Assembly: GCA_965655095.1 (NCBI GenBank)
Contig: OZ296649.1
Location: forward strand, 60,822,001 to 60,886,000
Direction of reading: 5' to 3'
Length of the DNA stretch: 64,000 bases
Source: Haplodiscus bocki
Taxonomy: Eukaryota
The translations under genes were made by a program, and so were the position numbers. The first letter of the stretch is position 1. Each line of letters starts with the position of its first letter. The notes beneath the pieces are model-generated. The model saw only the letters and a list, made by a program, of their open reading frames with translations. It did no database searches and was not told the origin of the DNA. Below, piece by piece: positions 1 through 64,000 of this stretch.

Positions 1-840
1 ATTTGGAAGATTTCCGTAGCCACCAGTAATATCGGTTGAATTAGGAAGGCTGTGCTCAACTGAGGAGTGAATATGGAGTCCCTTCGTATCCATCACAGCG
101 TTGCAGCACGGTATAGCAATAGGAATTAAAGTGACGTCACAAGGCTTGTAGAGACAGAACACGTACGGAACAAATTTGCACTCCGAGAGTCCACTTTACT
201 GTCAATAACTCACGCTACTTGTAGCTCAAATCCAACTGAAAGTATCGCTCTGAACTGCACTTGTTGCATCAATCAGAGATTTTGCACTGAAAAGGTGGAT
301 TTAAATTTATTAATTGGGTAAATGGAATATAGTAAAAAAAGATTCTCTCAGGTTATTTTTACTATGTGATTACACGTTCGCTCCGTAGAGTTTCCATCGT
401 AGACTGGATCAGTTGGGTGAAATGTTCCGTACAGGATACGTAATATAGTACATGTGGGGTGATCCGTACACAAAACGTATCAATAAATTTGTACATAAGT
501 TTTAAATATGTATGCGTTATGGTTTAATTATAAAAGTCTAAGTTTACTTTGAGCACTAGGGTGTTTTTTGCGCCGGTCGTGATTGATCGCAGGCCTCGCA
601 GCTGTGCTGCGACAGATATCTTTCGGTGCAGATTCTCCATTAAAGCTCAGAAATATATGTTTTCAAATCAAAAAGTGCAGAATGTCCTAGATGTAAGCAG
701 TAAAATGAAGTGGCACAGGCCCTATGACCGCGTGAGCAGTTTAAATATTGTTCTCAGTTCAACAATAAAAGAAATGCAGTCATGATTTTAATTAATTCGA
801 CAACTTTAATGCTTCAGTCAACTTTAAGCAAGAATAACTT

Positions 841-1550
841 CGGGAATAATCACTTTGGACAAAAATACCAGAGACAAAATTTTGTTAGAATTTTAGGAGA
901 TTATAATGATGTTTGTTTGAAAAAATTCCTAGGAATAGAGCAAAAACTAGAAAATGCGTTTTTGGTCAAGTTTTCCATTCTTTAGAGAATTTCGTAAATT
1001 TAAGGATTTAAGAATGGAACTTTATTTCATCAATAGATGCCTCTGATGTTTAGGTAACAGCTGATATCATCTGTCGGCGGAAAAAGTTTCAAAAGCTACT
1101 TCAAAACTGTTTTTGAATCTACCATATTTAAAAATCAATGTATTAAAATGGGATGGTAAAATTATACTTTTACTTTTTGCATATTCTTCTGAAAATTCAA
1201 AGTTGTAATAAAAGTGTTAGAGATAAAAGCTCTGGGGAATAACCGAAAACTAACAAATTATGTCATTTGTTTCTTGCTATTTTGCGTCATTGTCAAAATT
1301 TCCTACGAAAACTACCAAAATTAGTCGCTATTCTCTATTTTTGCATAATTTATTTACTCAACTTTGGGACGGAATTTTCCACTTTTTTGAAGTACTCGTT
1401 TTGACCAATGAAATAACCATGTGGTAGCCCTTTTAATGAGCTTTCTCAGAGTACCTTTGTTTACTCTGATTTCCTATTATTTGCTTCTCCACGTAGGATT
1501 TTGTAAAACGGATCAAAATTGCTTAGTCGCATTAATTAAAATCACTACTG
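841..1550. mobile_element. Non-autonomous DNA transposon end (Tc1/mariner-like terminus)
   Basis: Ends ...TTAATTAAAATCACTACTG|TA. Inverted homolog of 63306-64000. Left boundary approximate. Confidence 0.75.
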
Positions 1551-2933
1551 TAGAAAACACTTTCTTTCGTCTAATGCAAGAACTACATAAGGGGCAACTA
1601 CGTTTTCGTTGAGGAAACATGTGATGGAAAACAACTACATGACTTAAAAGCTTTCAGTTCAAATCATGTTATCAGCGTGGAGGCTCCCGGCTGCTTCTGC
1701 CATGATTTTGTGGGTTTTCTTTCAATTACGGCGGCAGAGTGGAGACCAAATTTTTTAACGATGAACAGTAAAAAACAAAATCCCTTAATCCTCGCATGAT
1801 CAGCATGAAACTTGCACTCCGCGTCCGACCCTCTATATTCAACTATTAAAAAGATATTTTGGATATTGCAAAAAGTGGCGGTTTCCTAGAGTGCATTTAT
1901 GCACTTCTGGGCAACGCTGGGGAGTTTTAAAAATTTTCTTTTGATGTTTATGCTCTCAGCACCTTGGAAAGTCGATAACAGGGGCTATGTTGACATATGT
2001 AAAACACGCAATAAAGAAAAAAAGCTGAATTTTGATTGTTAACGTTTTGAAAGTTTTTTTTAACTGAAAAATCAGCTCCTAAAGACCTAACTGATCAAAC
2101 ATCCGCTGTAGTCTATGAATTTTTGAGAGGCAATCTGACCACCTGGAAAACAGCATGGCTCTTTGTCTGTAATCTTGATCATCTTCCAATGAAACTAATA
2201 GTTACGCTAACTTTAATGACCGAGTATTATTACAAAGCGTATGCACCCTTGATTGATGCTTAAGTTTTTTAAGGCGTTAAATGTTGAGAAAATGAGTCAG
2301 TTTGCATGAGCTCAAAATCTGTGGAACTGATAGAAATGTTTTTTTTTTCGTTGAAACGAGTCCGCTCAATAACTGAATTGAAATTGGTGACGATTGTTGA
2401 GAACAGTACACGTGAAAACTTTTTGAATTCAACTCAATTGGAACTGGGAATTTCCTCATGTAATAAAGAACACTATACACCCAAACTTTATGCAAAAATT
2501 TGAAATTCCCGTGAAAATACAAACCAGACGCTCGGCTAATTCAAGGATATTTTCCGCCTTCCAAATTACTGAAGAAACGTTAAAATGCCGTAATTCGAAC
2601 TAAAAAATGTCTAAAAGGTGTAAAATTGCATCGAAAATCGAATTTTTCAATTGTTCTCTATTTTGTTTCGCAAAGTAACCGGAACTTTGGCAAAAAAACT
2701 TTTTTTTTGAGAAACACCACTATGCTAGACTCGTTTTAAGGGAAATTTGGAAAAAAATTGGTGAAATAAAATTTTGTTTCACCGTGTAATTTGCCTATTT
2801 GATGCAAAGAAATCTGAATTCGAACGAATGATTCTCCTTCCAAATATCAGATATTGGGCGGAATTTTTTTTTAAAATTTCAAGCAAAGCCGGCACAGTTT
2901 CCTGTGATTTTTGTCATGTTGAAATATACGTAC

Positions 2934-3237
2934 CCAGAAATTTCATGCTTGTTAAATCCTCGTAGGTAGCTACTCTATTCCCTGATCCCAGGACGCATTC
3001 AATCTCTTTCCGTATTTCTTCTTGCAACTCGGGGTGAACAGCCAGGTAATAGGTGACCCACATCAAAAGGTTAGAACTTGTGTCAAAGCCTCCCACAATG
3101 AAGATTAATGCTTGGGCTACAGCTGTTTCAAAATCGAAGCCTTCAATACCGTTTGATCGTTGATGAAGCTCAATCATTTCGATCAAAGTTCCAAGAAAAA
3201 ACGATCTTTCGCCGCTCTCTTCCAGTTCTTTTCCATT
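2934..3237 (-). CDS. Cytochrome P450, coding exon 4 (I-helix); later exons apparently lie outside the window
   Basis: Acceptor TTCCAG|AAT (phase 0). AQALIFIVGGFDTSS is the I-helix, followed by YYLAVHPELQEEIRKEI and TYEDLTSMKFL. Donor G|GTACGT. No ExxR or heme-Cys exon found in 1-2933. Confidence 0.92.
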
Positions 3238-5390
3238 CTGGAAAAAAATTCTGGTCGAAACAATTGAACCGAAATTACGGGAACGGACCAGTTTGCAAAA
3301 TCCAATTCACCGTTTAGACCAACTTCCAAATTCACCGTGTTTGAGTTCAGAAAGACTTCATTTGGGGTGGTTTCCTCTACTTCATTGAATATGGTGCATT
3401 GCTACATCAACATGATGGTGTTCATTATTTTTCCAAGCGTAATGTTAACTTGTAATGTTATTAGTTGCGATTCATTTTAGTTATAAATTCATTCTTCAGC
3501 CTTGAGTTGATGCCAAAAAGCAGGAAAACTATTTTTGAAAAAAGTTTTCGTTTGGAAGCCTTTGGACAAAGCTAGAACCAGGACGCTTTTTTGGAGAAGT
3601 ATACTCAACTATCAATTTATTTGACTCAACTATCAATTTATTTGAGCCTTATCGGAGCAAAAGTGGACTTAAAAATTTTATCCAGTTGAGTACATTTTCT
3701 TGATCTTTTCTGATCAGTGTTCAAATAATCATTTTTTTGTAGGCTGATTAACCTTTTAGCTCTTTCAAAACAAACTGCCTATTTTGTTGAAACATTCTTG
3801 GATAACAGTTGTAAAAGTCGATCTCAATTTTGGACTTTTCCCATGCCTATGGGAATGACCAAAAAACGAACACTGGACTAGAAATAGACCAAACGTCAAA
3901 TGAAACACCTGAGTCGAGTAGAGCATGAACGGATACAAGTGAACTATTGACAAGCAAAGAATTCTATCATTTATCTCAAAGAATGGAAAAGAAATTGACC
4001 AGAAAAATACAAGACGCTGTATCCGTGACTAAAAATTAAATCTTACAAGATTTCATTGCACTCCTTGAGAATCCTTGTAGAAAATACGGAAAGTCCATCA
4101 TCCTCAAGATTAAACAATTGAAAAAGACACTCAAACAGCGAAATTGAAGTTCAACTCCAAACTCCACAGAGCGGATCAATGCTGGACAAAAAAGTTATAC
4201 ACAATCTCAGTCGCTCAGACTGAACTCGGTCCACATACAAATTCTAACAATGAGATATGTGTGGGCACTGATTTGTTTCAGCCCGTATCGCAGCCTCTCT
4301 TAAGTTCTACGTCGAGGCTGACGAAAACAATAATGAGTTGATGTGTTGATGTAATTGTCGCACCGATTATCAGTCTTTTGCCGCAGGATCAGTTAGTAGG
4401 CATCATAATGTAGCCTCAGTGAGGTTGAAAACTTTCAAAGAGGGAGGAAAAATTTACAAAAGCGAAGAAATTGCAAATGTCGAGAACTGCCCTCTTATTG
4501 GTCTAAAGAGCTAGCACAGATGATAGAGTGTATACCAGATGTGTCAGGAAGAGTATTCAAACAAGACAAACCAGCTGTGAGCGATGTCAAGGCTGAAATT
4601 CACAAATGTTCGCAAAAGGCAATTTCGACCAATTTGAGACACTTCCAGTACTTCCAATATTAGATCTCTTAATGGTGGCGCTGAAAGATGACCAGATTGG
4701 TGTAGCAACAGAAAACTTAAAATGACCAATCTGATAGCGGGTGGCTGTTCACAAGTCCGAAAATAAATTTGGGCTGCACAAGTCCGAGAATGATTTAGTT
4801 GGATTGAAATAGGAATCAATATTAAAACCGGTGCCTTTGCCACCTCCATAGTATCGTCCACTTCGCGGGCCGAACGTGTACGCTCCCTACGATCGGGGAT
4901 ATTAGAAGTACCTGTCGCACTACGTTAAAATAAGAGGCTCTAGGATGCGCGTGTATGTAAATAGCTTTAATTCGATAGCTTCATTGTAACTTAACCCTAA
5001 AGTATTTGATACTTTCGGGCCTGTGAACCGACACCTGGTAGCTGCATCGAGATTCGCTGAAAATGTTTTCGATTGAATGTCAACTAAAATTTTATTTGAT
5101 TTTCAACTGCAAAAATTTTGAAAAACGGAGGTAACTGGTCAATCAGGAGCAAGTGTCCAAAAAATTGCAATGTTGAAAAACCTCCAAGCTTGTATCGATG
5201 ATTCGGGACCAGATGAACTTTGTTGTTAGTTGAGACATAAAACCCTTTGCAGCTGGAAAAGAAGCAATTGTTCTAAATTTTTAACTGAAATGTTGGCCAA
5301 AGGTACTCGTTGCATTTTACCGTAACGTGTGGAAACTGACTAGCAGGTGTAGTGGTGACCGGCGCAGCAGGTGGTTGGTTTTAAAGACAT

Positions 5391-6559
5391 TGTCAGACCA
5401 ACTGCCGCTACCTGAAGATGAGCTAGCAACTCTAGACGAAGCGGTCTGTTTGTAACGTCTGTTGGATTGCTCGTTCTTAAGTTCTCGCATCAATTCACAA
5501 AGGTGAGCTAATTGTTGCGAGGGAGGGTCAATGACTGCTCTAATCTGTCGATCAACCGCCTCAGACGTTATGGATACGCTTGTAGATGTCTCCATCTTGT
5601 GATCTGACTTCCTTCTTGGAATATTTTCTCTCAAGTTTTCAGTCTCGGTGCTAGTATCTATGTCAGTCTCCACGCTTATAGCCAATTTCATAGATTGGAA
5701 AACGGGTTGAGGTTAAGGTTAATATCTTGCTTGCTAATTTCAGTGAGGTTAATGTTAAAATTAGCAGTACTATTGCAACAAATTCACAGAGGTAAGATTG
5801 ACGAAAATCGGAGCTAATATCGAAGATAATTTCACATTATCGTCATGAGACGATCTGCTTTTTCTGCTGGTCGCAATCGACGTACGGCTTGTTTTGTCGA
5901 TTTCTGCTTGTGGGTGTCCAATTACTTACAGTAATTGGTCACATGTTTTTTGAGTAGGTCAGGTGATCGTGATTCCGGCCCTTGGTTGGCTTCTAATCTT
6001 CAACACCTAATTATACACGACAGTTGATGACGATTATCCCAACTCATTTTTGTGCATATCGTTCACGCAGTTTTTACTACACTTTGATTGGCTCACACTA
6101 ATCACGAAAATTAAACCCCTTTGGTAGCATCTTTGTTTGAAAAAAATGTGACAAATACGGCTGACATCGACTTCACTGACCCAAAAAGCTGATATCACGA
6201 AACGTGTACCGCGATATAATTATAGCTAATTTCCACTCAATGGACTTTTAGTAAAAAGTTGATGCCGGATGCATTTGACGAGGTCGATATATCGTGATTT
6301 GGAAGATTTTCACTGTGGGCACTTCACGAATGTTTTTGTAGCACAGATTTCTTTACTTAAGACATAATTCGCGTTCATGACAAATGGGAGGAAGTAATAT
6401 GACATAATGACTTTCATATCTGTTTGTGATTATAGAGCTGCGTAAGTTCCTTATGTATTAGGTTATGATAAATTGTTTAATGCTTTGTAATATTTGGCAT
6501 AGGCTAATTGCATATTTTTATTTATGTAGAGTGTATATTTCCATCATGCTGGAATGACA
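5391..6559 (-). mobile_element. Solo LTR in CYP intron 3
   Basis: TGTCA...TGACA termini flanked by a perfect 5-bp TSD GACAT (5386-5390 and 6560-6564). Confidence 0.82.
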
Positions 6560-7222
6560 GACATCCAGTTAGTTCTTGATAATGAAAAACTCAGTTTGTA
6601 ATTGTTGAGCGTCTGTCAACGAATCCTCCCCCCCCCCCCTTAAGAAGCCGAATATCTCGAAACTGAAGTTTAGGTGAGTTATTTTCTTTGACCAATATAA
6701 TTCGCATTTGTTCATTTTCCTCAATAGTTTGACTTTTTGAACTCTTTCAGTCAATTTCCTTCACTTCTGATCCGTGAAGCTAAGGGATATGTTATAAGAC
6801 GTCAGGGGAAGCAAAAATTTGAAAGCCACTTTCCGAACCCAGACCGACATTGTGCAACTTAGTGAATACTTGGAAACAGAAAATGAAACAATCGTTCAAT
6901 TCTTGAGCATATAATTCAGCCTCAAGCAATGAAAAGCATTTGTGAACATAAGACAAGTATTTGTCCGGCATGAACACTTCGAATGTTATCGTGAAAATTT
7001 TTGCGACATTCCCTTTCGTGATTAAAATCGAATGATGAATCGATTTTGATTCGATAAACTCGATCAAAATCACTTCATTGCGTTGACAAAAGTGCCGAGA
7101 GAGATTGGAGTAATTATTGGCGGAAGAATTTAACATCACTTTGAGTCGTACCATAGAGAACCAAAGACAAGCACAAAAGTTGAAAAATCCAAAATATAAA
7201 ACCCATAGCTTGTCAAACGTAC

Positions 7223-7420
7223 CTGTAGAATGGATGCTAGTTTCTGACTCACGATTGTGGCAGGGTCCATATTGAAACCCAGAGTGGGATTTATTAGTTG
7301 AAATAGCCTTATCAACCCTGGGAATAGAAAGAACAGAATTATAAGAGGCTTTTGCATTATTTTCTGGTTCTGTTCCGTCATTTTGAAACACGCCTGGGCC
7401 ACTTCGTTTTCTGTATCGGA
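7223..7420 (-). CDS. Cytochrome P450, coding exon 3 (F/G region)
   Basis: Acceptor TTTCAG| and donor CAG|GTACGT. 198 nt, phase 0/0, open frame SDTENEVAQACFKM...LFFLFPGL...ASILQ. Confidence 0.8.
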
Positions 7421-8348
7421 CTGAAACATAAAAAATCCTAGTTGAAGCATCAAAAGTTTTGAACAGCAATGACTTGCGGTCAGTAACATCGCAGAGCTTG
7501 ATGTCTAAACTTTACGGAAAAGCAACCAATTAATTGACAAATTTTATACAACATTGTAACCCTTTCCACTAATAGTTAAAAACCTATTTTGATGGTATGT
7601 CAGACGTCTTCGTTTTACTCGGCGATCTAGTTTGTGGAAAAGTGTGGTGTACTTTACTGGGGTGACTATATACAGTACTCAGTTTTGAAAATCATGGGTA
7701 AACGGAAACCTTTATTAAATTTCAAAAAAGATACGATCCCGGTAGTGAGAAATCAAGGCGTGAGACGACAAGTGGCTTAAGACAGTAAACCATACGGCTG
7801 ATAAAACCCAGAAGACTATAGTTCAACAGTAAAAACTATCAATTTAATTTCAGTATTCCGTAATTTTTTTGGTAATTTACACCCAAATCCAAAACTGGTT
7901 GTCGTTTTTCCTCAAAGAACCCGACTGGAAAATTAATTTCTAAGTATGTGGGAAGGAGACTTCCAGACTTCATGTCCAGCTTCTTCGGCGCACAAGTAGT
8001 ATCATCTTCCGAAGTTTTCTGCTACAATGTTCTCAATCCCATCATGATGCTTTCAGAAGCTTGGAACATACCAACTCCGAACCTACTAAAAGTTTCAGAG
8101 AAAATACAGCTTTGTGCGTATGCTATTTTTATATTCAAAAAACAGTAACCAAAATTTTCTTGACACCTCCTCTGCAAATACCATTCCTTGTCGAAAAAGT
8201 TAGCAACTTAAATTTTGCCCATTAAACCTGCCCTGTCTAGGCAAAAATTTTCGAAAAAGTAATTAGGGCTATGAGTGCAGTCAAAAGAAGTGCTTGATTG
8301 TTTAGTCTCAAAGTAGTTTCGCTTAATGGAAAAAACACTTTTGAAAAC

Positions 8349-8724
8349 CTGTGTGTCAATTTTGAATCCGAATACGACATTGCAAATGACGTCCATTGTA
8401 TAGGCTCGGAAAATGGGCTTGAGCTGAATATTTTCAATTTCTTCACAGGAGAGGGAAGAAAGCTTTCTAGAGAAGTTTGAGGCCACGTCATTCATTACTG
8501 CTACCATTTTCTTCAATTTAGCACCTGTGAATGTGGGCGAAAGAGCACTTCTAGTTCGTCTCCACTCATCGTGCTGCATGATAACAATCATTTTACGCAT
8601 ATATTTGATTGCAGGTGAGGTTCTTGTTCTTCGGTTGGGAAAGACATCAAACTGTTTTATCATCACTTCACGGACAATTTCAGGGTCTGTCACCACCAAA
8701 ACAGGAAGTGATCCTTCGTAAGTC
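8349..8724 (-). CDS. Cytochrome P450 (CYP3 clan), coding exon 2
   Basis: Acceptor TTGTAG|G completes the Gly codon from exon 1. PVLVVTDPEIVREVMIKQFDVFPNR, the C-helix WRRTR, LSPTFTGAKLK and YTMDVI are CYP3-like. Donor CAG|GTTTTC (phase 0). Confidence 0.93.
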
Positions 8725-9149
8725 CTACAATAACGATCGCTATTTAAACTATCAAACGCCATCTACCCAAGGACAGACAATAAATTCAAGAAAAGTAGGG
8801 AATTGTGTTAAATGAACCAGTAATTTCACAGATCCGTTCTATTTATAGCTTTTTTTAGCAGAGTTTTAGCTTCCGAGTGCTAATATTAATATATCCACGT
8901 TATACTAGACAGAATACAAGTAGCATGTAAAGCATTACAGAGAAAAAAATTGTACTACACTAGGTATGTCTGGTATCAGTATAGGTCCCATTCTGTTTTA
9001 GACAATATGATACACATTCCAGTGAAAACACTGATGATAAAAACAAGGTGAAGCTAATGATTGATAAACTAATAATAAGATAATAATTACAAAGTAATAA
9101 TAATTTTAGCCATGCAGGCTACCACGCTCAATGAATCAATTAAAAACTT

Positions 9150-9580
9150 TCTAACCAACAATTAAACCAACTCTTTTACTTTTGGTTAACATATTGAAAA
9201 GATGCTAGGTGATTTTAACAAAGTTTATTTTAGTCCATAAATTCTCCTTTCAAAATAATTAACGTGGTCCACAACCTTTTCAATTGACCATTCATCTAGA
9301 AGATATGCCTCGCCATTACCCCCACATTTTCATTGCGTTAAGAAAAGCTCGATAACTCAGTTGATAATTCGTCGGAAAACAAATTAGGAAAATTGTTTTT
9401 ACCTGATCCACTAGCTTCATATAATATAAACTGTGAGTTCACACCTCTATCAATCGCTGGATTTTCTACCTTTCTATCATCTACCACTTTCTCTAGTGGT
9501 TTATATAAAAATCCGTAAAACCCTCTCAAAACTTGAAAGCCTTTTTAAATCCCTCTATACCTCTTGAACATATATATTAA
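9150..9580 (-). pseudogene. Degenerate SF3-helicase-like fragment (virus-like)
   Basis: Walker A-like FILYEASGSGKN, then across a frameshift WGNGEAYLLDEW (Walker B-like) and a motif C-like IFSIC. Confidence 0.4.
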
Positions 9581-10690
9581 ACACTGAAACGAAATGATAA
9601 CCACAAAAAAATACGTGTGAATAATACTTATAGCTGGTAGAGTTATACTGGTAGATGTTTATGGAGTGCTGGTTTCTTTTTCTTTCTAGCCATGTCCATT
9701 GCAAGAAACAGGAAGAAAACTAATGCAAAGGGAATCTTCTCACCAGTCAAAAAAATCACGCAGAAATAAAAAGTTCCTCAATATAATGATGTAAACCGGT
9801 CAATTGATCTGAATGATGAATAATAGTGATCAAGTTGTAATAAGGTTTACATGTTTAATTTTAAAATATTTGATAACAATACAAATTATGTCTCCATGAA
9901 ACTAGATAAAGATAAACAAGGTGCAACATTGACAGATGCATTCAAGAAACTGAGTATGAAATCAAAAGTAAACGATAAAATCATAGTCAGATTGAGTTTA
10001 ACAAAATTCATAAAAAACTGCTTCCTGAATATCTGATTATCCTGGTTATTTGTAATTACTGAACTAGTGGTGATCTTGACAATCTTTTTTTGAAAGTTCC
10101 ATTAGAGCTTTCTTAGAACATCCAAAAACTGATATATACAGAGGAGAAGCTAAGGCTGAATCATTCAGATAATTCACTGATTGAATTAAATTTTGTAATT
10201 CTTAGTGTAGCCAAAATGTTTCTGTTGAAAAGTCAAAAAATTATATCACCGACGAGCCTGGTAAACTTCCTAAGTCAGTTAACCCGGGGTTCCTGATTGG
10301 TTATTAGTTTAGAGTCCCCGGTAAAAGAGATATCTACAGCAAGGTTTATACAAATTGGAAAGACATCGTTTAGAGTGAAAAACGTAAACCTACAACACCT
10401 GATACCAAAACCCTGGAAGGTGAAGACGGTGAAGTTATCCAATGAAAATACCATAAACAAGAACTATTAAGAGTTCTTTTTGATGTCAAGGCGAGTAATA
10501 AAACCCTAAGGAGTAAGGGTATTATTGTATAAAGTGTAACCTCTGCATGATTTTGGCATATAAAATGCCTCATCTAAGCTCTCATACTATAAAAACAAGA
10601 GCGATGATTGTTTCTGAATTTTCTTGCGAAAGATGATAACAGTAAAATAAGACATCTCCACAGCAAATTTTTCAAACTATAATCTCATGA

Positions 10691-10775
10691 TAGTGGTACA
10701 ACAAGTAACCCAGAAGTATAGTGGTAAAAACAAGTAACCCAGAAGTTTAGTGGTACAACAAGTAACCCAGAAGTA
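10691..10775. repeat. 28-bp tandem repeat, 3 copies
   Basis: TAGTGGTACAACAAGTAACCCAGAAGT(A/T). Confidence 0.9.
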
Positions 10776-12749
10776 ATTGTGCCTTTACTTGTACCGCAAT
10801 TACTAACTTTACTGGCAGTGTTAGTGTTGCGGGTACATGCGTGCAAAAGTTATTTCAACATAATACAAATAAATAAAATAAGGAAACTTATGTTGGAGAA
10901 AAGTATATTTCCTGAGGATAACCTTGAGGACACTATTGATAATTTTGATAGTTTCCTGTTTTCCCTCCATTCTAGCTGTGTCTCTCACATTGACCTGGGT
11001 TGTCTGACAGTTAAGAAAAATTCTATAAATATTTAACCATTAATATCATTTGTAAATCGATACAACCTAATCCGGTACAAAAGATACTTACAAAGAGAAC
11101 AGACGCTGCTCACCTCCAAGGATCTTGTGTCATCTTTGAGGAAGTAAATGATGCCCAATTTCTAGTTTTTAAAAGAGTAGATTTTCAAGTCTTTTCCTCT
11201 ATCGTTCTGCCTGTCGTCTTTGAGCTAACAGGCAAACACTTGAATCCAGTATTGATAAAAATCTTACAATCATAGTCAAAATGATCTGCTTCTATAGGGG
11301 AATTTATTATTTCCGATAAAAACTTTCCAAATTGAATGTCAATCATTTATCATATTAAACAAATTAGTGGAATATATCTAACGAATTTCACTTCATAAAC
11401 TGCTCTACCTAGTCAATGACAAAAATCTGTCACACAAAAACCAACAAAGATTATTTTCTCATAAGAAGAGACGCTTCAAATGAGTGACTATCATATGGAA
11501 ATGACAGGGTAACAAAAATGAAAAAGCTTCCTGCAAGTAGACATTTTTCGATTGAGATGTTCATGGACGAAATCCAACAAGTTGTTTTGGAGAAAAGTAT
11601 GTTAAAATTCCAAGAAATTCAACACTGTTCCCACGTTTGGACCCTTTCGGTCAATCAAACTTGCAATGCATGAAAAAAATTTGATAAAAATCATTATAGT
11701 AACCTTCAGCAATTATATACTTGTTGACTGATATTTTAATGGGAAAAATCCAGGCGGTAGATTTGTATTTGAGTGCGTCTGATTATCGAGAAAATCACTA
11801 CTTCGTGCCCTTTGTGGCGTATTCGGCATATCAGGTTTTCGATTCAAAGACTAAAGTCACTGAAAATTTTATTCGAAAACCTTTTGCGCTTCGATTGCAA
11901 CCTTCAAGCAAAAAAAACAACCACTGGTTTTCGAAGAAAAATTGAGGTTGCTTATCGAGAATATTCCACACCAATTGCTGTTTTTGGCATTCTGGAGGAA
12001 TAGATATCATGCAACGAGATGTTGTGGCAAAAACTTCATGATTAGGGCGGAACTGAAATTTTTAGGAAATAATTCCATTTGATATTCATTCTACGGCAAA
12101 TTTGCCACCTTTAGGGATTTCGAAAAAAATCAAGTTTTTTTTTCGAAAAACCTATCTATTTTTTGAGAAAAGACCCAAATTTTGAACGTTTCGAGAAACC
12201 TTACTATTTTAGTCGCTTTCTACGGCAAACTTGCCATAATTTGGTCAAAAAAATTACACGTTCAAAAACGTGAACAAGCTTGCCGATGTGGCATGAACAC
12301 AATTGGCAAACATCGAGTATAAAAAAAACGTTCCATTTGAGAGGAACATTTTGCTTTCATATTCTTAAGAATATGGCGCAAAATAACAAACTTTTGAAAT
12401 GCTAATAAACTTCATCTCGTGATTTTTGAAAAGCAATGAAGAATTATTTCTTTCATTGTTTTGAGGAAAAGAGAATTCTCGAGAAATCAAAAACAAGCTA
12501 TTGAAAAATCTCAAACTTTTTCGAAAGAACATTTTTTGTTTGCTGTACAAAATTTGTGTTTTCGAAAAGCCTACAGGATTTCTCAATTTATATAAAAACC
12601 AGTGCGGTCTAATCCTTCCATGAGGTTCTACATGTTTCAATTTTGAGAAATTCCGAGGAAACATTAAAAAACTCGGATTTTATTGGTTTCAAAAAAGTTA
12701 ATTGTTTTCAAGTAGTTGTTAAGAAAAACAAACACGTTAAAGAAATTTT

Positions 12750-12844
12750 GGTCGTCGCTGAGATCGAACCTGGGTCTTTATCGTGACAGAGCGCCGGTAG
12801 CTGAGTGTTGTTGTCATTGCCATTGACCACTAAGCTACACGCGC
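12750..12844 (-). mobile_element. tRNA-derived SINE-like head
   Basis: A-box TAGCTTAGTGG and B-box GGTTCGATC with an overlong spacer. No proper cloverleaf. Confidence 0.55.
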
Positions 12845-13513
12845 AAGCCATGATGATAATGAAAATAAACGAAGAATTTTTTGAGGAAGTACCTTGGATA
12901 TATGCGAAACTTGCGGAGAAAAAGTCTATTTACTGAATTGAAGAGGGTCTTTCCATAATAAATTGCGATGGAAAGTAACATGGGGTTACCTTGGTTCACA
13001 TGCCATGAAACTCATACTCTGCGCCATAATCTGACACAAAAACATTACATCTTTCCAAAAAAAATATTTACTTCTTTATTTTGATCCTGAGGCGTATCAT
13101 TTCCAGAAAATTTGAATTTACACTTCCATTAGTTTTTTTTATAAAATTCTCCAAGAGTAAGTCAAGTCAAAATCTTTTTACAGTACGTTACCTTAATCTA
13201 ACAAATGTCACGCACGCTTTTCCATACAACGGCCATACTATAAACCAGTTTATTACTTGCCTACAATCATACCAAAGTATGGTTTTTCTGTGACTTTGAT
13301 TTTTGTATTGACCATTCCATGATTTAACTGTTTTCATATATCGCCATGTATGACTTAAGTTTGATTTCAATGTTTTTGTCTGGTGGTCAATCCAAAAATT
13401 GCTAGCAAGCCATGATATGATAGTGTACACATGCACTGAATGTCAAAAGCAGTGAAAATTCAACAAATAAGCCATATTAATTGCTCCAATGGCTTGGAGA
13501 GTTAGAAACTTAC

Positions 13514-13815
13514 CCGAAATATCCTTTGCTTCCGTATTTGTTACTCAAGTCAATATTAATTTCGTGGAATGTTTTGTATTGAGCAACTAAGTAATTTGTA
13601 CCCATCATTGGCCAGGGTTTGGGCCCTGGAACATTCTGTCGCCTCCAAACTCCGAACTTCTGCTCATGTCTGATTATGGAATAAGTCACAGCCCCCACCG
13701 CACACACAGTCACCCAAACCCAGCGTGGGACTTCAGCTAATTGGTCCTTCAAATGTATCCAGTCAAATTTGAAATTAACATCAAGAAATTTCCATTCAGT
13801 TAACTTGGAAAGCAT
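13514..13815 (-). CDS. Cytochrome P450 (CYP3 clan), coding exon 1
   Basis: ATG at 13815. Hydrophobic anchor (WVWVTVCAVGAVTYSII) followed by the P450 proline hinge PGPKPWPMMG. Ends TTC GG|GTAAGT (phase 2). Confidence 0.9.
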
Positions 13816-14465
13816 CTTTTGAACACCTGAGAATCAAATGATTACGTTTCAGTTTTTCAAGGCAGAAAAACCCAGTTCAATTAGAGTTTTACACGCTCAA
13901 TAGATTTAACCTTTATACTTTACTGATCTATAAAGAGCGTCACATTCCTGCAGCGTTACAGCAAAAGTTATTCATTGATAAATATAGAGACTTGCAGTAT
14001 GCAAATTTGAAACCTATGTTCTCAATACAAATAATATTAACTGAACCAAATATCCAACATCGGGTTATTCTTCATTTGAAATATGCAATCATCAGTTAGT
14101 ATAAATTAGGTTAGATATATGAAGTGTCAAAACTCAAAGTAAGAGGGCTGGTGTTGAACTATCAAGATTAAGAATGCATAATTACAGAGGTATTCGAGCA
14201 GATTCTTCAACTATATTCATTTGAGTACTTTTCTTTTTCATTCCAGCAGGAAACTAATCAAAATTTTCTTTTAATTAGAGTTAACCATAAACGTGCGCCA
14301 TCTCCGTCTGTTTTTTACTTGCGCAATTTTTATAGCATTTCCCTTGAAATGCAAACTGCAACCTTCGTTTTTTGATGTCGGAGTTTTCTCTACTAGGTTC
14401 TTCCCACTGCCTGTGGAGTTTTCTAAAGCGAGTCTAAACTTTCATAAAAATACCGGTGGCAGGAC

Positions 14466-14565
14466 AACCCAAAATACTCAAACCCAAAATACCCAAACTC
14501 CCAAAATACCCAAAGTCCCAAAATACTCAAGCCCGAAATACCCAAAGTCAAAAAATACCCAAAAT
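14466..14565. repeat. AAATACCCAAA-type short tandem repeat
   Basis: Repeated CCCAAAATAC(C/T)CAAA. Confidence 0.85.
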
Positions 14566-14589
14566 TGAACTAGCCATGCTAATTGAATT

Positions 14590-15000
14590 AATTTCGTAGA
14601 GGAACCCTTTAGTGCATCACTAATTTCGCGTATCGAAAAATTTTATGCTTCGAAAGGTTATGTCACGATTTTCTGTCGAAAATTTTTTGTCTCAGTGCCG
14701 AGACATTTCGTAGAGCAACCATTCTGTGCTGTGTTTCAGAAAATTTCCGATAGCGAAAAAGTTTATGGATAAGAGTGGGGAGGGAGAATCACGGTTTTCT
14801 GTCAAAAATTTTTTGTCTCACAGTGCCGAAAAATTTCGTGGAGGAACCCTTTAGTGTATCACTAATTTCGGGTATCGAAAAATGTATGTTAGGGATAAAT
14901 CGTAAAAATTTTTGGCATGGTAGTGACTCGAGCCCGGAACCTACTGCTTGAGAACCTTGTTGACCTAAGCCTACTGCTGTCATTTATTTTTGAATAAAAA
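14590..15000. repeat. Dispersed repeat with internal duplication and a tRNA-like segment (14914-14981)
   Basis: Recurrent AATTTCGTAGAGGAACCCTTTAGTG...TAATTTCG.GTATCGAAAAA and TTTTTTGTCTCA(CA)GTGCCGA units. Confidence 0.7.
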
Positions 15001-15249
15001 GAGTTGGCAATTTTGGTCTGAAAAAACAAAAAGAAAAACGACCCTACTGAATGAATAATTTTTCTTGCATATTACATATGCGGTGAAAAATAATAACAGC
15101 TAAACTAAATGTTTCCACACGCCTCTAATTACATACGTTTTTTGATGTTTTAAAATATTGGTGATATCAAATTAAAATATCACACGTCAAAATATTTACA
15201 GAAAATTACTTTGAACAGAAAAACAGCCGCGAGGCTCAAAAAAATTGGC

Positions 15250-15555
15250 ATCCCACAAAATTTTCGACACTGTGAGACAAAATTGTAATTCACCTCACAA
15301 AATTTTCGACCTGTGAGACAAAATTGTAATTCACCTCACAAAATTTTCGACCTGTGAGACAAAATTGTAATTCACCTTACAAAATTTGCGCCACTGTGAG
15401 AAAAAATTGTTATTCACCTCACAATATTTTCTGCACTGTGAGATAAAATTGCTATTCACCTCACAAAATTTTCAGCACTGTGAGACAAAAATGTGATTGT
15501 CACCACAAAGTTATCGGCACTGTGAGACAAAATTGTAATTCATCGCACAAAAATA
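15250..15555. repeat. Minisatellite, ~41-43 bp unit, ~7 copies
   Basis: CTGTGAGACAAAATTGTAATTCACCTCACAAAATTTTCGAC tandem units. Confidence 0.9.
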
Positions 15556-18500
15556 CCAAACGTTTCCTCATTCATCAAAAAAGTTCGCTTCTGTTTTCCG
15601 CATTTTTGAGTTTTTCAAATGTTTTGATTTTATTAATCGCATTTTTTTCACAGTACAATAATTGAAGAGTGCAATAATGCTTGCAATTCCCCTGAATGAA
15701 TCAGACAATATTAAACTGTAATCGCGTCAAAATTTCATTAATTTAAGAGAAAAAAAGCGTATATTCAAAATGGCCACTGATTCTACAATTTTTCGGAAGC
15801 TTTAAGACGCAGGATTAACGATTTCTCTTTTCCTATCCTTTCTGTAAATGCTTGGACATGATCATTTGATCTCATTTTCAATTTCATATTTGCCTTTTTG
15901 CGTTATTGTGTAACTCTATCAATTTAGATCATAAGAACAGTCTTTGACAAAAGCAAGCATATCCAGAAAACTTTTCGAAATTTGGTTTACCATAACAACT
16001 GGGGAACTTTCTATAACCGAGATTTCGCTGAAAGAATGTTCACCACATTCATCAATATATTCGAAACTGAGGTGAAAATTTAATCTTAAAAAAAATTTTC
16101 TTGATGAATGACAAACGCAATCATCTTACAATCTATGAGAGTTGGGTGAATGAAAAAAACTAAGGAACTGTATTCCAAAACTCATTTCAATTTGAATCCC
16201 CCTGATCTCAATCAACAAAGATTGAGAACAAAATTGTCTGGGACAGTTCCATATAAAAAAGTTCGGCCTCAGATGTCGGCCTTCAACAGACTGAAGTCAC
16301 AAAGAGGTGAACGGATTTTTATTAATATGAAGATAGAAGATCCGAGAGAGAGAGAAACCAGCAAAAAAAAACTATTGAAAAAAACACTTCTGGTGATGTA
16401 ATTAGGCATCTGCAATCTACTGCAAATTTGCTCAACTATGGTTTTTCCAAATTGGATGGTTATTTGGGAAAAGTTTGAACATATTCAAAGGCAACATCAG
16501 AAGCGACAACACGGCTCGTAAAAGTCTCTTCTTCTCAATCCATCAGTCTTTTTGAAGGCAAAAACAATTTGACAATCTGAAAGAAAAGAAAGGTTTCTTA
16601 TCATCTAATACTCCAGTTGGACCCTGCAGAATTTTTATAAAGTTTTTCTAGATGCCAATCCTGTTTTCAATAATGTTTTTTTTCAACGAAAGAAAACTCC
16701 CCAGCAATTTGAATAATGCTTATGTAACACCAAGTTTTTAAAAAGAAGACAGGGAACAATCCATGATGTAATAGACCGATTTTTATCACATCCATCTTCT
16801 CTTAAAAATTTGTTTTACCCTAGTTTGATTGGACTAATCTGAGAGTATATGATGCAAAAATGCCGACTTATTTTCCCTGCAACAACGAATTGTTGAAGAA
16901 AAGCTTCAAGTAAAGCCAAGTGAAGCAGATGATGGCAGTAACGCATTATAGCGAGCAACCCTATTTTCTGTAACCCTCGCAATTACTAAGAACCCAAAAC
17001 AGACTCTGAAGCGCTCTCCAAATGAATGAGAATTCTTCGACTTCAACACTTACTTCAAATGGGCAGAGCGTGTACAGGACGTTTCGGAGTCGTTTCATTC
17101 GAATTGCAACAGCAAACTCAAAAACATGCCATTGATAGCGTTTGATGAGCATTCAGCTGACAAAAAATCTTGTTTTTAATGCTGAGAATAATTTAAAGTT
17201 GTCATTTTGTTGAAAGCCCACTGGCAATTTTCACGGAGAATCCACTTAATGCCATTAAGTATTTATAAATAAACTTGATGTTTGTTCTGTATAAATCTTA
17301 GTACTACTGGAATATTTCATTTGTAGTTCACTTTTTAATCATGGCAGCTAAATGGTGAGGTCTTCCCAGGGTTTTTTCATTGTTATAGGTTTATGGCAGC
17401 ACTACCAAGTGTCCAATACACTGCAGTCTATTCACTATGTCATGAATTCTCTAAGAATAACGAAATATTGAAAAAATTCAGACAAGTATTATTAGGAAAA
17501 GCATTTATTTTCCCATAAATTCGCCCCACCGCCTTTTGAAGAGGACTAATTGACTCTTTCTTATTCTTTTCATCTGACACGACAAATCAAAGTGAAAATT
17601 AGCACTTAAAATGATTGTTTCTCTTTTTGTGATGCTTTCGGTTTCATGTTGAAAGCTTAACAACAACTTTTTCGAAAGCACTCTCAATGGAGCTCTAAAA
17701 CTATTGAAAAGCTGCTCACATTGTGCTGACATAAAAGAACCGCTCTTTAGACAACTCTACAAAGCTGTTTAGGTAGAAAAATCCTGATTATAGCCGCAGC
17801 TGCACGTTTTGTGCTGACTTGCATGTTTGTCTACAGTAGTGATTTTAATTAAATAAACTCTTGGGTAAAAATTAGTAAATTCCAGGCTCAAAATCTCAAA
17901 AACATATGTTTAGAAGATGCACTTAGAGCAAAATTTTCCAAAAATTTGACGGAAATTGAACGAAATCTCCAAAAGTTCAAGGCCCTCATTTTGACGAATT
18001 ATTCGTCAGTTCACTTTTGCACATTTTGAGGGACGACTAATTGGACAAATACTGTCCATTCAAAACTTTCAACTGAAGCTTTCCAACCCACCCGGAGCAA
18101 TGATAGGCAAATTTGACTCAACTTTTTTTGAAAATGCTCCTTCTTCGAAGATTGTGATGTTCAAGAAGTAAAACTTCAATATATCAACTGTCAAAGATGT
18201 AAAAATAACAGAATATGCACCATCTTACAGCTTTGAAAACCTTATAACTTTTTTTTGCTTCGAACAGGTTTCAAAGATATGAACGCCGGTAAAGATGAAG
18301 CATTACGATATAGTTTTAAAAAGGATTATTACACTGCTGACTATTATTACACTGCTACAGTAGCTCCTTTTTTTGTAAGCTGACATCTCACACAGAATTG
18401 ATCCAAACTTGACATAGTTGCATTTTGCAGTTTTCTGGTGCCAAACGTTCCTCTGGTGCCACTGTAAAACTGGCGCGTGCAAATTTACCAGCCATGGCCG

Positions 18501-19399
18501 AGGTAAACTGTTCCGCAGATAAAATTACCTGCGGATGCCGGCAAAAAGCTCCGCAGGTAGCGATTGCCTGCGGTTTCCGCATGTAACTGGCTGAAAATCA
18601 CCTGCGCCCGCTGATAATTTAGGTGAAGCCTTTATTGTTCCTGTCAGGGCGGATCTTTTTAAACCTAGGGACGTTTTCTTGTTTACAGTATCGAACAATT
18701 CGACCAATGTAACCACTTGCTGCCTTTGAATTCAATGGTAAATCCTTGAAATTTGATTTTGTTCGAAAGAAGTTGGCTCTCCAAACCGTTATCCAAAAAA
18801 CACAACTCGCTGAAAATTCTTCACTACCATCAAAATGATCGGGAACTGGCTGTTATCACTTTTTCGGTCTCTTCACTCATACAGAGTACAGAAAGATGTC
18901 AAGGAAAAGTAGGAGTTGGTCTTGAATAGCACTTGAAACACAGTGCATTTTCGACGAACACTAATTTTTTTTTTAAAAAAAAACATTGAATTATGAGTAC
19001 AGGGAAGAATGCGTTGCTTTTTGTAGGGGAATATTTCCTTAACATTTCGGAAATCCAGTTTGCCAGAGAAAGAGTGACCAAATAGTACTGAAGTGTTTTG
19101 GCAGGAAGTTTATAACGTCTTTCAGAACTAAAGCAGCAAAGAACAGTTGCGGTTTTGTTTCGATGACAGAAAAAAAAGACCCAATTTCGTAGAAACAAAA
19201 TCCTAAGAGGAAAAAACGTAAAGAAAGATCCTATTGGACTACATTAAAATCTAAGTTAGAGCAACTTGAATTTAAAATTTGGTTAAGTAATGGCAAAACG
19301 AGAACTTTTGTTCGATGCGAAACTAGTAGATTTATCAGTCCCATGCAAATTTATTTCCAATGTTTGCGTCTTCCGATCTAGTTTTCCCGCGGGTAGTGA

Positions 19400-21400
19400 T
19401 GATACAACTGTTTGATTACTTCTGAAAACCAATTAGTTCGTTTTTCACTTTTTTAAAATTAATTAGCTTTTGATGCTCTACTCCGCTTACTGTAATGTTT
19501 GCGTTCTGATAGATGTTAGTGGACACTGTTGAAGTGCCTGTTGTTGATGGTCCTGAGTAGGACGGAAATGTGTTTCTGGCCTGCAAAGTCTAGAAAGAAA
19601 AATTGAAATTTTCAAGAAGCATACATCTCTGGGACCAGGTGCTCAAAAGTTGTTCAGACATAAATGAAGGAAACTGGATTTAGTTTCCTTTTATAATCGC
19701 TGTGTTGGTGAATACAGTCGCACCGTTAGTTAGAGAGAGTCTTTTTATCTGTGGATTACGTTTCAGGTTCAACCTTTTTCGTATTGCAATTTTACGGAAA
19801 CGTTTGGAAATGGTTTCCAAAACTGATTTCATCTCGCAAAGGTTGACTTTGGAGGTTTTGGTTAGAATATGTCTGTTTTCTCCAGCGTCATGTCTGAATG
19901 GACTGAATTGTCTGAGAGATGCGCAAATTTGTTACTTTTTTGACGACGTCAAAGGTTTTTAATATAGAGTTTAAAGGGTTTTCTCGTCTGTTCTTTCAAT
20001 CATCCTGTAATTTTGAGCCATATGGTTTTCTAATATCGATTGTTGAGCTCTAGCGATGGACTTCAATTTTTCGTCTCAAGTGAAAAATCTTGTGCTTTCG
20101 TTTGTAGGTTTCTTGCATTTAATAACAAACTTCTTACATGGTTATATTACCTAGCACGGTTGCGAAGGAGCAAATTTTTCATAATGTCGAAGTCTTGAAG
20201 CAAAAGATTTTTGAAATTGTAGTCTTATACGAAAACATTAGGGGCGGCTACTCAAAAGTCTAAGAATAATTTAGCACACGTAATTCCGAAAATAAATTAG
20301 CTATTGTAAGCTAGTATTCAATATTGAAACTGGTCCCTTGGGCACTACCATATCTTCCGGTCCGCTCTTTTCCAGTGCAGTATGCATGATCTTCACAAAC
20401 TCGGGTTTTGTTACTTGGAGCCTTGGGACAATTCTGTGTTTGCAATACTTGACTCACTTCATATCTGCATGGACTGAAATCTGCAAGAATTACTAAAATG
20501 TTACTTTTTTCTGACGACATCTTATCTAATCGATAGTCAGTTAGAGGCTTAATATGGTCTGTTTTTCAAATCTGCCCATACTTTTCAGCCATAGCTTCTT
20601 GTAATCTCGATTGATAAACTTTAGCATTGTTATGCAACTTTACTTTCTACATTTTTGCGTTTTTCAGTCTAGCTCTCCCGAAACTTGTAATGAAGTATTT
20701 TTTCGATTACTTTTGAAAACCAATTAGTCCGTTCTCCAAGTTTTGCGTTAACTGACTTTTGATGTTTCATTTCGTAAACAGTAATTATTGAGTTTTGAAT
20801 AATGTTAATGGAGCCTGTTAATGCATCTGCTCGTTGGCAGCCCTGCGCGTGCCTGAAAAGTGTTTTTGGCTTGTTAAGTTTAGAAATTGTTGAATTTTTT
20901 AGATTTTCACATGTGTTGACCTGGTGCTCAAATATTGTTGAGACATAAATGAAGGAATTGGTAGACAGCTTCTCTTTTATTTCGTTATTTTGGTGAGTAT
21001 AGTCGCAATGTTTATAAGAATGAGTTTTTTTTTCATCTGCGGGCCACTTCTTTGAGATGAAGTTTTCTCATATTGCAGTGTTACGGAAACGTTTGCAATC
21101 GGATTCCAAAACTGAATTGATCACAAATGGAATGATTTTGGCGTTTTTTGATGGACTTTGCCTCGTTTATTCGGCGTCATGTTTGTATGGATCAAAATCT
21201 GTAGGAATTGCTCAAGTGTGTTTTCCTTTTGACGACATCAAATCTTTCCGATGATTAGTTGGAGTGGTATTCTGCTCTGTTCTTTAAAATGTGCCTGTAC
21301 ATTTTAGCCATAAAATTTTTTAAAATTGACTGATGAGCTTTAGCAATGCATTGCATTTTCACTTCCTATGTTTGTGCGGAGCTCTTCCATTCTAGCTTTC
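19400..21400. repeat. Diverged direct repeat array (two long copies and one partial, ~600-700 bp)
   Basis: GATTACTT.TGAAAACCAATTAGT at ~19414 and ~20705. ATGGA.....ATCTG...TGACGAC.TC at ~19900, ~20470 and ~21190. Confidence 0.75.
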
Positions 21401-21479
21401 TCGCAAGTAATGATGGTTTTTTGACACGAATGCATTATCTGCGAAAGCGAGAATTAATACCTGCGGAAAGACGCATGTT

Positions 21480-22007
21480 AAAAGGCCCCACACACAATTT
21501 ACCTGCGTTACATGCAGTTTACCTGTAAGAACAGCTAATTATACCTGCTTCTACGCGGCAAGCACCTCACGCAGAATGCACACATTAGCACGTAATAAAG
21601 CACGCAAGTTGCGAGTAACTTCACCTGCTGGATGCAGGCTAACTTACCTGAAATTTTCAGGTAAATTTACCCGCGGTGTGATAGCAGATTGCCTGAATTG
21701 CAGGTAATTTTGTGTGCTCTTGCGGGTACTTTGCCTTCGATTAGGCGGGGATTTTTGCCTGCAAACTTCATGTATTTTTGCCTGCAAAAGCAGGCAATTT
21801 TGCATGCTAGTCGCGGGCAAATTTGCATGAATTCCGTATGTAATAATACCTGTAAAATACCCGTTGTATTCAAGTAAATTTACATGCGGCTGCAGGCAAT
21901 TCGCGTGTATTCTGCGCGAGGTGCTTGCCTTGTAGACGCAGGTAAATTTACCTGTTTTCACAGGTAAACTGCATGTAACGCAGGTAAACTGCGTGTGGGG
22001 CTTTTTT
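21480..22007. repeat. Foldback/MITE-like element built from (A)TTTACCTGC subrepeats
   Basis: GGCCCCACACACAATTTACCTGCGTTACATGCAGTTTACCTGT is mirrored at ~21960-22003. Related motifs occur at ~18480-18630. Confidence 0.75.
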
Positions 22008-22099
22008 GGCTAAACAGTGTGTTTGGGAAGGCAAAATTTTGTGAATAAAGTCTTGCATTTTTCATTTTTTCTCCAAAATAATATTAAATAATATATATC

Positions 22100-25000
22100 T
22101 CCAATATGATTATCCAACACTTCTGCCAACTTACAGTGCATGCTTTTTGGCTGGATTAAGCCGCCAAACTTGATTCATGCATACCTCGACAAAATCATGC
22201 CACTTTTTGTCGTTTTATTGTTCAAAAAGTGATAACCCATGTCATAATCAGAAAGATTGTTATAATTGGTATGATTCTTTGGGATTCTGCTGTGCGATGT
22301 TCTTCGCATGTGCTTTTCTCAGTTCGTTCGTTCGGATGGAAGCTTAAATTTGTAGTTCCAAGGATTCCTTAAGAGGCTTCCTTACTTTTGACATTTGATG
22401 AAACTAATTTTTTCCAGTTTATTCGTATTTTTCGGAAAAAGTTTGTAATTTGATTGCTCAGCTGTATGGAGCCATTCCGTTATGAGTTGAGATGAAAAAG
22501 CAGAAAAGAAAGGATTGAAACTTGTTTTTTGATTTTGAGAGTGATCTGAGAGTTCTGTACGAACTCGGGAATTACAATTTTTGTTTTTGTATCGTGTTGC
22601 TATAATATCGGAAGTTAAGTGAAAGTGGGTGTAGAACAGAGAAAACTTGCGTACGGTATTTCAAAAAATTGGGAGAAAGGTTAAGTATTATATGAGTTGG
22701 CAAAAACTTGGCTTGTGTAGAACAATTATCCGGGCTTCGTTGTCTAAAATTTCTCCAACGAGTGCCAAGAATTCTATTCTGGACTACTATCAAATCAATT
22801 CTCTTCAGTGAATTGTAGTGAAAGGCTTGAAGAAAATCAGTAAGGGTATATAGGTTTGCAGTGTGACTGATGAATACTTGGGGGCTCAATCTGGGGCTGA
22901 TGAAACAGGATATTAAATTGAAAGTCGAAATTGTTTTATGGTTGGGAAAGCAGTAAGTTGTGTCATGTTCCGTAATTCGTGACAACACAGGCAACAATGA
23001 AGTTTCTAAATACATCAACTATTATTTATAAGAAACAAAATCCATTGTGATGAAAGAAAGCGAGTTGGGACCGATAGTAAGTATCTTTACAATGTCTGTA
23101 ACGTAAGTATGGTGCTTTTTTAGCAAAAATATGCAGAGGTGCAGTTTGATTTTGAAGGTGGCAAGGTTTGGTTTCCTCGCAATCTAACGAAGCATGGTTG
23201 AAGATTAATTTCCAGTCTGCAAAAATTAAAAATGACAAAAATGTCAAAAAGTTCGTTCGACTATGTTCAGTAGATTCTGAATGGTTGTGGGTTGTGGAAA
23301 AAATTGCGTAGGAAGAACATAAATGAAAACGCATACGGATAGTTTGAAAAAATGGGTCTGGGTTCAAGGTATCAATTGAGATGGTTCTGGGAGAAAATTT
23401 AAATCTGAAAAGTCCTGTTGGTTTGCCAATGGAAAAAAGAGGAAAATGTTTGCAGTTTTGTTAGAGAAAAGGGGTTTCCAAAAACTTTTAGAGGAGTTTT
23501 TCTTCTCTTTGAGCCAAATACGTACAGTCTCGAAAACAGGGTCTGAGTCTGGATGTTTCGAAACAGTTTCAATCGCAGCAGGTATTTGCTGTAATAACAA
23601 ACCGGAGAGCATACCTTATATATTGGCAAACTTGAGTCCTGATAAAATTAATACCAGGATTTGTATTCTTAGTTTTAGGTTTCGGTGGACTGTAATGGTC
23701 AAAACTTTTTGTACTTCGTTGGAATGCCGTTGTTCTTGAAGCTAGATTACGACCATTGCTGTATTTGTCTGTTTCTTTTAATAAGGGTTTCTGTTGAAGT
23801 ATTGATCTTTTTCTCAGCTGTTTTCTACAACGATTTCCAAATGGACCCAAAAAAGTAAATGGAAAGTGTTGCGAGGGAGTGCAGAAAAATTCTCTTCAAT
23901 TATTCTTTTTTTCTGGGAAAAAAAGACTGTTTTTAAAAAAATTAGGTAAAAATGGGAAAGAACTTTATCTCTTTTGGTTTACTTTGGTCTTGCACAGCTT
24001 GAAAGTGAACATGAAATATTTGTTTCTGATTTTGATCCGGAAAACGATTGAATACTGTCGTGGCAATGTTTTGTGTTTGGTTTGGATTGGTGGCTAAGAA
24101 CTATCGTCATTGTTAAAAGTGTGACTGGAGACATCTTCTGAAGTACGATTTTCCCAGGGTACCTATCATTTTCCAAATTAGTGAAGGTAATAATTAGCTC
24201 TTGGTATCTGTTCAAAATCGGTTCTAGAATTTAAATTTTTTCCTCGTTAAAGGATGAAGTTTTTGTCTATGATTGGTGAGGGTTGTAAACCGAAACTTGG
24301 AGTGAAAATGTTGAAAATCATACACTTTCAGTGAGAAAACAAGCGGGTGGTAGTACTCCATGAACTTTAACTCATTCTCGTTACTTTGCTGTTTTATTTC
24401 GAGATTTGACAGGAGAAACTCTCACATTTGGTTTACCTTCCACTATGTTTTTTCGATCAGCTCAAAACAACACAGCACCTATTAACTCGAAACACCTATT
24501 AGAGAACCGTCGCTTTTGATATGAAATTGTTGAGTTGTGACCGGTTCAAACCGGTTTCTGCGGAAAAAAACGTTCTTTTCTATGGAGAATTCCATTGATT
24601 TGTCATTCCAATGCAGTGAAATGTTATCATGCAATGAATGTTGAAATGGCTCCAGCACGGAAAAATTTCTTAAAATTGGTGCAAGATGCACTAATCCTAC
24701 GAATCAAATAACGTCTTTTTGTTTTCGCGTTGATTGTATTTTAAGAACTGCTTCAACTTTCGAGTGAATAGATTTGATTACTCTATGCCCAATTTCATGT
24801 CCAATAAAATTGTTTTTGCCGTGGAAAAAGATTACATTGGAGAGAGCTTTGGACTTTGTTAACTGCATTTTTCTCCATGTTGGACATGAAGAATCGTTAA
24901 TTTGGGCTGATTGCAACACATCGTGTCTAAAGTCTAAGGCGGATCCTGAATTGAAAAGGGTTTTAAAGAACAAGAAATTTTATACTAAATCGGTTTAGCA

Positions 25001-27000
25001 ATCCTTAATTAAAAAAAATGAAATCACGTGATTGGTATTGTTTCTGGATGTTACTTCAGCATTGGTATAGCTAATTATTGTATTCTAGTGATGAATTGCA
25101 ATTCAAGAACGGTTTGCAACTGCCGATTTTTCTCAATAATTTCAATGGGGTTCTGTGTTGAAATGTTAGGTTTTTTGGCTACAACTCTATTTGTTAGGAT
25201 GTTTCAAACGGAAGCAGAATCTCCATTTACAAGCAGAATGTTAGTTTAAAGTCTTGATGATAATTGTAACAAAAATTCACTTGGGGTGTGTACAAATCAA
25301 AGTGGTAGAACCAAGTAGATTGAAATGGTGTTGAGTTGGGAGAGAGATATAGGTTTTTGTCCAAGCGATAAATAGAAACAATATATCAAAAACTTTGAAA
25401 CCTATCATCAAAATTGAAACATTTGATTGATGTGTTTTGAGAGACTGTGCAGAATGGGGTCATCTGGAAGCATAACGGTCTGGGCGTGGTTTTGGAAGCG
25501 ATCTTTAAGGATAGTTTTATTGTTTCAAAAATTGTTTCCGTTCTTTTAAGGTAGGCGTGTGGGACGAACATGAAAACTGTAGTTTTGATGTTTATCATAT
25601 CATTACCGAGAGCATAAGGTATTGTGTGATTTTTCATGTTTTTAAAAAAAATGATTGTTTAGGAGCCTTTCTCAAAAGATTTGTGATAGTTTCGAAATTT
25701 TTTTGAATTCGAACGGATTTTACCATTATAGCGGTAAATTCAAAATTTTTTCCGAGTTTTTTAGTTTCTATGAAAACTGTCGTTAATGTAGCTGCGTTGA
25801 TCATTTTACCTTCTGGAACAATTGTAATTTTGCAGAAATAAAGTAGTCAAGTGTTGATGCCTATACATCATGAAGAAAATTACACAATGTTTTTGGGGTG
25901 TTTTCCGTTGCTTTTTAGTTCCATTGTAAAATCAGGAGAAAAACAGTTTTTGTTTATCGCGAAAAAAAAACATAAATACTTTATTCTAATTTAGATTTGG
26001 AATTAGGATCAAGTTGGATTTGGTGTAAACTTTTTGCTTTTTGATATGTGTAAAGTAGTCCTAACTCCATTGATGTTGACTTTTTAACCTTTTTCTAAAT
26101 TTAAAATTGTAGTTTCAGGATTTGAAACATCTTCAGAGTCAAAAAGTTTTTAGAAAATGGTAATATGAGATAGTGGTTCCGATTGTTTTGGAGAAATGTT
26201 CATCTTGTCTTTTCTGTGCCATCTCTTTTAGTCTTTGAATGATTTCCAGGTGAAACTTCGATTTCCTTTCATATTAAACGGTAGAAGCTCGTTCGTTACA
26301 CCATTCCGTGTCATTTGCACTTTGAACCCGAAAATGATTTTACTCCACATTTTCAAAACCTTTCCTCAGAACTGAAAATGCTTAAGCTTGTGAATAATCA
26401 GAAAAATGTTTGTGATGACACTTGACAATTGAAAACTTCTATAGAGGAAATCCAATCTTTTTGTGCGTTCCCTTCTACTATGTACTCTAGCTTAAAGCTG
26501 TTCCATGCAGGGAAAATTGAACATTCCATAAATCTTGTGAGCTACAGTGAATGAATTTTCCGATCTTTTGGTTGTGAACATCATTGAATAGTAGTTCTTG
26601 TCGGAAAACTTCCAAAAACTTTCTGGGCTGCAGCTGCGGTTTAATTTATCCAAAATTACTGCTGGATCTGGTACTGTAGCATAGGGTATCGATAAAAAAC
26701 TTCGAACAAGGTTTCAATTTGGATATGATATAGGAGCCGTACGATTTCCATTCAGATTTGTTATTTTCCTGAGTGCAAATGATTTGGGAGTCTTTTAGGG
26801 GGAAAAGGTTTTGGTTAAAAGTTGGTTGTAGCTGAGAAGTTTGTTGGACAACAGTCAAAACAAATGGGTTCGTTGTATTTTTTGTATTTTCGGTGGGACA
26901 AATGGTAATGACCTGGAAGTGGGTAGATCAAATAACTTTTTGAACGTGCTTTATATTTTGAAATGGATAAGGTCAAGATAAAAATTGAGTTTTTCTTTTT
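22100..27000 (-). mobile_element. Heavily decayed Ty3/gypsy pol remnant
   Basis: FIGHEI...KVEAVLKI (RT thumb/connection) at 24704-24973, with RNase H- and integrase-like fragments further left. Boundaries approximate. Confidence 0.55.
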
Positions 27001-27599
27001 TTATGCTTCCCTTTTTATTAACTGAGTAGGGCTGCTCGGTGAGATTTTTCAATTGGTTTGGAAGTAGATTGTATTGAGCTTTTAATGGAGCTATCGTGAA
27101 GCAATTAAGACCGATAGGTAACGGATCAGGTTTAATTTACTAAGAGTAAGTTGAAACTATGGACTTTGTAGTTTTTTAAAAATTTGTTTTGATCACAGAA
27201 GTGTTAGTTACACTGCAATTGAGATATGGAAGCAAAACTCACAAAATTTGCAATCCTAAGGGAGAATATTTGCACAACAGCCCTTAAAAATCCGGTATCT
27301 GTGTAAAACCGTTGCAGCTTTTGCCATTCAGACTTTGCACAGGGCCAGCTTCCTCAGTTTTTAGCTTTGCCATTTTCTTTGACAACCTGAGTTGATTAAG
27401 GTTTACCGCTGTCGATTGAAGTGGATCGACGAAACAATGAGAATTTTTTTAATCAACCACGACAGCGTACCTACCGTTTTCCCCACCATCAGAAACTAAC
27501 GGATATGAGCTTAAAACCCAACATGAGGACAAAGCAAACCTTTGTGAGCATACGACTCAACCTCCAAAGTAATATTTTGTCTCTTTTCTCTCAGAGACT

Positions 27600-28116
27600 C
27601 AAAGGTTTGATTGGGAAAAAATTAACTTTTAAAGGATGTGACCGAGAACTTACGAGGGTTGGATTCAGAGATTTTCTTGTTATGGAAAAAGGTGTGGTTG
27701 TTCGTAATATCTTTAGGCCAATTTGGAAGCGAGATTTGCTTGGTGTTAAAGTACCACATTTTTTTAATAATTGTGAAAATTTTCAAGAGGATAAAACATG
27801 TCAATTTTGTGATAGCGGTTTTAAAATAAATTGTTTTGATTGTGAGTTAGTTAAAACATGTGATAACTGTCTTGAAAGAATAACGCAGATTAATTTAACT
27901 TCTACAGAAACTAACAATCTGAAAAAACAAATACCAAATGAAAATGGTTATATGTTACCTTACTATGTTGGAGAAGATTCTGTAGAAGAAGAGAGAGAAC
28001 AATTTCAGGGTAGTCATGGCAAATGTAACAAATGCTTCGTAGAAATGAATCACGATAATTATATTAGAAATAGAAACACATGTAGAGGTTGTTATAATCA
28101 AAACAGAAGAAAATAG
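27600..28116 (+). mobile_element. Possible Polinton/Maverick-like fragment (pPolB C-terminus-like plus Cys-rich tail)
   Basis: KKLTFKG...WKR...GVKVPH followed by CxxC clusters and PNENGYMLPYY. Recognised by resemblance only. Confidence 0.4.
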
Positions 28117-29749
28117 TTCCGTGTTTGAATACGTTCACTATCGAGCTATCGTATTTGTCTTTGAATACTTCCACTGGGTTGTTATCGAGTTTGAATACTT
28201 TCTTTTTCAATTATCATACTTGTCTTTGACTAGTTCAACTATTATGTTAACATTTTTTGTGTGGTTGGTGATTAAATAACACTTGACAAGACGTTTCTAG
28301 AGATTTATAACACTCCAGTAATATTTAAAATTTTTCATTGACATACCAAGTTTAAGGGTTAGTTGTAGCTTTTGGATGGTAGTAGTTTCAGTCATCGTTT
28401 CCGAAATTAATACCATTGAATAACATTTTTCAAGACCTTTCCAACAATATATTATACTTTTCTGTAGCTCAAAATTTCGTTGATTTCGTCATTTTTACAT
28501 GTTTAGGTGACCGTGGGAAAGTCTGAATGGAATATGAAAAAAGTTTTCACTCAATTGATTTTTTTATAATTTTTAACCCTTTGATCTTTTTCAAAATTAC
28601 TTTTCTCGAAAACTATGATAGATATGAAGCTGAAACTTTCAGGGTAGACTATTTAGAACATGAGCTATTGATTTTAGTTGAAACCGACAGCCTCTGACTA
28701 TTTCGTAGAAAAACGGCAAGTCTAATTTTTGCCATGGTAAGATGGTCAGTCAATATTTTTCAACGTTTTTCTCCTAATAAAATTTTCTATTCAGTGAAGT
28801 TTACGTCTGTTTTTATTTGAGGTCAATCGAGTGAGTAATCGTGGAGAAGTCCTTGAAAAAGTATGTGCTAGTCATCATGCCAATGCAGCTAACAGTGCAC
28901 ATATTTCTGAGAAATCATGTTTTCGTTTAGGACAAAAAAATCCACTGGCCAACTTTCTTGTCTAGCTTTCCAGCTCTCTATCGACTGAGCATTCCTGGTC
29001 GATTCCCCCATCGATCAATTCTACTTTTTCAAGCTTCGTTATATAGACAGTTCCTCCTATAGCTTCATGGCAATGTACGACAAACGACTGGGGATACGTG
29101 TGAAGTTGTGAACCCGAAACGCAACGGCAAACCTTAACTTTATCGATGCCATTCATAAATACCAATCAGCTATTGGAGACGAAAAAGAAATAGAAATACT
29201 ATTTTTTGTATACATGGTATGCTAGGAGCTTCGTGGTAAATACACGTTTTTTGGTGTGTGGTGGTGACTTTTTCAGTATCGCTTAAACGTGAGACGTGCT
29301 GGTGCAATTGTTCTTTTCAATTCTACGTTCACATAAATATGGAATTATTTTAGTACACGCTTTCTTACATTTATGCTTTGTTCGACTATGGTTTTTATGT
29401 GGTGGAAAATAACGGGTGAGTTAAAAAATTTTTAATTCTTGTGGTACGACGATATGGGTTAGGATTGTTGCTTGTTGACGCTGAACAGTTTCTTGCGTAC
29501 TATCCGTAGGTGTGTTTAATATTGGCATAACCTTTCCACTCTACTTTCCTGTCTTTCAGAAAGAAAGTTTAAAAATTGTCAAACATAGTTCTTCTCTGTC
29601 TTTTTTCTTGTATTTTAGACGTAAAATAATTTACATTTAAGGAGATGAAGATTTCATGGTATTAGTGGCAATTGTTTAATGATTGAATGTTATCTAGAGC
29701 TCACTCTTTATAGTCAGCGTTTGTTAGTCTGAGCAGGTTACTGCAGGTT

Positions 29750-31250
29750 ACTGCAGGTTCCACATCTGCACATGATGCACCAAGTGCACTTTTCAACTCT
29801 CAGTGGACGTTTTCGAAAAAGTCCCAGTGCACTTTGGTGAGTGTATTTCCCTTTATAGCCCGTCTTGGCTGAAAACTTCATTGGGGATGCTTTTTCCGGT
29901 TTATAGAAATTTTTGGTTGGTTTCGAGCAATCTGCTGTTTTCTGCCTTCAGTTCTACCCTAGTCTCTTGACGATCAAGTTCAACGAGGTGCTAATCATTC
30001 TTATTGCTTTTGGCTATTTGGCTTTCTAGGAGTGCAATTAGACACAAGATGTCGTGCAGCGCAAAGTATAAAGAAAGCAGGAGTTAATTCAGTGTTCGAA
30101 GTGTATCTTTGTATCTGCTACTTGACCTCAGAATCCATTTGGTGTCTCTTTTCTGCGTTAGTTAAGTAGTTAGGTTTTCTTCCCAGGCCTGCAAATTATA
30201 AGTTTAGAGTTGAACAAATTAGCTCAAGTAGGAATCCAGTTTATCACCTCCCAGCAGTTGCTCGGTACATTTGTGCTCACTTATTGGAGGCTTTTAAAAG
30301 CTTTTTCTGTCATTTTTTCTGGCATTTTTGTTCCGGGTTAATGTTTCAGTCACAAAGACCTCAAAATCGTTCTGACTAATGACTTTAGCAATGTTCAAGG
30401 CCACATTGTTGAGTTCACACTGTCAAAGAATGGTTGATCGAGCCAAAGCGGGGGCTCAGTAATGACCCTTGCGTAACTCCGGATGTTACCTTGCTGCTTG
30501 CGGAAGAACAATTGCTTATTCCCACGTGCTGATGTGCATACAGTCAGTTGTGAGATGGTTGTTTTTTTTGGGTTCTTGACGACGTTTCTTTCTTCAATTT
30601 TCTTGTCAACATATGGCGAGCTACAGTGTCATAAGCCTTAGTGAACTCCAAGTTTATGACAAGTAGGATTTCAGGAGAGGAGTCATTTTTCTTGTGATGG
30701 ACTTCGTCTACGTAGAGGAGGTTTTGCAGCATGGCAGAGCCTCCTTTCCTGAAACAAGCCAGCTTGTTGGTCTTGAAGGCTTTGGAAAAGCAGCAGAGCA
30801 AACTGATAGATCAGTAGTTGTTCTTATCTGGTTTAGCCCCTATTTCTGCATAAGCGTGTTTGAGAAAGGCTTTCCAATGCTGCGGGTAACAGCTTACCTT
30901 CAAAGCTGTCTGGAATGTGAGTTGTAGACATTTCGATAGTTGTCTTGCGCTCTTTCTCGAGTCATCTGATCCGGTTGATTTGGTTTTCCCTTTTGATGCA
31001 TATTCATAAACTTTTCTCTGATGACCTTGAAGTAAGGAGACCACTCTTGTGTGATGTTTTTTCGTGAAACGTCTCATTGTGTACACTTGCAATGAATACG
31101 TTAGCAAGTTCGCTTTGCTAAAATCAGTTTCTACGTCGTAGGACCCCATTTGTACCGTTTCCCATATCATTCAGCCGCCTCTGCTTCAGTTTCACTGGTG
31201 TTTTTTGATTTTGGTGATTTTCTGGTCATTGAAAACTTCGGACGCTTTAA
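29750..31250 (-). mobile_element. Decayed LINE RT fragment
   Basis: YPQHWK, FRKGGS, LEFTKAYDTV and SGVTQGSLL remnants with many lesions. Boundaries approximate. Confidence 0.7.
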
Positions 31251-31753
31251 ATAGTCAGCAGTTTTTCAACGCTTCAGGAATCAGCATTTTCCCAACATAA
31301 TGAGTTGTCACCTTTTTCAAAAAGGGGAAAAAAGATGCGAACTAAAATGACAAACTTGAGACTTTTGAAGCAAGTAAAACATATACTTCAAATCCCAAGA
31401 GTAAAGTGATGTTCGCTGTAGCTTGGTGGACTGCGCGAAAGTAAAAACAAAAGAATGGAAGTAAATATTCAGAAGAGTTTATCCTGTTTACTTTACCTAG
31501 CAGCGTTGCTTAGTCGGTCAGTCCTGATAACCTTTGAGAAACGCAGAGAAAGGGAGAAAAGTAAAATCAATAGGTAGTACGTTTCACTTGAATAAAAAGT
31601 CAAAGCTTTTTAGGACAGAAAAAATAGTAGATGCTGGTACGTTGTTTTTATTTAGTATATATTAAATATATAAAGTAAATTTAATAAATAGTGTCTTTTC
31701 AGTTGCTATATGAGGGCAGCCGGGGTGTCCCTTTGTTGATTTATGGTCAATTT

Positions 31754-32358
31754 ATGAGAATTATTGCAGCCAGTTCACTGTCCTCAGCACTACGAACCCT
31801 TTCTTTCAAGGCACAGCAGAGACTGAAGAGGAAAGGACTTATTCTAACAACTATCCCTGGTCTCAATTGCCATGAGGAGACAGCAACACGGTCGAAGTCG
31901 GCTATTTTCTATTTGAAGAAATTCAAAAACGAAGAGGTGATTGTTTGGCACGACGCAATAAATAACTCTTTATCGTCGCACCAGAACAACCACGAACGTC
32001 TCTACTCGGGAAAAGAACTAGCAAATCAATTGAAGCCTTTTTCGAGAAGAATACCTTCAATAATTTACTGTCAAAGAGACGGAACGCCCAATATTTACCA
32101 GGATCTAAAAACAGCAAACTTGCCTGTAGTCAGCATCACCAGACATATCATTTCAAAACGAAAAGAAAAAACAACCAGGACTTCAAAAAGTACCGACCAC
32201 TTCATCAATATACTACCACTGAATTGAAAACCTTCTTTACCGTGCTAAGGCATAAAGGAGCTACGAAGCGGATTAATGGGAAAAAACATCCTAAACATCT
32301 AAACAAGAGAAGAAGGAAAAAGTATAAACTCCTTGCGCCGAGCCAGAACAGCGTCTAG
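31754..32358 (+). pseudogene. SGNH/esterase-like ORF upstream of LINE ORF1 (one frameshift near 32170)
   Basis: Motifs in SGNH block order: IIAASSL, IPGL, VIVWHDAINN, RPLHQ. Ends in a basic tail (NKRRRKKYK). The family call is inference. Confidence 0.5.
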
Positions 32359-32468
32359 CATTGTTGTTAAAGGCTTGGAACTAAGTTGCTGTTTATCTTA
32401 GTGACCTGGTCTTGAGAACTAAGTTACAGGAGAGACAGTTTCGTGGTTTTTGAGCCTTTTCTTTAACT

Positions 32469-33335
32469 ATGTCAAACAGAACAAGGTTACAATCCGCAAC
32501 GGACTCTCTCTCATAATGCCCAACATGCAAAAAAATTCCAGCAAACGAGGAAGATTTTCACTGTTTCACTTGCGGCTGTAGGATGCATCTCAACGGGAAG
32601 TGCCCACAACTTAGTAAAACTGCAATCTTGGGTATAAAAGAGCTCGGCTAAAACGCACTCCTCGTCTGCAACAACTGTGTTACTCTTAGAAAAACTTGAC
32701 AAGCCAATTGAAACCGCATCCAAAATTCAACAGCAGGCGCCAATTAAAGATAAAAAGTTCAAGTCGCTACAAACTGAAAAGAACGATATTAAGAAAGGGA
32801 TAACTGACCTGAAAATTTCTTTCGTGCAAAAGTCAAGTGAACCTCCTAAACCATGTGCTTCAATCATCAAGACAACAAACACCGCAAAGGAATTTGACGG
32901 GATAAGAATACGAGGTCTTCAGGAAAATGATGCTGAGAGTGCTAGAGAAAGAAACGAGAAAGATATGAGTGAAGTAAAAGCTATGCTGAAAATTCTAGAA
33001 ATAGACAGCAAAATCACCGAACTACGAGGAATAGGACATCAACACGTAAACCGTAATAGAAAACTAAGGTTTGAAGTCGAAATAAATGGCATCGAAATCT
33101 CATCTTGCTCTCAGTCGCGAAACTAAAAAATTACAGCCAACAGGTCTTTGTAAGCAGAGAACTTAATGCTACAGAACCGAAACTCGAGACGGAAATTCTC
33201 AAAAGGAGGAAGGAGATAATAGAAAATGGGAACAATCGGACGCATTTTAGAATACGTGACCTAAAATTATCTAAACAAATAGGAGAAATTTGGCAAGAAG
33301 TAGAAACAGGCAAAAAAGAAAATTCGGGAAATTGA
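32469..33335 (+). pseudogene. LINE ORF1 with PHD finger, coiled coil and RRM-like region
   Basis: CPTC...CFTC...H.NGKC...CNNC forms a C4HC3 pattern. Later IRIRGLQE and VFVSRELN are typical of CR1-group ORF1. Contains stops and frameshifts. Confidence 0.8.
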
Positions 33336-33958
33336 CTTACCGCTCCAGCAGTACAAAACGACCCATTCATTCTTCTCTACAATATTTGGAGCTTGATTGA
33401 TCTAAGTAAGCGAATAAGTCTATCCAATGCAATTTCAATAAGTGATTACTATGACCTCTACTTAGAGAAAACTTGGCTAGTAAGTGCAATCCCCGACACC
33501 GCATTATTTTTAAATAGCTACTCTATACATAGAAACGACAGACTCTCAACTGACGCTAAAAGCAAGCACTGGGGCGTACTAATAGCTGTAATATCGCGCA
33601 TTCGACACACCGGAAATCGCATTGATCCAATGTACTTAGAAACAGTGACAGTAAAAACATCTTGACATGAAGTTGATTATTTTATTTGTTGTGTCTACTG
33701 TGCGCCAAAACCAAGCCAGTACCGAATTCCACCGCAACTAATGATTGATTTGATAGACTTGGTCATAGCCGAGTCAAAAAAACACCGTACTCATCGTGGG
33801 TGATTTAAACTTTGAAAACACAAATTGGAAGCAAATACGATCAACTGACTACAGCGAAGCTCTCGTTGTAAAAAAATTTTTCGAAAACAGTTTCAAAGAA
33901 GCAATAACTACTAAGAGGAAGCTACTGGACGTTATTCTCAAAATAACACTAACCCCGT

Positions 33959-35789
33959 TTTCGCGCGGGTGGTAGATTGTTTTGGTTCAAATTTTTATTG
34001 ACAGATACTTGTCACTTTCTTGATGTGGGGCCGTTTCTGATTAATCAAACTTAAGTCTCAAAGTTGCCTTGCCGGCCCGCGTGAACAAAGTAGAGCGTGA
34101 ATTCGCTGGCAAAGACTTAGTGAATAGCTATGGAGTGGTTGAAAGCTTTTTTAGGATTTTATTAATAGCAAGCAGTTTTAATATATAAACCAAGAAAGTT
34201 TTGGCTTCAAATCTAATATTTGTACTGTCAAACGTGGTTGATAGTTAACAGAGGGAACGGTATTGGTTTAGGCATATAAGATTTGGTTGAAATTTCAATC
34301 TATTCCAAAATCATTCGAAGTAAGGAAGTCAGCAACTTTATCACTTTGGAGCTGTTTGAACTAGATTATAAACACCAAACAGTTTTATTCGAGAATGACA
34401 ACTCAAATTTTTTCAACTATATTTTAAGGAAAATATTGTTGCACGCGCTTTTAATTGTCACGAAAGTAAAATACTAAATTGACGGTAGCTCCACTAAACA
34501 AAAGTAATACCTTTTCTAACCTTGTAGGAGATGAATTGCCATTGAGCACCATCAATTTGCTTTAAATCTGTTCTAGAACGGAGAGTAAGTTTATCCGTCT
34601 TTTCTATTAGTTCATTTTAAAAGTGTTCCTCTAGGTCAGTTTTAGCTGAGATTAAGTAATTCGCGTAACGAATCAACCTAGCGAGTTTTCTTAGGCCAGT
34701 ACATAGTTGTTAACCCGTAGAAAAAAATCTAGGGATTTTGTGACCGCTGGCTCAGTTCCGATCAGAAGATTTAGGTTAGTAACTAAGACACGGTAACTCT
34801 CTTTATGGCGTAGCAACCGTGCGATTCCTCTTAGGTTCAGGCAATTACCATCGGATAAAACCAATGAGCCTGATTCTGATCGTCACTGGGTTAGTAATTA
34901 TTTTCATCTAAGACTCAGCATCATTTCACTTCAATGGAGGAAGCCAACAAAGGCACAACCCCAATTGGAAGGACCACCGAGCAATTTTTCCTAGGTATGG
35001 GGAAGTTTCAGTGAGCCCTTGTTCGGAGCAATTTCCATGGCAACTCTTAATCAGAGTATCTGCTGACGGACCCGTTCTTAATTAACTAAGTGTTCTGGCG
35101 AGATGTACTCTACCAGGGTTAGTCATTTTAGATACTAACAATTTATTTGGTTTAATTAAAATAGAGTTGCTGTTGATGGCCCTAATTGGTCCCTCTTCAC
35201 AAAACAATTAATTTCTTCATATTTTTCGAATAGTTGAGAATAGTTAGGTCGGTCTCGGATTCGAAATGTTCAAAATTTGAAGATATTTGAAGTTTGGTAA
35301 ATTTCCAATTCGGAGAGACTTTAGAATTTCAGGAGGAGAGAGTTGAAAGTTTTTTGTAGTTTTCGGTTTCAGAGTTGGTACTTGTCCGTAAGCGATCAGA
35401 AAAGTTATGGTTTCTCGTGTTGGCGGCAATTTTTCCGAGCTCTCGTACTTTTCAAGGTGATGACCAAATACGGTAAGCCTTCCGCCAAGTAGCACCAAAA
35501 ATGGTGATCCTCCAAAAAGTGTCAAAAATTGAAATCTTAGTAAGCAAGGTGTGCCGTTGGTTAAGCAATAAAATCGAACTCCGAGAACAGTGGGGTAACA
35601 AATAGAAAAGCATCGTTGATATCCGTCTGAGGCAAGGCAACGAAATTTTGAAATTTCAAAGTGCAATTCCAACTTTGTTACCGCTCTCCAACAACTCACC
35701 GTTCAAACGGTAAGTTACTATTATTACTTCTATTATGTCATTTCTATTTTTAGAACCAGCACACTTTAGCGTTATGGCCTGTTTAGCGT
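33959..35789 (-). repeat. 3' LTR of the gypsy element (inner end truncated)
   Basis: Colinear with 42714-44552. Homology stops after GTTTAGCGT, so the last ~16 nt seen in the other LTR are missing. Confidence 0.9.
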
Positions 35790-35809
35790 CAACTCACCCC
35801 ACTGGCAAG

Positions 35810-36270
35810 TTATTGAAAATGATTGGGGGTCTTTACGGAAAAGGAAAAAGAAGAGAAGACTGGGTAGGTAGTATGGGGGTCAGAAAAAGAAATCTCTATA
35901 TGAATAGTGTCATTATACAGGTAGCCAACAGTCTCATTGAAAAGTTTCGAATGTGGGAACAAGTAAGGGTATCGTACTGATGGTACGGTCCAATATTCAG
36001 TTGATGTTTGTTTAGTTAATTCTTGCGACTCGATTGTCTGGCTCCAGGTATTAAGGGGATACAGTTGGTCACGCACTTTGATTTCTCTAGCCTTTGAGAC
36101 CGGCCAAGAATGAACGTCATCGTATTCAACAGCGGATATAGGAAGACAGATAGAAGCCCATGTTCCGATGGCAGCGGCGAATCCATATGGGTGAAAATTT
36201 AAATAAAAGTTGAAGCCATATGGGTGAGAGCGCAAGATAGGGCTGCGAAGTCGGGTGGTTGGAGCATTTT
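35810..36270 (-). CDS. TRAF-type MATH domain ORF inside the retrotransposon (N-terminus missing or degenerate)
   Basis: SPILRSHPYGFNFYLNFHPYG...GTWASI...EYDDVHSWP...IKVRDQ...YLYNDTIHIEI parallels the TRAF-C consensus SPPFYTxxYGYK...LxLNGxG...GTHLS...EYDxLLxWPF...LLDQ...YxxDDTIFI. Confidence 0.8.
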
Positions 36271-36406
36271 GACAATGAAGTTGACAATGAAGTGATAAAT
36301 TGACGGATTAAAGACAAGGATTGAATGCGGGTAAACAGCGAGGTAATGTCCGTTGTCAATGTGCTTTGGGTGCTATTCCCTTTGTTTCTTCCTGTGTTGT
36401 TATAGG

Positions 36407-36862
36407 ATGGCACAACCCCCTGAGATCGTCGTGGAGGTGGTAGGGTGGGATGGGTTTGACCCTCTCCCGGAGCTCCTGCTCTTCCACTCCACGGCGGAAG
36501 ATTCGTTCGGCGGCTCCCTGTATATCTTCAGGGAGCCCGCCATTTTTTGGTTGGAAGGTTGGAAGGCCTTCATGAGGTTTCACCGGTGCAATGATGAAGC
36601 GCCAGTGCAAGAGGCCCCTGTGTTGGCGAGGTTCCGGAGCTTCCTGGTCCAATATTACGGAGAAAACTAGGAAGCGATGGTCTTGTCCGAATCCGGCGAG
36701 TTGCTATTGTTCGACTTGCGGGCAATCCTCGCCGGGTGGCTCGGCCTCGTGGTGGAGCAGAGGGAGGAGTTCGCTTTGGCCATAGACAACTGGCCGCAGA
36801 TTGTCTTCCGGGCGCGGGTTAGGTCCTTGGCGGAAACCGGGGGCTTCCTATGCCTGGACTGA
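36407..36862 (+). pseudogene. Antisense accessory ORF of the gypsy element (151 codons, one internal TAG), unknown function
   Basis: ORF-track entries 36353-36670 and 36677-36862 are in the same frame, separated by a single TAG. GC-rich. A pyrimidine tract and TAG|G immediately precede the ATG. Confidence 0.6.
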
Positions 36863-36901
36863 GCGACTCCTGTCCTATCCTCCCCCGTCAGTTTAGTCGT
36901 C

Positions 36902-37159
36902 TTATGCCTGTACTAATCCTCTGCGTGGGAAGTATTCAGTTGTATTGGGATTGCACATTTCACAATTTGTGAGAGGATTACATTGTAAAATTAAAAACTC
37001 GTTGAATTTACCATCTGTTGCCTCGGGTAGAACGGTTGAAATTGCTGGGGAAGAATGAAGACAAGATGGTGTAGAATGAAGAAAAGTAAGAAAGTCGTCC
37101 ATAATTGGATCGAAGTGTTGAAGAGAATAGTAACACAAAATTTGATATAGGTTTGCCAT
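36902..37159 (-). CDS. Small sense-strand accessory ORF (85 aa), unknown function
   Basis: GCCATGG start context. MANLYQILCYY...QCNPLTNCEMCNP. Stops ~40 nt from the stop codon of the convergent antisense ORF. Confidence 0.35.
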   Translation of the reverse strand: MANLYQILCYYSLQHFDPIMDDFLTFLHSTPSCLHSSPAISTVLPEATDGKFNEFLILQCNPLTNCEMCNPNTTEYFPRRGLVQA

Positions 37160-37475
37160 GGCAGGGGAATTAAAGTTAACTTGAACATTACTTTCGCGCT
37201 TTAGATCCCGTTTAAGTCTAGGTTTGAGTAGAGTTGTAAAAGACACACGGACGATGTGTGTTGAATAACTCCAGTAAACTCCAGTAAACTTCAGTTAAAA
37301 GTACTGTGTCAATTGCCAGGTTAGGCCAACAGTGGGTAACCGTCCACTGGCAGTTAGGGTAGAATTTGTGACATTTAGGCATTTTGTACTAAGTATAAGG
37401 AGTGAGAAAGTGGGTAGTGAATTTCTGAAGAACAAGACTGTAGGCTAATAGTGAGCAACAGTGAATTGTTGTTTA

Positions 37476-39200
37476 TTAGACTTTAAAACCCTGGCGAGTG
37501 AAGGTACGAAGAACCGATTGAGAATTAGGATCATGTGGCTGAGGTCTAAAACAATTTGGTTCTCTCGCTTTGGACTTTAGACTGTTCCGCAGAAATTGTT
37601 GAATCGGAGTAAGTGGTGTGGTTGGAGCCGAAGTTGACGGCTGTTGAATCTCCGTCTCCTGTGGATGTTGTGGTAGTTTTTCAGGAGTAATGTGTAGGAT
37701 TGGCGAAAAAACTTGAGGTGAGCCAACTCCCGAATCACTGCTAGTGATGCTATCACGTTTGTATGAAGCGTCTACCGAAGCCGTAGGTAACGATCTGATT
37801 GGAAATGGAATGGGGGTCTGCTGCGAGTGGCTCAGTAAAGCTGTTCAATTTCCCAATTCTTTGTTCCAAGAACCGTTCATAAAAATCATCATGTCGTTGG
37901 TCGTGTGGTATACATTCTTCAGTTATGGCTAGAAGTGATTCCTCTTTCGGATAAAATTCCATCAAATGGTTACGGTGAACTGTCTTTGTGATGTATGGGT
38001 CTTTGTGGTCTCGAATTTGGTAGGTAGTGCCAGTTACACGTTTGGTAACAGTGAAAGGACCCAAACGTCGTTGTTGTAGTTTTTGGTTTTTTGATAGGGC
38101 TTGCCGGTGGTTTTCGTAAAAAACTTTCTGACCGACGTCTAATTGGTAACCCAAATTAATTATCTTTCTGCATGCGTGGGAACGCGCTGTTTGTTCTCGG
38201 GATCGTTCAAAGGTGGAAGAGTAAATTCGTTTAAAATCCCTTTCTCGATCTAACAAAACCTGCGAAACTTGTGGACGAAGTAATGCCTGAAGAAGCTCAT
38301 TCTCCGTAGAGTTCTCGTCGTGAGTATGAGGAGGCAAGTCGGTACAGAATTCTGAACAACATAAATTATGTTTGTTACGATAAAGTCCCAGTTTGACAGA
38401 CAATGGAATCTGGGGTTTGGCACCAAAGACGATTTCGTAAAACGTCTTAACAGTAGTGTAATTTACGCTAGTATTGTGCGCGAAGGCAAACTCTGGTGCG
38501 AGAGGAGCCCAATTAGTTCCAGCAACATTCAGAAACTTTCTCAAATAACAAGCAATATGCTGGTTCTGACTCTCCACCTTGCCGTTTGTCCAAAGTGATT
38601 GAGCTGCACGTGGTCGGAGGATAATTCCCAACTCCTTAGTCCAGTTGGCGAATACTGTGTTAAAAAAAGCAGTTCCTCTATCACGCGTTTTTGACTAGGG
38701 GATTCCAAAACGAAGTATCCATTTTTCAGCCGCTGCGATTGTAGTTTCAGCTCCAGTATTGGTAACAGGATAGACCATTAAAAACCGTGAAAAAGAAACA
38801 ACTATCAAAAGACAGTTAGTATTTCGGTTGCTCGGTGAATGGAGAGGTCCTTTATGGTCAATATGTATCGTGCAAAATGGTGCGGTATCACCTTGCCATT
38901 CTTCCAGTGGTACCTCGTTAAGACTTTTAGGTTAAGGTTTATTGTTCTGGCATGCGAGACAGTCAGCTGTTAAAGCGCAGGTCCAGTCGAACATATCTGG
39001 CCAATAATAAAACCGTACGTCTTGTCCGGTACTTACTTAGTGTCAGCGTACGTCTTTGAAGCTCCCATGTGTCCACCTAGCTCGGTATAGTGTCCCATTC
39101 TAGAGCAGGCTAAGAAGAGTGATAAATGTAAACAGATTCGTATGGTCCTTTCACCTAATGTGTCAGATGGTTCATCATAACACAGGAGTTGTCTGTGTTC
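37476..39200 (-). pseudogene. gypsy integrase, disrupted
   Basis: Zn-finger remnants (HMG, CLACQ), IDHKGPL, DRGTAF, NGKVESQN, AFAHNTSVN and a GPF/Y module (RLGPFTV). Confidence 0.9.
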
Positions 39201-39478
39201 TTCTATGAGAAGTCGATCTAGCTCTTGACCGTATCTGAAAAAACCTTTAGACTGTCGGATTTTTGGAGCTCTGAGGTCGGGAGAGGTATTTTTTTCAATC
39301 CAAGAGCGGACAATACTCAGTACTGCGTCTTAGAGTTGCTCTTGTAATATGGTAGAAACATCCAGATAGACAACTTTTGCTACGTCATCCAGCTTGGTGA
39401 TCAAATCGTGAGTTCTCAAACGAGGAGCGGCCGCAGTTGATAGTAACTTTTTTGCTAGGAGGGTATCAGGATTACTGA

Positions 39479-40640
39479 TTACCAACTCAGGAGCTGCTCG
39501 AGCATTGCATAGCCGGTAGTGATCTGATCGTTGGCGTTGATCTCACAAACATGGTCATCTTCCTCTTCGTCAATATCACATTCTTCGTGAACTATTCGTT
39601 CAGCGTATGAAGAACGTCCAGGTTCCTCGTTACCGTCCGTCTCAATTACTATGGTAGAATTGTAAGTTCCAGTGGAGCTTTCAGATGGTGAAAATGATAC
39701 TGGAAATCTTAGTCGGCATAACCTTCGGAACTGGTTGATAGTCCGTCCCATTCGGAAGCAATCTGCAGCTAACTGTACTGAGGAAATGGCAAAATGAGTG
39801 CTAAGGCTGTTAAGGGAAAAATTTTCGCCATCATTATGCAATCGGAGTATCTTCTGTTCCTTGCCTTGTTGGCAACGGATGGGATAAAGGTCCTTACACG
39901 TTTCAGCGGCGGTTTCGTCGTGGTTAATGTTGAACGTAATCTGTTGTCCATGTTCATCAAAAAAATCGATGTCTCGTGGTAGCTTCCTGTGCTGTAGCTG
40001 GTGATGTTGATATTCACCAATGGTCACGTTCCGACTAAGTATATCAGGGAAAGCCAGGTTAGATCCTGGCCTCCAGATGATCATCAAAATCTGGAACCTC
40101 GTTTTTATTACCTGATATCGAAAGAAGCGGTGAGATAGTTGTCCCATGCGTCTCCATAAGGAGAAGTTGGGTTTATGGTCACAATACGAGTTTATTGGAA
40201 AAGGAGGTCCAATAATGTAATGCTCGTAAGTTTGTAACGCTGAGACAATCCCACACAATTCCCTGTGGAGTGTAAACATCTTCTGTTCTGCTTTATCAAA
40301 AGTACGACAATTGAAGGCGATGATCCGCTTGCCTTCCCGGAATGGTTGTATTAGAATTCTTCCGGTTCCAACGTTAGACGAATCCACGTGAATATGGAAA
40401 GGATACTCAGTAGATGGGATGGTGAGGACTGTATCTTCACTAATCTTGTCTTTTCTCATTTGGAAAGTCTTCTCGTGCTCTTCAGTCCAATGGAATGAAG
40501 TAGAATCTCTAATGAGATCATAGAAAAGTTTGCTGTCTACGTGAAGATTTTTGATGTAGCAGCTGTAGAATCCAAGACATCCCAGCACTTTCATAACGTC
40601 TCGCTTACACTCGGATGATTAAGGATTTTTTAGGACCTTG
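39479..40640 (-). pseudogene. gypsy pol: RT connection and RNase H (protease and RT core absent)
   Basis: LGCLGFYSCYI, FHWTEEH, IHVDSSNVGTG, RELCGIV, YCDHKP, NLAFPDILSR. Confidence 0.9.
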
Positions 40641-40949
40641 ACCTCTCCAGGTGAGTACTTCCAACATCTGGCGCTTTCAGCGTCAATGTGCATAGTGTGA
40701 GGTAATCGGACCGTTAGAATTCGAGAAACGTAAGGAAATGTTTTATTTTGGTGAAGACTTCCATAACAAAAGGTTTTTGGAGGCTGCCGTAGCTCAATTC
40801 TAGGTAAGTCGAAATGAATTCAGGAAGTCTGGTTCTGACAGAAGTCCATCTTGAGGAAGTTTCAAGTTTTCATTTCGGTAGCCCAGACATTTAAAGGAAA
40901 TGAACATTCACCATTAGCGTCGTAACTGAACTCTATACTAGCGTAACCG

Positions 40950-41991
40950 ATCATCGGTACTACTAGTTGAACTTTGGTCTGTTCCTCATCCTTGAGGATG
41001 TTCTAAGAGACTCAGTAACTCACATCTCTTTGGATGATTCTTGTGGAGAAATCGTTCCAAGTTGCGTTTGGATGTTCCATCAGGTACTCTTGAGCTTTTC
41101 GTTGTAGGTAACTTGGACGAAGTCCTTGTGGAGTATAGTCAATATATCGTTTTCTTCTTTGTCTCCCTTGAGCTTGACGTTCTGCAGCTCTATCTGCTTC
41201 TGCAATACCTTCCATATCATCGGGCCATCCTCTGTCAACAATTATCTTCATTCGATGTAGAAATTTTCTGATCTCTTCTGCATCGCCTGGCACACAGTGT
41301 TCTACTTCCATTCCATGTCGGAAATTGTTTCGTCCATCAGAAAATCCTGTTATGAACTGCTCCCGTGTGGCCGCCCAAGTGGTGGCATTCTCAATATTCT
41401 TTTCGTACCATTCTGCTGCTGGTCCTTGCAGTAGAGTAGAGAAAAGTGCCTTTTTGCGGAAGGTATAACTAACCAAATCATCAAGATCCGCATGTCCATC
41501 ACCTAATGCGAAGTTGAGTTTTCTTTCTATGAGTTGGACGAAAGATTCAGCGTCTTGATCCGGGTCAGTGCCAGAGAACTTGTCTAAGGCCAAGTCGGGG
41601 TATGCGAGATGAGTTTTAGCTTAATTGTAGTTCAATCAAATTTGTAGGACAGGTGGTCCATTAATACACCATAGACGTGAAGTCGAATTTCGGTTAAGTG
41701 GGGTTCTGGAAATTCACAGTAATTCAGCAGTGCTGTTGCTAGAGATTTAGACAATGGATCGAGTTGATCTATGTTTAACAATTGAGAAGCTTTCGGATTC
41801 CCTTGTTGGTGAATTTTCACACGGATCCAAAAGTCGTAATTGGAAGTCCACTTCAGGTATATGATATTAACGGTGATACTTTCGTTGTTTGTAGTGATGG
41901 TCCAAGGCCAGTTGAAATGTTGTATTTCGTCAAATCCGTCGTCATGGAGAGCATTCCAAACGACTGGGTTTGGGTTGGCCGGATGTGGCAT
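40950..41991 (-). pseudogene. gypsy gag (N-terminal extension plus retrotransposon-gag domain), disrupted
   Basis: LDKFSGTDPDQDAESF...LQGPAAEWY...TWAATREQFITGF. The upstream ORF 41632-41991 joins it through a TGA and a frameshift. Confidence 0.8.
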
Positions 41992-42693
41992 TCAAATATT
42001 TTCGTTGAGTTCGTTAATGAGTTGCAGTAGCTACACTACAGATAAAAAAAAATCCGGGTCCCAAAAGTAGATTAAGAATTGCAAGAGATAGGGAGTACAA
42101 GATTAAGATCAATTTTTGTCTCATCTAGAGAAATTAAGATAAGATAGTACAAAAAGATTTGAGTTTTATTGAATTCCTGCGGTCCGCGTTAACGAAACAG
42201 TCTCATTGGACGTTACCCAGAGAAGATGGATCCGTAGTTTTGTAGGAAATTGTGTCCCAAGTTGCAAAGAAGAGTTGAAACAAAATGCCGTTAAAATCGC
42301 GTTGTTTGATGAGCAGGATAGGTAAGTCGTCGTTCACCAATCATTAAGAATCACAGTCCTGTCCACCTATAGTTCGTTCCAAACGTATTGCAGCGAAAGG
42401 ATAAAGCAAAAGGAGTGCCACTATCGTGAAAGAGAAAAAACAGAGAGCCACAATCAAGTCACGTCTCATGCGCGGTGACTCATGTTAAATTCGTACGTGA
42501 TCACTTGGAGAAATCCGGTGTCAATTTAAAATATTCAGTGTCACTAGCACCAAGAAAAAAGATCCAACAGTGATTATATAGTTTACAGTTAAGAAAAAGA
42601 CCAAAAATGAAAATAACAGGCCAGGAGGAAGTAGCACAAAAGAATTAAAAAACTCGTAAACTTCACTCATAGCATCATCACAAAAAAAATGTG

Positions 42694-42710
42694 CCTCACT
42701 GGTCACACCA
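42694..42710 (-). promoter_or_regulatory. Primer-binding site (PBS)
   Basis: TGGTGTGACCAGTGAGG lies 3 nt inside the 5' LTR end on the minus strand. Its complement ends in ...ACCA like a tRNA 3' end; the tRNA identity was not determined. Confidence 0.8.
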
Positions 42711-42713
42711 GTT

Positions 42714-44568
42714 TGTCGCGCAGGTGGTAGATTTTTTTGGTTCAAATTTATATTGACAAATGCTTGTTATATTTCTTGATGTGCCGCCGTTACTGATTAA
42801 ACAAACTTAAGTCTCAAAGTTGCCTTGCCGGCCCGCGTGAACAAAGTGGAGCTTGAATTCGCTGGCCAGGACTTAGTGAGTAGCTATGGAGTGGTTGAAA
42901 GATTTGTTAAGGATTTATTCATAGCAAACAGTTCTATTATATAAATCGAGAAAGTAATGGCTTCAAATCTAGTACTTGTAATGTCAGACGTGGTTGACAG
43001 TTAACAGAGGGAACGGTACTGGTTTAGGTATATAAGATCTGGATCAAATTTCACTCTATTCCAATATTACTCGAAGTAAGGAAGTTAGCAACTTTACCAC
43101 TTTGGAGTTGTTTGTAGTAGATTACAAACACCCAACAGTTTTATTCCAAAATGACAATTCAAATTTTTTGAACTATATTTTAAGGAAAATATTGTTGCAA
43201 GCGCTTTTAATTGTCGCGAAAGTAAAATACTAAATTGACGGTAGCTCCAGTAAACAAAAGTAATACCTTTTCTAACCTTGTAGGAGATGAGTTGCCATTG
43301 AGCTCCATCAATTTGCTTTAAGTCTGTTCTAGAACGGAGAGTAAGTTTATCCGTTTTTCTAGTAGTTCATTTTAAAAGTGTTCCTCTAAGTCACTTTTAG
43401 CTAAGACTAGGTAATTCGCGTAACGAATCAACCAAGCGATTTTTGTTAGGCCAGCACATAGTTGTCAAGCCGTAGAGTAAAATCTAGGGATTTTTTGACC
43501 GCTGGCTCAGTTCCGATCAGAAGGTTCGGGTTAGTAAGTAAGACAGGGCATCTCGCTTTATGGCGTAGCAACCGTGAGATTCCTCCTAGGTTCAGACAAT
43601 TACCATCGGATAACGAATGAACCTGATTCTGATCGAAACTGGGTTAGTAAGTAATTTTATTTAGGACTCAGCATCATTTCATTTTAATGGAGGCTGCCAA
43701 TAAAGGTACAACCCCAAACGGAAGGACTACTGAGCGATAACTCTTAGGTAACGGAAAGTTTTAATGAACTCTTGTTCAGAGCAATTTCCGTGGCAACTCT
43801 TATTCAGAGTATCTGCTGACCGACCCTCTCTGACTTAACTAAGTGTTCTGGCGAGATGTTCTCTACCAGGGTTAGTCAATTTAGATACTAATAATTTATT
43901 TGATTTAATTAAAATAGAGTTGCTGTTGATGGCCCTTATTGGTCCCTCTTCACAAAAGAATTAATTTCCTGATATTTTTTGATTAGTTGAGAATAGTTGG
44001 GTCGGTCTCGGATTCGAAATGTTCAGAATTTGAAGATATTTGAAGTTTGGTAAATTTTCAATTCGGAGAGACTTTAGAATTTCAGGAGGAGAGAGTTGAA
44101 ATTTTTGTAGTTTTCGATCTCAGAGTTGGTAATTGTCGGTAGGTGATCAGAAATGTTATGGTTTCTCGTGTTGGCGGCCGGCGCTTAATTTTTCCGAGGT
44201 CTCGTACTTTTCAAGGTGAAGACCAAGTACGGTAAGCCTTCCGCCAAGGAGCACCAAAACTGGTGATCCTCCAAATGGTGTCAAAAATTGAAATCTTAGG
44301 AAGCAAGGAGTGCCGTTCGTTAAGCAATAAAATCAAACCCAGAGAACAGGGGGGTAACAAATACAAAAAAGCATCGTTGATATCCGTCTGAGGCAAGGCA
44401 ACAAAAATTTGAAGTTTCAAGTTGTGCAATTCCAACTTTGTTACCGCTCTCCAACAACTTTCCTTTCAAACGGTAAGTTACTACTATTACTTCTATTATG
44501 TCATTTCTACTTTTAGAACTAACTTTGTTTAGCGTTATGGCTTGTTTAGCGTTGTGTCTAACGAGACA
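42714..44568 (-). repeat. 5' LTR of the gypsy element
   Basis: Begins TGTCGCG and ends CGAGACA on the + strand. Colinear with 33959-35789. Confidence 0.9.
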
Positions 44569-46560
44569 ATGTTTTGAACGTTTCTGTTGATAAAAGAGTG
44601 AAGGCCTTTTATAAGTCCGATCACCTGCCATATCGGATGAAGTTTTGAGGACAAAGTTGGTACCGAGCAGAATTCAAACGGGAGGAATCCAAGAAAAACG
44701 ATTTCACAGTCCTTTCTTACACACGAGTTGATTTGGTCTCTTTATCTACCCACATCGAAGAAAATCATTTTGTCCGATATTGCCCCAGCAATGTTGATAT
44801 GATGGTTTCGCTGTGGAATGAATGGCTATACAAATGTTTTCAATCTCACATCCCAACGAAGACAAGACATCGAATGAGCCTTGCTCTCTGGGTATCAAAT
44901 GAAACCTCCAATCTCCTTAAAAGGAAACAAACGCTTCAGATGGCACTTCAAAAACAAGCCAATGACAATCGTCAGAGGAAATTAGAGGCGCTGAATGGAA
45001 GAACACTTCTATCTCTGGAGACTGATCAACGTTACTTCGAAATTACCGTTTTTGCCGGTCGAAAGTTCTCAGATAATCAAAAACATTTCAAGAGCATCAA
45101 GAAGACTACACAGTTCCTTGCAGAAAACTTCCTGGAAAATGGAATTGCCACAACAGATCTGGAAAACGCTGAGCTTTTCAACATCATTGCGCAATCTGTC
45201 TTCACTTCAACTGACTAACAAAGCAAACCAGAACTCAAATCACCAAAGAAAACTCAGAAATTGCATTTCACCCAATCCGAAATAAAACCTGCTCTTGAGA
45301 ACCTCGATGGTGGCAAAGCAAAACGTCCCGATGGGCTAGGAAAGCTACCACCCAAAAAACTCACTGTGCAAACCATTATCACTAGTCCTCAACACAATTG
45401 CAGATAAACGTGCATATACAATTTTCTGGAAAACCAGCGAAGGCTTACTCTTCTTCAAAGACGGCGATAAACAAAACGTAGCTAATTACCGCTTCATCTC
45501 TCTTCTCTCCTGCACTTCAAAACTTCTAGAGACTTAATTCTCTGGAAAACTCTATGAAGTAATCAAAGACATAATTGCCCCCGAACAATACGGCTTCCGC
45601 AAAAACCGATCGTCCATCACGCAGATGATATTGTATATGAGTGAATTTTTTAACATTCTCGTTTCGACAACCTTAGCAACCATGTACTTGGACTTTGAAA
45701 AAACCTTCGACGAGGTCTCCGATGGAAAATTATTAGAAAAATTGACAAACGAAGGCATCAGAGGAGTTGTGCTGGAACTAATCGAAAGCGATCTGAAAGG
45801 AAGAAAGCAGAAAGTTAAAATTGGATCATTTGTATCGAATGAACTTGTTGTGCAAAGTGGAATCCCACAAGGATTTGTACTTGGACCTTTTTTTTATCCT
45901 TTTATTTAACGATCTTCCAAAATGTTTCATGTCAACATGCTTGGGATATGCGGATGACTATAAGATTGTAGCAAAAAATGGGATAACACTTCAAATTGAC
46001 GCCCACAAGATATGGAAATGGTGCTCCAGCAATCTCGTGAGTCTTAATCTGAAAAAATGTAAAATTCTGTGTTTGAAAGGTTCAGCAAAAGTCACTATAC
46101 AAGGTCATCATTTTGAAAACAATATCGTTGAAAAAGATCTGGGCATCTTGATCTCAAACGATTTAACCTGGACAGCACACACAGAAAGGAGATGCGAAAA
46201 AACCGTGAAAGCATTTTTCACCATCAAACGAAACCTTGCCGATGGGACACCCTGGACAACTAGAAAGAATCTATACCGTAGCTACATTGTACCAATATTA
46301 TCTTATGTTGCAGTCCTTTGGAAACCCAGTAAAACAGACTTGAAATCGATCGAATCAAATCAAAGCAAGCAAATGGATACTGGGAACTAGTCAGCTAGAA
46401 TACAAGGAGCGATTACGACGGATTAATTACCCCTTGCTTTGTACCAGGAAATGCATGTCTTACTGTTGTTCAAACAAATTGTCTTGAATACGTACGACTT
46501 TGAATGGCGAAAGTGGTCAACAAAGTTGAACGGTTTTCACATTGCAGAACCAGTCGAGGC
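44569..46560 (+). mobile_element. CR1/L2-type LINE, 3' part (end of endonuclease and reverse transcriptase), disrupted
   Basis: KSDHLP, NYRFISLLS, QYGFRK, YLDFEKTFDEV, SGIPQGFVLGP, YADDYK, EKDLGI. Confidence 0.92.
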
Positions 46561-47563
46561 AACATGGAATGTATGCTTTTTTTCTTAACCATTCCGAAAG
46601 GGGGATCCAAAAGTTGCTTGTCCAGCCTCAGATTGTTTTTCCAATGATTCTTACATGGCCGATCAGATTCGACGATTCGCTCACTACCATTTTCTTATGA
46701 ACTGATCCGCACTGACACTTCCAACATTTGTTATCTTTTTCATCTTTTTGCATTTGCTTGTTGAATAACTTTTTGTGAATAGTAGAATATTAGGAACTAT
46801 GTATTGAGCAAATTCGATCATTTCAGATCATCATCAGTGCATCACTTAACATATCTGTAACAAACATTTGTAAAATGCTAAAGTTTTTCAATGAGAAAAG
46901 TTTTTTGAACAACAGGTATACTGTTAGAAATATAGGACTGTAATGGCTGGGGGTGGGGGGTTCTTGGTGTTAGAAGACATAGGATAAGAACCGGCTTCGA
47001 AACTCGTCTTTCGAAGTGAATAGTTTCATTTTCATCTTTCGGCCTCTTTTCAACCTCGAAAAAGCTCAAAAAATTCAGCTTCAAATATTGGTTATTATTG
47101 GACACGAAAGAAATAGATAGGAAAAAGCACGGAATCGATAATTGGAAACCAATTATTGCAATTCCAATTATTGTTTCCCAACCCTTGCCTGCAAGACCAG
47201 TTATCGAATTCACGTTGCTGATTACTTCTCTGTTGAAGTATTACATGTTCATAGAGATGGTTTTGGTTGATTGTTTTGTCATTCTGTTATTATTTTGAAA
47301 TTTGCGAATTATTGCAGTTATCGGTTGATGAAAATCAATTAATTGATTGGTAGGTTTTTTTGAAAACGTTCCTTTGTTTTGAACAGTAATTGCCAAGCCC
47401 TGTAACATATGCAACGCTAATTTGGATTTTCTTCAGGTGGTATTTGTTATGGATCTGAAATGAACGTGGAAATCTCTACGTTACGGAATTTCAAAGAGCA
47501 GTTTTGGATAGAGGTGTTCAGACATGAATAATTGTGCCCATTTTAATTCCCATGTTGTTAGCA

Positions 47564-47758
47564 ATGAACATTCAAATGTTTGGCCGGTATTGTGCTTATC
47601 TATATACTTTTTGTCCCACAAGAAGTTGTAGATTCAATGCAGCACTCACAAGAACTTTCGCTGATTTTCGACCATCGTCGGAGACATCTACTTTAGAAGG
47701 CAAGTCCTCGAACTCAGCGCGAATTCGCAGGAGTGGAGAAGGCCCCGTTGAATTGAAG
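47564..47758 (+). CDS. SLC30A9: Candidate first coding exon of SLC30A9 (mitochondrial-presequence-like)
   Basis: Arg/Ser-rich N-terminus with few acidic residues (MNIQMFGRYCAYLYTFCPTRSCRFNAALTRTF). Donor AAG|GTTAGT is phase 0, matching the next exon. The start codon choice (47552, 47564 or 47576) is uncertain. Confidence 0.5.
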
Positions 47759-50700
47759 GTTAGTAAGCTCCCGACATTGAACCTGATTGAGTGCATTTAC
47801 ATGCACTTTATAGTATGTACATTTATGTGGTAGAATGGCAGAGAAAGACAGTTTTACGCTCATACTTAGTATTGCTTCATCTGATCCTTTTCTCCAGAGT
47901 GTTAGCAGGAGTGAGAATTTGCAGTTTCGTTTGTGCTCGAGTGCTGTCTAGATGGGAGGTTTTCCATGGCATAGCTTGACAGCTGCATAGAAAATATTCT
48001 ATACGAAAAAATACTGAAGTGTTTCACGGCTGTTTAAAGGATAGGCTACACGATAGTGTGCTTCTAATCGATTGTGATTATTGGCAATTGACTCACAACT
48101 TAGGTGGCTTTGAAGTTTCTCCATAAAAACATGTTGAAAACAGTGTCGATGTCCATAGCAAATTATATACAGCATCTCATTTTCATGAAATTGTTACTGG
48201 AATTTACGATTCAAAAGCGAAAAATGCTAAAATCTCTTGGAACATTTCTAATGCCGGTCATCTTCTGGGTTTAGAACTTTAATCTCAGAAAGGTTCTAGT
48301 TGGTTGAACAGAAAGGTTGGTAATGAAAAAGAGTCAATATATTCCCCCGGAAAGATTTTGTGAAAGGAAAATATTCAGTTCAGTTGTCGAGTTTTCCTTT
48401 AGCTGAAGTTGCCCATGAAACGCAGAGTTTCGTGTTTTGTTGCGGACCACTTGCTGTCTTGCATAATACAAGGACCCGAGGTCATCGCGGTTTGGTAGCC
48501 AACACGTAGCGTTGGAGTCTCTATAGGTCATAAGGTCATTGTTTTTCAATATTTTCAGATAGTTGTGCAGTGTCATTTTTTAATTGCAAAAAACAGCTAT
48601 TTTCTCAAAAAGAATTTACAGGTTGGATCCTATTTCTTCAAAAGTTATCCATTTTCCTATATAACTGATGCGAATGGCCCTTCTTCAATAGTTTTTGTAA
48701 ATTTTGTAAAGAAAAATAAGTGAACTTTTCTGCTTTTTGCGATGTTTTTTTTCGCTATACTGGTATTTCCGGAACCTAAAAATACGAATATACTTCGAAA
48801 AATTTTCCCTGCAACATCTCTCTCTGTAAACGTTACATTGCTGGAATGCCAAAAAGCGCTTTCAGTTCCTTGATGTTGAAAACTACCTTTCTTCAAAACT
48901 ATAGGGTTCAATTTTTTCGTTGAGGTGTCAATCGACATCCCTCTACTTGACAGCTGTTGGTTTAGAAAATTTTTCAGTTTGTTCCCTGTGTCGGAATTCT
49001 GATGGTTCAAAAAGTGCAAAAATTGTTATTGAAAATGATTCGATTTTCAAATTCATATTTCATGATTCGATTTTCAAATTCATATTTCATAAGTTTTGTC
49101 TTTCGTCATGGTCCCCATCAGCAGCTTTCTTTTTGTGGAAACCAATACAATTAGGAAGTTGAAGTTATCAGTTTTCCGCAGTTCGTCGGAATCCTGACAG
49201 GTCGAATGTTGCGAAAATTCTCATTAAATTTGCCAAAGTCGTTTTTCAAGTTCAATTTTCTCCTTAAGTTTTGTCTTGACTGCTTCCGTTCGTGTCTCAG
49301 TCAGTGGATTTTTTGTGGAAAGCTATTCAGTGAGGAAGTAATCGATTTTTTTCCTTCCATCGGAGTGCTGAAAGTTCGAAAAGTGCAAAAAATTGTTAAT
49401 TTTAAACATTGATAATCAAATTGAGTGTGTCTCAATACTTCCTGCTTCATTCCTGCCAAGGTTTTAATCAACAGCTTTTCAGTTCCTTTTGCTGAAACTT
49501 TCCATAAAGTGAACACTTCCTGTTCAGAATAGTTGGTGGTTTGTATAATACATTTGTGCAGTGGTATCGCGGTTAGGTAGCCCACAGGTGATTGGTTCTA
49601 ATCCCGCTTGAACAGTTTTCAGTTTTTTAGTTACTTGCACTGATTTCTTTGCATGTACTGAAACATTACCTTCGGTTGAGGAGAACTGAGGTAGATATTA
49701 CAACTCAAAACGCCTTGACATTTGAAAATTTTATCTATGCTCAATGAATTTCAAAAATGTCAAATACGTGTTCATACTGTTCATTTGAACTGTAAAAAAC
49801 TGAGCAGAAAACAACAGCTAGAACAATAACAACTCAAATATAGTAAAGTCTTCAGTTTTTACTAACCGAAGCAGGATTGTTTCGATGCTTTCGAAGTTCT
49901 TGTCCGCTCTCCATCTGACTGCAGTTGTGATGAATAGAAGCAATTAAGACCTAAAAAGTACAAGTATAAGTCGGCGACAGGAAGGGAACCAATCCTTTCA
50001 TGCAATAGAGACTGACTGTCGTTCTTGGTTTAGAGGGCCAGTTTGTGCTTCCTACCAACCACCCATTGCGATCCCTTTGTCATCCACATCCATTTCGACA
50101 TTATCCGCATGCACGGAGCTGTGACACTACAACAGGAGAACTGTCGGCAGTATCATTGAAGTCTGGGAAAAATGCAAAATTGTCTGCCGTGAGGGTTATG
50201 TGTTGCGGAACAGAACTTTTCAGAAAACAATTTCGCTGAAGTTCACTTCACTGTCTGGATCGTAATACTTTTCTGATTAAAATTTGGAATCATTCTACTA
50301 GCAACATTGCATGGCAGGAAGCTGCAATTCGACAGCGGTAAAGGCAAGCTTTTTTCATGAAGTACATTTAATGTTCAGTTCTTGGCAGGACGATAACCCA
50401 TTTGGATTTCATTTTGTTTGACATTACTTTTGATGAGGTGTTCTCAAATAAGTTGCTATTATAGAAACGTTGGTGAGTTCATCACGGCCAGTTATTAAGT
50501 AGCAGATTTCAAATTGCCTTAATTGCTTCAAGGCATCAATGACTTTCACTTGAACGAGAAGATTGTCTTTCAAATTTTCAGATTGAATTTTTATTTTGAA
50601 TCATTTCAACTTGTAATATTGTTTTCCAAGTACTTTTCAGCAGGTTTCTGAGGGTATTTTTGATTTCAAAAACTGATCTTTGCAACAGCCTGGAGCTTCG

Positions 50701-50999
50701 TTTTGGCTGTATTTTTTGCTGGGATGGCAATGGTGCTGTGATTAACTTTTTCTTCGTCGTCTGTTGGTTTCTCCATGCTTTTTACAAAAGAACTGACCCA
50801 ACTTTTGGAAGAAATTTTCTGTTAACTGCATTTAGTTTCTCAAAAACTTTTTTCTTTCCCTATTCTGCCTCGAAAAAAGACAGTTTTCGTGAATTTGAAC
50901 AATTACTTCGAAATATTTTCGCTGTAACTGCAATTCCAGCTAATCAACCAACCAATTACCTGCATTTGCATATTTGAGATGCATCATTACTTTTTTCCC

Positions 51000-53470
51000 A
51001 AAGATAGCTTTTAGCTACACCTCAAAACTTGAAAATTGCAGTAACTGCTCTACCGGATCGGTTCTGCACTCCACAGCCACAAGAACTACATGATTGAATT
51101 TTTGAAATTCTCAAGTTTGACTCGAAAACAGACATTCCGGAGAAGTTTTTTAGTAACTTTGCAAACAAAGGCAATGCAAGCCGACCTGGATCTGAATCCT
51201 CAGCCAGTCGGACCAATTGACGCATGTGCAGCCGGAGCGGCAATTCAACAATTTCAGTTTAATCAAGATACAGCTCGCGCGCAGAAATACCTTCTGCTGA
51301 AGAAGTAGGTTCAGTTCAAATTCGGCGTCAGTTTATCAAAATTATGCTTGGCTGGCTATGTGCAAAATTGCCCGAGCAACCGGATAAAACTACAGTCGAA
51401 GACTTATGTATTTTTTGACTAAAACAGGTATCCACTCGCAATCTCTGTGAAACAGATGACTGAGTGAGTTGTGCGTATAGTGAAAGGGGTCTCATTAACA
51501 GATTTACTCGTTACCGCCTTGACAAAACTGGGCTCTAGTCATGAAGCTATAGATAGTCGCCTCAATGAAACGTCCAAAAAATTCAAAGAACTCAATACTG
51601 CCTTAAGGAATCAGTTGAACAATTTTTTTTTTAAAAAAAAACAAATCGTAGCCGTCTCAGCGGAGCTCTTTTTCACAAAACCTCGATAAGTTCAGGAGGA
51701 ATATGTGGGAGTTTTCGAGGTTTTTTGCTGAAACAATCCAGGTTTCAGAGGATCTCGATTGAACTTTCAACGACCTCAATGGCAAAAGCAGCACCAGAAC
51801 AGTTAAACGCCTCGATAACAGTTGCAACAGAGTTTTTTCCAATCGCAAAATTTTTCCTCAGCTACAAACCTCATAGTTTCAATCGCGAAACCAAAATTTT
51901 CAACAAAAACAATTTCCAAGCTCAGCTCGAATCCCCAACCGAGGCCTGCATTAAGTTTTCACGTCTAATCGTAACTCTGTGCTGTATACACAGCAGTCAA
52001 CAACGGCCTGTCATAAATGTGGTTATCCTAATCACCTGGCAACTTAATACACTGTCAGAGGAAGTCCTCCAAGACACGGATGCAAACGACTCAACCCTAA
52101 TCATGTAAAGAAATCCGGTCAGAAATGGCAGATATTTTTCATCACTTCTCATACTGACCCGCCAGAAATGTGTGCTGTTTTGTTTCGAGGGAGAAAATCA
52201 GTTTTGTCTGACACTTTAAATTAAAGATCAATCCTTAATAGATGCAAGCTAATGTGCTGTGCTATCGCTCCGTGAATCTTTTTTTTTACTGAGCCCTTGT
52301 ATTCTCATTGCAAATTGATATTTGTCGAAAAACCGTCTTTTAAGTCTGTTTGAATGACCTCCAGTCAAAGAGTTCCGAAAAAGTCAAGCTCAACTTTCAT
52401 TCCCAATTCGACTTCATCGACGGCAAGATAGTTTGTTAGCTTTGCCTTCTATGAATCGTGTACTTCTTGGAAATCCTTTTTTTCACAAAGTGTAATAGCA
52501 CTGTTGATCTCCAACAAAACTTGTTGCCTTTGCCGCATATAACCGTTCAGTTGAATCAAATTCTTTCTGAATAGGGATAGTAACCGTTTTATACGGAAAA
52601 GGGACATATTTGGCCTCAATTTTAAGCACTCCTGGAGTGCCATTTGGCTAAGCATTCTGATCGGTATAAATCTTGTACACGCCTTGTTTTTCCCATTGGC
52701 CGACTCGAAGACAAACATTGTTTTGCTCTTATCTCGTCTCTTAGTACGATCGATGATGATAGTAGTGTTTGTTTCAGCCATGAACATTTTAGATAAGCAA
52801 TTTACACTAAATAATCAGAGAGAAAAAACGAATTGTGAAGTTTTAAACGTGGCACAGGTTGATAACCTAATCGACGTTGACCCTCAGTTGATTTGGTTTG
52901 CAGAATTGCGGAATCAGGATTCTTTTGAGGGCGAACTAAATCAGTTATTTGAAGAATTTGATTTTCAAAAAAGTGAAACACTTACAGGTTGTCCAGCTCC
53001 CGATTACTCAAAACTCAGTTTTCAATTCCAGAGACGTGTAATGATTTCTCTAAATTGTTATCTCTGCAAAGAGACATTTCTGATCAAATTTTGAAATTTC
53101 AGCGAATAAAAAAATACATCCTCGAAACAATGGGTCTGATGGATCTGAGTGTCTGAAAATTTTTTCATGAGACACTTTGTTCTGAACGCTGACAAGAAAA
53201 GAACTCGTCGATTTTTTCATTTGAATGCCATAATGTGTTCGCCAGACATCGCTTTGGTGTGGGTTATAACACAACTCAAGATTAAACTTTTGCCTGACCA
53301 GCCACTTCCGGTGTTTGTTCAAAGCCCACCAGCTCCAATTCACCTACGTTATGATTTTTTGGTTGAGCTCGCATTATTGCAATACTTTAACATTATAACA
53401 ATTTTATGAGGTTCCAAATACAGAAGTCCAATATTCGATCATCGCAAATCATCTGGAAAATTCAAGGAAA
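51000..53470 (+). mobile_element. Decayed Ty3/gypsy gag-protease-RT(N) remnant in the putative SLC30A9 intron
   Basis: Protease remnants LIDAS and LALPSMNRVLLGNPFF. RT N-terminus PVFVQSPPAPIHLRYDFLVELALLQYFNII...SKYRSPIF. Confidence 0.7.
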
Positions 53471-53774
53471 ACAACCAAAAAAAGTTGTGTGATAACTTGT
53501 ATAAATACATCTAAATTTAGGCATACTTGAGACGGTGCGCAACGCTGACCCTGAGTCTTCCCCGGTTGTTTTCCTATGCCCCACGATTTCTCTCAAGTTG
53601 TTCAATGTAACCATTTGTTTTCTGACTCATGTACAAAATAACATTTTTATCGGGACATTTTGGAGTAGGTTTTTCTTCGGTTTTCTTCATAGGTTTATGT
53701 TGACTGCATTATGAAGGAATTGAACTGGAAATAGCTTTTGAATCGAAGAATTTGAAATATTGCAGTTGTTTTAG

Positions 53775-53942
53775 GTGAAGCCCAAATCTCGTGCAAAATT
53801 CGATTATGATTTGACGAAGACAGATCGTAATTACATTACTCCTCTGAGGGCCATGCGCAACTATCACCTGGACCAAAGCCATCTTTCTGACTTGCCTCTC
53901 TGTTTAAGACGAAGTGCGGTTGCGAACAACAGTGTTATGAAA
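53775..53942 (+). CDS. SLC30A9: Zinc transporter ZnT9 exon (N-terminal domain); not in the ORF track
   Basis: TTTTAG|GTG...AAA|GTTTGT. RNYITPLRAMRNYHLDQSHLSDLPLCLRRS resembles the ZnT9 NFITxxRAxxEFxLxxxDLxxL...RRS segment. Confidence 0.85.
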
Positions 53943-53944
53943 GT

Positions 53945-54930
53945 TTGTTAACATTGTACCTTTAGTAGTCTTTTATGCATTGAGAAGTTCGAAATTACTG
54001 AGTTGATTAGAAGTCTAATCAACAATAAAAGTACACTTGTCGAAGTAATCAGGTGTGAAACTTTGATAGGAATTAATTATTCATAATTTTTATCATCATA
54101 AATCTCAATCACATCCATTGGGCGGATCATAAGTTTTTATGGAACACCTAACCGTGATAGTGAATACTGAGTAGATTGAAAATCGTTGTTGAGAGACCAT
54201 GCTCTGTGAATTCATGAAAAGAAATAAATTAGTGGTCTGGCTCGGTTACACATTGTTGTACATTTAGTACAGCCTTTTGAACATTGAAAAGGATGTAACT
54301 ACTGAGTGAATTTGAAATCTAATCAATGGTATAAAAATACATTCCTCGAAGCAATGAGCAGTGAAAGCTTTGATAAGAAGTTTTCATCCAGAGTTTTTTA
54401 TCCGGCCAAATTACGTCCTCTCAGCGCATCAGAATTTTATATGGAGCACCTAACCGTGGTAGTGAATACTGAGTGAATTGAAAATCGTTGTTGAGAGACC
54501 ATGCTCTGGGAATTTTTGAAAAACAAGATTAATGGTCTGCATCGGGTACGCTTTGTTGTACCTTTAGTAGTCGTTTGAACATTGTTTTACCTGTAGTACA
54601 ATCTCTTATAGATTGAAAAGTATTTAATTTCTGAGTGAATTTGAAATCTAATCAGTGGTAAAATACATTGGTACATGCAATCAGCAGTGAAAGCTTTGAT
54701 AAGAAGTAAATTTTCATAATTTTTCTCAAGTCAGTTTCCAATTACATCCTCTCAGTGCATTAGTTTTTTATGGAACATCTGATCGTGGTACTGGGTACTG
54801 AGTGAATTGAAAATAGTTGTTGAGGGACCCGCTCTGTTAACTATGAAAAAGTAGATCGGTAGTCTGGTTCGCGTACGCATTGTTGTACCTTTATTAGAGC
54901 CTTATGAGCATTGTTATACCTTAATACAGT
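53945..54930. repeat. Diverged ~300-bp tandem repeat, ~3 copies
   Basis: TTTATGGAACACCTAACCGTG...TACTGAGT..ATTGAAAAT.GTTGTTGAG.GACC at ~54136, ~54437 and ~54766. Confidence 0.8.
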
Positions 54931-55527
54931 CGTTTTATTCAGTCTGAATGAAATGAAGAATTGTATTGGAAACCGGCTTTTGTAGTTTTTTATCCTGGCC
55001 AAAACGAGTATTTTTTGACAAAACTTATATCTAGTCATGGAATGTAAACATTCTAAACTGGACTTTTTGGCAGGTACTTGTTCATTTTCACGTTGTTCAT
55101 TGTGCTAACTTCTTAAACGCTGGAAGCAAAATGGCGCAACTTGGAAAGCCATGATTGATATAGTAATTTTCAACCTTTTAAATGTTAAAACATTGGGCTG
55201 CAAAATTGAGAATCTAGAAATACATGATTGACCGATCAACTTTTCGAGTTTTAGACACCGTGACAAGGATTTGTCTCAAGTCGACTTTTTGGAAAAACTT
55301 TTTGATATACATGCAGTATTTTTATAAGTGTCAATCATGTATCCGATCAAGTTTCAAATGTCTCTCAGTACATTTGATGTGTAAACTTTATTTTTGATCT
55401 CAACTGACTAGTCAGAATGTGTTGCGAAGTTACGCTTCGCTTCTTTGTATACTTTGAAAAATATGTAATTACTGAGTAAATTGGAAATCCAATCGATGTA
55501 CACTGGTAGAAGTTATCAGTAATAGTA

Positions 55528-56308
55528 CAATACTGTGATAAAGAAATGGACTATGAGGCTGTGAAAAAGAAATGGGACAGCAGGATATCTAAAAATTTAG
55601 CCAACTTACAAGGAAATTTCAGGAACAAAGGTTTCTTAGATTTTTACGTAGTTTACAATGTTTTTTGTTCGAAAGAAATTGGATTAATATAATAGAAGAC
55701 AGGGACTCGCAGTTTTACTCCTGAAGCCGTCTTTTTTTGCAAATCTTGACATATTTAATGCATTTTAACCCATTTGGGAAGAAATTCGGCTTCGAGCCTA
55801 ACATCCCTCAACTTCTGAAAAGTAGAAAGTGCTTTTTAACCCAAAAAGTCTGTCATTTTCATGAAAATCGACTGTTCAGACAGAGAAGTTTGCTTCTACA
55901 TGTATAAAGATAGGGTATAGCACTTTTTGCATGAAACTTGTCGATTCTCTCTTCAATTTTTCGCAATTTCAAAAATTCAAATATACTCCTATGCCCAAAA
56001 AATGATAAGATATCGGCTCATAGCAAAAGAAATTGAAAATTTAATTTCTTACATGAGCAAATATGAGATTTTTGAAGAAAATTGTGAGAAATAACAGTTT
56101 AGGAGGGGTTTGCAAACCATCTAGTATTAGGACCTTCAAGCTTTTGAGATCAATTTTGTTAGCACAAATCTTGAAAGGCAAACAATAAGAAGAGGTTGTG
56201 TTAATTAAACCCAGGATAACTTGCCTACATTGACTGTAAAACGACAAAAACTAAAGTGTCCCATTTCTTTTTCACAGCCTTATGTTCCATTTCTTTATCT
56301 CAGTACTG
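55528..56308. mobile_element. Tc1/mariner-type MITE
   Basis: ~60-bp imperfect TIRs (CAATACTGTGATAAAGAAATGG...GGGACA / TGTCCC...CCATTTCTTTATCTCAGTACTG), flanked by TA. Confidence 0.85.
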
Positions 56309-56710
56309 TACTTTTTCAAACTTTTCAGATTTTGAGCTTCAAAAATGCTCCCCCTAATTGACATGACAAGTTCACTTTTATTTCAATTTTCATGTAAACG
56401 CTCATTTTGCATGGTGTGTGCTGAACTTCACATGACAAAAGGCAAAAATGGAATTGAAGAAAATTTACAAACCATTTTGCTTCAATGAGGCAGAGGGGCC
56501 GGGCCCTCTTCGAGTGGGGAGCCCGTGGAAAGTGCTGGATTCACAAAATAGTGAAAATTTTTCGTGAAACAGGTTCAACCAGAAGCTGTTCTAACTTAAC
56601 TTTGTATTATGAGTTATAAAATTGAAATAGGAAATTGCTCTATTTGAATTTTTTTATCAGTGTTTTACCTTCTGAGGTTTTGTTTTTAAAAGTAAAATTG
56701 ACTGCTTCAG

Positions 56711-56890
56711 GTATACAACATACGAGATGTGGAGAAAAAGGCAGTGAGCATTCATGGGAGTCTCGAACGAATAGCCAAATTAGAAGCAGAAAGATTGAAA
56801 GTGGAAAATGATCTGAAACACTTGAAGTTTTTATATAGCAAAGCTGGTGAAGCCAGTGCTGCGAAACCTGACAAGAGTGTTGTTCTTGAC
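56711..56890 (+). CDS. SLC30A9: Zinc transporter ZnT9 exon
   Basis: CTTCAG|GTA...GAC|GTAAGT. VYNIRDVEKKAVSIHGSLERIA matches the ZnT9 VYLRSDVEAKSLEVWGSPEALA-type segment. Confidence 0.87.
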
Positions 56891-56940
56891 GTAAGTTGTT
56901 CAAACATGGCCACATCTTCAGGATCGCACACAGTGATGAC

Positions 56941-57375
56941 TAGGGCAAGGCAAATTTTGACCTAAAAATTGCTTGATTAGGTCTAAAAAATTGACTTTAT
57001 TTTGTCCTCATTTTGACTTTATTTTGACCTAAAAACAGCCAAATTCACCTTAAATAGCTGATTTTTTTCACGAAAAATTAGACAGGTTATTCAAACTTTC
57101 ATTCATTGTTCACATAAAGTGCGACATAAAAGGTCAGATTTTTATCTGGAAGTGACCTGTCTTTTTGTAGCAGCTTTCTCATGTTGCGACAGAGTTCGCT
57201 TAGGCATAGTTTACTGAAACTCAAAGCAAACTTTGTAGAGCAAACAACCTGCATCTGTTGAGCAAATACCATGTGAGTAACGTGAATAGCTCACTTCGAG
57301 GCCATTTTGACCTGATTTTGACCTATAAGCTTATTTGGCCATCATATTAACTTTATTGACCTATGCCTTGCCCTA
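56941..57375. mobile_element. hAT-type MITE
   Basis: TIR TAGGGCAAGGCA / TGCCTTGCCCTA with a perfect 8-bp TSD GTGATGAC. Confidence 0.9.
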
Positions 57376-57384
57376 GTGATGACG

Positions 57385-57450
57385 AATTGCATAGCAGTGT
57401 ATTGACTAATTGCATAGCAGTGTATTGACTAATTGCATAGCAGTGTATTA
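57385..57450. repeat. 23-bp tandem repeat, 3 copies
   Basis: AATTGCATAGCAGTGTATTGACT. Confidence 0.9.
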
Positions 57451-57867
57451 TACAGCTAGCTAATAGCGACAGCGGTTCGCCAAGCGGATTGGCGGCTCTG
57501 AATTGAAAAATCGGCCTCTTAGCGAATATTTGGATTGTAACATTTCAGAGTATTATTTGACATAGTGAATGAAACTTTAGAATAGCTGAGAAAATCGGTG
57601 CGAGATTTCAACAAAATCCTTTTATTTTTCTTGAAAGGAAAAAAATCATGGCTAGAAATTCTCACTCTAAATATTATATCCCTAAGTTCGGCAAAATTTA
57701 GTTGAGATTTTCCCGAATTTAGTGGCCAATTAGCGGTTGCTTTCAAATGCGGTATAGCGGTCCCCAGATAAGCGGTATTAGTGATTAGCGATTTTCATTA
57801 GCGATGCAATACATTGTTGCATAGAAGATTTGAATTTTGAATCGACTATCAAGAATTAAATCTTATA

Positions 57868-58275
57868 CACTCATTATCTTTTATAAGAACAATTTTATAA
57901 GAACATGAGGGTCTGAAAATCTTTTTCATTAAGAACACTCAAGAACAATTCAGGCTCAAAATTACTCAAAAAGTGTAATTTTCAGACAATTATAATTCTG
58001 GATCTCCAATGCTAATTTTTTATTAAAACATAGTTTTTGTTTACCCGATGGTATCAAAAAATTAGCAGAGGCGCAATTTTGTTTGTTGAGTTACATGTAG
58101 CAGTCGCTGAACAGTACTAATTAATAGCTGCAGTAGAACTCATTATTTTCTTAGGCTGACCGATAATTACGTCATACATGTAGACTAAGAACAATTGAGG
58201 CTCAATTCGCTGTTTTCGTCTGGAACAAATGAGGCTCGATTCCAATAAGTGTGTTCTTATGAAGAATAATGGGTG
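57868..58275. mobile_element. TA-flanked MITE
   Basis: CACTCATTATCTTTTATAAGAAC / GTTCTTATGAAGAATAATGGGTG, with TA on both sides. Confidence 0.75.
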
Positions 58276-58992
58276 TATCCTATCCTATGTAAAATGGAGA
58301 TAGTGAACCGTGTCTCGGCCTTTTAACACTCACAATCTTTCTGGCGTCATTGTCGAAATACCGAAGCCAGCAACTGTAAATAGCGAGTCAATAGAAAAGC
58401 GAGATTAAACTCAGAGAGAGTGTTTCGGCAATTACATCATGATGATCATGCCAAATGAAGAAAGTGAGTGAGTTCTTCATGTCGCCCGCTATATTCGCTC
58501 GTCTCCTTCATTCATTCAGCGTGATAATAGTGATTTGGAAGCCGAATAAAAACGTGAACAGATGTTTAACATGTCTGGAACAGATTGAAAAATTAATTTG
58601 CCGATCTAGCAGAAGGGTTTGCTTGTATGTTTAAATGGACGTGAAGCGGTGTTTAAGTCAGCGAATCAAAATTGGTACATTTTCAATTCGGCACGTATTG
58701 GGCTTATCAAACTTGAAAACAAAGTAGGGCCTTGTATCCTGATTTTAGTCTGCACTTTCTATTTTTAACTTTATTCCGTTGACATTTTCACTACTTTTGA
58801 GTCGATCAACTCTTCTTGTTGACTTATCGTAAATTTACCTTTGCACTAACCAAAAAGTTAAAAAAAAACACAAGAAGTCTTAAGATGCTGTTTCGATACC
58901 CGGGTCAGTAGTGGTGTCCTATAGTTGGCTCAATAAGCGTCGACGCTGGGGTTTGAGCCAAGAAAGTGGAATAATTTCCTTCCATGTTTCAG

Positions 58993-59086
58993 TCAATTGC
59001 TCACAAGTCTCTCTGGGTCGTGAAGATGGCTGTCTTGGTAAACGCTGTCAATGCAGCTGGCAAGTTTGCCGCTTTTGCTGTATCAG
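58993..59086 (+). CDS. SLC30A9: Zinc transporter ZnT9 exon (TM1)
   Basis: TTTCAG|TCA...TCA G|GTAATT. VVKMAVLVNAVNAAGKFAAFAVSG is typical of CDF TM1. Confidence 0.85.
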
Positions 59087-60275
59087 GTAATTAAATAATC
59101 ACCTATTTCAAATGAATACTGCAATCATCAAATTGGATCGAAACCAATACATTTTGATTGAGGTCGAAGCTAGATGACCGGCTGCCATCGGCGTTTCCGC
59201 CCTCCAACCATGTTAAAGATTCCGCCTTTTTACCATTTTAGAAGTATTACCATTTTACACGCTTTCTACAGCAACCTTTCCACCTTTTTCCATTTTTGGA
59301 AAACAAAAGTTTTTACTTCAAAAAACCCAACTTTTCTGTGAAAAGTCCTATTTTTGACAGTATCCAAGAAATGTTACTCTTTCATTTGCATTCTACAGCG
59401 AATTTGCTATAACTTGGTGAATAGAAATCATGCAATTGGCTAGTATACGTTAATAATACAAGCCGCGAAGGGCTCAAGATGGCACCGCCCGTAAGACGCA
59501 ATATATCCATGGGGGTCCTTTGTTTGTTTGTAAAAAATAGTTGCTTTTTGGATAAATTTGGTGTAATCACGTTTTTTGGTACAAAATTTGTCGCATTTTT
59601 TTCTGAAATTCGTCGAAAATTTTTACCAAAATCTGAAAATTTTTAGAAATTTTACGATGTTTTGTCTGAGAAAGACCGTTCTTTGCAGAAAATTTTTGGG
59701 TATATGGTGGCATCATAGAAAAATGTTGCACCGAGGTACCGAATTCTTTGTGCTTAGTACATTTTCGCATTCCTGGCTTGTATAGTAAAATGCTTGTTTC
59801 TTCTTCATCCACTCTTCGCTTGAATGCGTCTCTCAATTTTTGCCGGAAAAACGGTAAAAAGAACTAGCCTCTGCAATGTCGGGCACTTTTATTTAATTGT
59901 AATGCACAGACTAAAGACGCACGCCGCGTGTACTTGATTTTCCTTGTATATTTATATAGGCGGAAAATAATGAGCAGTTGGATTGTATGAGAAGCATGGA
60001 ACAGCGGAAGTCGAAACACCTTGTATGTCATACTCGGAAGGGAATTATTTTAGTCGACTTTTTTATCTTGCGGTGCCGAAATACTTTGTTTTGGAAAGTT
60101 TCAGTCCACTGAAGAGTTCTAAGCAGTCCTTAGAATTTCTGTATTTTGTACGAAAAATGAATCGAGTCGGAAGCAGCTCATGCGTCGTACGATAAAATAT
60201 AGTGGCAATAGTTGGGAATTTTTATGACCAAAAGTGCCGACTAAAATGTATCTTTTTGAAGGGCGGATGTTTTAG

Positions 60276-60483
60276 GCTCCAGTGCAATGTTTGCGGAAGC
60301 TATCCATTCCTGTGCAGACACTTTGAATCAATGCATTTTGCTATTTGGGAAACTTAAGTCGTCCAAGAAAGCAGACGACGATCATCCGTACGGCTACAGC
60401 AGCTTACAAAATGTAACTGCTCTAATAAGCGGTTGTGCTGTTTTCTGTCTTGGATCTGGGCTTTCCTATTATCATGGAATCAG
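60276..60483 (+). CDS. SLC30A9: Zinc transporter ZnT9 exon (TM2-TM3)
   Basis: TTTAG|GC completes the Gly codon. Contains the CDF motifs SSAMFAEAIHSCADTLNQ and HPYGY. Donor AG|GTTGG. Confidence 0.93.
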
Positions 60484-60789
60484 GTTGGATGATTATCCTA
60501 CCGGTTTATTGCGATTTTCCCTTTTATATTTTAGTTAAAGCTCAAAGTGAAGAGCTTTTGAGGAGACCCATTTTCATTTGTATCAAAAACTTCTTCACCT
60601 AGATTATACAGAGATACTAAGTCTAATTGAAAAGACTAAAAACATAGACACTAAAGAGCTTAGTAAAAGCTCAAAAAAGGAAAAACGTGCCATTGCTTTT
60701 CCTTGGTACTTCGGTGCCTCAGGGATTCTATACAAAGGTAAGGACTTGAATTCAACCAGTTATCTTGAAAAAACGCAGATTTTCAAGTA

Positions 60790-61530
60790 TTAAGATGAAA
60801 AAATCTATCGAAAAACTTTCTGACCGCAACCACAAAAAAAACTTAGTAATACATTGGAGTCTCCAGGATTTATGATTAAAATTCGACAAAATGTCTTCAA
60901 ATAGCCAAAAATAAACCAAATTTTCATTTTTTTTTGGCAGAAAACCAATTGAAAAATTGTCTGACCGCAGCCAAAATGTAGTATGTACTATATTGGAATC
61001 TCGTTATGCATCTGGAAATTTTTGGTCGTTTTGTTAGTTGTCTTCCAGGATCTAGGATATAATCCTATAAAGTTCGACACAGTATCTTCAGATAGCCAAA
61101 AATACACCGATTTTCAAGAATTTTCACTACATCCTGAAGGTAACGAAAATTTTGTGAATGAAAGACTGGAGTCCCTTTCTTTCTGTCGATGAAAAAATGA
61201 AGTAGTTAGAAAACCGATGTGCCAAGATAAAAATTCAACTTGACGAAATTCGAAACGCCCAAAAGTAGCTCAATTTTTACGGTTTTTTTGCAGAAAAGTT
61301 GATCGAATAAACTTGGGACTGTTACGAAAATTCATTATTTGATAAAACAGAGTCTCCTGATTAAGCTCGTGCAAAAATTTAGATGACTTGGAAGCCTGTA
61401 TGCGAGAATAAACTACTCTCAATTTGACAGAGTATCATCGAAGTAGCCTAAGTCAGTTTCGCGCAAAACTTTCAAAAACTGTCGGACCACAACCAAAACT
61501 TAGTATACAGATTAGAGTCTTGTCATAACT
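60790..61530. repeat. Diverged tandem repeat
   Basis: Recurrent TGACCGCA.CCAAAA...TAGTA...ATTGGA.TCTC units. Confidence 0.6.
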
Positions 61531-62830
61531 TTTTTCTTCCAAAAATCAGAAAAATCTTGAAATAGGTGACGAAATATTGAGCTTCGAACAAAATTATTGA
61601 GCTAAAAATGGAGCAGGAAGATAAAATATAGGTGCTAAAAGTAAGCGCAAGTGATTCGACACTTCATGCACACGTATGGCGCCTTTGAAGCTGTTCAATT
61701 CTGAGTGAACGAAGGTATTGAAAGAATGTCTGTCAAAGAGTTTAGGCTAAAAGCGGTGCTTCTGAGAACAAACGCTTCTGTGAACGATTTCCAATAAGTT
61801 CAAAAGTTTGTAGGCTTTCGCTGTTTCTTTGAGCCCTTTTCTGCAATACCCTATTGTAACATTAGTTGTGAAGAGTACAGTTATTATTCTTCACATCAGA
61901 TTAAGTAAGCAAATTGTAACTTCAACATCCATCCATCCATGGTCATTGGCTGAAATATATTTCGGCTGATGATTTAGAGCGGAAAAATGACAGCATGAAT
62001 AATTTGATCTTAGTGATGGAGACATACTTCGCAGGAAGCTTCAGTTAGTATATATGAAGTTCTGGAAAGTTAATAGGGCTTAAGAATGACGGCACATAAA
62101 CAAACAAAACTTTGCATTACGGATTTTTTGTGATACCCCCACCATTAAAAAGGCGAAGATGCGATGATCCGGTGTCTCCAAATTCTGGGCACCCTAACAG
62201 TCTGTGAAAGTTATATGGTTTTTTGCTTGCAGTTAATTTGGTAGAAAAAATCTTTTTTCGCACGTTTATATCATAGTTTAACCTAAAAATAGGCAATACT
62301 GATTTTTTGAGTTATACTCGAGATAAAAACATTGCAGCAGTTGCGGCATTTATAATTGCTCGGACTTTAGAACACAATTATATGAAAGAGCACGGACCAA
62401 TAACGCACCAAACTACCACAGCAATTGCATGACCTTCCCAGAAAAGCCTATGTTTGCTTAGCCCCAGGTAACTTGATACCTTGATGAAACCACATTGCAG
62501 AAAATAACTCATAACTCGATATAGTCTGATGTTTATAACTCATAACTCGACTTAAACTCGGTTATTTACTCCGGCGCGAAAAAACAGAAAAATTTTAACC
62601 ATCCGAAAGTTTTTGATGTTCTTGATGGAAAATCAAAAATCCTCAAATAATTCAGTAAAAGGTCTCGAACGTTGAAAATTTGTCAAAATGTTACGCAAAG
62701 AAAAACCTTTCTCCGGTCGCCTAAAACAATCCCAATCTGCAGAGTTCTACCTATGCTGAAAAGTTATCGAAAATGTAAGTTCTAATATTTTCATAATTTA
62801 CACCTTATGGAGGTTCAAATTTTGTTTCAG

Positions 62831-63189
62831 TATGCTATTACACCCTGTGCCTGTGACGAATTTTTCTTTTTCTTTTGGAATGTTGACTTTCGCTCTTCTC
62901 ACCGAAAGCACTACACTTGCCTTAGCCTATAAACATTTACGTGCCAATGCGAAAGCCGAAGGACAAAACATATTCACTTACATTTCACGAAGCAATGATC
63001 CAGCCGTCAATGTCATCTTCTGCGAGGATGCTGCAGCTGTCTTCGGAATATTTATTGCCGGTGGGACTATGGCTTTAACGTCAGTCACGGGGTCTCCTCT
63101 CTGGGATGCTTTTGGATCCATTGCAGTGGGCACGTTGTTGGCACTTGTTTCGGGATACATCGTCAATACAAATGCCAGAGTTTTACTCG
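62831..63189 (+). CDS. SLC30A9: Zinc transporter ZnT9 exon (TM4-TM6); gene continues beyond the window
   Basis: TTTCAG|T completes the Ser codon. Contains DPAVNVIFCEDAAAVFG and WDAFGSIAVGTLL. Donor near G|GTTGGT; the end is approximate. Confidence 0.92.
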
Positions 63190-63305
63190 GTTGGTTTGTC
63201 AAATTGATCAATTTGAGGTTTCATCGATATCGAAGGAGAATGTATTCGACATTATTGGGACATGCTTTGATCTTTTTTTCGAGACATTCGAAAAGTCAAG
63301 TTGTA

Positions 63306-64000
63306 CAGTAGTGATTTTAATTAATGCGACTAAGCAATTTTGATACGCTTTACAAAATCCTAAGTAGAGAAGTAAATAATAGGAGATTAGAGTAAACAAA
63401 GTTACTCTGAGAAAGCTCATTAAAAGGGCTGCCACATGGTTATTTCATTTGCCAAAACAAGTACTTCAAAAGATGTAGAAACTCGCGTCCCAAAGTTAAG
63501 TAAATAAACTATGCAAGCATTGCGAATATTGACTAATTTTGGCAGTTTTCCTAAAAAATCTTGACAATGACGCCAAATAGCAAGAAACAAATTACATAAT
63601 TTGTTAGTTTTGGTTATTCCCCAGAGCTTTTATCTTTAACACTTTTTGCACAACTTTGAATTTTCAGAAGAAATTGCAAAAAGTAAAAGTCTAATTTTAA
63701 CATCCTATTTTAATACATTGATTTCCAAATTTAGTAGATTCAAGATGAATTTTGGAATAGTTTTTGAAAACTTTTCTGCCGACAGATGATATCAGCTGTC
63801 GCAGAAACATCAGAGGCATCTATTGATGAAGTAAAATTCCATTATTAATTTTTTAAAGTTACGAAATTCTCGAAAGAATCGAAATTTTGGCCAAAAACAC
63901 ATTTTCTAGTTTTGTCTCTATTCTTTGGAAATTTTTTCGAACAAACACCGTTATAATCTCCTAAAATTTCTAAGAATTTGTTTTGTCTTGCTATAGATTA
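63306..64000. mobile_element. Same DNA-transposon family in the opposite orientation, runs off the window
   Basis: TA|CAGTAGTGATTTTAATTAA start. Colinear with the reverse complement of ~860-1550. Confidence 0.8.

Follow-up and report, generated by a model that had tools for sequence, protein, structure and literature searches.

A TRAF gene carried behind env in a family of Ty3/gypsy elements of the acoel Haplodiscus bocki

Background

Most cases of gene capture by retrotransposons amount to one odd domain, for which the donor is missing and the function untested. The closest described case is Burro/GYPSM1, a group of giant planarian gypsy elements that are reported to carry MATH_TRAF_C and env homology (PMC6431247). 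According to that description, these LTR elements encode a polyprotein of ~5,000 aa in which env stands between gag and pol; they also have BIR, BCL2-like and ankyrin motifs and, upstream, an accessory TRAF ORF, and in Dugesia tigrina the domain occupies an accessory ORF of its own. A virus-encoded TRAF homologue has also been described, ORF111L of ISKNV, a large DNA virus of fish, and its action on host signalling has been tested (TRADD binding, caspase 8; PMC3352826).

Envelope genes of the gB type are described as widespread in Ty3/gypsy elements (PMC13524379). These errantiviruses have gag, pol and env between LTRs, and an env of class III type (PF24664) with a signal peptide and one transmembrane stretch. 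The text of the survey gave no match to TRAF, MATH, macro or acoel, and none of six acoel names occurs in its 7 supplements.

The TRAF coiled coil is reported to mediate both homo- and hetero-oligomerisation, and mammalian TRAF1, which has one zinc finger, a coiled coil and a TRAF-C domain and no RING, is described as a heterotrimer partner of other TRAFs (PMC6305416). The RING-less TRAF1 resembles a dominant negative, yet can enhance signalling in heterotrimers, according to the same source. The acoels are a different setting. Their genomes are described as LTR-rich, with 30% of genes trans-spliced (PMC9911081), and proteome searches are reported to have found TLR, MyD88, IRAK and NF-kB absent from these animals (PMC12849515).

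Here we analyse a stretch of 64,000 nucleotides from the acoel Haplodiscus bocki, referred to as the window, and the gypsy family to which an element within it belongs. Like Burro, this is a gypsy LTR family with env homology and a TRAF-C domain; unlike Burro, its elements are ~18 kb, have separate gag, pol and env ORFs, and carry as their last gene a TRAF that groups with an acoel host family. Compared by description, the captures in Burro and in acoels would appear to be independent. With the gB-type errantiviruses the acoel family shares LTRs, the gag-pol-env order and an env that matches PF24664; about eight accessory ORFs and a macro domain are its own additions. TRAF capture by a gypsy element or a virus is thus already known from Burro and ISKNV; what is new is an acoel env-bearing family with TRAF behind env. 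The literature searched, with few subscription papers in it and Repbase/Dfam outside it, holds no description of this family.

Results

A dead copy in the window

The gypsy copy in the window is dead and internally deleted, and belongs to an env-bearing family. It is a minus-strand element at 33959-44568, a ~10.6-kb deletion derivative of far larger relatives (Table 1). Against its nearest fetched relative, L130/L131, which is 86-87% identical, the copy has three internal deletions of ~1.0 kb (gag/protease), 1.8 kb (macro/RT) and 4.8 kb. The largest took out three small ORFs, env, a 208-codon ORF and the 5' half of the TRAF gene, and at its junction at 36270 the contigs of three of four runs go on into other sequence. 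A target-site duplication (TSD) is not recognisable at this copy (2/4 bases agree). Degenerate LINE-like fragments flank the element on both sides, and a non-LTR element may have been its insertion site.

Table 1. Features of the window (positions are those of the whole stretch)
Feature	Position	Strand	Basis or remark
5' LTR	42714..44568	-	~1.85 kb, TG...CA; 89.4% identity to 3' LTR
Primer-binding-site-like TGG-starting stretch after 5' LTR	42693..42710	-	also in relatives
119-aa accessory ORF before gag, open	41632..41991	-	no Pfam match; family shared-variant dN/dS 0.23
gag, 5' part; then ~1.0-kb deletion	40964..41620	-	Retrotrans_gag E=1.6e-4, below cut-off; deletion map
Protease fragment; then ~1.8-kb deletion (macro and RT sequence)	40644..40963	-	alignment to relatives
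RNase H, tether, integrase; stops and frameshifts	37479..40643	-	RT_RNaseH_2 E=1e-22; Integrase_p58_C E=7e-6
Small accessory ORF (138-codon type), broken	36998..37424	-	comparison with relatives
Antisense accessory ORF, broken	36348..36859	+	family shared-variant dN/dS 0.31
~4.8-kb deletion junction	36270..36276		alignment to loci L130/L131
TRAF-C/MATH remnant, without start, coiled coil and strand 1	35875..36270	-	Pfam; alignment to complete copies
Polypurine-tract position ahead of 3' LTR	35792..35804	-	motif common to relatives
3' LTR	33959..35791	-	89.4% identity to 5' LTR
Degenerate LINE-like fragments	31688..33665 and 44649..46390	+	RVT_1 E=1.5e-5 on right
Cytochrome P450 exons	2914..8762	-	PF00067
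Cation-efflux transporter exons	62760..63311	+	PF01545
630-bp repeat, inverted, at both window ends	920..1555 and 63301..63936
42-bp tandem array	15216..15550

The initial annotation had placed an open frame with TRAF-type MATH motifs between integrase and the 3' LTR, in the sense of the element, and this placement was confirmed. The quoted motifs are present in the stop-to-stop frame 35810-36307 (minus strand, 165 codons), which matches MATH_2 (PF22486, E=3.2e-10) and TRAF-mep_MATH (E=8e-7), both above cut-off. The start ATG and the strand-1 WK motif (WKI) are missing, as had been noticed, because the ~4.8-kb deletion ends at 36270. The stop-free frame had also been read as a sign of retention. 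At the stop rate of the other codons of this copy (7/1504), however, a frame of this length would be free of stops by chance with P=0.55; in-frame homology covers only ~130 of its codons, a small deletion breaks the frame near 35875, and the changes private to the remnant are neutral (11 non-synonymous, 4 synonymous). The open frame in the window is therefore no evidence of retention, and it was rejected as a sign of selection.

Layout and number of the complete elements

Complete elements are ~18.3 kb, with the order LTR, 119-aa ORF, gag, pol, small ORFs, env, 208-codon ORF, TRAF, LTR. By Pfam positions in L036 and L038, pol runs from protease through a weak macro match to RT, RNase H and integrase, and several small ORFs, one of them antisense, lie between pol and env. 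The env product is 724 aa in length and matches PF24664 (Monjiviricetes_fusion) with E=4.7e-41; its hydrophobic peaks at 8-26 and 618-636 are a signal peptide and one transmembrane stretch, and it has no match among PDB sequences at E<=1. TRAF, of 308 aa, is the last gene before the 3' LTR. The proposal that the MATH domain sits in the env position, in place of env, was rejected, as the family has a true env upstream of TRAF which the window copy has lost by deletion.

How regularly does TRAF travel with these elements? In a genome search, 150 matches of 3,868 candidates were scored. Subfamily A was sampled at 30 of these loci, 20 chosen for long open frames and 10 from the top scorers, and 29 of these were usable. 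The 208-codon ORF was present in 29/29, at least 78% of env in 28/29, pol upstream in 27/29 and an LTR pair (88.5-99.8% identical) in 25/29. Fifteen of the loci had readable termini, with a perfect 4-bp TSD at 10, one mismatch at 4 and none at 1. The reciprocal test began from 20 integrase matches, chosen by eye from the top of the list because no TRAF match had been listed for them. Of these, 15 had 82% or more of the TRAF ORF and 2 had remnants; one had a deletion through TRAF and two were truncated before env. Family searches give at least hundreds of copies with long open frames.

In subfamily A a conserved splice acceptor, read by eye, is found before env and before the 208-codon ORF, and none before TRAF; branch-point/acceptor-like motifs lie ahead of the same two ORFs. 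In subfamily B (L095, L097, L099) the TRAF start follows directly on the stop of the 208-type ORF (TGA ATG), which suggests coupled translation.

Other genes of the family were also surveyed. Pfam gave no match for the 208-codon ORF or for six other small ORFs, Atlas gave none for the 208-codon ORF, and no Pfam match to BIR, BCL2-like or ankyrin domains was found in the 13 ORFs scanned. The pol of complete elements contains a macro (ADP-ribose) domain, placed between protease and RT (L036:5324-7375; Pfam E=5e-4, below cut-off; shared-variant dN/dS 0.21). An unrelated gypsy (L088:3-3998) also carries a macro domain (E=3e-5), here flanked by RNase H and integrase, and several long ORFs follow. 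Seven accessory ORFs, one antisense (L035:976-3302 and 5797-6420; window 41632-41991), have shared-variant dN/dS of 0.22-0.41, and subfamily B has three copies of the 119-aa ORF. In a tandem array at C4:103366660-103397725 (L028, L029), units of ~1.8 kb each contain a TRAF ORF; there are at least 16, mostly stop-free. This array is a local amplification and could be a candidate for host co-option.

Subfamilies and selection

There are at least four subfamilies (A, B, C and D/E) with the same layout, and the order env-208-TRAF-LTR was found in all fetched members of B (4/4), C (4/4) and D/E (6/6). Further genome searches gave at least 150 (PF21355), 98 (P0166) and 105 (P0180) more candidates, which may overlap. 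L091/L092 were considered as a third subfamily and rejected, since they belong to B, of which one copy is without gag and most of pol. Non-autonomous D/E copies (L170, L172, L178; 3/6) have no pol, but their LTRs and part of gag remain, and their env and TRAF frames are open. Identity between subfamilies is 90-97% in RT, 63-98% in env and 36-48% in TRAF-C (81% for D/E), and the other accessory ORFs diverge about as fast as TRAF (about 30-65% identity). RT and env trees have B splitting first, with the remainder too poorly resolved to compare with the TRAF tree.

Variants were sorted column by column into three classes (private, present in two copies, shared by at least three), by simple site counts with no tree model. 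Across the 29 A loci, shared-variant dN/dS was 0.19 in MATH (44 non-synonymous, 98 synonymous, 0 stops), 0.19 in the coiled coil, 0.14 in gag, 0.04 in RT and 0.12 in env. The LTR and leader controls gave 1.13 and 1.39, shifted-frame controls 1.45-4.17, and private variants 0.97-1.59. In 27 loci chosen by score alone (2 duplicates left out), MATH had 0.29 for shared vs 1.22 for private variants (Fisher p=8e-10), and in 26 B loci 0.22 vs 1.03 (Fisher p=1e-8); the LTR controls in these two sets were 1.08. Over all sets the shifted frames gave 1.11-4.24. Shared variants are constrained and private ones neutral, and selection is therefore placed during element replication and not on inserted copies. 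Judged by these counts, the TRAF gene is kept by purifying selection across elements and decays after insertion. Functional retention, which failed for the window copy, thus holds for the family (shared-variant dN/dS 0.19-0.29, LTR controls 1.08-1.13). The other accessory ORFs have shared-variant dN/dS of 0.22-0.41. As all of them are constrained and equally divergent, TRAF is not singled out.

These results bear on the suggestion that TRAF is a neutral passenger ORF, or that the elements multiply useful TRAF genes for the host, the latter having been raised by the initial annotation. The hundreds of copies with long open frames would fit such a role. Against it, shared variants are under strong constraint and private ones evolve neutrally (1.0-1.6; Fisher p=8e-10 and 1e-8), and stops and deletions build up after insertion, as inserted copies decay neutrally. 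This explanation is largely refuted and we regard it as most improbable.

Probable donor and origin

Two host TRAF loci were found on C5, with no gag, pol or env match within 30 kb. Both genes are interrupted ahead of the last strand by a GT-AG intron (349 and 186 nt) at a shared position, and the element TRAFs, like spliced relatives, read straight across this junction. An upstream zinc-finger exon was found by motif at one of the two genes only, and a zf-TRAF search of the genome gave 7 matches, none of them near either gene. A FPL..K..QYLH motif is common to the two host genes and subfamilies B and D/E. A RefSeq protein of Convolutriloba macropyga is a homologue at 74% identity, which points to an acoel as the likely host. 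Inspection by eye shows one zinc finger in this protein, and Pfam detects no RING.

In a tree of 33 TRAF rows, 14 of them from elements, the element rows form one clade (100/100), which groups with the acoel host family and four relatives (89/90). They stand beside the host family and not inside it, on a long branch with 28-37% identity. The TRAF was likely captured once from a host TRAF mRNA, as far as tree and gene structure indicate; a single capture through RNA would be the simplest reading, and its RNA-level step is our inference. The earlier claim that the family captured a host TRAF is backed by copy context, tree, intron loss and dN/dS.

Two acoel-type TRAF family members, P0212 and P0187, lie on short contigs and have a Pro/Thr-rich start. 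For P0212, which looks intron-less, neither a copy family nor any match in G000 at E<=1e-40 was found. The two could come from elements of another species, or be no more than transcripts.

The TRAF protein and its possible partners

The complete element TRAF consists of a coiled coil and a TRAF-C domain (PF21355, E=5e-17). Its best PDB sequence matches are TRAF5 (E=6e-12), in an alignment that begins at residue 105, and TRAF1 (E=1e-11). The AlphaFold model, of modest confidence (pLDDT 64), has long helices at 28-81 and 87-135, and Foldseek with this model returns TRAF5/TRAF1 at E=5e-10. Profile and structure thus agree with the MATH/TRAF-C assignment first made from the window. The idea that the coiled coil had been left behind was rejected, since complete copies carry one. 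A RING was also said to have been left behind. None is found in the element protein, and Pfam gives no RING or zinc finger of the TRAF2-6 type in A, B, C or D proteins; that part of the claim stands, but the annotated member of the donor family is already without RING, and the element therefore did not make a dominant negative by RING removal.

The strand-7 glycine of the peptide groove was present in 0/66 readable element records (94 examined), in 14/14 host-family rows and in 101/138 other aligned stretches. By alignment to TRAF1, we take this column to be the region of TRAF6 G470/G472. Strand 7 also differs between element subfamilies. TRAF6 is reported to bind peptides by backbone bonds at G470/G472 (bioRxiv 2022.05.08.491058), and because strand-7 peptide contacts are backbone bonds the loss of the glycine does not by itself imply a closed groove. 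Constraint on the coiled coil, where oligomerisation takes place, equals that on MATH (0.19), while the glycine is lost. Like mammalian TRAF1, the element protein has a coiled coil and TRAF-C and no RING, and a heterotrimeric partnership is proposed for it likewise; unlike TRAF1, which is described as a host gene with a zinc finger and an intact strand-7 motif, it has no zinc finger, introns or glycine.

A predicted complex of two host chains and one element chain scored 0.60 vs 0.36 for the best control, a weak result in which the host chain is a stand-in from a relative. The score mark was reached by 51/78 solved pairs and 2/108 mismatched pairs; at 0.60 or below it was reached by only 5/78 solved pairs and by all 4 mismatches that passed. 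The runs agree in at least 92% of contacts, and partner pLDDT is at least 78. The score may reflect likeness or memory, because TRAF trimers have already been solved.

Discussion

What might the element gain from a TRAF? On balance, we favour interference with host signalling by co-assembly with host TRAF trimers, to which the constrained coiled coil and, weakly, the complex model point. The TRAF ORF would be expressed from a subgenomic RNA, its product would join host TRAF trimers through the coiled coil, and the mixed trimers would alter or dampen a host stress, death or defence signal in favour of the element. The signal is probably not NF-kB. The link to NF-kB signalling drawn initially is doubtful, because acoels are reported to be without NF-kB and the Toll pathway (PMC12849515). 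A Rel/NF-kB family search of G000 gave 0 matches, as did the control search, and is hence uninformative.

The protein might instead be a homotrimeric adaptor in the element's own cycle, connecting env, Gag or accessory proteins to host trafficking or budding and leaving host TRAF unpoisoned. TRAF travels with env, including in the 3/6 D/E copies that have no pol and keep env and TRAF open; strand 7 varies between subfamilies, as expected of new element-specific partners; and in another system a TRAF-like protein is reported to coordinate ESCRT (PMC10181826). Against this, the complex prediction gives a weak preference to host TRAF, and no TRAF-binding motif is evident in the env tail. We consider such an adaptor unlikely.

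Alternatively, could the protein activate signalling and not block it? It would then recruit host effectors for survival or division of the carrier cell (stem or germline), or for its death and the release of particles. TRAF1 heterotrimers are described as enhancing signalling (PMC6305416), ISKNV ORF111L is reported to bind TRADD and induce apoptosis (PMC3352826), Burro is described as having BIR and BCL2-like motifs along with MATH (PMC6431247), and there is one TNFR cysteine-repeat match in G000. The element protein, however, is without RING or zinc finger, and its receptor-facing strand diverges fast, and we judge activation to be quite unlikely.

Conclusions

Returning to interference with host trimers as the favoured reading, a wider and distinctly more tentative possibility is that a TRAF that poisons host trimers in an enveloped acoel family might mark a TRAF-dependent antiviral or cell-death pathway, with the macro and accessory genes as further counter-defences. 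In this family a donor family, a lost intron, a single origin and purifying selection over four subfamilies and hundreds of copies are visible together. If the protein targets host TRAF, it would be a pointer to defence in acoels, animals reportedly without Toll and NF-kB, and it would suggest recurrent TRAF capture in the enveloped gypsy elements of regenerating worms, the planarian Burro among them.
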